52,326 bases of DNA from a virus (lineage: Duplodnaviria; Caudoviricetes). The notes beneath the pieces are model-generated. The model was not told where the DNA came from. It searched no databases and was given only the letters and a program-made list of their open reading frames with translations. Location: the IMG/VR virus record IMGVR_UViG_3300029317_000050, positions 1 to 52,326 of that record; one strand, given 5' to 3'. A program made the translations under genes and the position numbers. This document shows positions 1 through 52,326 of this stretch, in pieces. Positions within the stretch are counted from its first letter, which is position 1; the number at the start of each line of letters is the position of its first letter.

Positions 1-90
1 AGCGGCACAGCCTGTGTCACGCTGAATCCAGTGGTTTGGGTTGCACTTGTCAATACCGTCTTTCGGTGTGCCGAATAAATCAATTTGCAT
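1..90 (-). CDS. Partial hypothetical protein (MQIDLFGTPKDG...), runs off the window
   Basis: ATG at 90 with AGAGGGG RBS; open frame to position 1. Confidence 0.6.
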   Translation of the reverse strand, partial: MQIDLFGTPKDGIDKCNPNHWIQRDTGCAA

Positions 91-128
91 ATACGCCCCT
101 CTTCTATAACTTTTCATCTTCGACAAAA

Positions 129-380
129 TTACGACTTAGGCTCTGGAATAATAAAGCCTTCTGTATATTCCCCCGCCCAATATTCAATCTCATTGCTAGA
201 ATGCAAACTCTCTAGAAGCTTGTTGCACTCTTCATCCGTTAAGTCGTGCTTGCTGCCAACAACCGCCCTAATGCTTTCGGCGTCTGCTGGCGCTCCATAA
301 GCGTTGGCGTGCCATCCTATGTAATGCAAGCAGCGCTCTTTGCTTGTTAGTGGATCAATTTTGTTTCCTGATGCAGGCAT
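129..380 (-). CDS. Phage hypothetical protein
   Basis: 83-aa ORF with GAGG RBS, co-oriented with the early-left operon. Confidence 0.7.
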   Translation of the reverse strand: MPASGNKIDPLTSKERCLHYIGWHANAYGAPADAESIRAVVGSKHDLTDEECNKLLESLHSSNEIEYWAGEYTEGFIIPEPKS

Positions 381-471
381 TGTTAATTTTTCCTCTTCGA
401 CAAAATAGGCGTTTTACTACCCAAAAAGCCCCTAGCTATGAACACTGCGGGGCGCGCTGTTTTGGTTTAGA

Positions 472-1230
472 TCAATAATATTCATCATCCTCATCCGTCA
501 ATTCATATTCGCAAGCCTCATGTATTTCATCGTCTTCCAGGTCGATAATTATTTCTGAATTTGCGCAATGCAATTGGTAGAGGAGCTTTTCAATGTTGTA
601 GAACGGGCCAACAAATAAGTTGTTTTTTAGATTTGTGTCATTGATGGTCATAGTGAAGACTTCCCAGTAAACTTCGCCTGTTCTGTTTCCGTTTTCGTCT
701 TCTCTGTGCTGTTTAGAAAGCCCTATCTGGTAATTGCATTGGTACCTGCTGGCATCGGGCTTTTGGTCGATATTTATTCGCCTAAAGAAGTTGTCGTGCC
801 TATCTTCAACCCTACAGGTCATGTTGCCCCATCGGTTGTCGCTTTCGCTTGCTTCTTCAGTGAATTGCCCTTTAGCTTGCTTTATGATGTCTGACAGCTT
901 TATTTGCTTCGGGGCTTCAACTAACATCGATTCCAGCGTCTTTTTTAGTTTCGCTTCGCTTTCGCCATGAAGTTGTTTTGACATTATTGTGGAAATCATC
1001 TTGATGATATGGTCGTGGTAGCCTTCTAAGCCGATTCCATCAAAATCGATATTCAGCTTGTCGTCAATATAGGTTTTTAGACCCTTTCCAAAACTGGAGT
1101 ATTCCTTAAATGAGTCCTCCATTATGCTTTCAATTGTGCTTGTGACCTTTGCCTCTATCAGCTCCTGTATTTTCCCTTCGTGATCCATGTTTGCAATTGT
1201 GTCTTGAACTACCTTGTTTATATCTAACAT
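472..1230 (-). CDS. Phage hypothetical protein
   Basis: 252-aa ORF with acidic C-terminus in the early-left operon. Confidence 0.8.
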   Translation of the reverse strand: MLDINKVVQDTIANMDHEGKIQELIEAKVTSTIESIMEDSFKEYSSFGKGLKTYIDDKLNIDFDGIGLEGYHDHIIKMISTIMSKQLHGESEAKLKKTLESMLVEAPKQIKLSDIIKQAKGQFTEEASESDNRWGNMTCRVEDRHDNFFRRINIDQKPDASRYQCNYQIGLSKQHREDENGNRTGEVYWEVFTMTINDTNLKNNLFVGPFYNIEKLLYQLHCANSEIIIDLEDDEIHEACEYELTDEDDEYY

Positions 1231-1292
1231 ACCAATTTCTCTTTTTTATCAATCTGTAAAATGCGCGGGGGAATGCTTTGATGGGCGAACTT

Positions 1293-2297
1293 TCAGGGTT
1301 GCCCGTAGCTAATCGAAGTATTGGTGATTCTTTTGTTGTGGATCGCCAGCGTTACGCGTCGGGCGGTCTCTTCATCAATCTTTGCCCATTCCATAAGACT
1401 TTCTTTAACTGCTGCTAGAGTCGCTGTATGAGGGTTGAGCGATGGGGTGGCAGGCTGAGCTGAAGGCGTTACAGCTGGTTGTTGCGTAGGTTCTTGCTGA
1501 GGTTGTGGTTCAGGCTTCGTTTCGTTCTCTGCTTTCTTGCGATCAAACGTACTATTGGTTAGAAGGGCGATTTCGTGACATTCTTCAATTTCATTCCTTA
1601 GCTTTAACTCTGCAGCTTTAGCATCGGCTACGCGCTTGGCTTCGGTACGCTTACGGTCAAATTCATTGTTCAGAAATAAGCCTATTTCATGGTCGGCGTC
1701 ACGAATGATTCTTTGCTTTTCTGTCTCAACTTGTTTCAGTGCTTTTTCCGTGGCTTCTTCGGCTGCTTGCTCTGCAATCTGCCTTTCATGAGCCATACGG
1801 TCCGATTCAGCCAACGCTGCAGCGTCTGCCTTGTCTCGATCAAGCTTTTCATTCATTAGAAGTGCTAGCTCGTGACATTTATCGACTTCAATTTTCAGGG
1901 CTTCGGCTGCAACTCTTTCCTCTTCCTCTTTCTTGATCCTCGCCTGGTCTGCTTCCCAGTCGGTGAGGGGTTTGCGGGTTAAGTCTCGAAGAGCATCCAT
2001 TTCTCTTGAAAATTCACGAAGCTCATCTTCTATTATTTTAGGAGTAGCTTTGATTACCTTGAGATATTCGCGACCTGGCTTTGTTACTGCAGTCTTTGAT
2101 GAAGACACTGCACTTGCTAAGCTCTTGATGCGAGCTCTACCTTTTGTGGTTGTCAGGTCTGGAACTTCGCTGGCCTTTTCGCGAGCGTCATCGATAAATA
2201 CCTGTAATCCACCTTTGCAATAAAGGGTAGGGTAGTTTTCTTTTTTGATATCAGGGAGCGGGGCTATTACTTGCTTTTCTTCTGCTGTGCTTGGCAT
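1293..2297 (-). CDS. Coiled-coil phage early protein (type often auto-annotated TolA-like)
   Basis: PDLTTTKGRARIKSLA...RKPLTDWE segment and long Ala/Glu/Lys helices; start moved to the ATG at 2297 (AAGG RBS). Confidence 0.75.
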   Translation of the reverse strand: MPSTAEEKQVIAPLPDIKKENYPTLYCKGGLQVFIDDAREKASEVPDLTTTKGRARIKSLASAVSSSKTAVTKPGREYLKVIKATPKIIEDELREFSREMDALRDLTRKPLTDWEADQARIKKEEEERVAAEALKIEVDKCHELALLMNEKLDRDKADAAALAESDRMAHERQIAEQAAEEATEKALKQVETEKQRIIRDADHEIGLFLNNEFDRKRTEAKRVADAKAAELKLRNEIEECHEIALLTNSTFDRKKAENETKPEPQPQQEPTQQPAVTPSAQPATPSLNPHTATLAAVKESLMEWAKIDEETARRVTLAIHNKRITNTSISYGQP

Positions 2298-2373
2298 TGT
2301 GATGTACCTTTTGATTGTTGTTACCGACAAAGCCCCCAATCAAGGAGGCTTTTGAGCGAGGTGGAGCTAGGTG

Positions 2374-2754
2374 TTACTGGGCTGCAGCTGGTTCAAGTGG
2401 TGCACTGGCAAGATATAAAGAAACCTCTTCCGGATCAAAGCACTTGTTGACAGTAAGCATTGTTTGCATTGGAAGGCTTTCGCTTGTAGTCGAGGCGCAA
2501 ACGGTATTAAGAGTTCCAAAGCTATTGGCTTCTTTTTTGATGAAATCCAAAGCCTTCTCGGAAGACATGCCGATTTCAATGTGGCGTGATGTTTCGTTGG
2601 TGCGCTCAATGACAAGCTCTTTCTTGGGTTGTGGTTTTGCTACTGGCATTTTTGTTCCTTTATCGTTTGGTTGCATTGATACTGCTGCGATTGAAATCAA
2701 TGATAAAATCAGCATTATTGCTGCGTTGGTATTTCTCATTGTTTGGGTTTGCAT
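2374..2754 (-). CDS. Hypothetical exported or membrane-anchored protein
   Basis: N-terminal hydrophobic stretch AAIMLILSLISIAAV. Confidence 0.6.
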   Translation of the reverse strand: MQTQTMRNTNAAIMLILSLISIAAVSMQPNDKGTKMPVAKPQPKKELVIERTNETSRHIEIGMSSEKALDFIKKEANSFGTLNTVCASTTSESLPMQTMLTVNKCFDPEEVSLYLASAPLEPAAAQ

Positions 2755-2789
2755 TGGTGTTACGTCCGTTTAACTGTTCTAGCTCGCCT

Positions 2790-3332
2790 CTAAAAGGGTA
2801 TGTCGTCCTCGAATTCAGAGCTTGCTGGTGATGGCGCGCCTTGCTGCTGAGGTGCTTGGCTATATTGCGGTTGCTGTGATTGTTGTGGTCTTTGCTGTTG
2901 ACTGGCCTGCTGCTGAGGTGCTTGTGCGTAACCTTGGCTTGGAGCTTGTGATTGCTGATGACCTCCGCTCTGCTGCCCGCCATTGCCCTCGCTGCGTGTA
3001 TCAAGCATCTGCATTTCACTAGCAACAATCTCGGTGGTGTATCGATCATTACCACTTTGATCTTGCCACTTGTTAGTTCTCAATGATCCTTCAACGTAAA
3101 TCTTTGAGCCTTTGCGAAGGTACTCGCCAGCAATCTCAGCTAGACGATTGAAGAAAACTACGCGGTGCCACTCGGTTCGCTCTTGGTTCTGGCCTGATTG
3201 CTTGTCCTGCCACGTCTCGCTTGTTGCAATGCTAACGTTGGTTACTGCATTACCATTGGGCATGTAACGTGTTTCTGGATCCTGCCCTAGATTACCGAGG
3301 ACAATAACTTTGTTAATACCTTTCCTAGCCAT
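2790..3332 (-). CDS. ssb: Single-stranded DNA-binding protein
   Basis: [26 protein letters not shown]-rich linker and C-terminal FEDDIPF. Confidence 0.97.
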
Positions 3333-3350
3333 GATTTGTTCCATAATTAT

Positions 3351-3378
3351 TAAAAAGAAGCGGGGTTCTACGCCCGCT
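3351..3378 (-). terminator. Putative intrinsic terminator after recT
   Basis: AGCGGG/CCCGCT stem followed by TCTTTTT on the minus strand. Confidence 0.5.
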
Positions 3379-3404
3379 ATAGGTCACAACGAGTCGGCAC
3401 GTTG

Positions 3405-4328
3405 TTAGGCTGCTTCTGAATTCTGATCTTGTGCTACCGCTTCGCCCTCGATGGGCTCAAAGCCAGCAAGAAGGGTTTTGTACTTTCCTTCGAGGTGACC
3501 TTTGTACTCAACTAAGTTGTTGTCCTTGGTCCAAGTCCATGCAATACCGAACTCAACTTTTAGCTCTTCTTTGGTTTTTGCCTCAGTCATGCACTTGGCG
3601 TGATGCATTAGCTTATCTTCGTCGTTTTCATGTACTACCTCCGATTGCATGAGATCGCCAAGAGGGGAGCTACTTACAGTTGCTTCGCTGGTGATGTCTT
3701 TTTCGCTAGGAGGGGAGTCTCGCAATTCATCTTCGGTATAAACCCCCATCATGATTTCAGGGCAGTGAAGACGAGCCCATCGCTTTACCGCAAGGTATGC
3801 AAGCTGCTGCTTGGGGTCTGAAGCCCATAATGTTGAGTTACGTGTTTGTGCTTGCGTTAGGTATAGGTCCAGCTGCGTGGGCTCCGAATCTCCTTTGAAG
3901 GTAGCGTAAACAGATACCCCCAAACCTTCTTCGTCAACAGGTTTCCAATCTGGAACTTTGTATTGCTTTTTTGTTGTCTGATTTGTTTTGGTGGCGAACT
4001 TACCAATAACTTTGTGCCAGTCTCCAAACCAGTTGTACTTGATGCGACTGGTAATAGGTGCGTTAGTGGTGATCACCGCATTAACTAGCTGTGCCTCATA
4101 GCCGAGCGTGCCGCTAACAACGTGAGTCTTTTGTCCTACAAGGTATGGGTTCATTCCCCACATAGAAGCTTGCATTACAAGAGCCAGACAGTCGCCAGGG
4201 TTGCGGTGAAAGTGAACGGGTAGCATAGCCTTGCTTGTGGACATGTATTCAGCAACTTTTATGTACTGAGTAAGCGTCTCGTTGTTTTGCAGCATGCTTT
4301 CATTGGTTACTGTTAATTCCGAGCTCAT
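3405..4328 (-). CDS. recT: RecT-family single-strand annealing protein
   Basis: NPGDCLALVMQASMWGMNPY, GYEAQLVNAVI, LWASDPKQQLAYLAVKRWARLHCPE; adjacent to an exonuclease. Confidence 0.9.
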   Translation of the reverse strand: MSSELTVTNESMLQNNETLTQYIKVAEYMSTSKAMLPVHFHRNPGDCLALVMQASMWGMNPYLVGQKTHVVSGTLGYEAQLVNAVITTNAPITSRIKYNWFGDWHKVIGKFATKTNQTTKKQYKVPDWKPVDEEGLGVSVYATFKGDSEPTQLDLYLTQAQTRNSTLWASDPKQQLAYLAVKRWARLHCPEIMMGVYTEDELRDSPPSEKDITSEATVSSSPLGDLMQSEVVHENDEDKLMHHAKCMTEAKTKEELKVEFGIAWTWTKDNNLVEYKGHLEGKYKTLLAGFEPIEGEAVAQDQNSEAA

Positions 4329-5170
4329 TAGCATTCACCTTCTTCAAGAGCGGTTAATTTTTTAATATTCCAGGGAGCCAAGCCCATTGCTATGGATCCA
4401 ACTTGATAGCCAGGCCAGTAATCCATATCGATTGATTCAGATAAGTCAGCAAGCCCCTTTTCAACGGTTAGTTGAGCAAGACGTTGAGCCATTTGGTCAA
4501 ACGTGCAGGGACCAATGGTGCAGTAAGGCTGCTCTGTTTCAGTGACTACGAATGCGAACTCTCTTTTGCCAGTGACGTATCGATAAAGGATGTCTTGTAT
4601 GTGATATCCAAGGTCCACAGCTTTCTTTGTAAAATGTTCCGGCTCCGCTGATGCTGCAGTTTTTAGGTCAATGGCAAGATCAGGAAAGTCGTAATCAACA
4701 CGCGCCTTCAATACGATGTTCGTGTAAATCTCGTGGCGCTTCCAGTAGGAAACTTCAGGAGTGCCGCCAGTGAAGAATTTGGAGTGAGACGCCATAACGG
4801 CTTTCGCCATATTCTTTGCGTCATCCATATTTTCAGCTTTAAGAATTGTTTTATCTGAATTCTCTTCCTTGTACTTTTTCCATGCGTTGCTATTGCGAGA
4901 CTTTATTTCTTCTGGCTGAGTCACAAACTCACCATCGAATAACTCAGGTGTTAGCACTAGGCAGTGAACGGTTTTACCAAGGTCAAAACAATCTTTTTGC
5001 TCGAATGGCTTGCCGTATTTGAACTTAGCTGGATTGGCTATGTACTTCTTTAGTGAAGTTGACCCAAAGCCATGAGACTTGTGATACATCTCTTCATTAA
5101 AACCTTCAATGCGAAGCGTTTCACCGGGCCGCAGTGCCGCGATTTTTGTATTTATTTGTTCAAGATCCAT
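4328..5170 (-). CDS. RecE/exonuclease VIII-like PD-(D/E)XK nuclease (DUF3799-type)
   Basis: YH...GSTSLK, GKTVHCLVLTPE, KARVD, DLKT and YHIQ motifs; next to recT. Confidence 0.88.
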   Translation of the reverse strand: MDLEQINTKIAALRPGETLRIEGFNEEMYHKSHGFGSTSLKKYIANPAKFKYGKPFEQKDCFDLGKTVHCLVLTPELFDGEFVTQPEEIKSRNSNAWKKYKEENSDKTILKAENMDDAKNMAKAVMASHSKFFTGGTPEVSYWKRHEIYTNIVLKARVDYDFPDLAIDLKTAASAEPEHFTKKAVDLGYHIQDILYRYVTGKREFAFVVTETEQPYCTIGPCTFDQMAQRLAQLTVEKGLADLSESIDMDYWPGYQVGSIAMGLAPWNIKKLTALEEGEC

Positions 5171-5325
5171 TATGCTCTCACGATAGGTAGTGGAAATTTA
5201 ATTTTTTTGCCGTAGGCTTTGTGCATGTTTGCCAAATCTAATCGGCGGTAGAAGTTCTGCTTTCGTTGTCGATTTGAGTTGATGCGGTCGTTACCCTCAA
5301 CAGGCTGATTGAATATTTGTGCCAT
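5170..5325 (-). CDS. Small basic hypothetical protein (51 aa)
   Basis: ATG at 5325 with GAGG RBS; stop abuts the exonuclease start. Confidence 0.55.
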   Translation of the reverse strand: MAQIFNQPVEGNDRINSNRQRKQNFYRRLDLANMHKAYGKKIKFPLPIVRA

Positions 5326-5683
5326 TGATTGCCTCTGCTTCAGTTGCGTTAAATCGTTGTAGTTGGTATGCGAAGTAGTCTGAAATGCTTTCGCCTGTAG
5401 CGCTTTGTTCTTCGATAATTTCAGATATCTGTGGCTTGTGCTCTTCGCGCAATAGGTGTGCAACCTGCTGAGCATAAGCTCGCGCATTCTTTGGAATGTG
5501 TAACGGCAACAATGAGAGGCTGAAAAGCTTTTCATCATGAGCTAGCGTTTCATCAATTCCACTACCGTTCTCTACAGCCAATTGCTCGCGGTACATGGAT
5601 ACCATTACATCTTGCTGCAGTGTCGCTGAGTTGCCCCATGACTTGATTGCATTTTCCAGAATGTAGGTGCGTAGGTTGTTCAT
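5297..5683 (-). CDS. First gene of the early-left operon, hypothetical
   Basis: 128-aa ORF just downstream of the operator cluster. Confidence 0.7.
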   Translation of the reverse strand: MNNLRTYILENAIKSWGNSATLQQDVMVSMYREQLAVENGSGIDETLAHDEKLFSLSLLPLHIPKNARAYAQQVAHLLREEHKPQISEIIEEQSATGESISDYFAYQLQRFNATEAEAINGTNIQSAC

Positions 5684-5709
5684 TTATTTTATCTTTCCCT
5701 TTGTTGCTG

Positions 5710-5770
5710 TAGCAAGATATTGCTATATATTACATGCGCTGCAAGATAATGCAATAGCAATATATTGCTA
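5710..5770. promoter_or_regulatory. OL-like operator cluster (3 sites) with putative PL
   Basis: TAGCAAGATATTGCTA 5710-5725, CTGCAAGATAATGCAA 5739-5754, perfect palindrome TAGCAATATATTGCTA 5755-5770; same motif as in the cI-cro gap. Confidence 0.8.
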
Positions 5771-5859
5771 TTTAAAATTTATATTTCAGAATGCAGCTAC
5801 TCGCATTAGGCTGATGATTTCTGTATCGTCTCAACCTCTTTTTTCTAGGAAGGTAAAAA

Positions 5860-7941
5860 ATGAAAAGATTTACTTTAGTATGGGCTCTAATTATGAGCTT
5901 GAGTGTGGGGGAGTCTGTTGCTACGGATTTCGATAGTTTTGATTTTTTAGAAACGAATGTGTCTTCGGTTGCTAAAATGAGCCAGCCAATTAAGAAAGCA
6001 CCTGGTGCTGTAACAGTTATTACAGAAAAGCAAATCAAGCAGCTAGGTATTAAGTCTATAGCGGAGGCCATGAGATTGGTTCCAGGCTTCCATGTGGATT
6101 TTTCTAGCCCATTTACCTATGTAAATAGAGGGGCGAACTTCCCAACGGCTCGACGCCTACAAGTATTGATTGACGGAGTTAGCGAGGTTAATCCACTGGT
6201 AGGTGTAATTAACTGGGAGAACTTCCCGGTAGCTTTGGAGCGTATAGAGTCGATAGAAGTTGTTAGGTCACAATCCTCCGCAGCTCATGGAGCAAATGCT
6301 TTTTTCGGGACGATAAATATTGTTACAAAACACCCTGATGATATAAAAGGTGCTGAGTTACGAGTCGCGGGATCAAAAAAGGAGCGCACAGTTTATGGAG
6401 GCGGGGGCTTTGTAGCAGGGAATACCACCATAGCCATGGACTACAAGCATCATAATGCAAACAGATTCGATGAGTTTGCCGATGGGCGTCCTAATAGGCA
6501 CGATGACATGAGAGTAAAAAAAATCAATGTCACGACTCATACTAAAATTGACTCCGACCAGTCGATAATATTAAAGCTTGGGGCTGTTAGGTCAGATATG
6601 GAGCACCAACTATCTCAAACTGAGCCATTCGGGACTGAGCTGCCCATTGTAGAGCTTGATTCAAATGTTGCATCGTTGCGTTTTTTGAAGAGCACAAAGA
6701 ATCACGAGTTTGAGGCAAAAGTCTATTTCTATGAAAAAGACTGGCAGCACGAGTGGGACTTCTGCGCGCCTAAGTTGTTTTATGTTCCAGGGTTGGGTGA
6801 TCTCTATCGAGATAATAGTGCGCTTGTATTGGCAGCGTTAGGAGGCGCCGCTTTGCCTTCGGCGACAACAGACGAAATGATACGATTGGGAGGGATTTTT
6901 ACAGAAATAGCGGGGGACCCTACGTCCGGAGATACTGTGTGTGGAGAAATTAACGTTGATTATCGTTACAAAACGTATGCCGGGTCTATAAGTGATGTGT
7001 GGAGTATAACCGAAAAATTAAGGGCGTCGTCTAGCTTTCAATTGGATTACCGATGGATGGAAAGCGAAACGTATAACGATGGCGTTACTTCAATTCAAAA
7101 ATCAAAATTCTTTACTAATGTCGAGTACTTGCCCTTTGACAACCTAACGTTGAATGTGGGCTTTATGGCTGAATCGCTAGGTTATGACCTAGGAAACCCC
7201 GAGATCTCCCCTAGAATTGGCGCTAATCTTCATATAAATGATAGCAATACGCTAAAGCTTGTCTATTCAATGGGCAGCCGTTTAATTGATGGGATCGAGA
7301 TAATCGAGAGCAACCAAGTTCCCGTTCATTTCAATTTTGAAGTTTATGGTTCAACAAGACAATCACCATTTTTGGGATATTTTCCACTTTATAACAACAA
7401 AGACCACGTAGAAAGAATCGAGTCTACAGAGGTTATCCATTACGTAAAGGCGGGTGATTGGATGCTTGAAACGCGGGTCTTTCTTGAAGAATTAGACAAC
7501 ATCCTTAACTATCAAGATCAGTCAGGTTCGAGTATTACGGCGCTGGATAGAAAAGGTGGAGAGTTTACGGTGCGTTATAAAGTATCTGATATTGATGTGC
7601 GCTTTGCGGGCCATTATTTAGATAGCGATTCGAAAGACAAAATATTTTTCGATGATTATCATGCCTATGGTGGCAGTGCTTACGTAGCGAAAACGTGGGG
7701 CGATATAACCGGTAGCCTGTCATATTACGGTACTAGCGCTATAGATTATTCTTCATATGACCGCACGGACGCTCGAATTGCAAAGGTGTTCACACTAGAA
7801 ACGGCACAAGTTGAGTTGTCTGGGATGCTTTCTAGGCATAGAGAAGTGTATGTTAGGGCTCTTGATTATGGCGGTTTGATTGATGGAGGAAAGCGAGATA
7901 GCGTGAATGAAGTAACTCTAGAGGTTCGATTCACTCTTTGA
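5860..7941 (+). CDS. TonB-dependent outer-membrane receptor
   Basis: Signal peptide; plug motifs APGAVTVIT...SIAEAMRLVPG, LIDG, IESIEVVRS...HGANAFFGTINIVTK; SPRIGAN; C-terminal beta strand. Confidence 0.92.
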   Translation: MKRFTLVWALIMSLSVGESVATDFDSFDFLETNVSSVAKMSQPIKKAPGAVTVITEKQIKQLGIKSIAEAMRLVPGFHVDFSSPFTYVNRGANFPTARRLQVLIDGVSEVNPLVGVINWENFPVALERIESIEVVRSQSSAAHGANAFFGTINIVTKHPDDIKGAELRVAGSKKERTVYGGGGFVAGNTTIAMDYKHHNANRFDEFADGRPNRHDDMRVKKINVTTHTKIDSDQSIILKLGAVRSDMEHQLSQTEPFGTELPIVELDSNVASLRFLKSTKNHEFEAKVYFYEKDWQHEWDFCAPKLFYVPGLGDLYRDNSALVLAALGGAALPSATTDEMIRLGGIFTEIAGDPTSGDTVCGEINVDYRYKTYAGSISDVWSITEKLRASSSFQLDYRWMESETYNDGVTSIQKSKFFTNVEYLPFDNLTLNVGFMAESLGYDLGNPEISPRIGANLHINDSNTLKLVYSMGSRLIDGIEIIESNQVPVHFNFEVYGSTRQSPFLGYFPLYNNKDHVERIESTEVIHYVKAGDWMLETRVFLEELDNILNYQDQSGSSITALDRKGGEFTVRYKVSDIDVRFAGHYLDSDSKDKIFFDDYHAYGGSAYVAKTWGDITGSLSYYGTSAIDYSSYDRTDARIAKVFTLETAQVELSGMLSRHREVYVRALDYGGLIDGGKRDSVNEVTLEVRFTL

Positions 7942-7960
7942 TTAAAGTGTTGAGGGCTGC

Positions 7961-8893
7961 TTAATGCAGCCCTTTCTTTATTATGCCTTGCTCAACGAGC
8001 TTGCGGTTATTAGGTATGTCGTGAGCTGGTACGATGTGTATATTCGGGAATTCATTTTTTATACGAATTAGTGATTTGATTTGTGAATTTACGGCTTCGC
8101 TGTCTTCTCCAAGGATTATATGACTTGAAATTCTTGGTTTTCCTACTTCAAGCGTAATATTTGCCATTGAATACGCAATATCTCCAACTAGTAATATTTC
8201 AGTTCCGTTTTTTAACTTGATATACATTCCCTGGTTACCTGGGGTATGCCCTGGCACATTGAATAAAACCACACCAGGGGATATTTTATAAAGCCCCTTG
8301 TTGTCTATCACGTTCACTTTATCAAGCTGAGAAAGGCTAATAAACCCGTCTTTCATTGATGCCATCATATCGCTATTTCTTTGTGCTTTCGATACATAAA
8401 TAACATGCTTTATCTTGTCGAAAAGTTCAGTGTTAAATGCTCCGGCAAAGTGGTCCCAGTGCTCGTGAGTGAAATAGATTTGATGAGCCTTTTCTAGTGA
8501 TTTTTGCATTTTATTGTAGGCTTCTTCGTCGTAGTCATAAGCCCAAATCATAGTGTCGTGAAGCGCTTTGCTATGGACCGGATCAATGATTGAATAGCCA
8601 ACATCATATACTAGTTGATAGGTGACAAATTCGAATAGAGTTTCGGTTGTATGCCCCTTTGCCAGGCGAAACCATGACGGGAATTCACCGCGTGCAATTG
8701 TTATACTGCGCAGCTCGTTTGGTAGCTCCTCCGGTGTGTCGTCCACCATTATTTGCATGCGCTTAATGATTGTAGGCGTTAAATAGGGTGACTCGGTAAC
8801 GCTGTTTAAAGGGTCGCTATACCATAGGTAATAATAGGTTGATAGTGATACGGTGAACAGTATTGTGATGATTGCTAAAAGCTTACGGTTCAA
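7961..8893 (-). CDS. Exported or membrane-anchored metallo-beta-lactamase-fold hydrolase (lactonase-like)
   Basis: THEHWDH, PGHTPG, GDIAY and PAHD metal-binding motifs; N-terminal TM/signal. Confidence 0.88.
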   Translation of the reverse strand: MNRKLLAIITILFTVSLSTYYYLWYSDPLNSVTESPYLTPTIIKRMQIMVDDTPEELPNELRSITIARGEFPSWFRLAKGHTTETLFEFVTYQLVYDVGYSIIDPVHSKALHDTMIWAYDYDEEAYNKMQKSLEKAHQIYFTHEHWDHFAGAFNTELFDKIKHVIYVSKAQRNSDMMASMKDGFISLSQLDKVNVIDNKGLYKISPGVVLFNVPGHTPGNQGMYIKLKNGTEILLVGDIAYSMANITLEVGKPRISSHIILGEDSEAVNSQIKSLIRIKNEFPNIHIVPAHDIPNNRKLVEQGIIKKGLH

Positions 8894-10346
8894 AATTGTC
8901 TCCTGATAAGGTAACGATATTGGTATTAATGGCTCGAGAGGTGATGATAGGTGCTTGTTTATCTGCTGTCATTGTCTTTATGGGAATTGATATATTAATG
9001 GTTGTACCAACATTTTCGGTTGATTCTATATCTATTTCGCCACGAAGAAGCCCTACAAATTTCTTGACCATAGATAGTCCCATCCCTAATTTTGCCGCCT
9101 GAGAGTCGTCAAAAATATGTTTGTGTTCGTTTTCTCTGAACCCTGCGCCTGTATCATTGAGGCAGAAAGAGAGCCGGGTTCTCGTTGCTTTCCAGCTTAA
9201 GGCTATAGTTCCTGCTGTTGTGTTGTCAAAAGAATTGTCGAGTACACATGAAAGCACCTTGTAGAGCTTTTCCTCGTCTGTGATTGCTAGTAAGTCGCCA
9301 AGGCTGCTGTTTTCATCCGCCGAAACTTCAAATCTCAAGCGTGGAGTGTGCTTTTGGCTATAGATCGCATCAATTTTATTAATCAATTCGTTGGGATAAA
9401 ACGCATTTTCTTGGTATACGTGGTGGTCTTGTTCCAGCCCTTCAAAATCTATCAATTGATCTAATTGGGCGTTGATTGTTTTAGCCTCATTTTCAACGAG
9501 AGAAATCATGCCTTCAATTTCGGGGGGTATTTCATACTCCCTTAACTGGGGTTTTATGATATCGAGAAGCCCTGTTATAGTTTTAGTTCTGCTCTTTAAG
9601 TCCGTGGAAACGGAGTCCATAAGGCGTTTTTTCTGAGCTTGTAATAGCTCTTTGTCTGCGGTCTGCTTCGAGTGAATAGACCAAAGGCGGAAAAGCTCTT
9701 GTTCTATTTTATCGAATTCATGGATACCAATTCCATCAATGGGTTCGGGTTGAGCGCCGCTTGTTATACTAGTCAGTGTTTTCTCAGTTTTTCGAATAAA
9801 CTGGGCTGTTTTTCGATTTAGCCAAACAATGGCAATCAAAACTAGAAGGATTGCTATTGCAAATATAGCAATATGTGAACCTATGGCGTTGTTGATTTTC
9901 TCTTGAGTGTAGTGGTTAGATAACGTTAAATTTATGCTTCCCAATATGACCTCTGAATCGTCGTCCAAATCAAATATGTTTGGCCTTCGATCTTTTAGCA
10001 AGAACTCTGGTTGTGGCGAGATTCCGTGATTTGTAGGTATAGTTTTGTCATATATTGATGCAACAACGTCCTGCTCTGAGTCTTTTATCTCAATATGGTA
10101 AATCAAATTGTTGTTTTCTATTACTTCTGTTGCCATTTGTCGGATTGTGGCGCGATGACCCGTAGCCAACGCGAACATAAAGGACCTTTCAAGACCACTA
10201 ACCAATTGAACGGTCTGCCGCTCAAAATCAGCGTATGCAGCCTCTGAAAATTGGCGGTATGAGTAATATTGCGATGACGCCAATATCGTTGTTATCGATA
10301 CAAATAACAATATAGATAGGGAGCGCAGAGTATTAATTTTGATCAT
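8883..10346 (-). CDS. Membrane sensor histidine-kinase-like protein lacking the phospho-acceptor His
   Basis: Two TM helices around a periplasmic domain; HATPase boxes LDN, DTGAG, GMGL, GTT; H-box reads SVSTDLKS. Confidence 0.85.
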   Translation of the reverse strand: MIKINTLRSLSILLFVSITTILASSQYYSYRQFSEAAYADFERQTVQLVSGLERSFMFALATGHRATIRQMATEVIENNNLIYHIEIKDSEQDVVASIYDKTIPTNHGISPQPEFLLKDRRPNIFDLDDDSEVILGSINLTLSNHYTQEKINNAIGSHIAIFAIAILLVLIAIVWLNRKTAQFIRKTEKTLTSITSGAQPEPIDGIGIHEFDKIEQELFRLWSIHSKQTADKELLQAQKKRLMDSVSTDLKSRTKTITGLLDIIKPQLREYEIPPEIEGMISLVENEAKTINAQLDQLIDFEGLEQDHHVYQENAFYPNELINKIDAIYSQKHTPRLRFEVSADENSSLGDLLAITDEEKLYKVLSCVLDNSFDNTTAGTIALSWKATRTRLSFCLNDTGAGFRENEHKHIFDDSQAAKLGMGLSMVKKFVGLLRGEIDIESTENVGTTINISIPIKTMTADKQAPIITSRAINTNIVTLSGDNFEP

Positions 10347-11172
10347 CTTCGCCCCCTTTATTCTTAATTTCTAAGTTCATAAAGCTTGCGAGTCTGTTGT
10401 TTACCATTGTTTCGGTATTTGCAAAGTTGTGCTTTTTAACTGCGCTAATGTCTTTGTTTATTAGCGAGTTGGTAATATCGACCGTTTTTGAAATAATTGA
10501 ATTATGATTGGCTACTACGGTAAGAACTGCCCCTTTGGTTTGTAAAGCAGGGTTTGAACTGATTGCTGCAACCTTGTTCCTAAAAAGGGATTCCAATACA
10601 TATAGTATGTTTTTTCTATTAAATATCTCTCGGTTCTCTGTGATGTAGAGAGCATCAAGGGGTCCAGTGTTAAAAATGAACCTAAAAGTTTTAAATATAT
10701 CGTCGGAAACAAGCTTTTGTTCGGTAAGCTTTATATCGGTGGCTCTAAGGCGCGTTAGGTAAGGTTCATTAGTGTCTGCAAAAATATAACCTATCCGACT
10801 GCTCGGGAACTTCTTTTCAATTTCTAAGGCTAACTCATTGGGGTTAGGGTCTGAATATACAGCGTATTTTTCGCTTTGATTTTTCTGTGTATTGAATGAG
10901 TTGTAGCTTACAAATGAGGCAACGTGCGGCTTGGTGCTGTTTTCAAGCTCGTTGAATGCTTTGTTGCCAAGAGTTATAACAACTTTATATGTGCTTTCAT
11001 CGGGGGGAGATGTGACAATTTCACTGCTGTCTATTTGCTTTGATAGGTTTTCTGCAATTTGCAATGCAGATGAGTTGTCTTGGGTAAAGATTACAACGTC
11101 AGCTCCCCAAGAGGCTTGGGAAAAAAGAACAAACGAAAGGAAAAAAAGTACTAATTTCCGAGACATGCCCAT
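10333..11172 (-). CDS. Periplasmic ABC-substrate-binding-like (YfiR-like) protein
   Basis: Signal peptide ending ASWG-A; VVITLGNKAF and LESLFRNKVAAISSNPALQTKGA segments; overlaps the kinase start. Confidence 0.65.
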   Translation of the reverse strand: MGMSRKLVLFFLSFVLFSQASWGADVVIFTQDNSSALQIAENLSKQIDSSEIVTSPPDESTYKVVITLGNKAFNELENSTKPHVASFVSYNSFNTQKNQSEKYAVYSDPNPNELALEIEKKFPSSRIGYIFADTNEPYLTRLRATDIKLTEQKLVSDDIFKTFRFIFNTGPLDALYITENREIFNRKNILYVLESLFRNKVAAISSNPALQTKGAVLTVVANHNSIISKTVDITNSLINKDISAVKKHNFANTETMVNNRLASFMNLEIKNKGGEDDQN

Positions 11173-11184
11173 GTGTTTCGCATG

Positions 11185-11730
11185 TTATAAGGTGCCTAGT
11201 TTTGCTAATTGCAATAGTGCCTTCATGGCTTCTTTCATTTCCGGGGACTCAATGGCAAATTTCTTTTCGATATGTATTTTAATTATTTCCGAAAAAGCGG
11301 CTTCAAGCTGTCTTTTGTTTAGTTCAGAGAATGCATCGATACCAATATCATTACCCGCTTTTGATATCGCTATATAAATTTTACCTTCAGTTGCTGCGTC
11401 TATTTGCTTCTTTTCAATTGTGTTGTCATTTGGCATTGGCAAACTGTCACCATTGAGCAAGTACGATTCAATATCATATTTTGAAACAGTACTCCCTTTT
11501 TTTCGGTGAGCTTCCTTGTATATGCTGTCGAGAAGTAGGGCAAAGCTATCTGGCTTTGGGGGTTTGTCATTCTCTAAGCTTTTCCGGATACCTGGTGACG
11601 TAAGCCCAGACCACGTGGCGAGTATGGGCATTCTGCCGCGCTCCTTTAGCCCGAGTTTATCTAGAAGGGCATGGAGGCGCCCAGTGAACCCGGCTGTACA
11701 GATTACAGTTGAGAGTTTAACAGCGCTCAT
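11185..11730 (-). CDS. XRE/phage-repressor-like HTH transcription factor
   Basis: FTGRLHALLDKLGLKERGRMPILATWSGLTSPGIRKSLENDKPP resembles phage repressor N-terminal HTH domains. Confidence 0.65.
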   Translation of the reverse strand: MSAVKLSTVICTAGFTGRLHALLDKLGLKERGRMPILATWSGLTSPGIRKSLENDKPPKPDSFALLLDSIYKEAHRKKGSTVSKYDIESYLLNGDSLPMPNDNTIEKKQIDAATEGKIYIAISKAGNDIGIDAFSELNKRQLEAAFSEIIKIHIEKKFAIESPEMKEAMKALLQLAKLGTL

Positions 11731-11809
11731 TGTAACGGGTCCCTAAGTAAACTTGGCATTGGCGTTCGGAATTTGTGAGGTCTTACAGAATAATAACGAA
11801 TTATGCACC

Positions 11810-11880
11810 AAATAGAAACATTTTAGGAAATTATTAGAATTTATTTAGAAACCAAATAGAAACTAAATAGAAACTAATAG
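11810..11880 (+). repeat. Array of 6-7 degenerate 11-bp direct repeats (consensus about AAATAGAAACT)
   Basis: TAG cores at 11813, 11824, 11835, 11846, 11857, 11868 (exact 11-bp phase), then 11878. Confidence 0.8.
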
Positions 11881-11909
11881 TTGATTTCACTAAATTGTCT
11901 GGCTATATT
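11881..11909 (+). promoter_or_regulatory. Putative sigma70 promoter for the small ORF
   Basis: TTGATT-N17-TATATT directly after the repeat array. Confidence 0.6.
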
Positions 11910-11954
11910 CGGATCCAGGGGGCAGTGACAACAACAGAACATAAGGAATTTTGA

Positions 11955-12137
11955 GTGGATTTTAATGAAGATGCTTACAAAGAAGTAGAAAGAGCTATTG
12001 CGCTATCAGAGGTAATGCAATTATTAGATCCAGCTGAAATGTCAAAGTTCATGCTGAGCGGTTATGGGGAGGCTATTGAGGCAACGCTGCGCTCAGCGCT
12101 TAACAATATGTTAAACGGTGGCCTTGGCAACTCTTAG
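11955..12137 (+). CDS. Small acidic helical protein (60 aa), candidate antirepressor
   Basis: AAGGA RBS, GTG start, own promoter; convergent with and overlapping the repressor 3' end. Confidence 0.55.
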   Translation: MDFNEDAYKEVERAIALSEVMQLLDPAEMSKFMLSGYGEAIEATLRSALNNMLNGGLGNS

Positions 12138-12665
12138 CATCATTTTTTGTTTTTTGGGTGAGCACTTGTGAAAAAGAGCAATAAACTCTTCTAAATCATC
12201 ATTCTTGGCTGGTGCTTTAGAAGGCACCTCCCCTTTGGGCCGACTGGAAGCCTTTGTTTTTTCGAGCGGGTGACTCACTAGTTTAGATAATATGCCCTCA
12301 CGCTGTTCGGTAGGTGCTTTTATAAAGTTGCTTACAAGAGTATCGAGCTCGTCACTTTCCAAAAAGTCCGGGTGCAAGTTTGGGATCAGCAATTGCCAGA
12401 CAGGCATATCAAAATAATGAGCAACACTTTCTATGTTACTTAGAGCAGGATTCGGCCTGTCTTCAAGGTTGCACCGTCTCATGTTGTTTAAGGTTCTTTG
12501 AGATGTGCCAATTTTTCTGGCGATCTGACCCTCGGTAGCCACCGGGCCGCCGCGCGTTGATTTTGAAATCAAAAAATCCAGATGCGTCGCGAGCGTTTCT
12601 TTTGCCGACTTCTTTCTTCTTTTACGGGCCATTTCTAATTCGCTTTCATCTATGTGGTCGTTCAT
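12111..12665 (-). CDS. CI-like repressor (XRE HTH, no S24 peptidase domain)
   Basis: TEGQIARKIGTSQRTLNNM...NPALSNIESVAHYFDMPVWQLL; divergent from a cro-like gene across operators; alternative start at 12632. Confidence 0.85.
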   Translation of the reverse strand: MNDHIDESELEMARKRRKKSAKETLATHLDFLISKSTRGGPVATEGQIARKIGTSQRTLNNMRRCNLEDRPNPALSNIESVAHYFDMPVWQLLIPNLHPDFLESDELDTLVSNFIKAPTEQREGILSKLVSHPLEKTKASSRPKGEVPSKAPAKNDDLEEFIALFHKCSPKKQKMMLRVAKATV

Positions 12666-12694
12666 TTTTAATGCCCCATTATAATATGCTGCTA

Positions 12695-12798
12695 TAGCAA
12701 TATGTTGCTTAATATATAATCTAATTATAGCAAAATATTGCTAATTTATAAACTTGCTGATAGCAACATCTTGCGATAGCAATATAATGCTATATACT
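12695..12798. promoter_or_regulatory. OR-like operator cluster (4 sites) with putative PR
   Basis: TAGCAATATGTTGCTT 12695, TAGCAAAATATTGCTA 12728, TAGCAACATCTTGCGA 12761, TAGCAATATAATGCTA 12777; TTGCGA-N16-TATACT. Confidence 0.85.
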
Positions 12799-12804
12799 GG
12801 CAAA

Positions 12805-13065
12805 ATGAATCTATTAAACGAAACAAATCGCCTTCTAAGTAAATACAAATACTCCGACTGCAAGCGCATATCGATCGCAAGCGATGTCAATTTTCATTGG
12901 CTTGCAACTTTCCGCAAAGGGGGCATAGCCGAACCCGGAGTGCAAAAAGTTCAAAAGCTTCATGACGCTCTTTTGTTAATGGAACCTAAGCCAAGCCCCG
13001 CCAACGATTCAAGAATACCTCTCTCCACAGAAAGCGCACCACTTAACGTAAGGGAAGGAAAATGA
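12805..13065 (+). CDS. Cro-like HTH protein
   Basis: RISIASDVNFHWLATFRKGGIAEPGVQKVQKL; first rightward gene after the operators. Confidence 0.75.
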   Translation: MNLLNETNRLLSKYKYSDCKRISIASDVNFHWLATFRKGGIAEPGVQKVQKLHDALLLMEPKPSPANDSRIPLSTESAPLNVREGK

Positions 13066-13502
13066 ACGCACTAATAAAAGAGCTAATTGCTTGTGGTGAT
13101 TATGCTGCAGCGCATGAAAAAGCTGTCGAGGAGTACCGAAAAATCAAGCACGCAACTATTGCTGGTTGGTTTGAAGAGCATGGCTTGCCAGCGAGAAGCA
13201 TCAACCATGAGATTGCACGAATCTCCTCGTGCCTGAATCCCAATAAGAAAGAATATTTCAAACCTATCGAATGGCAGATCATTCAAAAGGAATCAGGCAA
13301 TTACACGCTGTATGAGGCTGAGTCTCAATTCTATGGCTTTGCTCGCCCTGCAGAGCTAGAGGCGCGCGAACAGCAGGAAGCTCTATTGAAAAGAAAGGAA
13401 GCGCTTGAGGCTGAACTGAACATGACTAATGCAATGTTGGGCGGGAAAATTCAACCTACGCAATCCTTGCACCTTTATTCAACCAAAAACAAACACGCAT
13501 AA
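13062..13502 (+). CDS. CII-like phage regulatory protein
   Basis: Position after cro; ISSCLNPNKKEYFKP segment resembles phage CII-family regulators. Confidence 0.5.
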   Translation: MNALIKELIACGDYAAAHEKAVEEYRKIKHATIAGWFEEHGLPARSINHEIARISSCLNPNKKEYFKPIEWQIIQKESGNYTLYEAESQFYGFARPAELEAREQQEALLKRKEALEAELNMTNAMLGGKIQPTQSLHLYSTKNKHA

Positions 13503-13540
13503 AAAAGCCCGCGAACTTTATCAGAGAGAGCGGGCTTTTT
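13501..13540 (+). terminator. Intrinsic terminator (possibly bidirectional)
   Basis: AAAAAAGCCCGC...GCGGGCTTTTT. Confidence 0.7.
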
Positions 13541-13567
13541 CATTTGTACATCACGGGGATTATATTA

Positions 13568-14500
13568 ATGGCAAGATCGAGAAATATCAAGCATACATTT
13601 TTTAAAGATGATGAGTTGGCTGAATTACCTTTCGAGAATCGTCTTTATTTTATCGGGCTTTGGACGCAGGCAGATTGTAAAGGGCGTATCGAGTACCGAC
13701 CAAAACGGATAAAGGCAGAGATATTCCCGTATGACGACGGAATTAATATTGATGAGCTTACAGTTAATCTGTCCAAGTACCGATTTATTCGGATTTATTC
13801 GGTACAAGGACGACGTTACATTGAAATAGCTAATTTCCTCAAACATCAGAACCCACACAAGAATGAGAGAGATAAAGGTTCGGCTATCCCACCTCCAGAA
13901 GAGGGTGTTGCTGTAGACCTTACAAATAAAGGGCTGCAGAAAAGTACCGAATCAATCGGTACCGGAACCGATTTAATCGGTAGTGCTCCTGCTGATTCCT
14001 GTTTCCTGAATCCTGAATCCTGTTCCCTGAATCCTGATTCGTCGGGACAAACTCAAGAACAAAATAAATCGGTCGAGAGTTTTCAAAGCGAAGCGCCGTC
14101 AGTGGAGCCGCCAGAAATTCAACTAGATATTCTCACAGGGGATCCTGAAGTACTTTCTGAAACTCAGCTGACCGACTTAGCTTGCATCAAAGTTATTGAC
14201 CACCTCAACGAAAAAGCTGGTAAGAATTTCACATACGCTGACTCGCACAAAGAACACATCAAGGCCAGGCTCAATGAAGGCCACACCTTGGAGAAGGTCC
14301 TTCAAGTAATTGACCTCAAGGTTGATGATTGGCTGAATGACAAGGAGTACAACAGGTTCCTGCAACCGGGAACCCTGTTTAACGGCAAGAAATTTAATAA
14401 CTACGTTGGCCAAGTAGGTTGTAAGCCAGCACCGAAGAAAACTGAATTCCCTGTTCACAATCAAGCGAAGTCTGCTAGAGCGGGGTTTGCTAATGCTTAA
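13568..14500 (+). CDS. Phage replication initiator
   Basis: MARSRNIKHTFF...RLYFIGLWTQADCKGR N-terminus; C-terminal VIDHLNEKAGKNF...FLQPGTLFNGKKFNNY domain; followed by a DnaC-like gene. Confidence 0.85.
   Translation: MARSRNIKHTFFKDDELAELPFENRLYFIGLWTQADCKGRIEYRPKRIKAEIFPYDDGINIDELTVNLSKYRFIRIYSVQGRRYIEIANFLKHQNPHKNERDKGSAIPPPEEGVAVDLTNKGLQKSTESIGTGTDLIGSAPADSCFLNPESCSLNPDSSGQTQEQNKSVESFQSEAPSVEPPEIQLDILTGDPEVLSETQLTDLACIKVIDHLNEKAGKNFTYADSHKEHIKARLNEGHTLEKVLQVIDLKVDDWLNDKEYNRFLQPGTLFNGKKFNNYVGQVGCKPAPKKTEFPVHNQAKSARAGFANA
13944..14039. repeat. Putative origin iterons inside the initiator gene
   Basis: Two 19-bp near-palindromes GTACCGAATCAATCGGTAC (13944) and GAACCGATTTAATCGGTAG (13965), then 7 tandem CCTGWWY-type heptamers (13991-14039). 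Confidence 0.6.
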
Positions 14501-15305
14501 GCCCGTCAAGGTCATCGATGCTTATTGCGAAAAGCACGACAAAAAATACAAAGCGAATGTTTATCACGTTTTTAATCACGAGAGCGTGCAGCCTTGCCCT
14601 CGTTGCCATATCGAGAATACCCGAGCAATGGCCGTTGCATCACAAGTGGAACAGGCTCGCATCGTAATTAGCGCCAGAGAAAAAAGGGAACGCGACGAAT
14701 GGCAAGCCAAGCAGCTTAAGACCAGCATCCCTGAGTTATATCAAACGCGTTTCTTTTCCAACTATCGGGTTGAATCCAAGGCTCAGCAGTCAGCTCTTGA
14801 TATTTGCAGAGAGTTTGCTGATAACTTTTCTGCTTACAGGCGATCTGGCGGGACTTTGGTTCTTGCTGGTACCCCTGGCACAGGCAAAACGCACCTCTCG
14901 TGCTCCATAGCCAATCAAATAATTCAGCAAGACTATACCGCAGTGTTTATTACCGTTGTCGAGATGGTTAGAAAAATACATAGCACTTACGGAACTAGCG
15001 AAGGTGAGCAAGAAGTTATTGATAGGTTTTCTAATGTTGACTTTTTAATCCTTGATGAGGTTGGCAAACAATCTGGATCCCTTTCTGAGCAAAACCTCGT
15101 TTCAGAAGTGATTGCCAATCGCGTAAACCATCATCGCCCGAATGTTCTATTGTCGAATTTAGAGCTTGAAAAAATGAAGGAGACTCTTGGAGAGCGAGCC
15201 TGGGACAGGTTGACGGAAGGCAGATCAACACTTGTTGATTTTAATTGGGAGTCATACCGAAGCCGAGTTAGTGGCGATAAGAAACTACAGCAGAGGCCAG
15301 CATGA
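14493..15305 (+). CDS. DnaC/IstB-like AAA+ ATPase (helicase loader)
   Basis: Walker A GTPGTGKT, Walker B LILDEVG, LLSNL, GERAWDRL; N-terminal CEKH/CPRC. Confidence 0.92.
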   Translation: MLKPVKVIDAYCEKHDKKYKANVYHVFNHESVQPCPRCHIENTRAMAVASQVEQARIVISAREKRERDEWQAKQLKTSIPELYQTRFFSNYRVESKAQQSALDICREFADNFSAYRRSGGTLVLAGTPGTGKTHLSCSIANQIIQQDYTAVFITVVEMVRKIHSTYGTSEGEQEVIDRFSNVDFLILDEVGKQSGSLSEQNLVSEVIANRVNHHRPNVLLSNLELEKMKETLGERAWDRLTEGRSTLVDFNWESYRSRVSGDKKLQQRPA

Positions 15306-15646
15306 ATACTAAAAAACCAACACTCTTTAGCTCCAGTGAGCAGCATCGCCGCGAATGCGAAGTGCGTTACTACATGAAAAAAATGGGATCCAACGCAATC
15401 GTTGCATGGGCATTAAAAAAGGGTGATGCCTACTGCAGCACTCTTGCAAGTGAATTACTGAAAATTACCAACCTGACAGAACTGGAACGTCGCGTCAGAG
15501 CATTAAAAAGCACGGATCATCGGCTGAAATTCAATTCTTGGTTAGAGGTGGCGAAAGTTGAGCAAGCAAGGCAGAGAGAAGATAAGCGACTTCGTGGTGG
15601 ACATGGCATTGCAAATCTACCTGCAGCGCGGGGTTCGTTGGCGTGA
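15302..15646 (+). CDS. Phage hypothetical protein
   Basis: ATGA overlap with the upstream gene; SEQHRRECEVRY motif. Confidence 0.65.
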   Translation: MNTKKPTLFSSSEQHRRECEVRYYMKKMGSNAIVAWALKKGDAYCSTLASELLKITNLTELERRVRALKSTDHRLKFNSWLEVAKVEQARQREDKRLRGGHGIANLPAARGSLA

Positions 15647-15938
15647 TGTTGTTGAAGCGTTGGAAGAGCGTGGGTTTATATATTCGCGTAGAGGTCTGGT
15701 TAATGCGATTAATGAGCGCGGCTTGCTTCATGTTCCTGACGGTCATGATCGTTGCGGCCATTGCAAATCTGTTTTTCCTGTTGAGTGCGAAAGCAGCAAG
15801 AAGCGTGGCGCTTTTTGCTTATGTCCAGAATGCAAAGCAGAGGGCCAGGTACTCCCGCAGCATTCAAAGAAGTCACTCGCACAAGGTCAACGCGGACCAA
15901 AACCAAAGTGGTCAAGACATGGGAGCTTTTACGCATGA
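15558..15938 (+). CDS. Putative HTH plus C4 zinc-finger protein
   Basis: GAGGTG RBS before TTG; CGHC...CPEC; stop overlaps the next ATG. Confidence 0.55.
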   Translation: MSKQGREKISDFVVDMALQIYLQRGVRWRDVVEALEERGFIYSRRGLVNAINERGLLHVPDGHDRCGHCKSVFPVECESSKKRGAFCLCPECKAEGQVLPQHSKKSLAQGQRGPKPKWSRHGSFYA

Positions 15939-16312
15939 ATAAAGTTCACTTATCTCAATGGTGGGATTTAACTGACGAAGAGAAGCAAGACATCGTTAGC
16001 GATGTAGTGCGACCTCACGAAGGGGTTTGGTATGCAGGGTTTTCATCCATGCTCAAAGCAAACCTGCATTTGTTGGATAACTACCTCAAGAAAACTGAAG
16101 AAGAGCGCTTGAGTGGTGTCGCTTGTGTTGGGTCCAAGTACATCGTTGAAGAAATGCGACGTGAAGGGCTCAAAGATACTCGCGACAAGCGATTGTTCAA
16201 TATCAACAACAACTACACAGCCGATATGGCACGCCTTGCAATGCTGTTATTTCCGGTGGAGCTCAAGGGATTCTTTAGGGTGCGGACGTTGAAGAGAGGG
16301 TTTCGAGCGTGA
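15935..16312 (+). CDS. Phage hypothetical protein
   Basis: GGAG RBS, ATGA coupling; FNINNNYTADMARL...FFRVR motif. Confidence 0.7.
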   Translation: MNKVHLSQWWDLTDEEKQDIVSDVVRPHEGVWYAGFSSMLKANLHLLDNYLKKTEEERLSGVACVGSKYIVEEMRREGLKDTRDKRLFNINNNYTADMARLAMLLFPVELKGFFRVRTLKRGFRA

Positions 16313-16623
16313 AAGAAACAGACAAGATTGAATTGCCCGATAAAAAATTCGCGTACCCGGTAGAGCTTGTTGATGACGAAATCAAAAGCCTGGAAGGAAG
16401 GATCGGGGAGTTGGAAGACTTTGAGGATGAAGCTATGGAACTCCGGTTTGAATTGGAATGCATGGAGGATCATAAAGGCCAATCTGATAAAAAGACAGGG
16501 ATTCTCAAAGCTGCACTGGAGGTACTTCGCCAAGCACCAAAAGATCAAGAGGTTAGCTATAACGGGTTAATTACAGATGTTAGTGGTTTTATCTCCGAGA
16601 TTGAATGGGAGACAAAGGAATGA
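16309..16623 (+). CDS. Hypothetical coiled-coil protein
   Basis: GTGA coupling to the upstream gene, acidic helix. Confidence 0.65.
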   Translation: MKETDKIELPDKKFAYPVELVDDEIKSLEGRIGELEDFEDEAMELRFELECMEDHKGQSDKKTGILKAALEVLRQAPKDQEVSYNGLITDVSGFISEIEWETKE

Positions 16624-17129
16624 TTGAACAAAACCCCTTAGACATCATTGGCCAACTCTTTCTCGTTGAGCTCATGAATCCCAACCCTCGAATGACACCA
16701 CTTAAAACCGGTGATCGTTGCACTGTTAGCTTTGAAGTTGATAAAGAAACTCTTGATTACTTCTATGATGCTGGCGCTGATGGTAGAGCAGGAATGATTC
16801 TTGAGGCTGTCATGAAGGTTACTGCAAGGCAGGGGGCTGTTGGTGAAGTCGTTCAAGAGCCTGAACCAGTAAAGGTAAAACCTAAAGGTGGCGCTTTATG
16901 CAGATTGGCCGGCCAATGGTGCAATGACGAGAATTTTATTGATTGGGTGTCCTATCATCAGCTTGGCTATCGCTCACACGAGACTGCGGGCGCAGAGGAT
17001 GTAACTAGACACGTTCGAAATACATGCAATATCGAATCAAGGTCAGAGCTTGATCACAACAAGGATGCAGCCAAACGGTTTGATACTTATTTCAGGAAAC
17101 CGTACATGGCTTACATGGAGGGAAAATGA
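16620..17129 (+). CDS. Phage hypothetical protein
   Basis: LAGQWCNDENF...CNIESRSELDHN C-terminal motif typical of nin-region genes. Confidence 0.75.
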   Translation: MIEQNPLDIIGQLFLVELMNPNPRMTPLKTGDRCTVSFEVDKETLDYFYDAGADGRAGMILEAVMKVTARQGAVGEVVQEPEPVKVKPKGGALCRLAGQWCNDENFIDWVSYHQLGYRSHETAGAEDVTRHVRNTCNIESRSELDHNKDAAKRFDTYFRKPYMAYMEGK

Positions 17130-17335
17130 TTAGTAATTATCAAAGAGGTAGCGCAGATGGGCGCGACGGATTGCCATTTAATCCGCCTACCGACGCTGCA
17201 GGATTTAAAGAATATGAAGGTTGGTTTCTAGATGCAACCGACAATTGGATGCCAGACATGCCGGATATCAACTTCCCTGATGGTGAAACATTTTACTACG
17301 AAAGCTTGAAGGCAATCGAAATGGGGGAGGCGTAA
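17126..17335 (+). CDS. Hypothetical protein
   Basis: GGAGG RBS, ATGA coupling. Confidence 0.65.
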   Translation: MISNYQRGSADGRDGLPFNPPTDAAGFKEYEGWFLDATDNWMPDMPDINFPDGETFYYESLKAIEMGEA

Positions 17336-17337
17336 AC

Positions 17338-17796
17338 GTGGCAATTGTTATCAATCGTAAGCCAGCCACCAAAAAGCCTCGCAAAAAACGAGATGACAAA
17401 GAAGGTCGCGAGCAAACGTACATCATTGAATGGGCGTGTGATGCGTATTTCAAGCTTGATGGCGAGCTCCTGTGTGTATTCGAGTATTTATTTCATATTC
17501 CTAATGGCGGTAAGCGTAACGTGGCAGAGGCTGTGAAGCTTAAAGCGCAAGGTGTAAAGGCAGGAGTTCATGACCTGTTTTTACCCGTGCCAATGCACGG
17601 ATTGCCGGGTAAGTGGGTAGAGCTAAAGGTTGATAACAACAAAGCATCCGAAGCCCAAATTGAGTGGGGCGACAAAATGCAAAAGATGGGATACGCAGTT
17701 TCATTCTGCTGGGGCTGGAAAGCTGCCGTGGAAGCGATAACGGCATATCTCGGTGGGGTTTATACAAAGACTGGCAGAAAGCTGGTCATTTCTTAA
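17338..17796 (+). CDS. VRR-NUC domain nuclease
   Basis: FHIPNGGKR...LKAQGVKAGVHDL...WVELK...SEAQIEW. Confidence 0.9.
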   Translation: MAIVINRKPATKKPRKKRDDKEGREQTYIIEWACDAYFKLDGELLCVFEYLFHIPNGGKRNVAEAVKLKAQGVKAGVHDLFLPVPMHGLPGKWVELKVDNNKASEAQIEWGDKMQKMGYAVSFCWGWKAAVEAITAYLGGVYTKTGRKLVIS

Positions 17797-17803
17797 AACG
17801 TAA

Positions 17804-18427
17804 ATGAAGGTAAATGTTATGAAAAGTATTGAAGGGACAGTTAAGGCTGAGATGCCTAAGTACAAGTGCCATAAAGAGGTGTGGGCACTGGAAATATCAA
17901 AGATAGAAGGCACCACGCTTCACTTTGTTGATGAGTTGTTCGCACCTATTGATGTTGATGCGGGGTTTATCGATAGACATGCGTTAAATCAGCCTGGCTA
18001 TTTGGTTGTTTATCAAGACGGGTATCGCTCATTCTCCCCTAAAGCTGTATTCGAAAGTGGCTACAGCTCAATAGATGAAGAGCTGCCAAGTGTATATTTT
18101 GCAATTCATGATACCGCAGTCAAGTACTGTCGGTTAGCAGTAGGGTCGCTGTACGAGGGTATGCATCATTTCAGCATGCTCAAAAAAATGAAGACATACA
18201 AAACCAAAAGCACAGCAATTAAAGATGGCTTTAGTTATAAGAAAGCCATTGATCATGTGATTAACGGAGGTACTGCAAAGCTTCCGGATTGGGATTGTGA
18301 AGTTACTTTTAATGATATCGAAGGTTTTGTTGTAAGGACGGAAGGTTCTAGCGAGTCGATGATTTTCATCCCTTCGGCAGACGCTATCAAATCAAACAAT
18401 TGGATGCTGGATAAAATTGAGCAGTAA
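17804..18427 (+). CDS. Two-domain protein with a C-terminal DUF2829/Tad2-like domain, probable anti-defence sponge
   Basis: N-terminal GYLVVYQDGYRSFSPKAVFESGY; C-terminal FSYKKAIDHVINGG...W...FIPSADAIKSNNW. Confidence 0.6.
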   Translation: MKVNVMKSIEGTVKAEMPKYKCHKEVWALEISKIEGTTLHFVDELFAPIDVDAGFIDRHALNQPGYLVVYQDGYRSFSPKAVFESGYSSIDEELPSVYFAIHDTAVKYCRLAVGSLYEGMHHFSMLKKMKTYKTKSTAIKDGFSYKKAIDHVINGGTAKLPDWDCEVTFNDIEGFVVRTEGSSESMIFIPSADAIKSNNWMLDKIEQ

Positions 18428-18565
18428 GTTAATTGGCTCAAGGGTAAAGGTAACGTTCAAGAATGGATACTCATGTGTAGACAAGATTGAACGTTCCAAC
18501 TTTATCTTCATAAGATTTGAGCATAACGGGCGAGTCAATCAGTTTGATATCGCAAAAATAGAAGA

Positions 18566-18916
18566 GTGGAACGGAGTTTTAACGTTTTGAGAATAACAAC
18601 AGATATGGTCGAGGATATGCAGGGGGCGATTCAGGACAAGGTTGCAGAGGTACTGCATGAGCAACTGAAAAAGATGGAGGGTAAAGACGTACCACCAAGT
18701 GACGTGTTTAAAAACTGCCTTGTGAATAGCAAGAGCAAATGGGGCCCGCTGCCAGCAACAACTTATATATGGAGAAATCAGGCTGTCATTTCTCTTTTGG
18801 ATCCAGTGGTACAAAAAAACGGTAAAACAATCTTAAGTATTGTCAAGCACCTTGAAAATAACAAAGTCAAAGTGGTTGCTTTCTCATTCGCTCAAGATAC
18901 ACAAATCATTCACTAG
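18566..18916 (+). CDS. Hypothetical protein
   Basis: Co-oriented ORF; start uncertain. Confidence 0.55.
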   Translation: MERSFNVLRITTDMVEDMQGAIQDKVAEVLHEQLKKMEGKDVPPSDVFKNCLVNSKSKWGPLPATTYIWRNQAVISLLDPVVQKNGKTILSIVKHLENNKVKVVAFSFAQDTQIIH

Positions 18917-18926
18917 GAGTTTTATT

Positions 18927-19841
18927 ATGTTCTTCAAGAATCTACGAATATACAAATTTACAAAGCCTTTTTTACTCTCTCCGGAAGAGCTCGAAGAGAA
19001 ACTTGCAGAGCACGCATTTCAAGGGTGCGGTAAACATGATCAATCTAAATATGGTTGGGTTGAACCTTTGGGGCGTCATGGTCAAATGCTTACTCATGTA
19101 ACTGGCGAGCACATTATGATTTGTGGCATGAAGGAGGAAAAGATACTTCCGGCCTCAGTTGTGAATGATGCAGTGCAGGAAAAGGTGGAGGAAATTGAAG
19201 CCAAACAAGGCCGGAAGATATTCCGTAAAGAGAAATTGCAGCTTAAGGATGAAGTTACACTTACCTTATTACCAAAGGCATTCTCTCGGACTAGTAAAAC
19301 CTTTGCGTATTTCTCACCAAAAGAGAATTTATTGGTTGTTAATGCATCAAGTGCAAACAAGGCTGAGGAACTGCTTGCTTACCTTCGCAGCAGCATTGAG
19401 TCGTTGCCGGTCATTCCACCTAATACCAAGCTAATCTCTAGTGATGTGATGACCCTATGGCTGCAGAACCAAGCTGCGGCAGAGCATTTTGATATCAATC
19501 AACAGTGCGAGCTCTACGACCCTGCAGCAGATAGCAATGTGATTCGCTGCAAAGGTCAGGACTTGTATTCCGATGAAGTGGCGGGACATTTAGCCGCGGG
19601 GAAGCAGGTTAAGAACCTTGGTGTTTTATGGAAGGATTCACTTAGTTGTGTGATCGGTGACGATTTGACGGTTAAAAGCATTAAGTTCACTGACATGTTT
19701 ATGGAAAAGGCAGGTGAGCGCGACGCTGAAAGCGCTGCAGAGCAATTTGATCAAGACTTTGCTGTTATGTCATTAGAGTTATCACGATTCATTAAGCACT
19801 TATTTGGCGCGTTCGGTGGGCTGCAGGAGAAGGTGGTATGA
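18927..19841 (+). CDS. rdgC: Recombination-associated protein RdgC
   Basis: MFFKNLRIYKF, KEEKILPASVV, LLPKAFSR, FDQDFAVM...FGG. Confidence 0.95.
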   Translation: MFFKNLRIYKFTKPFLLSPEELEEKLAEHAFQGCGKHDQSKYGWVEPLGRHGQMLTHVTGEHIMICGMKEEKILPASVVNDAVQEKVEEIEAKQGRKIFRKEKLQLKDEVTLTLLPKAFSRTSKTFAYFSPKENLLVVNASSANKAEELLAYLRSSIESLPVIPPNTKLISSDVMTLWLQNQAAAEHFDINQQCELYDPAADSNVIRCKGQDLYSDEVAGHLAAGKQVKNLGVLWKDSLSCVIGDDLTVKSIKFTDMFMEKAGERDAESAAEQFDQDFAVMSLELSRFIKHLFGAFGGLQEKVV

Positions 19842-20218
19842 GCAATGGTGAGGCCATAGCTTTAGCGTGGTTTATTCTTTCCGCTATCTCTTCGCTTACC
19901 ATAATGGTTCTTAGTCACAAGCTACAAGCAGCAAGAAAAGCAGTAAGAGTGGCCAACGAACAAGTTTTTCGTGTAGGGCAAATAGTGCTTGCTTGTGACA
20001 TGGGGGAGAAGCTCAACCTCGTTCATTTTCGCCGAGTAATGGAACTGGAGGCGCGATATAAGGGGATGTTTCTTTGTATTCAGGAGCTAAGGGCCGCGAC
20101 CAATCAAAAGGATGAGGAGATCAAAGAGTATAAAGATCGCCTGGACCTTATTTGTAATGCGAGACGGATTGGGAAGCCTCGCATTATTGGCTTTGATAGG
20201 TCAAGAGTTGAAGAGTGA
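19838..20218 (+). CDS. Hypothetical protein with N-terminal TM helix
   Basis: ATGA coupling; hydrophobic N-terminus. Confidence 0.65.
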   Translation: MSNGEAIALAWFILSAISSLTIMVLSHKLQAARKAVRVANEQVFRVGQIVLACDMGEKLNLVHFRRVMELEARYKGMFLCIQELRAATNQKDEEIKEYKDRLDLICNARRIGKPRIIGFDRSRVEE

Positions 20219-20409
20219 CTGAAACCGAGCGTATCAAAGTAGAAAACCAACAACGCCTAAAAGATGCAACCAGCATTCTTGAGGGCGTTTTGATTTGTGG
20301 CGATTACGGTGTGTCGCAAAGTGACTTGGCAGGGCTACTGAATGAATTGGACCGAGTTAGAAAGGTTTCTCGTGATTCGTACAGTGTTGAATATGATGAA
20401 GAGGGTTGA
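20215..20409 (+). CDS. Hypothetical protein
   Basis: GTGA coupling. Confidence 0.6.
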   Translation: MTETERIKVENQQRLKDATSILEGVLICGDYGVSQSDLAGLLNELDRVRKVSRDSYSVEYDEEG

Positions 20410-20412
20410 ACG

Positions 20413-20733
20413 ATGACGTTTACGATTGATGATTTGGTAAAAATAAGCCAGGAGATGAATGAGCGGAAAGAGCAGACTGATAGAGATTTCTTTGCGTGCT
20501 TTGAGAAAGCTGATTTTGACAGAGGAGACAAGATTGTTTTAAGTCAGGCCATTGCTGACGGAATCAAACTGCTAAATTACGATAAAGACAGGGTTTCTGT
20601 AAGTCGTTTTTTAGAGCCTGGTAGTTACATTGTGTTAGCTGGTGAGACAAAGAAACCTAGACTCGACTTTGACGGTGAGTTTTTCCAAGTGCTAAAAGAC
20701 CCAAAGCCACTATTCAGGATTGATTGTAGTTAA
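20413..20733 (+). CDS. Hypothetical protein
   Basis: GAGGG RBS. Confidence 0.65.
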   Translation: MTFTIDDLVKISQEMNERKEQTDRDFFACFEKADFDRGDKIVLSQAIADGIKLLNYDKDRVSVSRFLEPGSYIVLAGETKKPRLDFDGEFFQVLKDPKPLFRIDCS

Positions 20734-20766
20734 GTGTAAATCTACTGTGATGAAGAGGGTTAGGCA

Positions 20767-21033
20767 ATGGTAATGAATGTTAAAACTGAATCCACTCAAA
20801 TGATGTCACCAGAGCAATTGGCAATCGCGTTAGCAAATGCGGAACCAAAAGAATTTGCTGCTTTTTGGCTTGAGTTTAGTGATGTATGTACTGATGAGAA
20901 GCTTGATGAGTTTGCGCAGCACATGGCACCAAAACAAGGGAGCAATCGAAAGGAAGCGGTCAAAAGGTTGTGTAAGTTGATTGGGTATTATGAAGAGGTT
21001 GCTGAAAGAGAGAAGAAGGGTGGTAGTAGGTGA
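20767..21033 (+). CDS. Hypothetical protein
   Basis: GAGGG RBS. Confidence 0.65.
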   Translation: MVMNVKTESTQMMSPEQLAIALANAEPKEFAAFWLEFSDVCTDEKLDEFAQHMAPKQGSNRKEAVKRLCKLIGYYEEVAEREKKGGSR

Positions 21034-21275
21034 ACTCTGATGTTCGTGTGGTTGTTGAATGTGAAATAAAGTGGGATTGGATGCTGGATATGAAGCCTCC
21101 AGTCCCTTTTGCTGTTCAGATGCGGCAGAAGTTAAATGCTGAAGGGTTTAAGTTTGAAGGTGATGGGAAGTGCAGCTCTATCATCAATGAAAACCCAAAG
21201 CCTCTTGGTAAATTTATTATGTGGGAGAATTACGAGACGGGTTCGACGCATTACAGGCAGGAGATGATCAGTTAA
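21030..21275 (+). CDS. Hypothetical protein
   Basis: GTGA coupling. Confidence 0.6.
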   Translation: MNSDVRVVVECEIKWDWMLDMKPPVPFAVQMRQKLNAEGFKFEGDGKCSSIINENPKPLGKFIMWENYETGSTHYRQEMIS

Positions 21276-21322
21276 TGATTGTTAATGTATCGAATAATAT
21301 ATCCAGTGTTAAGCAGAGGTGA

Positions 21323-21658
21323 GTGATGACGACAACGATAGATGTGGTGGCGGGTGCAGAGGTGCCGAGTACCAGTAAGCAAGGTGTTAATGGAGTGACG
21401 GGGTTAACAGTTGGGTATGGGGTTCGTGATGAGGTGGAAAGCGGCATCATGGACAGGTTTGAACGTGAATTAAGTAAATGCGTCGATAGGACAGGGAGCA
21501 TTCCAAGCACCATGTATGTGGGGCGATATGAGCACCGACAACTACGGGATTGCGCCAGGGATTACTGGAGGTTCCCTGTGGGCGTATCGGATCTTGAGGT
21601 ATTTTGTGGGATTAATATCATTCGTGTGATGATGGATAATCATTTGGTGGCTATGTGA
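21323..21658 (+). CDS. Hypothetical protein
   Basis: GAGG RBS; co-oriented ORF. Confidence 0.55.
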   Translation: MMTTTIDVVAGAEVPSTSKQGVNGVTGLTVGYGVRDEVESGIMDRFERELSKCVDRTGSIPSTMYVGRYEHRQLRDCARDYWRFPVGVSDLEVFCGINIIRVMMDNHLVAM

Positions 21659-21671
21659 TGAGTAGGATAGG

Positions 21672-21694
21672 AAAAGCAGGCTATAAAGCCTGCT
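21672..21694 (-). terminator. Intrinsic terminator of the counter-oriented small gene
   Basis: AGCAGGCT-ATAA-AGCCTGCT stem with a T-run on the minus strand. Confidence 0.65.
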
Positions 21695-21947
21695 ATGGAG
21701 TGTCTTCTAGGCATTTTTTAATAATGGACTCGAATATGTGTTGCACTGTAGCTTTTGCCCTTTCTAGCGTTGAATCGCTATCAATCCAGCCATTGTCCTC
21801 AAACTCAATATCAAAGCTGGGATCCTCTTTCCTGCCCTTCCAAGTGATATGGTACTGGCCAATAGGAGTGGTGCCAGTTACATGGTTGTAATTGCTATCT
21901 TCATTTGGATGAAGCTCTTCGCTCCATTCAACTCTTTTTATCTTCAT
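21693..21947 (-). CDS. Counter-oriented small gene (moron-like), hypothetical
   Basis: GAGG RBS before the ATG at 21947; own terminator. Confidence 0.65.
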   Translation of the reverse strand: MKIKRVEWSEELHPNEDSNYNHVTGTTPIGQYHITWKGRKEDPSFDIEFEDNGWIDSDSTLERAKATVQHIFESIIKKCLEDTP

Positions 21948-22009
21948 GGCTGTAACCTCTTGGATGGTAATAATTCTAAATAGCGTAGCAATATAATACG
22001 TCACTTCTC

Positions 22010-22038
22010 TTGTCTATTTAACTGGCTTTTTTAATGCT
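22010..22038 (+). promoter_or_regulatory. Late-promoter-like motif, copy 1 (lysis/packaging operon)
   Basis: TTGTCTATTTAACTGGCTTTTTTAA, found 4 times, always intergenic before late modules. Confidence 0.8.
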
Positions 22039-22060
22039 CTCGTAAAACGGGAGCTAATTT

Positions 22061-22501
22061 GTGAAAAATCGAAAGAAAACAGACACGATTGTTATTCATT
22101 GCTCTGACTCCGGAGCGTTTCAAGATATCGGTGCAGAAGAGATACGCCACTGGCATACGATGGAGAATGGCTGGGAGGATATCGGCTATCACTTTGTTAT
22201 TCGTCGTGATGGGTCGGTTGAATTAGGTCGAGAGATAGAAGCAATCGGGGCTCATGCCTACGGGTTGAATAGATATTCAATTGGTATCTGCATGGTCGGT
22301 GGTCGTGGCATTGATGGAAAGCCACAGGATAACTTCAGCGATAAGCAGTATTTGTCTTTAGCAATTCTCATTCGAGGGTTGAATTCTAAGTATCCAGGTA
22401 TTCGTTCTGTAATTGGTCACGGTGATGTCCGTGGTTGTGACAAGACTTGTCCCAATTTTAGTGTGACCGAGTTTCTAGCCAAGGAAGGGATCAGCGTATG
22501 A
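22061..22501 (+). CDS. Endolysin, N-acetylmuramoyl-L-alanine amidase (T7 lysozyme-like)
   Basis: IVIHCS, GWEDIGYHFVI, GAHA, SIGICMVGG, GHGD...KTCPNF. Confidence 0.95.
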   Translation: MKNRKKTDTIVIHCSDSGAFQDIGAEEIRHWHTMENGWEDIGYHFVIRRDGSVELGREIEAIGAHAYGLNRYSIGICMVGGRGIDGKPQDNFSDKQYLSLAILIRGLNSKYPGIRSVIGHGDVRGCDKTCPNFSVTEFLAKEGISV

Positions 22502-22968
22502 GCTGGAGTGACTTTAGCATTAGTGATTTGTTCACTGGTGGAGCTGCAGACCTTGTTGGTGAGATTGGTGAAGCGCTCGATAAGAACATTACCAGTGATG
22601 AAGAGCGTCTTGAAATTGATCGGCTGGTGAAAGCTAAGTTTGTTGAGTTGAAGCAGGCGGTTCTGGAATTTCACACCGTTGAGCTAGAGCAGGTTAGTAA
22701 GCGGCATGAGAACGATATGAAGTCTGACTCATGGCTATCTAAGAATATCCGGCCATTGGCACTTGTTTGCAACACGTTGTTCGTAATGCTGTTTGCAATG
22801 GTTTCGTATTGCACTGCAGATAAGGGCGACATTGGTGTGCTGACAGTATGGGTTGGGTTATTTACTGCGTTGTTGCTTCTTCAATACGGATTTTATTACG
22901 GCTCTCGTGGCCTTGAAAAGGTTACAACAATCATCGGTGCAGCATTTGGCAATAAGGGAATCAAGTAA
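22498..22968 (+). CDS. Holin (3TM/GTA-holin-like)
   Basis: DMKSDSWLSKNIRP, TM helices, FYYGSRGLEK. Confidence 0.8.
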   Translation: MSWSDFSISDLFTGGAADLVGEIGEALDKNITSDEERLEIDRLVKAKFVELKQAVLEFHTVELEQVSKRHENDMKSDSWLSKNIRPLALVCNTLFVMLFAMVSYCTADKGDIGVLTVWVGLFTALLLLQYGFYYGSRGLEKVTTIIGAAFGNKGIK

Positions 22969-23339
22969 TGCAGGAGCAGATTGACGCGCTTAAAAGGGAT
23001 CATCATGCATTGGATAAGGCTTTAGCTATCTGTGTGTCGCGTGTTGATCGTAATGAGAATGAGGTTAAAGACCTTAGTAAAACAGTTCACGACACTCAGC
23101 GTGTCGTTGGCGAGATTAACGTGAAGCTAGAAAAGCAGGAAACGTTTACCAAGGAACAGTTCGCCACAATGAATGAGCAGCACAAGACAGTGCTTGCGAC
23201 AGTTGAGGGTTTAGCGGGACACGTAACAGCCAACACAAAGAGTAATTTGAAGTTACATACCGTTTATAAAACGTTGTGCGTCATATCGGCGTGCTTTGTC
23301 ACAGCAGTTGGTGTGGCTAGTAAGTTGGGATGGGTGTAA
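22968..23339 (+). CDS. Coiled-coil protein with C-terminal TM helix (lysis region)
   Basis: Heptad-rich body with hydrophobic C-terminus. Confidence 0.65.
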   Translation: MQEQIDALKRDHHALDKALAICVSRVDRNENEVKDLSKTVHDTQRVVGEINVKLEKQETFTKEQFATMNEQHKTVLATVEGLAGHVTANTKSNLKLHTVYKTLCVISACFVTAVGVASKLGWV

Positions 23340-23569
23340 TGGGGACGGTGACGAATATCAACGGAGATAATCATCTAGATGTTGACGATCTACTGGAGCA
23401 GCGCAAGGGGAATCATCAAGCAGTGATGATAGCGACTCTTGACGATGATGGCTTTACCCAAACATACATGAGTTCCGGATTCACCAATAAGGACGCTATT
23501 TACGCTTTGCGAAAGTTGGTAAGGGACGTAGAGGGTGATGTTTACGGCGAGGCTCGTGGAGATGAGTGA
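23339..23569 (+). CDS. Hypothetical protein
   Basis: TAATG coupling to the upstream gene. Confidence 0.6.
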   Translation: MGTVTNINGDNHLDVDDLLEQRKGNHQAVMIATLDDDGFTQTYMSSGFTNKDAIYALRKLVRDVEGDVYGEARGDE

Positions 23570-24104
23570 ATTGAGCAAGGTTGATCAGCGTATTGAGGAT
23601 GCCTTTGAGGATATCTCCCCTCAGCAAGCGATATTTGTTCGTGAGTATGTTGAGAATGGAGCCAATGGGCCTGCGGCTGCAGCAAAGGCTAAGTATTGCC
23701 CTAAGAAAAAGGGTAAAGAGCGTCAAAACGGTTTGAATGCAACAGCATCAAGGCTTCTCAATAAAAAGAAGATGCCGAGAATTGCAGAAGCAATTGCTGC
23801 GTTGCAGGCAAAGATGAATGACGTATGCGTGATTAATACTGAATGGTGGCTGCGAGAAACCAAAAAGACCTATGACAAGTGCTCTCAGGCTGAAGAAATC
23901 GAAATATTTGAAGATGGTGTAAAGAAAGGGAGCGGTGAATTCAAGTTTGATAGTGCTGGGGCTACTAAGTGCCTTGATATGATGGGTAAGCATTTGGGTG
24001 TGTATGCACCTGAAGAGAAGAAGCACAGCGTTGATGATACGTTGAAGACGATTCTCGACAACATGAGCGGCAGAACAACCGGGTTACCGAATGCCGGACG
24101 TTGA
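23562..24104 (+). CDS. terS: Terminase small subunit
   Basis: QQAIFVREYVENGANGPAAAAKAKY, ASRLL, KCLDMMGKHLG; precedes terL. Confidence 0.9.
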   Translation: MSELSKVDQRIEDAFEDISPQQAIFVREYVENGANGPAAAAKAKYCPKKKGKERQNGLNATASRLLNKKKMPRIAEAIAALQAKMNDVCVINTEWWLRETKKTYDKCSQAEEIEIFEDGVKKGSGEFKFDSAGATKCLDMMGKHLGVYAPEEKKHSVDDTLKTILDNMSGRTTGLPNAGR

Positions 24105-25668
24105 TCTTGATATCAACGAAGAATTAACCATTGCCGAGATTCAAGAGAATCTTGGGAATTGGGAGTGGAGGATAAACAACCTTTACAGGATCAGCATTAA
24201 GCCACCTGAAAAGGATGAAGACGCAGAAGAAGATGATGAGCCTGCAGTACTTGAAATGACTTTCAAGATGAACTGGGCACAGGAAGCTTTGTTTCATGGT
24301 ATGTGGAACCGGAATGTGATCTTAAAAGCCCGTCAGTTGGGTATGACCACATTCATCATGATCTTTATGCTGGATCAGATACTTTTCAATGACAACATTC
24401 ATTGCGGCGTGATTACGCAGGGGCTTAATGAATCTTCGAGTTTGTTCAATGGCAAGATTCTTTATGCCTATGACAGATTGCCTGAATGGTTGAAGCGATT
24501 AAAGAAGCCAATCAAGCGTACTGGATCGCATCTTGAGTTTGAAAATGGTTCGTACATTACTGTCGGAACATCAATGCGTTCCGGAACACTTCATTACTTG
24601 CATATATCGGAGTTTGGAAAGATATGTGCAAAGTATCCTGAAAAGGCTGTTGAGATAGTTACCGGCTCATTCCCTGCAGTGCCGACCAATGGCGTGATAT
24701 TTATTGAGTCTACTGCAGAAGGGCAAGCTGGTTATTTTTACGAGTACTCAACCAAGGCCCGCAATAAGCAGTTGGCTATGAAGAAGCTGACCAGGAAGGA
24801 ATATAAGTTCTTCTTCTTTCCATGGTGGGAACAAGCCGAATATCGGTTGAATGATAGTGAAGTTGATGACACGCCAATACCGACACGCCTTGTTGAGTAT
24901 TTCTATGAGTTAGAGGAAGAGATGGGGATTGAATTAACCCCAAATCAAAAGGCTTGGTACGTCGCAACTGAGGAAGAGCAGGGTTCGAAGATGAAACGAG
25001 AGTTTCCTTCGACTGCAGATGAAGCCTTTGAGCAGTCTGTTGAAGGTGCCTACTTCTCTAAAGAGTTTGCAGATATTTACTCGAGCAACCGGATTACTTC
25101 CGTTCCCTGCCAGCCTGGTGTTCCCGTTGATACTTGGTGGGATTTGGGTATGGGAGATTCTATGGTGATTTGGTTGACTCAAACCATTGGTGGCTGGATT
25201 CACGTTATTGATTATTACGAGAATTCAGGTGAGGGCATGAAGCATTACATCAAGGTTTTGCAGGATCGCGGTTATCTGTTTGGTCAGCATTACGGGCCTC
25301 ATGATTTGGAAGTGCGAGAGCTCATGGGAGATGGCAGTAGTCGTGTAGCCAAGGCCAAGAAGTGGGGCTTCAACTTTAACGTCGTTCCCCGGGTGCCAGA
25401 TAAGCAAGACGCAATTGATGCAGCACGTGATGCGTTGCCTATTTGTATCTTTGATGAAGAGAAATGCGACCAGGGAATTAAGAAACTAGAGCGGTACAAG
25501 AAAAAGTGGAATATCAAGTTAGGGCGGTGGGAAGACAAGCCTCTACATGATGATGCCAGTGATACAGCCGATGGATTTATGACAATGGCCATGGGTCACC
25601 CAATGTTCTCTCGTGTAAACGGTAGAGCTCGATCAGTTAGAAAAGTGAAAAGCGGAAGGACAGCATGA
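24091..25668 (+). CDS. terL: Terminase large subunit
   Basis: ILKARQLGMTT, LHISEFG, IESTAEG, WDLGMGD, GPHD, PLHDDASDTADG. Confidence 0.95.
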   Translation: MPDVDLDINEELTIAEIQENLGNWEWRINNLYRISIKPPEKDEDAEEDDEPAVLEMTFKMNWAQEALFHGMWNRNVILKARQLGMTTFIMIFMLDQILFNDNIHCGVITQGLNESSSLFNGKILYAYDRLPEWLKRLKKPIKRTGSHLEFENGSYITVGTSMRSGTLHYLHISEFGKICAKYPEKAVEIVTGSFPAVPTNGVIFIESTAEGQAGYFYEYSTKARNKQLAMKKLTRKEYKFFFFPWWEQAEYRLNDSEVDDTPIPTRLVEYFYELEEEMGIELTPNQKAWYVATEEEQGSKMKREFPSTADEAFEQSVEGAYFSKEFADIYSSNRITSVPCQPGVPVDTWWDLGMGDSMVIWLTQTIGGWIHVIDYYENSGEGMKHYIKVLQDRGYLFGQHYGPHDLEVRELMGDGSSRVAKAKKWGFNFNVVPRVPDKQDAIDAARDALPICIFDEEKCDQGIKKLERYKKKWNIKLGRWEDKPLHDDASDTADGFMTMAMGHPMFSRVNGRARSVRKVKSGRTA

Positions 25669-27638
25669 GTAATTTACAACCATTAGCAAACGGCAATGTT
25701 AGAGCTGGCGGCAATAGCGGCATGATTGCTGTTAAGTCACTGGCAGAGCTGCAGCGCGACGATCAGGAAAAGATAGAGGCTGAGCATAACGCAGGAAAAA
25801 AGGCATTGGTCGTTACAAGCCTTTCTAGCTATATCAATAACATTTGGCAATCTGCGTATGAAGCTAAACAAGAACATCGCAACGCCATGTATAAAGCAAA
25901 ACGTCAGCGTGACGGTATTTATGAAGCTGACATACAAGCTGTGATCGCTAACAGTGGTGGATCTGACATATTTATGGGGATTACTGATGTTAAATGCCGG
26001 GCCGCTGAGGCGTGGATATCAGAAATCCTTGCAGGTAAGGATCGTATCTGGGGTCTTGAGAGTACTGCTATCCCTGAGTTAAGCGGAGAGCAAAAGCAAG
26101 CGATGTTCCAGCAGGCCATGGAGTTGATTAACTCACAGGGGTTTGCTCCGGAACAAGCCAAGCAAATGCTGGATCAAGCGAAGGTATCCATTCAGGAGCA
26201 GCTGGAGGCTCAAGCAAAAACAGCAACTGAGAAAATGATCAAGAAAATCGAAGATCAATTTCAAGAGTGCAAGTTTGATGAGGTGCTTGGCGAGTTTATC
26301 AATGATGTTGTGACCTATAAGGCTGGTTTTATCAAAGGCCCAATTGTCACTAAGAAAGCAACATTGAAATGGGGTGAGAATTTTCAACCGATTGTTGGTG
26401 AAGAAATAACGGTTGAAGTTAAAAGACTGTCCCCGCTAGATGTTTACCCTGCAGCTCACGCCACTACAGTTGATGATGGCGATATGATGATTGAGCACAA
26501 GCTAACCTCTGATGACCTTTACAAAATGATCGGTATTAAGGGCAATAAAGAGGATGCCATTCGAAGAGTTCTTGATTTGTATGGTGACACTGGGTTCAAG
26601 GGGTGGAATAACACCATGGATTCAGAGCGTGACCGAATTGAAGGCAGGACACACGATTACGGCACAAAGACTGGATATCTACAGGCTGTTGAATTTCGTG
26701 GGATGGCGCAAGGCAAAAAGCTTATAGAGTGGGGAATAGATACGAGTCGCATTGATGACCCGTTGCGCTCATACAGCATTGAGGCGTGGATGATTGGCCA
26801 TGAGGTCGTGCGGTGTGTGCTTAACGGCGACCCTCTTGGCAAGAAACCGATATCTAAAGCAAGTGCAGTGAATATACCCGGATCATTCTGGGGTAAAGGC
26901 TTGCCGGAATTAATCGAAGATCAGCAGCGCATGTGTAACGCTGCAGCAAGGGCGCTAGGTGACAACATGGGGATAGCTAGTGGTCCGCAAGTTGCGGTTG
27001 ATGCAACAGCGCTTCCAGATGGCGAACAAATTACCAATATTTACCCATGGAAAGTGTGGCAGATAAAGCAAAGCGCCAATGGAAATGGCGGGATGCCTAT
27101 TAGTTTCTTTCAGCCTCAAATGCATTCAGGTGAACTTCTGAATATCTATGAGCGCTTTGCTCGATACGCTGACGAGGTGTCTGGCATTCCTGCTTATGCC
27201 TATGGTTCTGATTCAGGGGCTGGTGCTGCAAAGACTGCTTCTGGTTTATCAATGCTAATGAACTCTGCATCGAAGGGTATTAAGCGAATGATATCCAATA
27301 TTGATATTGCGGTTCGATCTACTGTTGAACGGTTTTATGTACACAACATGGTATTTGATCCAGATAAGTCAATTAAAGGGGATGCGAAGGTTGTTGCTCT
27401 TGGTGCCATGAAGCTGATTCAGAAAGAAGATTTAGCACGTCGTCGCATGGAAATGATGCAGTTCACTGCCAATCCAATTGATATGCAGATTCTAGGTGTT
27501 GAAGGCAGGGCAGATCAGTTGCGTGAGGCAATGGATACGCTTGATTATGAAAAGAATCCGGTGCCGGACAAAGAAAAAATTATGCAAATGGTGCAGCAAC
27601 AGCAAGCCGCAGGACAACCACAAGAGGTAGCAGCGTAA
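25665..27638 (+). CDS. Portal protein
   Basis: 657 aa directly after terL; FWGKGLPEL...NAAARALGDNM and TASGLSMLM motifs. Confidence 0.88.
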   Translation: MSNLQPLANGNVRAGGNSGMIAVKSLAELQRDDQEKIEAEHNAGKKALVVTSLSSYINNIWQSAYEAKQEHRNAMYKAKRQRDGIYEADIQAVIANSGGSDIFMGITDVKCRAAEAWISEILAGKDRIWGLESTAIPELSGEQKQAMFQQAMELINSQGFAPEQAKQMLDQAKVSIQEQLEAQAKTATEKMIKKIEDQFQECKFDEVLGEFINDVVTYKAGFIKGPIVTKKATLKWGENFQPIVGEEITVEVKRLSPLDVYPAAHATTVDDGDMMIEHKLTSDDLYKMIGIKGNKEDAIRRVLDLYGDTGFKGWNNTMDSERDRIEGRTHDYGTKTGYLQAVEFRGMAQGKKLIEWGIDTSRIDDPLRSYSIEAWMIGHEVVRCVLNGDPLGKKPISKASAVNIPGSFWGKGLPELIEDQQRMCNAAARALGDNMGIASGPQVAVDATALPDGEQITNIYPWKVWQIKQSANGNGGMPISFFQPQMHSGELLNIYERFARYADEVSGIPAYAYGSDSGAGAAKTASGLSMLMNSASKGIKRMISNIDIAVRSTVERFYVHNMVFDPDKSIKGDAKVVALGAMKLIQKEDLARRRMEMMQFTANPIDMQILGVEGRADQLREAMDTLDYEKNPVPDKEKIMQMVQQQQAAGQPQEVAA

Positions 27639-27880
27639 TGAAATTTGAGGACAAGACAACGTTAGCACTTGCTCGGCTTTTTGGTGTTGATGATTTCATG
27701 ACTTTAAAATGCGAGCTTGAGAGTCAGAGCTCGTTATATACAAGAGAGCTCCTTGTTATTGATGCAACTGACGCGGGAAAGGTTGGGCGCTTGCAAGGAA
27801 ACGTCGAAGTTATCAATGAATTGATGGAAAAAATTGATAACGCCAGAGTTATTGCAGAAAAAATATCAAAAAAACGTTAA
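27638..27880 (+). CDS. Small head-module protein
   Basis: GRLQG motif; between portal and scaffold. Confidence 0.7.
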   Translation: MKFEDKTTLALARLFGVDDFMTLKCELESQSSLYTRELLVIDATDAGKVGRLQGNVEVINELMEKIDNARVIAEKISKKR

Positions 27881-27897
27881 ATAACTGCGAATTACCT

Positions 27898-27926
27898 TTG
27901 CCTATTTAACTGGCTTTTTTAAATCT
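27898..27926 (+). promoter_or_regulatory. Late-promoter-like motif, copy 2 (scaffold/capsid)
   Basis: TTGCCTATTTAACTGGCTTTTTTAA (1 mismatch to the other copies). Confidence 0.8.
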
Positions 27927-28000
27927 ACAGCCTGTTGGTGATGAATACCAAGAAATACCGAAGGGCTTCACGGCTCATTATCAAAAAACAGGCTGGAACC

Positions 28001-29041
28001 ATGAGTAAACAAGCAGATCAAGCAAATCAACGCGCTGAGGAATTAATTGAGCGAATGCAGGCGGAAGCCAATGGAACGCATGAGCAAGGTAATCTTCAAG
28101 ACGGGTTGAGTCAGGATAGCGCAGAGAATACCGATAAACCGGCTCTCGAAAACACCCAAGACAAGAACCCGCTGGAAACTGGGGCTCACGATTTACCACG
28201 CAAGGATGAGGTAAAAACTGAATACCCACAGACAAACAATGCCGGTATTGATTGGGAGCAACGATATAACGTATTGCAAGGCAAGTATAACAAGGAAGTC
28301 CCAGACGCTATCGACAGTGTACGAAGAGTGCAGCAAGAGAAAAGCGAACTGGTAATCAAAGTTAATGGATTGAATCAGCAAGTTAGCGAGCTGACACAAG
28401 CACTTGAAGCCATCAAAAACCCAGAACCAGATCACTCGGAAAAGATTGGAACAGTGAGAAGCGATTTTGGTGATGAAGTGGCGGATTTGCTTGCAGATTC
28501 TCAAAAGGAAATTGCTGATTTAAAGGGTGTAATAGCGGAAAGCAAAAAGCCTGAACCAGAGCCTGCAGTACAAGGTGACTCTCAAGATGAAGACCCGGCA
28601 GCGAAGCATAGCATTAACCATGTAATGACTCGTGTTGGCGGTGAAGAAGAGTTTAACCGAATAGATAGTGATCCTGATTTTAACGCATACCTTAATGAAA
28701 TTGACCCGCTATACGGAACGCAACGGCGCAATGTTATGCAGTCACTTTTCGCTAAAGGTGATCTAGAAACTGTTTCTAATTACTACATCTCATGGAATGC
28801 CCAGCAAAAAGCTGCTTTAGCTTCTGCTGATCGGCGTGAAGAGTTGATTGAGCCTGCATCACTTAATGGTGGCGAGCAGGCAGAGGTGAAGAAGACTTAT
28901 AAACAGTCTGAAATACCCGAGATTTTCACAGATCTAACACACAACCCTAAATACAAAACTATTGAGGGGCAAGCAGAGGCTGAGGCAATCGAACAAGATT
29001 TGCACTTAGCCATGACCGAAGGGCGAATCCTGCCAGGATAA
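28001..29041 (+). CDS. Capsid scaffolding protein
   Basis: Acidic coiled coil, WEQRYNVLQGKYNKEV, C-terminal AMTEGRI; precedes the capsid gene. Confidence 0.8.
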   Translation: MSKQADQANQRAEELIERMQAEANGTHEQGNLQDGLSQDSAENTDKPALENTQDKNPLETGAHDLPRKDEVKTEYPQTNNAGIDWEQRYNVLQGKYNKEVPDAIDSVRRVQQEKSELVIKVNGLNQQVSELTQALEAIKNPEPDHSEKIGTVRSDFGDEVADLLADSQKEIADLKGVIAESKKPEPEPAVQGDSQDEDPAAKHSINHVMTRVGGEEEFNRIDSDPDFNAYLNEIDPLYGTQRRNVMQSLFAKGDLETVSNYYISWNAQQKAALASADRREELIEPASLNGGEQAEVKKTYKQSEIPEIFTDLTHNPKYKTIEGQAEAEAIEQDLHLAMTEGRILPG

Positions 29042-29078
29042 GCTTTAGTGGTTATGTGCGTTTTATGGAGCATTCAAG

Positions 29079-30002
29079 ATGCCATTAGCACGCGCGGCGG
29101 GATTCGAAAACTATTCAACGAATTCCGCTAATTATATTCCTGAGATTTTCTCAGGGAAGCTAGTTAAAAAGTTTTATACACGAACCGTTTTCGGTGACAT
29201 CTCTAACACTGACTATGAAGGAGAAATCAAAGAGAAAGGTGATGTTGTTCATATCCGAACACAGGCCACGATCATCATTGATGATTATGAGGTTGGTGGC
29301 GGATTGGGTACACCGCAACGCCCAGTTTCTCCGAGCATTGATTTAGAAATAAATCGGGCTAAGAAATTCAACATTGGCCTTAGTGATGTGGACTCTTTGC
29401 AGTCTGATATTAAGTTGCTTGACCAGTGGGCTGATGATGCAGCTAAGCAGATGAAGATTAAAGTAGATCGCGATTTACTTGGATCTGTTTATGCCGATGC
29501 TGCAGCAACTAACTCAGGGGCAACTGCTGGGGCTCAGTCAGCAAGCTATAACCTTGGCACTGATGCGGCTCCCGTAGCGCTAACCAAGGCCAATGTTGTT
29601 GATCATATTGTCGATATTGGAGACGTGCTGTCAGAGGCTGATATTGATGAAGAGGGGCGCTGGCTTGTTTTGCCGACCTGGATGTGTGGATTGATCAAAC
29701 GATCTGAACTGAAGGACGCTTCACTTACGGGTGATTCAGTAACACCGTTGCGAAACGGTAAAATTGGAATGATTGATAACTTCACCATTTACTCCTCGAA
29801 CAACATTGTTCTTGGTGCAAACGGCAAAGCGAACATCATTGCTGGTCACAAGTGCGGGCTTACATTTGCTAGCCAAATGACGAAGTCTCGAATTATTGAT
29901 GACCAAGACGACTTTCAAAAGCTATTGCAGGGATTAAACCTGTATGGCTACGAAGTTATCAATGATGTGGCAATTGCTCACGCCGTAGTCGAAAAAGGTT
30001 AA
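29079..30002 (+). CDS. Major capsid protein
   Basis: YIPEIFSGKL, NTDYEGEIKEKGDVVHI, NGKIGMIDNF, GLNLYG. Confidence 0.9.
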   Translation: MPLARAAGFENYSTNSANYIPEIFSGKLVKKFYTRTVFGDISNTDYEGEIKEKGDVVHIRTQATIIIDDYEVGGGLGTPQRPVSPSIDLEINRAKKFNIGLSDVDSLQSDIKLLDQWADDAAKQMKIKVDRDLLGSVYADAAATNSGATAGAQSASYNLGTDAAPVALTKANVVDHIVDIGDVLSEADIDEEGRWLVLPTWMCGLIKRSELKDASLTGDSVTPLRNGKIGMIDNFTIYSSNNIVLGANGKANIIAGHKCGLTFASQMTKSRIIDDQDDFQKLLQGLNLYGYEVINDVAIAHAVVEKG

Positions 30003-30010
30003 TCGTAATC

Positions 30011-30043
30011 AATAAAAGGCGAGCTTAATGTTCGCCTTTTATT
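30011..30043 (+). terminator. Intrinsic terminator after the capsid gene
   Basis: AATAAAAGGCGAGC-TTAAT-GTTCGCCTTTTATT. Confidence 0.8.
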
Positions 30044-30057
30044 TGGAGAAATAAGCA

Positions 30058-30639
30058 ATGCAAATACTTAAACATGAAAAAACGTTGCGCTTTTTTGTTG
30101 CCACTCCGGCACTTTTAAAGAACAACAAAATGGTTCCTGCAACGGAAGCAGAATCCAGAAAGTTTATCAGCAAAATGTCAGATAAGCTTCGAACTGAAAC
30201 GGAAGAGCACCATTCGACCGTTGAGATTGAGATTCCTGATGATATTGATTTGGATACCGATATTTCAAATTGGGGCAAGCCACATTTAATGGCTCTTGCT
30301 GATCGAATCAAGTTGGTTGGTGTTCGGCGGTTGCCAGTTAAACAGTTACGTACCGTTATTAAGAATGCGCTTGAAGAAGCAAAGTCAAATGACGATAGCG
30401 AACCTGTTGACTCAGGCATGGATGCAGGCAGTGAAGGTGGCAGCGTTGACTATTCAGAGGGCGTAAAGATTCCCGAAGATTTTGATATCGATACGGATAT
30501 TTCAAAGTTAGGAAAGGTTGAACTTCTAGATATCGCGGAGAAAATTAACATGATCGGTGTAAAGCGCGTGAAAGTTGATGAGTTGCGTGAAGTATTGTTT
30601 AAAGTGTTTTCTGACGCTAAAAGCGAGCAAGGCGAATAA
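30058..30639 (+). CDS. Hypothetical protein with a duplicated helix-extension-helix-like domain
   Basis: GGAG RBS; two similar ~45-aa repeats. Confidence 0.7.
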   Translation: MQILKHEKTLRFFVATPALLKNNKMVPATEAESRKFISKMSDKLRTETEEHHSTVEIEIPDDIDLDTDISNWGKPHLMALADRIKLVGVRRLPVKQLRTVIKNALEEAKSNDDSEPVDSGMDAGSEGGSVDYSEGVKIPEDFDIDTDISKLGKVELLDIAEKINMIGVKRVKVDELREVLFKVFSDAKSEQGE

Positions 30640-31274
30640 TGAAGTTTTCAGCGTTGCGCACTCTGGTTGGTCACCTCACAGCGGATAGTGAAGGGGTCAC
30701 ATGGACGGATTCAGAGCTAAATGGATGGCTCGCAGAGGCTGAGATTCAAATTGTCCAGTTTCGACCAGATGCCAATGCTGTTACTGCGTTAATTCCTCTT
30801 GTAGCAGGAGCACACCAAGCAATCCCCAGTACGGCATATCGCTTGCTGGGGATTGTACGCAATGAGGCTGGGCGATCAATTCGCTTGGTTGAACAACAAA
30901 TCAAGGATGAGCTTGAGCCCGATTGGTATGCGGCAACGGCAACACCGATTGCTCGTGAATACATTTTTGATGAGCGCACACCAAAAGAATTCTATGTTAG
31001 TCCACCGTCCGTTGGAGGCGTGAATATTTATGCGAAGCTTGTTAACAAACTCCCTCAGTATAATTTCGCTTCAGACCCTGATGTTACTGTTGACGATTTA
31101 TATCAGGCCCAACTCGTTGATTATGCGGCGTACCGCTGCTTATCGCAGTCTGGTGAGGGAACGGCGGAATATGCCAAAGCCCAAAGTTTACTTGGTTCAT
31201 TTAACCAGGCGATGGGCATTAATGCTAAGTCGGATGCGGGAGCTTCCCCAAAAGCTAGAGGTCAGCGCAAATGA
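30639..31274 (+). CDS. Head-tail adaptor-like virion protein
   Basis: WTDSELNGWL...RPDAN, FYVSPP, LVDYAAYRCL; position after the capsid gene. Confidence 0.7.
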   Translation: MKFSALRTLVGHLTADSEGVTWTDSELNGWLAEAEIQIVQFRPDANAVTALIPLVAGAHQAIPSTAYRLLGIVRNEAGRSIRLVEQQIKDELEPDWYAATATPIAREYIFDERTPKEFYVSPPSVGGVNIYAKLVNKLPQYNFASDPDVTVDDLYQAQLVDYAAYRCLSQSGEGTAEYAKAQSLLGSFNQAMGINAKSDAGASPKARGQRK

Positions 31275-31912
31275 CGACGATAGCAATTGAGGGTTGGTTA
31301 ACGCATGTATTGCCTGATGTTTCAGGGTGTCCGGAAGCAGTTGTTTTGCGTGAAGTAAAAAACTCATTGATTGAGTTTTGTCGTCGTACTCAGATTTGGC
31401 AATTTACTGCAGATGCCATTCCACTTGTGGCTGGTATTGCTGACTATGAATTAGATGTACCTACGGGCTCTTCGGTTGCTCAGGTTATGTCAGTTAAAGT
31501 TGATGGGCGTGGATTAACGTTAGCAACAGGCGGCGATCTTGATGCAAGGCAACCTGGTTGGCGTGATCATGAAGGTGGAGCAACACATTATGTTGTGATC
31601 AATAGCGCTGAAATCCTTCTTAATCGAAAGCCGAAAGAATTTAAAGCCAACGCTCTGACGGCAAGTTTTGCATTGATGCCTGATCAGGGCGCTATCGAAG
31701 TAGAAAGTTTTCTGTTCGATGACTGGTACGAGGTTATTGCTGCAGGAGCAAAAAAACGATTGTTAATGTCTCCAGGTAAAGCGTGGAGCAATCCTGGCTT
31801 GGCTGGCGTATATGCACAAGAATTTGCGCAAGGTATTGCTGACGGTAAAAGTAGAGCCCAGTTCGGATGGGGAAATAGAGATTTGAGAGTTAAAAAAAGG
31901 CGGGTGATGTAA
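31271..31912 (+). CDS. Adaptor/tail-tube-like virion protein
   Basis: VSGCPE...EFCRRTQIW and IAAGAKKRLLMSPGKAWSNP. Confidence 0.7.
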   Translation: MTTIAIEGWLTHVLPDVSGCPEAVVLREVKNSLIEFCRRTQIWQFTADAIPLVAGIADYELDVPTGSSVAQVMSVKVDGRGLTLATGGDLDARQPGWRDHEGGATHYVVINSAEILLNRKPKEFKANALTASFALMPDQGAIEVESFLFDDWYEVIAAGAKKRLLMSPGKAWSNPGLAGVYAQEFAQGIADGKSRAQFGWGNRDLRVKKRRVM

Positions 31913-33228
31913 TGGGATTTAGTGCACCACTAAAGCAAAATCCTAATATTGGCGGGGCTATGTGGGGTATGCATCCAGATGGCGATGCACCGGAAATTGT
32001 TGTCAATTTAAACTCTTTGGTGTTCGATAATTTTGAAGGGTACACAGATGACATCATACCCATCCTGAGATCGACTCAATCAGAAGGTGATATTCCAAAG
32101 TACTTCCAGAAAGACGCGGATACTTCGGGGGACCGTCGTGACGGAACAGCTTACATAAGCTCAGCGAATGTCTTGTTCGGCACTCGATCTTTGCGCATTG
32201 ATGTGGATACTGGACAAATAAATGGTGGTAACGGAGCTGCTGGTGATGCTGGCTCGTTGTTCTTATCTTACTACAACCAGGATCAAGCAGGTCAGTATAC
32301 CCAGCTGAGGGACGTGGTTCCTGGCTGGCAGAACAAAACATATAACATGATGCGCTACTGGATATGGACCCCTTCTTCTACTGTTGTTGCCGCAACTACT
32401 GCATCTGAAGCGGCTAGTGGATTTCCATACACAAACAACGAGGGACAGCCCGACGGTGCAAGCAATCATGACATTGGCGTGTACTTACGTCGACCAGGCT
32501 CGGGTAACGGAACTAAAGAGACTGATAATTTTAAGCTCTACCATTACTACAATCTGGATTACGTTGGTAACTGGATTTGTGTGGAAGTAGATACGTACCC
32601 AGACGCTCAGCGCGGCGATGATGAAGCAGACGGTGATCCAGGTAACTGGCTATACCCGATGGAGAATACCTTCGGCGGGAATTCTTATCCTGATTATACC
32701 GGCGACACTCAAGCAGAAAACTATTGGGATATGGCTACGTATTGGTATATATCAGATAGGTATGGCGTTAATAACTACCCATCTACATGGGACATTGCCG
32801 GGATAGAATTCTATACAGAAGACTATTTCGATATTGACTTCGCTAACATTAAGAGTGTTGCACATACCCATCGTAAAGACCCTGGTAACGAAGACACTAT
32901 CTGGGTTCAGTGGGGCAGGAATGAGGAAATGAGTAAGACAGACGGTATCTATTCCGTTAAGTATGCTTACACGAGTTTCTATAAAAATGGCGGGTTTGCT
33001 GCTCACGGTACTGAGGCTCCTACGAGCAAGTCACTGCACGCATGGAATGCTGTTCAGGGGATGAATAGTGGCGGACATAACAAGGTTCATTATCAGTCAG
33101 ATCAATTACCCTTGGCAGGTCATGATGCGATTTACATTGCTATGAAGTTAAACTCACAAGCGACAGCCTTTCGCGAAGTCCGTATACCACTAACGCAAGC
33201 TGGCTACCCAAAATTAGGAGGGTTGTAA
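31912..33228 (+). CDS. Hypothetical virion-associated protein rich in aromatic residues, Asp and Gly
   Basis: 438-aa ORF translationally coupled within the structural operon. Confidence 0.7.
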   Translation: MGFSAPLKQNPNIGGAMWGMHPDGDAPEIVVNLNSLVFDNFEGYTDDIIPILRSTQSEGDIPKYFQKDADTSGDRRDGTAYISSANVLFGTRSLRIDVDTGQINGGNGAAGDAGSLFLSYYNQDQAGQYTQLRDVVPGWQNKTYNMMRYWIWTPSSTVVAATTASEAASGFPYTNNEGQPDGASNHDIGVYLRRPGSGNGTKETDNFKLYHYYNLDYVGNWICVEVDTYPDAQRGDDEADGDPGNWLYPMENTFGGNSYPDYTGDTQAENYWDMATYWYISDRYGVNNYPSTWDIAGIEFYTEDYFDIDFANIKSVAHTHRKDPGNEDTIWVQWGRNEEMSKTDGIYSVKYAYTSFYKNGGFAAHGTEAPTSKSLHAWNAVQGMNSGGHNKVHYQSDQLPLAGHDAIYIAMKLNSQATAFREVRIPLTQAGYPKLGGL

Positions 33229-33229
33229 T

Positions 33230-36200
33230 ATGGCGCAAGCTATTTCAATACTGGGTGTCCACTACGCAACAATTGGCGATTTCTTGATTGGAGAACGCGA
33301 CAATGATTATGGTGGTGTTGGGCCGATACTTGAGATCCCGAGGGGGGTTGTGCCTGCATTTACGGGCAACCTTCAGTTTCGATACGGCTCTGCAACTAAG
33401 TACACTTTCCGAGCTGTTGCTGGTGATGAGTGCGTGGGAGACGTCACGGCTGGAAACCTTGCCAACATTGCTATTATTGATGGTGGTGGTTTTAATCTCG
33501 ATTTTCGCAATGAGAATATTAATTTTGAAAATATCTACGTTCACAATTTCAGCCTTACAACGACAGGTGATTCATACGATGGCCTGACGTTTAAAGGGGG
33601 CGTTGTTGATTGTTATTTTTACCTGAAGAATTCAGCACCAACTAATGGCGCCACAGTTGAGGGCGGGGTTATCGTGCTGAACACGGGAGACCCTGAGTCG
33701 GGCATTGACAAAGTTGTTGATATATCTGGCTCAGTCCCATTTCATGGTTTAAATACAACAGTTATCAATAAGGCGGGTGGGGTTTCGGGGGCAACGGGCG
33801 TTATTTTCAATAGATCGTTGGCGGCTTCTAGCTTTAACTATGTTTGTGTGTTCTCAGCAACGAATCCATCATATGTGGCGTCTGGTGCTGGTGTTCCTAC
33901 GGGTGCAAATAACTGTGCACATGATGCGCTGATGCCTGGCAGTGTTTCTGATGGTGTTACTGCTGAAGATTTCAGGAATTTGGATGAAGGCGATTATCGT
34001 ATTGAGGCGGAATCAGTACCAGGGCTGTTAGGCATAGGGGCGCATATTCAACCTATTGTGAATGTCATACCTGCTCTAGACACGCCACTAGCTGCAATAT
34101 CAATTGTTTCCGATGAAGAAGTGGATATTGATTTATCACCTAATTACAGTGATGGTAATGTGGGTGATACGTTAACATTTACTGTTAGCCCTGATTTACC
34201 AGATGGGTTAGCTCTGTCTCCTGCTGGCTCCTTTTCATCAACCGGAACGCAAAGCGTAATGGTTGCCACCAATTATTCAGTAATTGCAAGTGATGGTCAT
34301 GGCGAAGGTGATGCTGTTGGTGTTATCTCAATTGAAGTTACTGCAGTCGTACCTCGAATAAATAATATAGACACGGATAATAACGTTGATGTTGAGCAGG
34401 CTGCAGCGCTTATAGATTGCTCTTATATGGATGTCGCCCCTACAAATCAGGTGGCAACCCTTGGTGGTGAGGCTCTGATTATTGTCAATTGGAATGGTGG
34501 TAAGCCCATTGTTTCGATTCCATTGGATATCAATTTGAGGTGGGGAGGGAGTCACCAGTTAAGCGTGACCGACGATACCGGAACAGTAACGCTTGATAAC
34601 GTGATTTTGACAGCTCCTGCAGATTGGCCTCAGATTGCATTTAGCGGGGATATACCAGAGGCTGGAACTCAATCGCTTTATGGGCAGGCAAAGACTGATG
34701 CAACCATTGGCAATTATACGATGGTTTTAGGTGACATCCTTGTTTATTTGGGTGTCCCAGATTTTAGCTATGATTTGCAAACTATCCCATTGGTAGATCC
34801 CTTCACTGATGTTTCAAGCCCATACAAAATATGGAAAGAAGCCGAGGGTTCATTTACTCCGCTTAGTACTTTTGAGTGGACAAACGATGGGTTGCCTGCA
34901 GATATTACAGCGCCAATATTTCAAAGCACTACTGCGCTTAGCGGGCTTAATGAAACTGCTTTCAATGTAGACTTTGCATCGAATGAGGTTGGTAATTACC
35001 GATTGGTTGTATTACCTGCTGGTTCTCCTGCACCTTTGGCTAGTGAAGTTTTAGCCGGTACAGGTAGTGGCGGCGCGGTACCGCTGTTTGCTTCGCTCTT
35101 GCTTTCGATGACGGCAGGGGCTGATGTGTCTACACCCGCTACGGGGTTTACGGTTGGCACTGCTTTTGATGCCTATGTTGCATTGACAGACAGCGCAGGA
35201 AACGAGACGTTATCTGACGTTCTTAGTAGCATTACTGCAGCACCCAATGCTGCGCCCGTAGTTACGCCACCAACAGGAATAACCATAAGTTTTGCTAATG
35301 GTAGTGGAGGTCTTACCAAAACTAATGCACAGCTTTTGGCTTGGGCAGCAACGGCAAGTGTTACGGATGATTCGGATGTGGTAACGGTGAGCGCTGATTT
35401 CTCTGCGTTGCCTGATATTATACTGGCTGACACCTACACAATTACATTTAATTCGACTGCTGACAGTGGAGCATTGATTGGTAGTGCGACAGCTCAGTTA
35501 ATTGTTACCGAGGCAGCAGGTAACGTGGCGCCCATATTTGTTAGCGCTAATTCCTTTTCGGTCATTGTGGGCCAGCAAGCAACTCACGTTGTTTCTGCAA
35601 GTGACGCTGATGGGGATGCTTTAACGTTTTCAAAGTTTGGTAGTTGGCCAGCAGGATATTTACTGGTCGACAATGGCAACGGAACAGCTTCCATAACGGT
35701 TGTGGCAACCTCTGAAGGCGTTCAATCAATTACTGTGAGGGTGAATGACGGTGCGCTTGTCACTGATCAAGTGATAACTGTCAATGTGTCTCCGACGCTA
35801 AATGTTGCTCCAGTGTTTGTTTCGAGCGCGTCTGCAGTTGCTCTTGAGGGCAGCGTGTATGAGTATACGCCGCAAGCAAATGACGCCAATAGCGATACTG
35901 TGACGTACTCGCTTGGTTCTGGACCCGGCTTCCTGTCTTTTGTTGATGGTACGCTGATTGGAACGCCTGGTGTTAATGATGTTGCTGTGCATTCAGTTAC
36001 TGTTGATGCGAATGATGGGCTAGAAACAACTTCACAAACATTCCCGCTAACGGTTTTCGCTCTACCTTCTGTAGGCGTAAGTGATCCAAATTTGATTTTT
36101 GATACACCCAGTTTCAGACAAGTATTAATTAAACGTAAAGATGATGAGGCGAATAAAGTATTCCAGCAAGACCCGCTGGAGCGAAATGATTATCTAATCG

Positions 36201-36418
36201 ATGTAGCCCGGTACTTTGAGGGAGACCCAATTTTGTCGGTTGCCTGGTCTAATACGCCAGGGATAACTGTTACACAAGGTGGGGCCAATGCTACTCAGTC
36301 TGTGATATGGATTGAGGGGGGAGGTGATGGCTCAAACTATAATGTTTCTGTGGTATTAACCAGCGTCAAGAATCGGCGTAAAAAGGTTAAGTTCCTAGTG
36401 GCGGTTAATGAGGAATAG
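33230..36418 (+). CDS. Large virion surface protein with Ig/cadherin-like repeats and a C-terminal adaptor-like domain
   Basis: Repeated NxAPxF...DADGDALTF and LPDGL motifs; C-terminal QQDPLERNDYLID...VIWIEGG. Confidence 0.75.
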   Translation: MAQAISILGVHYATIGDFLIGERDNDYGGVGPILEIPRGVVPAFTGNLQFRYGSATKYTFRAVAGDECVGDVTAGNLANIAIIDGGGFNLDFRNENINFENIYVHNFSLTTTGDSYDGLTFKGGVVDCYFYLKNSAPTNGATVEGGVIVLNTGDPESGIDKVVDISGSVPFHGLNTTVINKAGGVSGATGVIFNRSLAASSFNYVCVFSATNPSYVASGAGVPTGANNCAHDALMPGSVSDGVTAEDFRNLDEGDYRIEAESVPGLLGIGAHIQPIVNVIPALDTPLAAISIVSDEEVDIDLSPNYSDGNVGDTLTFTVSPDLPDGLALSPAGSFSSTGTQSVMVATNYSVIASDGHGEGDAVGVISIEVTAVVPRINNIDTDNNVDVEQAAALIDCSYMDVAPTNQVATLGGEALIIVNWNGGKPIVSIPLDINLRWGGSHQLSVTDDTGTVTLDNVILTAPADWPQIAFSGDIPEAGTQSLYGQAKTDATIGNYTMVLGDILVYLGVPDFSYDLQTIPLVDPFTDVSSPYKIWKEAEGSFTPLSTFEWTNDGLPADITAPIFQSTTALSGLNETAFNVDFASNEVGNYRLVVLPAGSPAPLASEVLAGTGSGGAVPLFASLLLSMTAGADVSTPATGFTVGTAFDAYVALTDSAGNETLSDVLSSITAAPNAAPVVTPPTGITISFANGSGGLTKTNAQLLAWAATASVTDDSDVVTVSADFSALPDIILADTYTITFNSTADSGALIGSATAQLIVTEAAGNVAPIFVSANSFSVIVGQQATHVVSASDADGDALTFSKFGSWPAGYLLVDNGNGTASITVVATSEGVQSITVRVNDGALVTDQVITVNVSPTLNVAPVFVSSASAVALEGSVYEYTPQANDANSDTVTYSLGSGPGFLSFVDGTLIGTPGVNDVAVHSVTVDANDGLETTSQTFPLTVFALPSVGVSDPNLIFDTPSFRQVLIKRKDDEANKVFQQDPLERNDYLIDVARYFEGDPILSVAWSNTPGITVTQGGANATQSVIWIEGGGDGSNYNVSVVLTSVKNRRKKVKFLVAVNEE

Positions 36419-36425
36419 ATTTCTA

Positions 36426-36454
36426 TTGTCTATTTAACTGGCTTTTTTAAAGCT
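36426..36454 (+). promoter_or_regulatory. Late-promoter-like motif, copy 3 (tail)
   Basis: TTGTCTATTTAACTGGCTTTTTTAA. Confidence 0.8.
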
Positions 36455-36483
36455 CCAGGGATTCTATTCTTGGAGCTTTTTTT

Positions 36484-38127
36484 ATGTCCGCAATTAATAT
36501 CAATGCATTTTCTGGTGAAGTGCCGCGAACCAGTGCCAGACACTTAGGGCCAACACAGGCTACTAAGGCGTTAAACGCCCGGCTTGATTCGGGCGAGTTG
36601 CGCCCTTGGAAAGCACCGTTAAGCGTTACGGCATTAGCAAAGCCTGGCGAGATTCAAAGTATCTATAGATGGGGCGCGGTTGCCGGTGATGAGAATAGTG
36701 GTTTTTGGTTTCACTGGACGACTGATGTTGATGTGATGCGGGGTCAGGTTAAGAGCGATACAATTGAACGTACCTTTTTTACTGGCGATGGCGTTCCAAA
36801 AATGACGTATTCAGGCATTGCTACTGAAGGCGGGAGTGCCTTATACCCCAATGTTGATAGACCTCTGGGGCTTCCTATTCCACCATCGACTACGGCTGCG
36901 GTATTAACGGGGACGATTGATCCGGAAGCGAATGAAGCAGATGACAAGGTGACTCGTGGCTATGCCGTTACCTTTGTAACCTCGATTGGAGAGGAGGGAC
37001 CACCAAGCTTAATTTCTCAAACGTTGGATTGGTTGCCAGGTCAGACAGTTGATTTATCTGTGATACCGACAGCACCGACAGGTGAATGGGACATTACAGC
37101 TAAACGCATTTATCGGGCTGCAACGGGCGCAAGCGGTACCGATTTGTATTTTGTGGCAGAGCTTCCCATTGCCACGGATACCTATTCAGATTCGATACTT
37201 GACGAAGCGCTTGGTGACGTGCTGGGAACAACTGATTATTATGCGCCGCCGGACGATATGCATTCTATTGGTGTATTACCGATTGGTATTGCGTTCGGTT
37301 TTTCAAAAAATCAAGTGTGTTTTTCTGAGCCCTACCTTCCTCATGCGTGGAACCCTGCTTACCAAATACCGACAACACACCCCATTGTAGGTGGAGGTCA
37401 TTTCGATAATACCGTTGTGGCTATCACTGAAAAGAACCCGTATTTACTAAGCGGTACCGACGCAAGAACAATGGTGCCTTATGAGCTAAATATCCAGCAA
37501 GGGTGCATGAGCAAGCGATCTGTTGTGAATTCTCTGCAAGGGGTGATCTATGCGTCTCCTGATGGTTTGTTTTTAATTGGACCTAATGGACCAATGAATT
37601 TGATGGAAGGATTCATGCTTCCGGAACAATGGCGAGAGCTTAATCCTTCTAGCGTTCTTGGCGTAATTTTTGAGAGCAAGTACTTTGGTTTCTATGATAA
37701 TGGCACCGAAAAAGGCGCGTTTATCCTTGATCCAAAGAATGCCAATGCGGGGCTTACATTCATTGATGTTCATGCCACTGCAGCTTATGCGGACCCGTTG
37801 AGTGATAAGTTATATTTGGCGATTGGTAGTGAGGTGGTGGCTTGGAACGAAGGCTTGCCGTTGAATTACTACTGGGTTAGCAAAGACTATGTTTCTGGCG
37901 GTGCCATGCTCTTTGGGGCTGCAAGAGCACTGTTTGCAAGCGATGGCGACTTAACTTTTCGATTCTTTGTTGATGGCGTTGAAAGGCATTATCAAAGCGT
38001 GAATAATGACAAAGCATTTCGTTTGCCAAAAAAACGGGGTCGAGTATTCAAAGTTTCATTAGAAGGTAACGCTAATATTTCACAAGTTGATATTGTTGAA
38101 TCCATGTCTGATTTTGGTGGTGCGTAA
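36484..38127 (+). CDS. Tail nozzle/stabilisation protein
   Basis: FSGEVPR, GEEGPPS, FSEPYLPHAW, GCMSKRS, YASPDGL. Confidence 0.75.
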   Translation: MSAININAFSGEVPRTSARHLGPTQATKALNARLDSGELRPWKAPLSVTALAKPGEIQSIYRWGAVAGDENSGFWFHWTTDVDVMRGQVKSDTIERTFFTGDGVPKMTYSGIATEGGSALYPNVDRPLGLPIPPSTTAAVLTGTIDPEANEADDKVTRGYAVTFVTSIGEEGPPSLISQTLDWLPGQTVDLSVIPTAPTGEWDITAKRIYRAATGASGTDLYFVAELPIATDTYSDSILDEALGDVLGTTDYYAPPDDMHSIGVLPIGIAFGFSKNQVCFSEPYLPHAWNPAYQIPTTHPIVGGGHFDNTVVAITEKNPYLLSGTDARTMVPYELNIQQGCMSKRSVVNSLQGVIYASPDGLFLIGPNGPMNLMEGFMLPEQWRELNPSSVLGVIFESKYFGFYDNGTEKGAFILDPKNANAGLTFIDVHATAAYADPLSDKLYLAIGSEVVAWNEGLPLNYYWVSKDYVSGGAMLFGAARALFASDGDLTFRFFVDGVERHYQSVNNDKAFRLPKKRGRVFKVSLEGNANISQVDIVESMSDFGGA

Positions 38128-39965
38128 TGGGTAAGCAAACGCGCCGTAATTTCATTGGCAACGCCCCGAGACTTGATGACAAGCACAATATGGGGGTATG
38201 GGTTCGAAAAGTAACAGAGCTTTTGCAGTTGAGTGAAGGGCAGATTGGCGACCAACTTGACAAAAAGGTAACATTTAGGGATCTGAAAGATGCAGGGGTT
38301 GTATCTAGCGTTTCAGCTAGCGGGGTTGTTACACCAGGAACTGGCCAGGGTGAAAGCGGTACCGAGCCGACCTATGAGCAGCCGGCCGCATTGTCAGGAT
38401 TGAGCACGGTTAGTGGTACAAGCTTTATATTCTTGGAGTGGGACAAGCAGGATTATTTCTATTTGTCTCATGTCGAAGTATGGCGTTCTGCTACGAATAA
38501 TCTAGGTGATGCATTAAAGATAGCCAATACACAAAATACCATTTATGTGGATAGCGTAGGTGAAGGCTCGGTTGTATTTTACTACTGGGTTCGCGTTGTC
38601 AGCACCAAGGATCACAATGGACCATGGAATGCAGTACCAGGGGTCTCTGGGCAGTCGCACTTGTCACCTTCACATTTGTTAGATGTGCTAAGTGGTCAAG
38701 TATCAGAGTCACAACTATATGGTGACCTCAACACAAGAATAAATTTGATTGATGCGCCGGGCGTGGGTCTTGTTGATAGTGTTTCTGCAGTATCCACAAC
38801 AGTAAGCCAAAATAGTGCGAGCATTACGGCGAATAATGCAACATTAACTGCAGCAATCCAGGCTGAGGCAACAACTCGTGCAAGTGAAACGGGAGATCTA
38901 GGGGCGCAATATAGCGTAAAGCTTGATGTGAACGGAAACGTTTCTGGCTTTGGTTTGTCGTCAACTCAGACGGGTTATGATGGTGCTGTTCATAGCCAAG
39001 CCATTTTTAATGTGGACACATTCTCTATCGCGTCCCCTGGCTCTACGTCGTTATCGTTTGTTGTTGATGGTGGCAAGGTGCTGATGGATGCTGCGTATAT
39101 CAGCAATCTTGTCGTTGATGACGCTGCAATATCAAGTCTGAGCGTGAGCAAATTGGTGGGTGATACTGCGGGGTTTGTTCAGGCAAATGTGGGAACGCTG
39201 CAGGTAACCAATGCAAATATCTCTGGATATATTGAATCTGATAATTACGTGCCAGGGGTTTCTGGATGGCATATCAATAAAGGCGGAAACTTTGAGGCAG
39301 TCGATGGCACCTTTTCAGGGACTCTTCAATCACCTGAGATTTACGGTGGCAATATTCATGGGGCATTTATCACGGGCTCGGTTATTGCGTCAGACACTGA
39401 TCTTACTTTGGCAACTGAGGCTGATGATGGTTCGTTTACTTACCTGTGTTATGCGAGAGTCATAAGTGAAAGTGTAGAAACCACTGTAGTTGGCGATTTT
39501 CAAAACTGGACATACACGCCTTACTTGCCACTGAAGAGTGCAAACCATAGTTTGACTACGAATTATTATAGATATAAAGACTACTTGATCAGCCCGACGG
39601 TTGAGGCTGAGTTTTTTGGAACTATGGGCGTTAATCCAATCAGCGGCTATACGTCATACCAGAGGATAGGCACCCTAACAATGGATTTAATGCTTGGTGC
39701 TGCAGTGATTATAAGTCACAGTTTTCTTGTTTTCACTCTTCATGAATCGAACAATAATACGGAATCAACACACACGTTTCCATGGGGAAGCCTGACAATA
39801 AAGTACACCCACAACGTCACCCTTCTTACCGAACAGTACACCTTTACATACAACTATGTTGGCTTTGACTATAGGGGTGACGCGCTAATACAAGCCAAAG
39901 CAAGACTCACCTCATGGGCTGGAACCAAAAAGATTAGGTTAAGTGATGATGCCGAAAATGTCTAA
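38127..39965 (+). CDS. Tail fibre/host-specificity protein (FN3 plus DUF1983-like segment)
   Basis: VEVWRS...YYWVRVVS...GPWN; YSVKLDVNGNVSGFGL; SDNYVPGVSGWHINKGG. Confidence 0.8.
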   Translation: MGKQTRRNFIGNAPRLDDKHNMGVWVRKVTELLQLSEGQIGDQLDKKVTFRDLKDAGVVSSVSASGVVTPGTGQGESGTEPTYEQPAALSGLSTVSGTSFIFLEWDKQDYFYLSHVEVWRSATNNLGDALKIANTQNTIYVDSVGEGSVVFYYWVRVVSTKDHNGPWNAVPGVSGQSHLSPSHLLDVLSGQVSESQLYGDLNTRINLIDAPGVGLVDSVSAVSTTVSQNSASITANNATLTAAIQAEATTRASETGDLGAQYSVKLDVNGNVSGFGLSSTQTGYDGAVHSQAIFNVDTFSIASPGSTSLSFVVDGGKVLMDAAYISNLVVDDAAISSLSVSKLVGDTAGFVQANVGTLQVTNANISGYIESDNYVPGVSGWHINKGGNFEAVDGTFSGTLQSPEIYGGNIHGAFITGSVIASDTDLTLATEADDGSFTYLCYARVISESVETTVVGDFQNWTYTPYLPLKSANHSLTTNYYRYKDYLISPTVEAEFFGTMGVNPISGYTSYQRIGTLTMDLMLGAAVIISHSFLVFTLHESNNNTESTHTFPWGSLTIKYTHNVTLLTEQYTFTYNYVGFDYRGDALIQAKARLTSWAGTKKIRLSDDAENV

Positions 39966-40509
39966 ATACTCATATGTTGACGTTAGTACCAAAGAAGTTG
40001 TTGGCTGCATAGACACAACAAGTGATGCGGCTGAACGGTCGTTACCTGTAGGTTGCGAAATTATTGAGGGGTGGTCAGAGCCTGGGTTATACGTGGGTGA
40101 TTATACCGATCCCGCCAACCCGTTTTTACGGGCAAAGACGTCTGCAGAAACCCTCGTAACAGAAAGCGATATAAAAGCCGCGAGAGATAAGCTTGAGCTA
40201 TCTTCTTTAGTGGTCGGCGTAGTTCCGTACGATGTCGATAGGGTGTCTCTTGAACGCATGGGAAGGGCTGTAGCTCAGTGGGATAACTTATCTATGACGA
40301 TAGCGGATGGAAAAATAAGCTGGATTGCAGCCGATAATACAGTCTCGCTTTTAACCAAAATAGAGCTTACTGATGTGAAAGCTCAAATTGATCTTGAGAT
40401 TGCCAAGCGTTCTGATCGGCTTTTTTATCATTGTGGCCTTCTGATATCTCAATTGCCAAACATCACTAAGGCAGATATCGCCGACGAAAATTGGCCATTA
40501 AATGCTTAA
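39958..40509 (+). CDS. Tail-fibre-associated protein (DUF4376-like)
   Basis: IKAARD...YDVDRVSLERM...WIAADNT. Confidence 0.65.
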   Translation: MSKYSYVDVSTKEVVGCIDTTSDAAERSLPVGCEIIEGWSEPGLYVGDYTDPANPFLRAKTSAETLVTESDIKAARDKLELSSLVVGVVPYDVDRVSLERMGRAVAQWDNLSMTIADGKISWIAADNTVSLLTKIELTDVKAQIDLEIAKRSDRLFYHCGLLISQLPNITKADIADENWPLNA

Positions 40510-40516
40510 TTTGTTC

Positions 40517-40545
40517 TTGTCTATTTAACTGGCTTTTTTAATAGT
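40517..40545 (+). promoter_or_regulatory. Late-promoter-like motif, copy 4 (ejection module)
   Basis: TTGTCTATTTAACTGGCTTTTTTAA. Confidence 0.8.
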
Positions 40546-40574
40546 CGCCTAATTAGTACCCTTCAGGTCTTATT

Positions 40575-41027
40575 ATGCCGATTATTAGAAAAGCCACTGA
40601 AAGTGATATTGATGCGTTCATTCTTTTGGCGCATGAATTTTATTTAGAACAAACCAACTTCGCGCACACTGAATTTGATGCTTACAGTGTGGCGATTTCA
40701 TTTATCTCCTATATCAACTCCAGCAAGCATGTTGTTTTTCTGGCTGTGATTGATGGCGAACTTGTTGGTTTCTTAATGGCAAGGACAGCAAAAACCCTTT
40801 GGGGCTCAGACTTAGAGGCTCACGATGGAGCCTTTTATGTTTCACGCTCAGCAAGGGGTAACGGGTTTGCAGGATTGCTTATGAGTGAGTACAAAGCGTG
40901 GGCATTGTCTTTAGGAGCAACCCCTCATGTCACAGTGCGAGCCGATATTGATCATGAGGCAACGAAGGGAATGCTTGTGAAAAATGGATTTGAACTGCTT
41001 GGTTTTACGATGAGGGCAAAAGTATGA
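40575..41027 (+). CDS. GNAT-family acetyltransferase
   Basis: IRKATESD, GELVGF, FYVSRSARGNG, KNGF. Confidence 0.85.
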   Translation: MPIIRKATESDIDAFILLAHEFYLEQTNFAHTEFDAYSVAISFISYINSSKHVVFLAVIDGELVGFLMARTAKTLWGSDLEAHDGAFYVSRSARGNGFAGLLMSEYKAWALSLGATPHVTVRADIDHEATKGMLVKNGFELLGFTMRAKV

Positions 41028-41602
41028 GTGGCGGTGATGATGATAACGAAATCGAACAAACCTGGGGCGAGAAAGAGTTGGCTGCAGTCTCAGCTGAAAA
41101 GTGGAACCGATATCAGACTGACCTAAAGGGCATGGAAGATATATTTATTAAAGACAGCCAGATGACAGAGGCTGATTTTAAGAAAGCGTCGGGGTATGCA
41201 AATACTGATACCAGTGCGGCTTTTGGTGCCGCCCCTGTTATTTCAGCTGGTCCCGGTCAAGGGGGGAATCTGGCCACGAGAATTGATAGCCGATATAAAG
41301 AGAAGTCAAAGGTTACGGCTTCGAATCTAGTGGCGTCAGGGAATCAAACCGAAGATCGTCACGCTGCAGGTCTTCAATCAATAATTGCAGCAGGCAACGG
41401 CCAACAAGTAGATGCTCACAATAACTTGACGCGAAATGCATCTATCAATTTAAACGGTGCCTTAAGTAGCGCACATAATGATAGTCAAAAGTATCAAGCA
41501 AAAATGAACAACATCGGTACAGGAATCGGAGTTGCTTCGTATGCGGCACAAAGCTATGCACCAGCAAAGACAGATTACAACGCCGCAGGTGCTGCAGCGT
41601 AG
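41024..41602 (+). CDS. Internal virion (ejection) protein
   Basis: A/G/N/Q-rich; follows the GNAT gene as in podoviral ejection modules. Confidence 0.6.
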   Translation: MSGGDDDNEIEQTWGEKELAAVSAEKWNRYQTDLKGMEDIFIKDSQMTEADFKKASGYANTDTSAAFGAAPVISAGPGQGGNLATRIDSRYKEKSKVTASNLVASGNQTEDRHAAGLQSIIAAGNGQQVDAHNNLTRNASINLNGALSSAHNDSQKYQAKMNNIGTGIGVASYAAQSYAPAKTDYNAAGAAA

Positions 41603-41621
41603 GATATAGGGAATTCATAGT

Positions 41622-42050
41622 ATGGGTTACGGCGAGTTTTTGGTAGACCCAAGCTGGGGCAATAGTGGGGCTGCGGACACCTACGGGAAAATATCACGAG
41701 CGCAATGGAATGATTACAAGGCTCGGTTTGTGCCTATTGAAGATAAGTTAATTGAAAGCATTGGGAATGAGCAATTATTGGGTGAACAAATATCTCGCAA
41801 TGTTAACTCGGTGAATCTTGGCTTTTCTAGTGCAAAGGTTGGGTCTGACCAAAAGATGAGAATGTACGGCACTCAGCTAACTGGTGAGCAAAAGAATGCA
41901 AGTAATCGCCAAACAAATCTAAGCCAGAATCTGGCAACAATTGACGCCAAAAACCTAACTAGATTGGCGAAAAAAGAACGAGACATGCAATCAATGGCAG
42001 GTAGCGTCTCCACCTCTGCACAAGTAAATACGGGGAATACAAATGTCTAA
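41622..42050 (+). CDS. Internal virion (ejection) protein
   Basis: RAQWNDYKARFVPIEDKL; position in the ejection module. Confidence 0.6.
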   Translation: MGYGEFLVDPSWGNSGAADTYGKISRAQWNDYKARFVPIEDKLIESIGNEQLLGEQISRNVNSVNLGFSSAKVGSDQKMRMYGTQLTGEQKNASNRQTNLSQNLATIDAKNLTRLAKKERDMQSMAGSVSTSAQVNTGNTNV

Positions 42051-42288
42051 TTTGATGGGGCTAGGAAGAAATTACCAGCAACAAGCCACTGACGGTATGG
42101 CTACCGCAGCATCGCAAGAAACTCAGCGTGAGCAGACCAGCGACCAAATTGAAACGAATAATGAGAATGCGAAGAAAAGCACGCAAATGTCAGCAACCAT
42201 GGCAGGGGCCACAATAGGTTCTGCTTATGGTCCCGTAGGTACCGCCGTTGGTGCTGTTGTTGGATATGTCGCTGGAGAATTCATGTAA
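42043..42288 (+). CDS. Small internal virion protein with glycine zipper
   Basis: GATIGSAYGPVGTAVGAVVG. Confidence 0.65.
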   Translation: MSNLMGLGRNYQQQATDGMATAASQETQREQTSDQIETNNENAKKSTQMSATMAGATIGSAYGPVGTAVGAVVGYVAGEFM

Positions 42289-43598
42289 TGCCGACACCGT
42301 ATAGTAATTTTGTTAACTCTTTTACCGCATTGAATGCCAATGGTCGCGCTAACGATGCAAATCAACGTGCAGATAATGCTGACCGGCGAGCTGGTGAGCG
42401 CCACCAAACAAATCTTCGTGCGACTAACTTGAACATTAAGGCAGCTGAGGGTCGGCTGGCCGACAAAGAGTGGCGGGATTACAGTGTGGGGGTTAAAGGG
42501 AAGCTTGGTGCTGGAGGTTCTTTGGCGCCAGAAGATCTCTCCCGGATTTTCGAAAAGATGGGTGTAGAGAACCCAGCAGCGTTCATGCGCGATGACTACG
42601 CAACGAATTTTGATATTGCTGGAAAAGCCTTTACCGGCAAGCTCAACCCCAATTCTCAGCCTGTTCTCTCTGCAGCAAATAATATGTGGGGAGGCGTGAT
42701 AAAAAAAGCAGTTGGCCAAAAAACGGCAGATGGAAGAAAGATTGTAGATCAGCGAATTGTGGGCATGGCTCCGTCAAAAGATGGTCAGGGCGTAATGCTT
42801 GAGTTGGCTAACATGACTGAGGACGGCGAATGGCGCACTTCGCCAATGACTGAAAAGCGAAGCACAGACCAAAAAGGTGATCCTTACGTAAAAGTCATTT
42901 CTTACGATTCAATGATGCAGCAGGTCCAAGGCCAACAATTGTTGCATAAAATCCGAAACCAAAAACAGCTTCGCGGTGCGTTTGATGCGCTGGTTGCAGC
43001 TTCATCGAATCAAAAGCGTACTGGCGGCCTATCGGTTCCTGATCGTATGGCCCTTAATCAACAACAGCACGAGTTGAACATGAAGGCTGACGCTGCTAGC
43101 GATAATCGTAGAGCAACCCGTGAAGATGCCAAGTCTGCAACACTTCTTAAGAAACAAAAGCTGGGTGCTATTAACAATTTGATCTCAGATATGATTGGGA
43201 CTCGTGACGAACAAATGGTTATGGATCCGGATGGTACAAACTACATTGATGATGAGACTGTAGTGGCAATAGCGAAGTCTCAAGTGGATCCAGAGCTACT
43301 AACATCCACAGAGCGCCAGTTGCTTGATTCTCGCCGTAAATTACTATCACGCAGAGCTGCGGAATCCGTCCTTGAATCGGAGAGAGAAAAGGCAGATCGC
43401 TGGTACAAGTTTACTCCTACCAACGAAGACGTTTATGAGAAGACTGAAAGTGACCCTGATTATCGAGGGCCTAATTTGAGGGCAATGCTAAGCAACCCTC
43501 AGCCTCAACAGGCTTCACCTCAAGGGCAGGCCACACCTCAACAAGATACTCAAGCACCCTCCTCAGCAGACGAATTTTTGAATTCTTTAGGATTTTAA
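42288..43598 (+). CDS. Internal virion (DNA transfer) protein
   Basis: Position before the giant gene; PMTEKRSTD motif. Confidence 0.6.
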   Translation: MPTPYSNFVNSFTALNANGRANDANQRADNADRRAGERHQTNLRATNLNIKAAEGRLADKEWRDYSVGVKGKLGAGGSLAPEDLSRIFEKMGVENPAAFMRDDYATNFDIAGKAFTGKLNPNSQPVLSAANNMWGGVIKKAVGQKTADGRKIVDQRIVGMAPSKDGQGVMLELANMTEDGEWRTSPMTEKRSTDQKGDPYVKVISYDSMMQQVQGQQLLHKIRNQKQLRGAFDALVAASSNQKRTGGLSVPDRMALNQQQHELNMKADAASDNRRATREDAKSATLLKKQKLGAINNLISDMIGTRDEQMVMDPDGTNYIDDETVVAIAKSQVDPELLTSTERQLLDSRRKLLSRRAAESVLESEREKADRWYKFTPTNEDVYEKTESDPDYRGPNLRAMLSNPQPQQASPQGQATPQQDTQAPSSADEFLNSLGF

Positions 43599-43601
43599 AC
43601 G

Positions 43602-46600
43602 ATGGCCACAGTAGACGACTGGAATAAAATATCGCAAGCCCCTAGCTTTCAAGGGCTTGATCAAGGAATGAAAGTTCAAGTTCGTGATCGTTTCTTTGAA
43701 AAGCATATTGCACCCAATGCTCCACAAGAACTCTTAAGCGAAATAAAAGTTAAATTTGATGAGAGGACAGGGCTTCAGCCTCGTACAAGCAATCTCGGAG
43801 TTCAGCCGGTACCTGATTCCAATATGCTAAGAGGAGCTGTTGAGCGTAGCAGTGGCTTAGTAGGCAATTTACTTTCTACTGGCGACACGATTTCTAGATC
43901 ACTTGAGGAAACTATACCGCTGGGTGGTTTCGCATTCAAAGAAGGCGATATGCTACCTAGCTATATGAATGGAGCTGAGTTTAAGGAGTACAGCGAAAGC
44001 CAAAATATTAAACAGCCACTTGAAGTTGCTGGTGATTATCTCAAAAAAGCCAAAGTCGGATACGTTCCCAATCATACGTGGGAGAAAGTAAAGGAGGAGT
44101 TTTCTAACGATGCCTTTAGCGGTGATGCATGGAAAGAGGTGGTGCTCTACGCTACAGAGCAAGGTGTGAAATCTATACCTGATATGGCCGCTTCAGTATT
44201 ATCTCTTCCTCTGTATGTTACGGCTCGATCAGGTGAAATAGGTGAAGCACGAGCAAAAAACAAAGGCAAAGATAAGGCTGAAATGGAAGATATTCTTGAA
44301 GCTGCACCAGCGGCTTTAGGCTCGGCTTTACTGGAGAGATTTGGCGCTAAAGGTATTACTAAAGCTGGATCCGAAGTATTAGGAAAGGAAGCCATAAAAG
44401 CAGGTTTTGCCAAAGCGGCGAAGCGTGTTGCTGTAGCTGGCGGAGTGGCAGGAGGAAAAGAAGCTGCAACCGAATTCTTCCAAGAGGGTGTTGTCGAGTA
44501 TATTGGTGAGCGCTTAGGTACTGACGCAAAAATGTCAGTGATAGAGGCCCTTGATCGAGGTGCGGCTGGAGCCGTAGCCGGTGGTATTTACGGTGGTGGT
44601 GCTGGTACGGCAGTTGCGGCAACAAAGGAAGTTATCCAGCTTAACAAGCCGGGTGGTTATGATCTTGATGAAGTCACGCAAGAGAGTAAGCCTGAACCTC
44701 AACCAAGTGAAGCCCCTCAAGCAATAGATCAGCAAAGCTCCAACTTAACGGGCAGTAATTTACAGTGGACAGATACGTCTAACATTGCTGCACAATCACA
44801 AGAAAACTTGCAAAAGGATTATAACGGCCCCGGTAGTTTTGATCCTAATCAAGCTGGATCTCAGAACGGCCAAGCTCCAGCAGAACAGCAATGGACTGAC
44901 ACGTCAGGCATTGCCCCTGCATCGATGGAAGATTTGCAGAGCAATTACCAAACCCCAGAAAGGCCAAATATTCAGAGTCCATCTAATCTAATCCCCATGG
45001 AAGGTGAATTGATGTCTGGCGCGTTGCCTGGTACACCTCAAATTGGCTATGCAGAACGACCTGATTTTGTCGTTAATCCTGAAGGTGAAGCTGCAGGGCA
45101 AACAGAAAACAACGTCGTTGAAGATATTCCAGCATTACCATTCCAGTCTGACTCTACCGTTTATGCCGATTCAAGAGGTGGGTTTGTAGATAGATCGGAT
45201 ATTGATCGGGCGAGAGTTGAGCAAGGCAACGAACAGCGCGAAGCGTTTGTTGCGAAGCAAGAGGAAAAGCAAAACAACCCTGGTGGGCGTGGCTTTTATG
45301 ATCAGATTGAACGTGGTGCCACTCAAGAAGAATTATCAGAGTATGAAAGCCTGTTTTTGGTTGCGGATGAAATTGGTAGCAAAGAATCATTAGAGATTGC
45401 TGAAGCACTGGAGTACGGCGAGATCACACCAGAGCAGGCGCAAATTGAACTGGACTCATTGCAGCAGCCTGAATTAGAACAGGCTCAAGAAGATAGCGGC
45501 GCTGTTGACATCGACGCTCTTGCTAATGAAGCGGCGACTTCTCCGACCAATGAATTGTCTGAACCTACTGATGGCCAAAAAGAAGCTGGCAATTATAAGA
45601 AGGGTAGAGTTGTAGTTCATGGTATGGCTATTGCCATTGAGAACCCAAAAGGTTCTAAGCGCTCCGGTACTGATCCGGATGGCACGGCATGGGAAAATGA
45701 AATACATAGCCACTACGGTGACCTGACCGGCACAAAAGGTGCTGATGGTGATGCGCTTGATGTATTTGTTGGTGAGAGCCCTGAAAGCCAAAAGGTATGG
45801 GTGATTGATCAATTAAATAAAGATGGTTCATTTGATGAGCATAAAATCATGCTTGGCTTTACTCATAAAGCTAAGGCAATTTCTGGTTATAAAAAGAACT
45901 ATAATCGAGGCTGGAAAGTTGGTCCGGTAACAGCCATGAGTGTCAATGAGTTTAAGGCGTGGGTTAAAGATGCTGACACTACAAAGCCACTAACAGATTT
46001 TACCAGCAAGAAAGAGTTGATTAAAAAAAAAGAGAAGCCGAAAAAAAAACTAAAGCGTGACGCTTTTGACCCCGCAAAATTCTCATCTGTAAGAGCAATT
46101 CGTGCTGAATACAGAGTAAATAAAGAGCATACGGATGCACGTAATAAGAAGCTATCAATGTCAAAATCTGATTTTGCCATTGAGACGGAGAAAACCGGGG
46201 AGACTCCAGAGGTTTACAAGGGTATTTTAAAAAGAAATAACGCACTTGTAGCCCCTTACATAAAAGAAATACAGGGGTATCTTGCGTCTCCCGAAGCCAG
46301 GAAAAGGGAAGACACAGAAAAAGCTCGAGCTTCCAAAATCTCGTTCAATAATGTACCGACAGAAAGCGAAGTTATGGACGCAGATTTTACGGTGGTTGAT
46401 GATCAGGATAAGTCACTGGATTCATCTCGTGTTGAGAGTGCAGAACCCAAAGTTATTGAGGAAACAACAGCGAATACAGAGATCACAAAACCCAAGCGAA
46501 AAGCTGGCGAAAACAAAAAAGATCCTGTTCGGTTCTCTTCAAAGTCCAAATCAAAACCGCGACACGCCTACACAGATGCTGTAGATGATATTATTGCAGA

Positions 46601-49600
46601 GGACAGAGATAAGCGGCTGCCAATTGTCGTTTCCAAAGTGACACCGGGCTACCTTGTAGAATTAGGTGTTGAGCAATTACCATTAGTTACAAACGGCTCT
46701 ATCATCGATAAGTTGTTTTATGATCATTCAATGAAACAGGATCTCATTAAGCGACTGCCTGAGTTGATATCTGAAAGCCCTGTATTTGTATTTGATTCTG
46801 ATACGCAAGAAAATTCATTGGTTATCGTTCCGGAAGAAACGGTGAACGGTAATCCATTGCTGATAATTCTCAAGAAAAACAAGAAGATTGGTCGTATTGA
46901 TGTTAATTTTGTGCCGAGCTTCTATCCGAAAAATAATGCAAAACAGTTGGATAGGTGGGCTAAGGATGGCTTGCTGAGATATTCTGATAAGAAGAAAGTC
47001 CAACCTTGGAGTACGAGAAACAAGCTACAATTGCCATATCTGGTTCGCTCCAAGGTAGGGCTTACTGATAATGTAACTCCAAGCAAGAGCCCTGTCAAAC
47101 CTAAGCATGCAGTTGAGAGCCTTGCTGAGCGACGAGTATTAAAGGCTCGCGTTAATAAAGAATACAAGAAGCATCAAGAGCAGGTCGAAACCTGGCTGGC
47201 CCCTACAACATTAAAGTGGGGAAATAATGCGCCTAAAGTTGTTGTTTATCCTACGCACCACGATATCCCAAGCGAAGTCATCGGCCTGGCTGAAGAGCAG
47301 TTTGACCCGTCCGGAACAAAAGGCTGGTACGTTCATGGCACTGTTTTCCTAGTTGCCAGCAACCTGAAGGATCGTGTTGATACACTAAAAACATTGGCTC
47401 ATGAATCTATTGGTCATTGGGGAATGACCCTGCAGGAAGAGCAAGATTATCAAGATATAGTTTCTAAGATTCATGCTTTAAAACGTACTGATTCCTACGT
47501 CAAAGGCGTAGCTGGTAGCGTGGAGCGTGACTATAACAACATCGATGAGACGACGACTGCAGAAGAGATCATTGCTCGCATTGCTGAGGACATGGTGACC
47601 GGTAACCCTACGTCTGATGCTGTAAGCAATGTTTGGAAGCGTTTGGTTGGTGCCGTTAGAAAATTCCTCAGAAAGATATTCCCTTTGCAGTTCTCTCGCC
47701 GTGATATTGAGGCGATGCTTGCTAATAGCGAAAGGGCGTTGCGATCTAGCCTGAAATCAACTCGTAAGGAAAATACCAACAAACCTTTGTTTTCTGCTGC
47801 AGAGTCCATTGAAAACGTAAGCCCTGAAATTGCTCGCAAGCGACTACAAGACGTTCTTGATGAATCAGGAGCTGGAGCATATGACAAAGTAAAAGGCTTG
47901 CTTGCTGGAAATAGCATGGTCGAAGCTGTAAAGACCGGTGCACTTAAAGCCGTTACGCTTCGCCAGCTTGGCGATCTCGCAAGCAAGATACTGCCTCAAA
48001 TTAATGTTTATGTTGATACCGTCAACAAGATGCTGACACGCCGCAATCAAATGGCGGAAAAAGCAGCAACTATAGTTGAAGGTTGGCAGAAGTGGGCAGG
48101 TAAAAACAGAAAGGTTGCTGATAAATTGCACGACTTAATGCATGAAGCAACACTTGCTCAAGTAGACCCCTCTGAAAATTATGTTGATATGACTGATCGA
48201 CTAAAGGAGCGTATTGGTGTTGTTCAAGACTTGATTCGCTCTATGTCTGGGGATACAAGCAAGCGAAAGAAAGATTTGGAAAATGAACATATTGAGCTTC
48301 GCAATGATCTTGCTTTTGAGCCACAAAGGAAAAAGCACTGGGATAAATTGCGACCTTCGTGGGATGCACTGTCACCGGAAGCGAAGGAAACCTTTATAAA
48401 GGTTCGCAATGAATACAAATATAGGCACATGAATTTCAAGCACATCCTTTTAAAGCGGGTGGCTTCTGCTGAAATAAACACTCAGCTGAAAAAAGAAATG
48501 CTGGCCAAGCTTCGTTATGACTTCGAAACTCAGGAACTTATGGGACCATATTTCCCATTGGCTCGATTTGGTCGTTATTGGGTGAGCACAACAGATGAAA
48601 AGGGCGAAAAAGTATACTTGACCTTCGAGTCTGAGGTTGAGCAAAAACGCGTCAAAGGTAACTTAGAAAAAGAAGGGTATAAAACCAAGCATGGCCAAAT
48701 GCTGGATAGCACCATGCAGCAAGATAGCGCATCACTTGGATTTGTAAACGATGTCGTGAAGATCATCGAGGGCGGGAATGTGACCGATGAAGCAAGCTTT
48801 GAAATGTCTGATGCTGTGTATCAGCTTTATCTGCAGAGTATGCCCTCACGATCAATGCGCCACAACTTCCAGCATCGAAAGGGCGTGCAAGGATATTCAA
48901 AGAATGCGATCAGGGCATTTGCCGACAACATGATGAAGGGGGCCTACCAGCTTGCAAGGCTGGAATATCAGGATGATTTGTCTGGTCAAATGGAAGAGAT
49001 GCGCGAAGAAGCGTCAAAGGCTGGCGATAACAAGAAGGGCGCTTTTTACAATGAAATGCTGAAACGTCATGAGTGGGTGATGAATCCAACCAATTCAGTG
49101 ATTGCGCAAAAGCTTACAGCGCTTGGCTTTGTTTGGATGCTGGGCGTATCTCCTGCTGCAGCAATGGTCAACTTAACACAAACTTTTGTCGTTGCCTTGC
49201 CGGTAATTGGGGCCAGATACGGCGCCCTGAAAACTGCAAAGGAAATGGTGAAAGCAAGCAAGGGCTTTAACATCATGGATGGCGCTATAAATCCAAAGCA
49301 CCTCACTCAGGGTGAAAAGGATGCGATGCAGGTCTGGAAAGACTCTGGTTTGATCGATGGAACACGAGCTCATGATCTGACCGGCATTGCAGAGCATGGA
49401 GGGTACAATTACTCAGGTGCTCAAGAGTGGGCGATGCGCAAGGTGTCTTGGTTGTTTCATCGTGCAGAACAATTCAACCGGGAAGTTACGGCATTAAGCG
49501 CCTACCGACTTGGCATTAAAAAACATGGAGAAGGGTATCATCAAAAGGCTATAGAGGAAGCTGAAAAGCTTACTTGGGAAAGCCACTTTGATTACGGCAA

Positions 49601-50603
49601 TACCAACCGAGCGCCATTCATGCAGAGCAATGCTGCAAAAGTTGCACTGCAGTTTAAGCAATACAGTCAGAATATCTCGTATTATTTGATGCGTAATTTA
49701 TCGGCAAGCCTCAATAGAGGAAACTGGACCCTGGAAGAGAGAAAGATTGCACGTCGCCAGTTGCTGGGAAGTCTTGGGGCTACGGCATTAATAGGTGGCG
49801 CAAATGCCTTGCCGTTGTGGTGGTTGTTCGGTTTAGCGAACCTTAAGTGGGATGACGAAGATGAGCCTTTTGATGCTCGTGAAGAGTTTTTTGTATATTT
49901 GGCCGAAGCTACTGGCAGCAAGGATGCTGCAGACAAGATCATGAACGGTCTGGGTGGTGCTGGTGTTTCGGGTCGTGTATCGCTTGATGGGTTATGGGTG
50001 CGAGATTCTAACCGGGATCTTGAGGGAGAAAACTTGTGGTCATTTTATGCGAAGCAAATTGCTGGTCCAACTCTGGGCGGAATACTTCCTCAATGGTTTG
50101 AGGGAGCGCGGAAGGTATCCAACGGACAATATCGCAGATCAATCGAGAACTTCACTCCCGTATTTGCAAAGAATATATCCAAGAGTTTGCGATACTATGA
50201 TGAGGGGGCGCTAAATTTAAGGGGCGATGAGCTAAAATCACGCGAAGATTTCAGCTATGCCCAGCTATTTACTCAAGGTATTGGCTTCTCTGATTCTGGT
50301 GTAATCAAGCAATACACTGAAAATTCAGCCATCAAAGGGGCTGCTGAGAAAATCAAAAAGCGTCGTCGCTGGTTGATCACTCAGTATTACATGGCATGGA
50401 AAGACGGTGATACTGCAGAGCGTAAAGGCGTACTTAAAAAGATCCGCCGTTACAATAAGCACAACCCTAGATTTCCGATTAGTGCCGGCACATTGAGCCG
50501 ATCAATGAAAACGAGAGCGCGATATAGCCGTGAATCTCTGAATGGTATCAACGTGAATAAGCGACTTAGGTATCTTGCTGACGAAAAGGATTTTGTGAAC
50601 TAA
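43602..50603 (+). CDS. Large polyvalent virion protein (InPase-like, MuF-C/PBECR-like, zincin-like, PLxRFG domains)
   Basis: PTDGQKEAGNYKKG...GADGDALDVF...FDEHKIMLG; AHESIGHWG; YFPLARFG; QFKQY. Confidence 0.85.
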   Translation: MATVDDWNKISQAPSFQGLDQGMKVQVRDRFFEKHIAPNAPQELLSEIKVKFDERTGLQPRTSNLGVQPVPDSNMLRGAVERSSGLVGNLLSTGDTISRSLEETIPLGGFAFKEGDMLPSYMNGAEFKEYSESQNIKQPLEVAGDYLKKAKVGYVPNHTWEKVKEEFSNDAFSGDAWKEVVLYATEQGVKSIPDMAASVLSLPLYVTARSGEIGEARAKNKGKDKAEMEDILEAAPAALGSALLERFGAKGITKAGSEVLGKEAIKAGFAKAAKRVAVAGGVAGGKEAATEFFQEGVVEYIGERLGTDAKMSVIEALDRGAAGAVAGGIYGGGAGTAVAATKEVIQLNKPGGYDLDEVTQESKPEPQPSEAPQAIDQQSSNLTGSNLQWTDTSNIAAQSQENLQKDYNGPGSFDPNQAGSQNGQAPAEQQWTDTSGIAPASMEDLQSNYQTPERPNIQSPSNLIPMEGELMSGALPGTPQIGYAERPDFVVNPEGEAAGQTENNVVEDIPALPFQSDSTVYADSRGGFVDRSDIDRARVEQGNEQREAFVAKQEEKQNNPGGRGFYDQIERGATQEELSEYESLFLVADEIGSKESLEIAEALEYGEITPEQAQIELDSLQQPELEQAQEDSGAVDIDALANEAATSPTNELSEPTDGQKEAGNYKKGRVVVHGMAIAIENPKGSKRSGTDPDGTAWENEIHSHYGDLTGTKGADGDALDVFVGESPESQKVWVIDQLNKDGSFDEHKIMLGFTHKAKAISGYKKNYNRGWKVGPVTAMSVNEFKAWVKDADTTKPLTDFTSKKELIKKKEKPKKKLKRDAFDPAKFSSVRAIRAEYRVNKEHTDARNKKLSMSKSDFAIETEKTGETPEVYKGILKRNNALVAPYIKEIQGYLASPEARKREDTEKARASKISFNNVPTESEVMDADFTVVDDQDKSLDSSRVESAEPKVIEETTANTEITKPKRKAGENKKDPVRFSSKSKSKPRHAYTDAVDDIIAEDRDKRLPIVVSKVTPGYLVELGVEQLPLVTNGSIIDKLFYDHSMKQDLIKRLPELISESPVFVFDSDTQENSLVIVPEETVNGNPLLIILKKNKKIGRIDVNFVPSFYPKNNAKQLDRWAKDGLLRYSDKKKVQPWSTRNKLQLPYLVRSKVGLTDNVTPSKSPVKPKHAVESLAERRVLKARVNKEYKKHQEQVETWLAPTTLKWGNNAPKVVVYPTHHDIPSEVIGLAEEQFDPSGTKGWYVHGTVFLVASNLKDRVDTLKTLAHESIGHWGMTLQEEQDYQDIVSKIHALKRTDSYVKGVAGSVERDYNNIDETTTAEEIIARIAEDMVTGNPTSDAVSNVWKRLVGAVRKFLRKIFPLQFSRRDIEAMLANSERALRSSLKSTRKENTNKPLFSAAESIENVSPEIARKRLQDVLDESGAGAYDKVKGLLAGNSMVEAVKTGALKAVTLRQLGDLASKILPQINVYVDTVNKMLTRRNQMAEKAATIVEGWQKWAGKNRKVADKLHDLMHEATLAQVDPSENYVDMTDRLKERIGVVQDLIRSMSGDTSKRKKDLENEHIELRNDLAFEPQRKKHWDKLRPSWDALSPEAKETFIKVRNEYKYRHMNFKHILLKRVASAEINTQLKKEMLAKLRYDFETQELMGPYFPLARFGRYWVSTTDEKGEKVYLTFESEVEQKRVKGNLEKEGYKTKHGQMLDSTMQQDSASLGFVNDVVKIIEGGNVTDEASFEMSDAVYQLYLQSMPSRSMRHNFQHRKGVQGYSKNAIRAFADNMMKGAYQLARLEYQDDLSGQMEEMREEASKAGDNKKGAFYNEMLKRHEWVMNPTNSVIAQKLTALGFVWMLGVSPAAAMVNLTQTFVVALPVIGARYGALKTAKEMVKASKGFNIMDGAINPKHLTQGEKDAMQVWKDSGLIDGTRAHDLTGIAEHGGYNYSGAQEWAMRKVSWLFHRAEQFNREVTALSAYRLGIKKHGEGYHQKAIEEAEKLTWESHFDYGNTNRAPFMQSNAAKVALQFKQYSQNISYYLMRNLSASLNRGNWTLEERKIARRQLLGSLGATALIGGANALPLWWLFGLANLKWDDEDEPFDAREEFFVYLAEATGSKDAADKIMNGLGGAGVSGRVSLDGLWVRDSNRDLEGENLWSFYAKQIAGPTLGGILPQWFEGARKVSNGQYRRSIENFTPVFAKNISKSLRYYDEGALNLRGDELKSREDFSYAQLFTQGIGFSDSGVIKQYTENSAIKGAAEKIKKRRRWLITQYYMAWKDGDTAERKGVLKKIRRYNKHNPRFPISAGTLSRSMKTRARYSRESLNGINVNKRLRYLADEKDFVN

Positions 50604-50841
50604 CTTGCTCATAGCCTCGTTTTTTTCGGCGCTCTGATATGGAGGTCACTACCGCAGTGGCCTCTTTTTTGTCGTGTATTGGGGTGGCGTTTGCGCCTCC
50701 GGATGATTTACCAATACCTCCCCAGACCCTCTTTACAACAAAATTACCGAACAAATCCTGTTCAATTCTAGCCTCGTAGTATCGGTTTGTACCTTTGTTT
50801 TCCCATCGAATTGTTGACCATGTTTTGACTCGGTAACGCAT
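50566..50841 (-). CDS. WGR-domain protein
   Basis: RYYEARIEQDLFG...WGGIG...RKKRGY; GAGG RBS. Confidence 0.85.
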   Translation of the reverse strand: MRYRVKTWSTIRWENKGTNRYYEARIEQDLFGNFVVKRVWGGIGKSSGGANATPIHDKKEATAVVTSISERRKKRGYEQVSSQNPFRQQDT

Positions 50842-51039
50842 AAGCACCTCTTGTTTGGAGGTTTGATTATTTGCCAGAAGACAGGTGCTTGCATCACTTA
50901 CGGTAAGGGGAGCAAGCTTATTGCGCTACAGTCAGGTGTGTGTAAAACTTAGCAAAATCAAGAAACAAGTGCTGATCAAGAAGCGAACGAAAACACAAAA
51001 GGTATATGGCTTGGTATTTTTAAGGATTTTCAGGATCTA

Positions 51040-51052
51040 TAAGTGATTGATA
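51040..51052. promoter_or_regulatory. IHF-binding site in the att arm
   Basis: TAAGTGATTGATA matches the reverse complement of WATCAANNNNTTR, next to the att core. Confidence 0.55.
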
Positions 51053-51076
51053 TTGTTGATAATAAAATAATTATCT

Positions 51077-51136
51077 AGGGACTTAAAATCCCTCGGTGGC
51101 AACACCGTGCCGGTTCGATTCCGGCTCCGGGCACCA
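51077..51136 (+). other. att core: duplicated 3' part of tRNA-Leu(UAA), not a complete tRNA
   Basis: AGGGA-CTTAAAA-TCCCT anticodon arm, long variable arm, GCCGG-TTCGATT-CCGGC T arm, CCA end; D arm and 5' acceptor strand absent. Confidence 0.9.
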
Positions 51137-51414
51137 TATCTTAGTTTTAAGATATCTCATACTGTATCAAACCCCTCTTAATGATTAAGCTCTACTTTTA
51201 CCTGTTTTGGGTCTCTTTGTGTGACTTCTTGACTCTTGCGCTTTCATATTATCATCCTCAATTTTTCTAAACGACGCGGTATTGTAAATTCCCTTTAACT
51301 TTACAAAAAGTGTAGACGCGAAATATCGGATTTTCATAATCGCCGCCTATTGTTTCAAATGGCAATGTGAAGTAACGATTGAGCGATTAGAGATTAAACA
51401 GTGAGGTTAGAGGA

Positions 51415-52326
51415 ATGGGGAGTACTTATCAGTCCTTATTTGAGAAAAGACTAGTTCACCAAGCACCTAAGTTTTTAGATACCGCGATTCAATATGAAGT
51501 GGTAATGGGTTCTATTGCCTATGGCGTGGCGACTGACTCATCGGATATGGATGTGTATGGCTTCGCTATTCCACCCCGTGATTATGTGTTTCCTCATCTT
51601 AGGGGAGAGATAGCAGGGTTTGATGAGCCAGGGGTTCGGTTTGATCAATTTCAGCAGCACCACATAATCGACAAACCAGCTATGGGTGGGAAAGGTCGAG
51701 AATATGACCTGACGGTGTATTCTATTATCAAGTACTTTCGATTATTGATGGATAATAACCCTAATATTATTGATTCATTGTTTGTGCCGCGAAACTGTGT
51801 GCTTTATTCAACACAGGTAGGTGAGATGGTTAGGGAGAATCGCCACATCTTTTTACATAAAGGGTGTTGGGCAAAGTTTAAGGGTTATGCCTATTCTCAA
51901 GTGCACAAAATGAAAACAAAGGATCCAATTGGTAAGCGTAAGGATACAATTGCTAAATATGGTTATGACGTAAAATTTGCCTATCATGTGGTGAGGCTTC
52001 TAAACGAAGTGGAGCAGATTTTAACAGAGAAGGATTTAGATTTACTTAGAAACAAAGAGCAGTTAAAAGCTATTCGACGTGGTGATTGGAGTCAGGAGCA
52101 GGTCGAAGAGTATTTCGTTTCTAAAGAAAGGGAGCTTGAAACCTTGTACTCAAAAAGTACGCTACCGGCTAAACCTGATAAAGATAAGATCAAAACGTTG
52201 TTGTTGGAATGTCTTGAGCATGCATACGGTAGTTTGGAAAAATGTGTTGTCGTAGAAGATGAGGCGGTAAGGGCATTGGGACAAATACAAACAATACTGG
52301 ATAGTGTGCAAAATATAAAATACTAG
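51415..52326 (+). CDS. Host nucleotidyltransferase (Pol-beta superfamily)
   Basis: GSIAYG...SDMDVYG, NNPNIIDSLF, YDVKFAYHVVRLL; outside the att site. Confidence 0.9.
   Translation: MGSTYQSLFEKRLVHQAPKFLDTAIQYEVVMGSIAYGVATDSSDMDVYGFAIPPRDYVFPHLRGEIAGFDEPGVRFDQFQQHHIIDKPAMGGKGREYDLTVYSIIKYFRLLMDNNPNIIDSLFVPRNCVLYSTQVGEMVRENRHIFLHKGCWAKFKGYAYSQVHKMKTKDPIGKRKDTIAKYGYDVKFAYHVVRLLNEVEQILTEKDLDLLRNKEQLKAIRRGDWSQEQVEEYFVSKERELETLYSKSTLPAKPDKDKIKTLLLECLEHAYGSLEKCVVVEDEAVRALGQIQTILDSVQNIKY

What the first reader, a model, noticed from the sequence alone, without database searches (positions are those of the whole stretch)
5860..12137. Prophage-encoded trans-envelope sensing module in the immunity region (candidate new system)
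Seen: between the OL-like operators and the repressor lie a TonB-dependent receptor (+), a tightly coupled minus-strand operon (HTH factor, periplasmic binding-like protein, membrane kinase-like sensor, exported MBL hydrolase) and a small divergent ORF. Established: this is the lambda rexAB position, where lysogen-expressed genes sit; receptor + periplasmic protein + inner-membrane sensor triads are bacterial signalling architectures (cf. YfiBNR) and are unusual phage cargo. Inference: the module covers import, binding, transduction, destruction and transcriptional read-out of one small molecule. It could tie lysis/lysogeny to an extracellular cue (analogous in logic, not sequence, to arbitrium or VP882 VqmA-Qtip) or rewire host signalling in lysogens.
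Basis: partly seen in the sequence, partly recalled or inferred. Interest (0 to 1): 0.9.

Follow-up and report, generated by a model that had tools for sequence, protein, structure and literature searches.

The report
Mobile envelope-sensing cassette in prophage
A lambda-like prophage carries, between its left operator and its repressor gene, a well-conserved five-gene cassette (outer-membrane importer, periplasmic binding protein, kinase-like membrane sensor that cannot phosphorylate, small DNA-binding protein, exported hydrolase) whose distant relatives sit mostly on conjugative elements, so it looks like a little-known sensing module that travels on mobile DNA.

Summary
Six palindromic operator copies flank the block: two at 5710-5770, four at 12695-12792 (chance expectation 0.33). 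Inside lie a TonB-dependent receptor (+) and a translationally coupled minus-strand operon. That operon encodes an XRE-fold protein of 181 aa, a type-I periplasmic binding protein, a Cache/HAMP/HATPase sensor and an AiiA-like MBL hydrolase.

- **Sensor.** It has Thr in place of the phospho-acceptor His and has lost the receiver domain. It is a pseudokinase.
- **Second phage.** An independent metagenome contig carries 5926-11735 at 92.5% identity with no indels. Non-alignable early-left and cI/cro segments flank it there, with ssb and replication genes beyond them. All five proteins are intact and omega is roughly 0.08, so the cassette is selected, not decaying.
- **Wider family.** Relatives at 20-45% identity (HTH, binding protein, hybrid kinase, often the receptor) occur in 14 of 401 genomes of the order. 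Six of the eight bacterial loci scanned have conjugation, partition or integration genes beside them. No close copy was found in phage or plasmid collections.

Ligand, output and expression are untested. My best reading is a lysogen-benefit uptake, sensing and hydrolysis moron. Control of the phage's own induction remains possible.

The parts
5710..5770 (.). Left operator pair (two copies of the 16-nt palindrome). It overlaps a leftward PL-like promoter at 5715-5686.
   Evidence: 6 matches in the window, at these two clusters only; chance expectation 0.33; promoter-like site on the minus strand.
5860..7941 (+). TonB-dependent receptor, 693 aa. It has a signal peptide and a plug domain. The barrel is too divergent for the Pfam model.
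   Evidence: It is 45% identical over its full length to the ICE-borne TBDR of G008. Solved relatives align over the plug only.
5926..11735 (.). Cassette homology block shared with a second lambdoid prophage: 92.5% nt identity, 435 differences, 0 gaps.
   Evidence: record 15 of run X3 (18,809 nt). The joints are 3333->5926 and 11735->13553, with 3,198 and 1,245 unrelated letters in between.
7952..7974 (.). GC-rich hairpin between the convergent TBDR and MBL genes; a likely two-way terminator.
   Evidence: 9-bp stem with 6 GC pairs, followed by a T-run.
7961..8893 (-). Exported or membrane-anchored MBL-fold hydrolase, 310 aa. Motifs: HEHWDH (143-148), PGH (214-216), DIAY (238-241), HD (291-292).
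   Evidence: The closest solved relatives are AiiA-type AHL lactonases (E 2.1e-8). The one N-terminal hydrophobic 19-mer is at residues 5-23.
8883..10346 (-). Inner-membrane pseudokinase sensor, 487 aa. Layout: TM1, Cache-like periplasmic domain, TM2 (158-176), HAMP-like region, His-less DHp (VSTDLKSR), then an intact-looking ATP-binding domain. Only a vestige of the receiver remains.
10333..11172 (-). Periplasmic type-I binding protein, 279 aa, with a Sec signal peptide. No ABC permease or ATPase gene lies in the cassette.
   Evidence: Only 3 relatives turned up among 5.8 billion clustered proteins in the word-indexed search.
11185..11730 (-). Cytoplasmic 181-aa protein and first gene of the operon. 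It has an N-terminal XRE-type HTH fold and a helical C-terminal domain with no clear known relative.
   Evidence: (172 representatives at E<=1e-3).
11807..11878 (.). Three direct repeats (AAATAGAAA core) spaced 44 and 11 nt, upstream of the operon and outside the shared block. Possible regulator sites.
   Evidence: Across the whole window the 10-mer is not enriched (7 matches against 5.65 expected).
11955..12137 (+). 60-aa ORF with a GTG start, convergent with the end of the repressor gene. Doubtful, and not part of the cassette.
   Evidence: (its cluster has only a second copy from a 140,424-nt JGI/IMG contig, which I take to be the same or a near-identical organism; none from the X3 contig).
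12111..12665 (-). Putative prophage repressor, 184 aa. Cro/C1-type HTH by language-model and structure leads. No S24 peptidase domain was detected.
   Evidence: position next to the right operators.
12695..12792 (.). Right operator cluster (four palindrome copies) with divergent PRM-like (12752-12724, minus) and PR-like (12771-12798, plus) promoters.

Best explanation
This is a portable accessory ('moron') cassette that senses, takes up and hydrolyses an exogenous small molecule for the benefit of the lysogen. It is one member of an undescribed module family that travels on mobile elements.

**Shown**
- The five genes, their order and their coupling.
- The position between OL/PL and the repressor gene, with the operon on the repressor's strand.
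- The same cassette in a second lambdoid phage whose cI/cro and early-left segments do not align.
- Purifying selection on all five genes.
- Distant HTH + binding protein + (hybrid) kinase +/- TBDR modules on conjugative elements.
- Loss of the acceptor His and of the receiver domain in the phage version.

**Inferred**
1. The TBDR brings the ligand across the outer membrane.
2. The orphan binding protein captures it. There is no ABC permease in the cassette. The protein then docks on the Cache-like periplasmic domain of the sensor, as LuxP does on LuxQ and TorT on TorS.
3. The sensor cannot phosphorylate, so it passes on a conformational signal. The most likely route is holding or releasing the XRE-type 181-aa regulator, or binding a host kinase as RetS does.
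4. The regulator sets transcription of the cassette.
5. The periplasm-facing AiiA-like metallo-hydrolase opens a lactone or ester bond in the ligand. This either frees a nutrient, in the logic of PfeA/PfeS/PfeE, or ends the signal.

Expression in lysogens by read-through from PRM is plausible but not shown.
For: - **Architecture and placement:**
- **Binding-protein fold:**
- **HTH fold:**
- **Cache/HAMP lead for the sensor N-terminus:**
- **MBL active-site motifs aligned to AiiA:**
- **Cassette behaviour:** 5926-11735 lies in a second phage at 92.5% identity with 0 gaps in 5,810 nt, while both immediate flanks are replaced.
- **Variant proteins:** all five keep the reading frame. Three have the same length; the TBDR and the PBP differ by 2 residues at the N-terminus. 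Identities are TBDR 95.8%, MBL 96.5%, HK 92.8%, PBP 93.1% and HTH 90.1%.
- **Selection:** 34 of the 37 listed TBDR differences are at third codon positions, and omega is roughly 0.07-0.085.
- **Moron-like composition:** GC is 0.39-0.41 over 8-12 kb against about 0.43-0.47 in the flanks.
- **No paralogue of the binding protein in the host genome:**
- **Family and gene linkage:**
- **Mobile-element hallmarks beside the relatives:**
- **Works-like precedent:** passages of PMC8001512 describe the TBDR PfeA, the periplasm-sensing PfeS and the periplasmic esterase PfeE. SBP-stimulated sensors are described as widespread in passages of PMC10443332.
Against: - No ligand, expression or binding data exist.
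- No Fur-box-like site lies upstream of the TBDR. The best match is 12 of 19, which is ordinary for this window, so an iron link has no support.
- The MBL scores far below the AiiA equivalog cutoff (42.9 against 375 bits).
- The accessory enzyme differs between relatives: P450, phytochelatin-synthase-like, GGCT-like, or none. A 'destruction' step is therefore not a conserved feature of the family.
- A sensor without His or receiver has no demonstrated output.
- The near-exclusive link with mobile elements is not explained by a simple nutritional cargo.
- The omega estimate is rough. It uses total nucleotide differences and protein differences, because the variant DNA itself was not available.
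Confidence: 0.5

Rival explanations
1. Mobile-element life-cycle sensor. The module reports an extracellular cue to the element that carries it. In phages it would bias induction or lysogeny. In ICEs it would bias excision or transfer. The output would run through the XRE-type protein, which acts on or with the element's own regulators.
For: - The family was found mostly on mobile elements: 2 prophages, plus mobile-element hallmark genes in 6 of 8 bacterial loci scanned by Pfam.
- It sits next to the repressor gene in this phage, and at the matching place beside a non-alignable segment in the second phage. In ICEs it sits next to relaxase or partition genes.
- The HTH domain's structural neighbours include mobile-element repressors: SaPI Stl, P22 c2, 434 cI, TP901-1 CI and ImmR, at Z 4.8-6.5.
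- The most conserved link in the family is HTH with sensor.
- Four lineages lack the kinase His, which suggests that phosphotransfer is not the conserved output.
Against: - The shared block ends 5 nt upstream of the HTH start codon and inside the TBDR signal peptide. The cassette therefore moves without any phage regulatory DNA and works beside two non-alignable cI/cro segments.
- The only repeat motif near it occurs nowhere else in the phage above chance.
- XRE folds are ubiquitous, and Z values of 5-7 are weak.
- Cargo genes also cluster in hot spots next to core genes.
- Nothing was tested experimentally.
Confidence: 0.2
2. Signal interference. The cassette detects and quenches a lactone-type signal, for example a long-chain acyl-homoserine lactone, made by neighbours or by the host. 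This would rewire quorum sensing in lysogens.
For: - The closest solved relatives of the MBL are six AiiA-type lactonase sequences (E 2e-8 to 4e-7), with the HxHxDH, His and DxxY motifs aligned.
- NCBIfam's best hit is AiiA, at E 3.2e-11.
- The three solved PF04392 proteins bind amino acids (Table 1 passage of PMC10443332), and homoserine lactones are amino-acid derivatives.
Against: - The score is far below the family cutoff.
- The 228 sequence relatives are generic '~300-aa MBL fold' proteins.
- From my own knowledge, not a tool result: acyl-homoserine lactones are not known to need a TonB-dependent receptor.
- Related modules carry quite different enzymes.
Confidence: 0.12
3. Decaying remnant of a captured ICE operon. 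The truncated, His-less sensor marks a module that no longer works and is only hitch-hiking.
For: - Relative to the ICE versions, the sensor has lost the acceptor His and nearly all of the receiver domain.
- No RNA run was available.
Against: - The His-less, receiver-less form is shared by both phages.
- After about 7.5% nucleotide divergence there are no indels or stops in 5.8 kb.
- Omega is roughly 0.1 for the sensor itself if dS is uniform.
- The N, G1 and G2 ATP-binding motifs are kept.
Confidence: 0.06
4. Exclusion or defence function, as with rexAB in the same position. For example, an altered outer-membrane receptor repertoire, or an abortive response that blocks other phages.
For: The position matches that of lambda rexAB, and that position often holds defence genes (established knowledge, recalled).
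Against: - No significant PADLOC match for any of the 7 proteins. The single row is E 0.0084 with no passing stretch.
- The domain content is that of uptake and sensing, not of known defence systems.
Confidence: 0.05

Closest known systems
PfeS/PfeR-PfeA-PfeE (and PirS/PirR-PirA) of Pseudomonas aeruginosa
   Same: The logic matches. A TonB-dependent transporter brings a ligand into the periplasm. An inner-membrane sensor detects it there. A periplasmic hydrolase then cleaves it, and the ligand never needs to enter the cytoplasm (passages of PMC8001512).
   Different: - There is no OmpR-type response regulator here. Its place is taken by an XRE-fold protein of an unnamed family.
- The sensor has no acceptor His.
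- An extra binding protein is present.
- The hydrolase is MBL-fold, not an alpha/beta esterase.
- No Fur-box-like site was found.
- The cassette sits on a prophage.
Binding-protein-dependent sensor kinases (LuxP-LuxQ, TorT-TorS, XylFII-LytS)
   Same: - An orphan periplasmic binding protein is encoded next to a membrane sensor, with no ABC transporter.
- LuxQ and TorS are the best NCBIfam matches for the sensor's catalytic half.
- XylFII is among the fold matches of the binding protein.
   Different: - The binding protein is of the PF04392 type by fold only.
- The sensor's periplasmic domain is Cache/LapD-like by a lead only.
- The phage version has no phosphotransfer.
- Binding between the two proteins was not tested.
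Histidine-kinase pseudokinases that signal by protein contact (DivL, RetS)
   Same: It has a kinase-like DHp and ATP-binding fold without the canonical phospho-acceptor function. DivL and RetS are among the solved relatives of the sensor profile. For DivL I saw only the search listing and abstract of PMC4211667. RetS biology is recalled.
   Different: No partner is known here. The relationship is to the general kinase fold, not a specific one.
Lambda rexAB-type morons in the immunity region
   Same: It lies between OL/PL and the repressor gene, and the operon is on the repressor's strand. GC content is lower than in the flanks, a hairpin closes it, and it is exchanged as a block between phages whose cI/cro segments do not align.
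   Different: The content has no similarity to rexAB. It has five genes on both strands. Lysogenic expression was not shown.
YfiBNR
   Same: A three-compartment signalling triad of outer-membrane protein, periplasmic protein and inner-membrane sensor.
   Different: It has no OmpA-like lipoprotein, no YfiR fold and no GGDEF output. The resemblance is in layout only, and no homology was found.

Membership tests
TonB-dependent receptor | N-terminal plug domain | tested here: met
   PF07715, E 4.8e-15, residues 44-151.
TonB-dependent receptor | 22-strand beta-barrel (PF00593) | tested here: inconclusive
   No PF00593 hit at E<=0.1, and solved receptors align over the plug only. However, its length is typical, and it has full-length similarity to the ICE TBDR (45%) and to two others (E 1e-45 and 3e-44).
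Sensor histidine kinase (HisKA type) | Phospho-acceptor His in the H-box | tested here: not met
   It reads VSTDLKSR where relatives have VSHEMRQP or ISHELRQP. There is no His in residues 230-300. The second phage is the same.
Sensor histidine kinase (HisKA type) | ATP-binding HATPase_c domain with N, G1 and G2 boxes | tested here: met
   PF02518, E 2.2e-15. The Asn, DTGAG and GMGL motifs are aligned.
Hybrid histidine kinase | C-terminal receiver domain | tested here: not met
   The protein ends about 30 residues after the ATP-binding domain. The ICE relatives carry PF00072.
PF04392 (ABC_sub_bind) / type-I periplasmic binding protein | Match to the family profile | tested here: not met
   No Pfam or NCBIfam hit at E<=0.1.
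PF04392 (ABC_sub_bind) / type-I periplasmic binding protein | Two-lobe alpha/beta binding-protein fold | tested here: met
   Foldseek E 2.6e-9 to 2.4e-8, with TM 0.59-0.65 to 6hni, 6hnj, 3lft and 3lkv. Model pLDDT 79.7.
AiiA-type N-acyl-homoserine lactonase | Score above the equivalog cutoff | tested here: not met
   NF045699: 42.9 bits against a cutoff of 375.
MBL-fold metallo-hydrolase | HxHxDH and downstream metal ligands | tested here: met
   PF00753 scores 24.7 bits against 22.7. HEHWDH, PGH, DIAY and HD are present and align to AiiA.
XRE/Cro-C1 HTH regulator | Five-helix HTH domain | tested here: inconclusive
   No Pfam hit. Of 50 family members, 1 hit HTH_17. By fold, residues 10-96 align at Z 5-6.8 to C.EcoT38IS, Stl, P22 c2 and 434 repressor. 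Foldseek's best is E 0.035.
Immunity-region moron (rexAB-like placement) | Lies between the left operator/promoter and the repressor gene | tested here: met
Immunity-region moron (rexAB-like placement) | Expressed in the lysogen | not testable with these tools
   No RNA run is listed for this DNA.
Known anti-phage defence systems | Match to a PADLOC model | tested here: inconclusive
   No significant match for 7 proteins.

The most novel reading that the evidence does not exclude
The HTH + binding protein + pseudo/hybrid kinase (+ TonB-dependent receptor) module is a sensory system specific to mobile genetic elements. Prophages and ICEs would use it to read a chemical cue from outside the cell. 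They would pass that cue, without phosphotransfer, from a kinase-like membrane sensor to an XRE-type regulator that tunes the element's own induction or transfer. That would be a receptor-mediated, small-molecule counterpart of arbitrium or VqmA-Qtip, shared between phages and conjugative elements.
Probability: 0.17. Interest if true: 0.9.

Novelty: new variant of a known kind. Interest (0 to 1): 0.62.

Why it matters
Temperate phages rarely carry whole envelope-spanning sensory pathways. Here one is kept under selection, and it is exchanged as a block between two phages whose cI/cro segments do not align. It also has relatives on conjugative elements in several bacterial families.

If it is cargo, it shows that phages can give a host a complete import, sensing and hydrolysis pathway for an outside compound. 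If it feeds the element's own decisions, it would be a new way for mobile DNA to listen to the environment.

It also offers two smaller things. It is a natural series in which a sensor kinase lacks its acceptor histidine in four lineages while the module persists. And it defines a 181-aa regulator family with 172 representatives at E<=1e-3 and no name.

Tried and rejected
- **blastn of 5600-12800 against phages:** no match.
- **IMG/VR scans:** none confirmed with the binding-protein alignment or the TBDR. I used tblastn and genome searches instead.
- **tblastn against phages and plasmids:** the HTH protein gave nothing against either collection, and the binding protein gave nothing against phages.
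- **Public contig scans:** Genome contigs returned only the two loci already found. Metagenome contigs returned one 6-kb contig with a G020-like triad.
- **Repressor ORF:** no PDB sequence match.
- **Fur-box scan upstream of the TBDR:** best 12 of 19, ordinary for this window.
- **Shared operator motif upstream of HTH genes in 8 loci:** none seen.
- **Complex prediction:** sensor cytoplasmic part (181-487) with the 181-aa protein gave no verdict, score 0.00. This counts neither for nor against binding.
- **RNA evidence:** no RNA holder is listed for this DNA.
- **Limit on omega:** Read laying printed only 40 of 739 differences, so per-gene omega assumes a uniform dS.
- **An error of mine:** alignment A3 included a TraI ORF as its third row. 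Only the 45% pairwise figure from it is used.
- **Literature searches:** 'PF04392' + 'TonB-dependent' found 0 papers. 'prophage' + 'TonB-dependent receptor' + 'moron' + 'lysogen' found 4 papers, none on such a module judging by title and abstract. A six-term search found 9 papers, none relevant by title. Supplements were not consulted.

Full report
**1. What is there**

The window is a lambdoid prophage.
- Leftward genes at 2790-5170 are SSB, a RecT-like annealing protein and an exonuclease (PHROG E 1.4e-55, 3.1e-91 and 4.8e-51).
- Rightward from 12754 come cro-like and cII-like ORFs, a replication initiator (E 7.9e-50) and a further ORF.
- A 16-nt palindrome occurs six times in 52 kb and only in two clusters: 5710 and 5755, and 12695, 12728, 12761 and 12777. 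Shuffles give 0.33 matches on average, and none of 100 reaches six.
- These clusters overlap promoter-like sites that point left at 5715-5686 and diverge at 12752-12724 and 12771-12798. They are the left and right operators.
- The 184-aa ORF at 12111-12665 (-) next to the right cluster has no Pfam, PHROG or PDB sequence match. A language-model and structure look-up puts it among Cro/C1-type HTH proteins, which is a lead only.

**2. The genes**

- **TBDR, 5860-7941 (+).** It has a signal peptide and a plug domain (E 4.8e-15). Pfam does not recognise its barrel, and solved receptors align over the plug only.
- **Hairpin, 7952-7974.** It separates the TBDR from the convergent operon.
- **Operon layout.** The order is 181-aa gene, binding protein, sensor, MBL hydrolase, with a 12-nt gap and then overlaps of 14 and 11 nt.
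- **181-aa protein.** It has no family hit. A confident model (pLDDT 92.4) has an N-terminal domain that aligns to XRE-type HTH domains: C.EcoT38IS Z 6.8, SaPI Stl Z 6.5, P22 c2 Z 5.9, 434 repressor Z 5.5. Its helical C-terminal domain has no clear relative.
- **279-aa protein.** It has a Sec signal and a type-I binding-protein fold, closest to the PF04392 structures 6hni, 3lft and 3lkv (E 2.6e-9 to 2.4e-8). Those structures bind Trp, Tyr or Phe (Table 1 passage of PMC10443332). There is no ABC permease or ATPase gene in the cassette.
- **Sensor.** It has two membrane segments, a periplasmic part that resembles sCache_4/LapD-type domains followed by HAMP (a lead), and a clear HATPase_c domain (E 2.2e-15).
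- **MBL.** It has one N-terminal hydrophobic segment and the motifs HEHWDH, PGH, DIAY and HD. These align to AiiA lactonases (PDB E 2.1e-8). It scores far below the AiiA family cutoff (42.9 against 375 bits). Its 228 sequence relatives are generic MBL-fold proteins.

**3. The sensor is not a kinase**

- Where relatives have the H-box (VSHEMRQP, ISHELRQP), this protein has VSTDLKSR.
- There is no His in residues 230-300.
- It ends about 30 residues after the ATP-binding domain. Relatives continue into a receiver domain (PF00072).
- The tail still aligns with the first strand of that receiver, so the phage form descends from a hybrid kinase.
- The N, G1 and G2 ATP-binding motifs are kept.

**4. 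A second phage carries the same cassette**

Four seawater-metagenome runs were laid on 2000-16000. X1 may be the source, and X2 comes from the same study, so neither is independent.

X3 is from another study. Its 18,809-nt contig is collinear with the window as follows:

| Window region | Content | In the X3 contig |
|---|---|---|
| 3091-3333 | SSB | 43 differences |
| 3334-5925 | early-left genes, OL/PL, TBDR 5' end | replaced by 3,198 unrelated letters |
| 5926-11735 | the cassette | 435 differences, no gaps (92.5% identity) |
| 11736-13552 | 60-aa ORF, repressor, operators, cro-like, cII-like | replaced by 1,245 unrelated letters |
| 13553-13882 | replication gene | 57 differences |

So a related phage holds the same cassette at the same place, next to cI/cro and early-left segments that do not align with the window's.

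Exact-sequence cluster look-ups returned that contig's five proteins.
- All five are intact. Three have the same length; the TBDR is 2 residues longer and the PBP 2 residues shorter, both at the N-terminus.
- Identities: TBDR 95.8%, with 13 differences after residue 24; MBL 96.5%; sensor 92.8%, still Thr and still receiver-less; binding protein 93.1%; HTH 90.1%.
- The repressor's cluster has no second member.
- The 60-aa ORF's cluster holds only one other copy, from a 140,424-nt JGI/IMG contig and not from the X3 contig. I take that contig to be the same or a near-identical organism. Neither gene belongs to the cassette.

Selection:
- Of the 37 TBDR differences that the tool printed, 34 are at third codon positions.
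- With 435 nucleotide and 96 amino-acid differences, omega is about 0.07-0.085 overall.
- Assuming a uniform dS, it runs from about 0.03 (TBDR) to about 0.17 (HTH) per gene, and is about 0.1 for the sensor.
- This is rough, because only 40 of 739 differences were printed and the contig could not be fetched.

**5. The wider family**

- **Own genome:** there is no second copy of the binding protein. The nearest kinase paralogue is 28% identical.
- **Taxonomic family:** 3 of 28 genomes have the binding protein.
- **Order:** 14 of 401 genomes have it at E<=1e-8, and 14 of 401 have the 181-aa family at E<=1e-6.
- **Class:** 13 of 400 match the HTH profile, but only two (G643 and G425, one genus) match over most of its length. 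In both, the gene is divergent from a kinase-family ORF.
- **Gene linkage:** of the 14 order-level HTH hits, 10 have a binding-protein and/or sensor gene next to it (G000, G008, G020, G074, G234, G316, G328, G301, G072, G155). One (G268) is unclear. Three on short contigs were not examined.
- **TBDR:** a TBDR is beside the module in G008 (45% identical), G072, G155, G328 and G301. G268 has a partial one.
- **Neighbouring enzyme:** it varies. MBL here, cytochrome P450 in G008, a phytochelatin-synthase-like protein in G328, a gamma-glutamylcyclotransferase-like protein in G301, and a SEC-C-motif protein in G074.
- **Acceptor His:** it is present in four lineages (G008, G020, the G074 group, G155). 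It is absent in four (this phage pair, G072, G328, G301). The last two also lack a recognisable ATP-binding domain.

**6. Mobile-element context**

| Genome | Neighbours found by Pfam |
|---|---|
| G008 | AcaB, DUF2857, ParA, TraI_2 |
| G020 | TraG_N, an IS transposase |
| G074 | TraI_2 directly upstream |
| G301 | coupling protein, integrase, ParA |
| G072 | topoisomerase, TraI_2_C-like ORF |
| G155 | ParB_C only (weak) |
| G328, G268 (10.6-kb and 12-kb contigs) | none |

That is 6 of 8 scanned loci with mobile-element hallmark genes. G234 and G316 show the same ORF order as G074 over about 20 kb but were not scanned. With the two prophages, most known instances lie on mobile elements.

No relative was found in IMG/VR, in 50,697 phage records (plug-only matches for the TBDR) or, for the HTH protein, in 72,556 plasmids. 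PHROGs holds only a plug-level TBDR family and some kinase-like families. PADLOC gave no significant match.

**7. How it most likely works**

Shown:
- the gene content and placement;
- exchange as a block between two phages;
- purifying selection;
- linkage of HTH, binding protein and sensor across the family;
- loss of phosphotransfer residues.

Inferred:
- The receptor admits a ligand.
- The orphan binding protein presents it to the sensor's periplasmic domain, as in LuxPQ, TorTS or XylFII-LytS.
- The sensor signals by conformation or protein contact. DivL and RetS, which are among its solved relatives, are precedents.
- The likeliest target is the co-inherited XRE-type protein.
- The periplasm-facing hydrolase cleaves the ligand.
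- The nearest working model is PfeA/PfeS/PfeE. There a siderophore imported by a TBDR is sensed in the periplasm and then hydrolysed (PMC8001512 passages).

An iron link has no support here, because no Fur-box-like site was found.

I put about 0.5 on a lysogen-benefit cassette of this kind and about 0.2 on the module feeding the element's own induction or transfer decision. A lactone-signal quenching variant gets about 0.12. Decay and defence get about 0.05 each.

**8. Novelty**

Each domain type is known, and so is the logic of import, periplasmic sensing and hydrolysis. Three things appear to be undescribed:
- the combination with an unnamed HTH family;
- the lack of the kinase histidine in four lineages;
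- the near-restriction to prophages and conjugative elements.

The literature basis is three searches: 'PF04392' + 'TonB-dependent' found 0 papers, and the other two found nothing relevant by title or abstract. I file it as a new variant of a known kind. Function, ligand and expression remain open.

Noticed in passing
L051:4358-5047, L052:6649-7281, L015:12742-14070: The enzyme gene next to the receptor differs between related modules: phytochelatin-synthase-like (E 1.4e-38), AIG2/gamma-glutamylcyclotransferase-like (E 8.1e-14) and cytochrome P450 (E 1.7e-82). Two of the three act on gamma-glutamyl peptides in their named families. The window's MBL also has a weak hit to hydroxyacylglutathione hydrolase (E 1.8e-5). 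This may hint at thiol or gamma-glutamyl compounds as ligands.
   Followed up: no
L048, L049, L050 (G316, G074, G234): Three genomes assigned to three different taxonomic families share the same ORF order and ORF lengths over about 20 kb around a TraI_2 relaxase and the HTH/binding-protein/hybrid-kinase triad. This looks like one conjugative element that spread recently.
   Followed up: partly
window 11807-11878: There are three copies of an AAATAGAAA-core repeat spaced 44 and 11 nt, that is, in helical register. A 20-nt imperfect inverted repeat lies at 11829-11882. Both sit upstream of the operon but outside the block shared with the second phage.
   Followed up: partly
window 12111-12665: The putative repressor has an HTH-like core but no LexA/S24 peptidase domain was detected. 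Induction may depend on an antirepressor rather than on RecA-stimulated self-cleavage.
   Followed up: no
window 2934-3400: The SSB gene attracts several different contigs in runs X1-X3, with summed depth about 95-111 against 35 elsewhere in X1. Other SSB copies or related phages are therefore present in the same samples.
   Followed up: no
window 8883-10346: PHROG family phrog_857 (unknown function, 468 positions) matches the sensor over nearly its whole length (residues 10-460, E 1e-21). Membrane sensor-kinase-like proteins are therefore already present in phage protein collections without annotation.
   Followed up: no
window 43602-50603: A single 2,333-aa ORF lies in the late region, presumably a tail fibre or host-specificity protein. 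It was not analysed.
   Followed up: no
window 1-290: The first 290 positions are N or lie off the contig. The window begins at a contig end, and no integrase or attachment site was seen on the left side.
   Followed up: no

Follow-up and report, generated by a model that had tools for sequence, protein, structure and literature searches.

Results

The window, by which we mean the whole stretch of 52,326 nucleotides analysed, carries a phage element that was assembled inside a 224-kb contig. The gene order of the phage is lambda-like, with replication, recombination, lysis and terminase genes; the replication genes are of the O/DnaC type, and RecT and the operator regions OL and OR are present. 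The host is known from metagenomes only. An earlier note had drawn attention to three genes of the window, and all the features of the arrangement that it described were found in place. The gene for a 181-residue protein, TF181 (11185..11730, minus strand), which heads an operon of candidate sensor genes, is divergent from a gene for a 60-residue protein, smORF60 (11955..12137, plus strand), with 224 bp between the two. The 3' end of smORF60 in turn overlaps that of the repressor gene cI184 by 27 bp (12111-12137), as can be seen directly in the sequence. The divergent arrangement of TF181 and smORF60 is kept in L010, a metagenome contig on which the locus occurs again in diverged form.

cI184 (12111..12665, minus strand) codes for a 184-residue Cro/C1-type HTH repressor and is divergent, across four operators, from a cro-like gene (12754..13065, plus strand; true start probably the ATG at 12806) with a weak match to phrog_9425, "transcriptional repressor" (E 0.0048). 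The four operators, of the form TAGCAA-N4-TTGCTA and located at 12695, 12728, 12761 and 12777, make up OR (12695..12792), with a candidate PRM within it (12724-12752, minus strand) and a candidate PR at it (12771-12798, plus strand). Upstream of the leftward recombination operon lies OL (5710..5770), with two exact operators at 5710-5725 and 5755-5770. With at most two mismatches the operator pattern was matched nine times, against 4.0 expected, and exact copies were found only at 5710, 5755 and 12728. Since OL and OR bracket the sensor cassette, smORF60 and cI184, all of these genes lie inside the lysogen-expressed immunity region. No terminator-like site was detected between cI184 and the TF181 operon, or on the plus strand after smORF60 up to OR. 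As no terminator separates smORF60 from cI184, a smORF60 transcript would also run antisense through the repressor gene. A search of positions 5000-14000 against Rfam returned no more than a Thr-leader row below threshold, at 13498-13565.

cI184 has no peptidase S24 domain. Pfam gave no match of any kind at E ≤ 0.1, and hence no S24; in the Atlas, the features of the protein placed it with HTH_3/HTH_31 clusters (0.92-0.94), its structure matched a viral HTH_26 cluster (TM 0.50/0.77), and its neighbours were HTH-only clusters and one S24 cluster (TM 0.38) that was matched over the HTH part only. Without an autoproteolytic domain, cI184 needs some antagonist. None of 20 other phage ORFs tested matched a PHROG family annotated as antirepressor. 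A homologue of cI184, P0007 (133 aa, 63% identical), lies on an 18.8-kb contig on which the locus may be present a third time. The phage database gave one weak match to cI184 (E 0.01; 30% identical across 43% of the query) and no DNA match to positions 11000-13600. Scans of IMG/VR with cI184, smORF60, the smORF alignment and the TF alignment returned nothing related, a metagenome scan with cI184 returned nothing, and across 28 genomes of the host's family cI184 found itself only. Searches of PDB sequences with cI184 and with the cI alignment gave nothing meaningful.

The earlier note called the 181-residue protein an HTH protein. TF181 is invisible to Pfam, NCBIfam and PHROGs, none of which assigned it to a family, and has no receiver domain and no recognisable ligand-binding domain. 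Its AF2 model (pLDDT 79) is all-helical, with an XRE-type HTH N-domain (about residues 9-96) followed by a four-helix C-domain. Using VIA-align, the N-domain matched C.EcoT38IS (Z 6.3), Stl (Z 6.0), P22 c2 (Z 5.5, 23% identity) and the 434 repressor (Z 5.1); in all, many XRE-family HTH structures matched residues 9-96 at Z 4.7-6.3. These models lend modest support to the HTH assignment and modestly suggest that TF181 is a DNA-binding protein. A Foldseek search of the PDB with TF181 returned no match at E ≤ 0.001, and the TF alignment found nothing meaningful among PDB sequences. As fold matches go, those of TF181 are middling, with a Z of 6.3 at most. Homologues of TF181 are 88% identical in L010 and 33% identical in G008, a contig outside phages; a genome-contig scan with the TF alignment found the G008 contig again and nothing else, and there was no match in the phage database. 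A profile comparison of TF and cI, and BLASTP of cI184 against TF181 and of smORF60 against cI184, detected no similarity. Thus, there is no sign of paralogy or mimicry among the three proteins.

The second gene of the TF181 operon (10333..11172, minus strand) codes for a 279-residue protein with a signal-peptide-like N-terminus, which is 31% identical to its counterpart at the same position in G008 and has no family or PDB relative as assessed with Pfam, NCBIfam and a PDB alignment search. A guess that it is a periplasmic solute-binding protein was confirmed by no tool, and we leave its family unassigned. It is followed by the gene for a kinase-like membrane sensor of 487 residues (8883..10346, minus strand), with a HATPase_c domain (Pfam, 2.2e-15) and a full-length match to phrog_857 (1e-21). 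The best NCBIfam row for this protein was the LuxQ core, at 81 bits, far below the cut-off. The H-box histidine is replaced by threonine (VSTDLKSRT aligns with VSHEMRQPL of the G008 homologue), and neither a HisKA match in Pfam nor a receiver domain was found. The last gene of the operon (7961..8893, minus strand) codes for a metallo-beta-lactamase-fold enzyme of 310 residues (Pfam Lactamase_B, 2.6e-5) that is most like AHL lactonases, the NCBIfam AiiA match having an E-value of 3.2e-11 but only 42.9 bits against a cut-off of 375. A TonB-dependent receptor of 693 residues with a plug domain (5860..7941, plus strand) also forms part of the conserved cassette, and is 45% identical to the receptor that adjoins the cassette in G008.

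Outside phages, the genes for TF, the 279-residue protein, the kinase-like protein and the TonB receptor occur together in G008, next to parAB. The small gene is missing from this non-phage cassette and is present only where cI adjoins the cassette. In L005, a more distant TF-like gene likewise lies beside a kinase-like gene (the one examined among four distant matches). No paralogues of TF181, smORF60, cI184 or the 279-residue protein were found elsewhere in the host genome, and PADLOC, run on six proteins, reported nothing credible. The "sensing module" of the earlier note is therefore real as a conserved cassette and is not a canonical two-component system, with neither an H-box histidine nor a receiver domain. 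The kinase-like protein without a phospho-accepting histidine and TF181 without a receiver domain both count against the sensory reading given below, in which a signal would reach TF181.

smORF60 starts with GTG, 7 nt downstream of an AAGGA ribosome-binding site (11943..11947, plus strand). Its product is acidic (pI 4.2, net charge −6.5) and helical, as had been proposed: in an AF2 model (pLDDT 84.9), helices 3-23 and 31-57 form a two-helix hairpin. No family and no relative beyond the L010 contig was found with Pfam, PHROGs, NCBIfam or profile searches. An exhaustive profile search of 1.84 billion representatives with the smORF alignment returned, besides smORF60 itself, two long multi-stretch proteins (1966 and 574 aa) that we judged spurious, and the model had no match in BFVD at E ≤ 0.001 (Foldseek). 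A lead in the Atlas to PF25738, "Derepression", had a cosine of 0.82, which is the chance level according to the tool's own note; neither PF25738 nor any other Pfam family matched smORF60 or its L010 homologue at E ≤ 10.

Several of these features would be expected of a chance ORF in the spacer between cI184 and the TF181 operon. The length of smORF60 is not above chance, as 996 of 5000 shuffled versions of the 410-nt gap contained a closed ORF of 60 codons or more, the match to a promoter (see below) is not above background either, and relatives are limited to a single contig. The coding signal, however, argues against this view. The smORF60 frame has a codon-usage score of +0.34 bits per codon, the other five frames being negative, and none of 108 shadow ORFs, 45-110 residues long and taken from within 16 reference genes, scores higher than 0.29. 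The L010 homologue, of 63 residues, is 42-45% identical at the amino acid level with no gaps over 60 codons and keeps the GTG start, which is preceded at 5 nt by a purine-rich stretch, AAAGGGGA, in the region of the ribosome-binding site. Of the six frames, only that of smORF60 is open in both copies. Substitutions are more frequent at synonymous sites (pN 0.344, pS 0.717; 29, 14 and 34 differences at the three codon positions), and frame, start and length are kept whereas the flanking non-coding DNA is 40-43% identical. We take the gene to be real, since the ORF, its GTG start, both promoter hexamers and three upstream repeats are all kept in the diverged L010, and a chance ORF is in our view extremely unlikely. 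We conclude, on the comparison of these two copies, that smORF60 is a genuine conserved protein-coding gene under purifying selection.

The transcript itself could be the functional product, with convergent or antisense transcription through cI184 lowering cI expression and the peptide being secondary. The small gene and cI overlap at their 3' ends in the window (27 nt) as well as in L010 (36 nt), and the run of plus-strand DNA to OR that is free of terminator-like sites also fits this explanation. It does not account for purifying selection on the frame, or for a kept start and the lack of indels at 42% amino acid identity; moreover, the nucleotide sequences of the two small genes are just 57-58% identical, and no Rfam family was matched. 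We consider a primary role of the transcript very unlikely.

As the earlier note had it, smORF60 has its own putative promoter (11881..11909, plus strand), made up of TTGATT (11881-11886), a spacer of 17 nt and TATATT (11904-11909), with 9 of 12 matches to the consensus. This score is not above chance, six such sites being found in the region against 4.6 ± 2.2 in shuffles. In L010 the corresponding elements are TTGATT, 17 nt and TAGTAT. Adjoining the −35 element are three tandem 11-bp direct repeats (11843..11874), ATTTAGAAAC, AAATAGAAAC and AAATAGAAAC, which read as GTTTCTATTT-type on the minus strand and are candidate TF181 sites. Between the window and L010, the repeats plus the −35 element are 82% identical and the −10 block 80%, against 40-43% for the spacer and the 5' UTR. 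As judged from this alignment, the promoter hexamers and the three repeats are conserved islands within otherwise diverged DNA. A fourth copy of the repeat (11810..11819), 80-89 nt upstream of the TF181 start codon, is a candidate autoregulatory site at the promoter of the TF181 operon, which we assigned by eye; the block around it (11789-11822) is 76% identical to L010. Exact copies of the repeat number three in the 52-kb window, all within 11810-11874, and 33 in the 6.66-Mb genome, with no second cluster. When a 17-mer of the repeats was searched in IMG/VR, all nine of the nine matching stretches were chance (no tblastn match at E ≤ 1).

The tandem repeats, with a periodicity of 11 bp, extend from about −73 to −42 relative to the smORF60 promoter, which we take, from general knowledge of bacterial promoters, to be an activator-type position. 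XRE-type HTH dimers usually bind inverted rather than direct repeats. No operator of the OL/OR type was found at the smORF60 promoter. Sites of the LexA type (CTGT-N8-ACAG, at most one mismatch; a consensus that may not be that of the host) were found eight times in the window, against 17.8 expected. By the same consensus, which may differ from the host's own, none lies at the smORF60 promoter, the nearest being a TTGT..ACAG at 11773-11788.

Similar tandem repeats of about 11 bp, with a shared TCTATTTAG core, are located at a similar distance upstream of the 33%-identical TF gene of G008, where they face parA and no small ORF is present. The repeats could serve the promoter of the TF operon alone. 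TF181 would then be the mere autoregulator of a host-benefit moron for uptake, sensing and degradation, comparable to rexAB in lambda, and smORF60 would belong to the cI cassette and be controlled otherwise, for example by convergent transcription from PRM. The occurrence of the cassette beside parAB outside phages with the same kind of upstream repeats, the pairing of TF-like and kinase-like genes in L005, and the missing terminator between cI184 and the TF181 operon are in line with this explanation. In the window and in L010, however, the repeats adjoin the −35 element of smORF60 and are kept together with both hexamers, and one copy alone is proximal to TF181. We regard the moron explanation as unlikely.

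The two copies of the locus have not diverged evenly. Identity at the amino acid level between the window and L010 is 88% for TF, 74% for residues 62-96 of cI (the DNA-binding part), 37% for residues 97-126 of cI and 42% for the small protein. With smORF60 and the cI tail both low between conserved flanks, the two form one hypervariable block, or divergence valley. On this comparison, the co-divergence of smORF60 and the cI tail looks partner-like. Because smORF60 and the 3' end of cI are adjacent and overlap, the valley may also be a mere recombination mosaic, and with only two copies of the locus both the conservation and the co-divergence arguments amount to one pairwise comparison.

The pattern also bears on whether smORF60, if real and controlled by TF181, acts on something other than cI, whether TF181 or the kinase-like sensor, which it would modulate by feedback, or a host protein. 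A divergent factor and small gene with conserved repeats fit any small gene under the control of that factor, and the fold of smORF60 is a generic helical hairpin without an informative relative. Yet the small gene is found only where cI adjoins the cassette, being missing from G008, and it diverges with the cI tail and not with the well-conserved TF. A target other than cI seems to us rather improbable.

Discussion

The reading that we prefer, and to which we give an even chance of being right, is that smORF60 is a small antirepressor controlled by TF181 and the output of a phage-borne sensory module. The lysogen would make TF181 together with the secreted 279-residue protein, the His-less kinase-like membrane sensor and the lactonase-like enzyme. 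TF181 would bind the 11-bp direct repeats at the −35 element of smORF60, and the one copy at its own promoter. The sensor proteins would control TF181, such that, upon a cue that they report, TF181 would activate the smORF60 promoter and switch the small gene on. The smORF60 protein would then bind the variable C-terminal part of the non-cleavable cI184 and inactivate it, freeing PR and PL and leading to prophage induction. The smORF60 transcript, antisense through cI184, may add transcriptional interference. An unregulated antirepressor is incompatible with lysogeny and the smORF60 promoter is, on paper, fairly strong (9/12), and so TF181 could equally be the repressor of the small gene.

A more elaborate version would have the locus use no SOS route and carry its own envelope sensing. 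The TonB receptor, a secreted binding protein, a pseudo-kinase and the lactonase-like enzyme would act without phosphotransfer on a receiver-less XRE factor, and this factor on an antirepressor that is hypervariable and fits the variable C-terminal domain of the phage's own cI. We hold this version, taken as a whole, to be rather improbable.

The arrangement has counterparts among classical phages. In lambda, the lysogen expresses the rexAB morons, which follow cI in the interval from OL to OR, and the oop antisense RNA overlaps the 3' end of cII. The present locus is alike in having accessory genes between OL and OR and a short convergent transcript at the 3' end of a regulator gene. In contrast to lambda, the accessory genes form a sensor operon and not an exclusion system, and it is cI rather than cII that the convergent transcript, coding for a conserved protein, overlaps. 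Antirepressors such as Tum of coliphage 186, Ant of P22 and those of the Gifsy phages relieve non-cleavable repressors; they are typically controlled by LexA, or otherwise by SOS, and encoded elsewhere in the genome. Here, by contrast, no LexA-type box was found at the promoter, going by a consensus that may not be the host's, and the gene adjoins cI. N15 has a non-cleavable repressor that is relieved by an antirepressor (PMC10432266); where S24 is lacking from the repressor, as here, a protein antagonist is likewise required.

By analogy, the architecture of the locus, with a divergent transcription factor and small ORF beside the master repressor of a temperate phage, matches the published TF-smORF logic, in which the small ORF spans about 50-80 residues. 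In the VqmA(Phi)-Qtip system of VP882 the factor activates a counter-oriented small gene, the product of which inactivates cI and causes lysis without DNA damage (PMC10432266, PMC12802170); the same logic is proposed here. Unlike VqmA(Phi), TF181 has no recognisable ligand-binding domain, as far as a comparison by description goes. In the XRE-LuxR-smORF modules of Aeromonas linear plasmid-like phages, including ARM81ld, an XRE-type factor also comes first in an operon with a signal receptor (Silpe et al. 2023, PMC10432266). For XRE(Apop)-LuxR(Apop), an unannotated counter-oriented smORF of 156 nt is described about 150 nt upstream, with a product that inactivates cI (PMC10432266). Both there and here the counter-oriented ORF is short, unannotated and roughly 150-220 nt upstream, and the small protein is without homologues, the published target being the phage's own cI (PMC10432266). 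The Aeromonas modules differ in having a cytoplasmic LuxR, in place of which we find a secreted protein, a His-less membrane kinase-like protein, a lactonase-like enzyme and a TonB receptor, and in residing in a repA-telN plasmid phage rather than in a lambda-like phage within a 224-kb contig (PMC10432266). They differ also from the present module, known from sequence alone, in that ours adjoins cI, overlaps its 3' end and faces a cI without an autoproteolytic domain.

The TF72-smORF72 and TF63-smORF63 modules of Vibrio 1F-97 phages consist of a lone factor and a small ORF of about 56 residues (PMC10432266). Their position is between repA and telN or close to parB, and their phages have a cleavable cI (PMC10432266). 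No natural cue has been reported for them, whereas the present locus encodes its candidate sensing apparatus in cis. Antirepression by these modules is described as non-proteolytic and specific to the cognate repressor (PMC10432266), and such specificity is what the co-divergence of smORF60 and cI would predict. A linear plasmid-like phage (repA-telN or parB) and an autoproteolytic cI were constraints of the search that produced the published set and not part of the logic (PMC10432266). This context is not matched here, where cI184 lacks S24, the replication genes are of the O/DnaC type and the element lies in a 224-kb contig.

Among the known routes to prophage induction that do not depend on SOS, TF-smORF modules are the main one, and the literature searched describes them for linear plasmid-like phages only. 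What most of these modules naturally respond to is not known, according to the authors (PMC10432266). If our preferred reading is true, the TF-smORF logic also holds for a lambda-like phage that is integrated and has a non-cleavable repressor, and a factor in one operon with genes for candidate sensing and uptake functions provides a concrete handle on the cue of such a module. Although the host is known from metagenomes only, synthetic genes allow the locus to be reconstituted and tested in E. coli. If the self-carried sensing version is also true, this would be the first TF-smORF module with its natural extracellular input encoded in cis, and the repressor and antirepressor would form a specificity cassette that diversifies against cross-induction among related prophages. 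The joint divergence of the small protein and of the C-terminal part of cI suggests the region in which the two proteins may make contact, and how their specificity may evolve.

The small ORF divergent from TF181

The gene for the 181-aa HTH-type factor TF181 (11185..11730, minus strand), the 60-aa ORF divergent from it (smORF60; 11955..12137, plus strand, GTG start) and the 184-aa repressor ORF cI184 (12111..12665, minus strand) lie as the earlier note had stated, with the last 27 bp of cI184 overlapping the end of smORF60. The two signals that the note had placed ahead of the small ORF, an AAGGA ribosome-binding-type site (11943-11947, 7 nt upstream of the GTG) and a promoter, TTGATT-17-TATATT (11881-11909), are also present. 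Taken alone, the promoter match and the ORF length are each unremarkable, because the region holds 6 sites of this kind versus 4.6 +/- 2.2 in shuffles (the smORF60 promoter scores 9/12) and shuffling the gap 5000 times gave a closed ORF of 60 codons or more in 996 cases.

Three lines of evidence show that smORF60 is a gene. In codon usage its frame scores +0.34 bits per codon, with the remaining five frames negative, and this value exceeds those of all 108 shadow ORFs (45-110 aa; maximum 0.29) found inside 16 reference genes of the window. A 1232-nt metagenome contig, L010, shows a diverged version of this layout: its cI homologue, present as the C-terminal part, shares 36 nt with a convergent small ORF, and the intergenic DNA, a TF 88% identical to TF181 and the beginning of the next gene follow. 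Finally, the small ORF itself is conserved in L010: counted from its GTG, it encodes 63 aa with 42-45% identity to smORF60 and aligns without gaps across 60 codons (pN 0.344, pS 0.717; differences by codon position 29/14/34).

Both small proteins are acidic (pI 4.2 for smORF60, 4.7 in L010), and smORF60 is predicted to form a two-helix hairpin (pLDDT 84.9). It matched no family in Pfam, PHROGs or NCBIfam, a word-based search returned only smORF60 itself, and IMG/VR held no relative. Besides smORF60 itself, two long proteins, which we took as spurious, came out of an exhaustive profile search against 1.84 billion representatives. Across these searches, the family has no member other than smORF60 and its L010 homologue.

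Repeats in the regulatory region

Between TF181 and smORF60 we found three exact copies of AAATAGAAAC, all within 11810-11874 and the sole exact copies in the 52-kb window; genome-wide there are 33, with no other cluster. Adding an 8-of-10 copy at 11843-11852 gives three tandem 11-bp repeats, which end 6 bp ahead of the -35, and a fourth repeat copy lies near the TF181 gene. Along the region, identity between the window and L010 is 82% for the repeats plus the -35 and 80% for the -10 block, versus 40% for the promoter spacer, 43% for the smORF 5' UTR and 30% for 11823-11842, which contains an 11-nt indel. In L010 the promoter reads TTGATT-17-TAGTAT, with the two hexamers and their 17-nt spacing preserved. 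A TF homologue from another genus (genome G008, 33% identity) has ~11-bp tandem repeats of similar type, sharing a TCTATTTAG core, at a comparable distance upstream of its gene. These footprints fit TF binding sites that would serve a divergent promoter pair. Within the 5' UTR, a short stretch common to L010, TGA(C)CAAC.ACAGA.CA (11928-11945), may be a further regulatory element.

TF181 matched no family in Pfam, PHROGs or NCBIfam. Its AlphaFold model (pLDDT 79) has two parts, a five-helix N-domain and a four-helix C-domain. The N-domain (residues 9-96) aligns to many XRE-family HTH domains, including those of C.EcoT38IS (Z 6.3), Stl (Z 6.0), P22 c2 (Z 5.5, 23% identity) and the 434 repressor (Z 5.1), values that are middling. 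Foldseek gave no match at E <= 0.001, and the C-domain had no clear relative. No second copies of TF181, smORF60, cI184 or the 279-aa protein of the TF181 operon were found in the host genome. X3, a marine metagenome of another study, holds a TF variant 86% identical, with upstream DNA diverging directly past the start codon (window 11169-11735), and 219 nt of the cro region carrying a single difference (window 12773-12991); related phages and cassettes are thus not confined to a single sample.

The repressor and the immunity region

Judged by its Atlas features and structure, cI184 is a Cro/C1-type HTH protein; no S24 domain was found in it with Pfam or Atlas. The motif TAGCAA-N4-TTGCTA has 9 matches at up to 2 mismatches (4.0 expected), and its operators occur in two groups about 7 kb apart: four operators between cI and the cro-like gene (OR, 12695-12792) and two exact ones (OL, 5710-5770) upstream of a leftward recombination operon (SSB, RecT, PDDEXK). 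OL and OR therefore enclose smORF60 and cI together with the sensor operon and the TonB receptor. In lambda, this interval is the site of lysogen-expressed accessory genes (rexAB); here it likewise holds a five-gene sensor and uptake cassette. The smORF60 promoter carries no such operator. Neither the stretch from cI to the TF operon nor that from smORF60 to OR contains a terminator-like site, so transcripts from PRM (the cI promoter) and from the smORF60 promoter would run through each other. The 20 other phage ORFs scanned matched no antirepressor-annotated PHROG family.

Where smORF60 ends and the cI stop codon lies, the palindrome TTAACAATATGTTAA (12100-12114) resembles the cI operators, matching the 12695 copy at 12/15 positions with one good half-site only; it may be a weak distal operator or a chance likeness. 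In the cI184 tail (12111-12340, residues about 106-184), the last 25 or so residues (LEEFIALFHKCSPKKQKMML...) look by eye like a second copy of the motif at residues about 106-130 (LDTLVSNFIKAPTEQREGIL...), with a low-complexity linker connecting the two; this may reflect an internal duplication of the tail helix. Elsewhere, the sole exact CTGT-N8-ACAG match in the window (25939-25954, inside the 657-aa gene 25665-27638) is probably fortuitous, the total number of matches being below expectation. A GNAT acetyltransferase gene (40575-41027) lies among the tail genes, and an RlaP-family gene (RNA repair pathway DNA polymerase beta family; 51415-52326) at the right end.

The sensor operon

TF181 heads a compact operon in which a 12-nt gap is followed by overlaps of 14 and 11 nt. 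After it come the 279-aa protein, which begins with a signal-peptide-like segment and matched no known family, a 487-aa membrane kinase-like protein (8883-10346, minus strand; HATPase_c, full-length phrog_857 match) and a metallo-beta-lactamase-fold enzyme (7961-8893, minus strand); a TonB-dependent receptor gene adjoins. The best NCBIfam rows for the enzyme are quorum-quenching AHL lactonases, far under their cut-offs (AiiA, 3.2e-11, 42.9 bits versus 375), and would therefore not fix its substrate. The enzyme carries an HxHxDH motif and, at its N-terminus, a hydrophobic segment.

G008 holds the same cassette without any phage genes, next to parAB; a P450 stands where the window has the lactamase-fold enzyme, and no small ORF is present. 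Identities to the window are 33% for the TF, 31% for the secreted protein, 25% for the kinase-like protein and 45% for the TonB receptor. The G008 cassette (L003, 7497-15202, with L011) lies on a 114-kb contig of a Pseudomonadales MAG, where the operon for the TF, the secreted protein and a hybrid kinase, along with a P450 and a TonB receptor, adjoins divergent parA-parB. The ~11-bp TF repeats sit 48-80 bp ahead of parA there, which would make the partition operon the divergent target. The G008 kinase (L003 9853-11745) has both the H-box His and a receiver domain, whereas in the window protein the His is replaced by Thr (VSTDLKSRT versus VSHEMRQPL) and the receiver is absent. TF181 likewise has no receiver domain, and on all these grounds the sensor set is not a canonical two-component system. 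In another contig, L005, a kinase-like ORF (2096-3391) beside a distant TF-like gene seems, by eye only, to be without the His too.

Divergence of the small ORF and mechanism

Between the window and L010, identity depends on the segment: 88% (aa) and 85% (nt) in the TF, 42% and 57-58% in the smORF, 37% and 49% in cI residues 97-126, and 74% and 71% in cI residues 62-96. On these figures, smORF60 and the C-terminal part of cI make up a single hypervariable block with conserved flanks on either side. P0007 (133 aa), a full-length cI of the L010 type, is 63% identical to cI184 across 126 residues, and a 51-residue C-terminal insertion of cI184 is absent from both P0007 and L010. In this comparison of two sequences, the block would fit matched partners or a plain recombination mosaic of adjacent DNA.

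The closest described analogue is the XRE-LuxR-smORF module of Aeromonas phages, in which an XRE factor heads a receptor-encoding operon and cI is inactivated by the product of a counter-oriented, unannotated smORF lying ~150 nt upstream (PMC10432266). In the literature searched, TF-smORF modules are described for linear plasmid phages only (PMC10432266, PMC12802170), and none of the papers listed is on a phage-encoded histidine kinase coupled to an antirepressor and prophage induction. In contrast to the Aeromonas modules, the window holds a lambda-like phage within a 224-kb contig; its repressor is predicted to be non-cleavable, its module abuts and overlaps cI, and its co-operonic sensor would be an envelope apparatus with a pseudo-kinase. 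The earlier note had proposed that the small protein is an antirepressor, that its transcript is antisense to cI, or both; the best-supported reading is that smORF60 would be a small antirepressor under the control of TF181.
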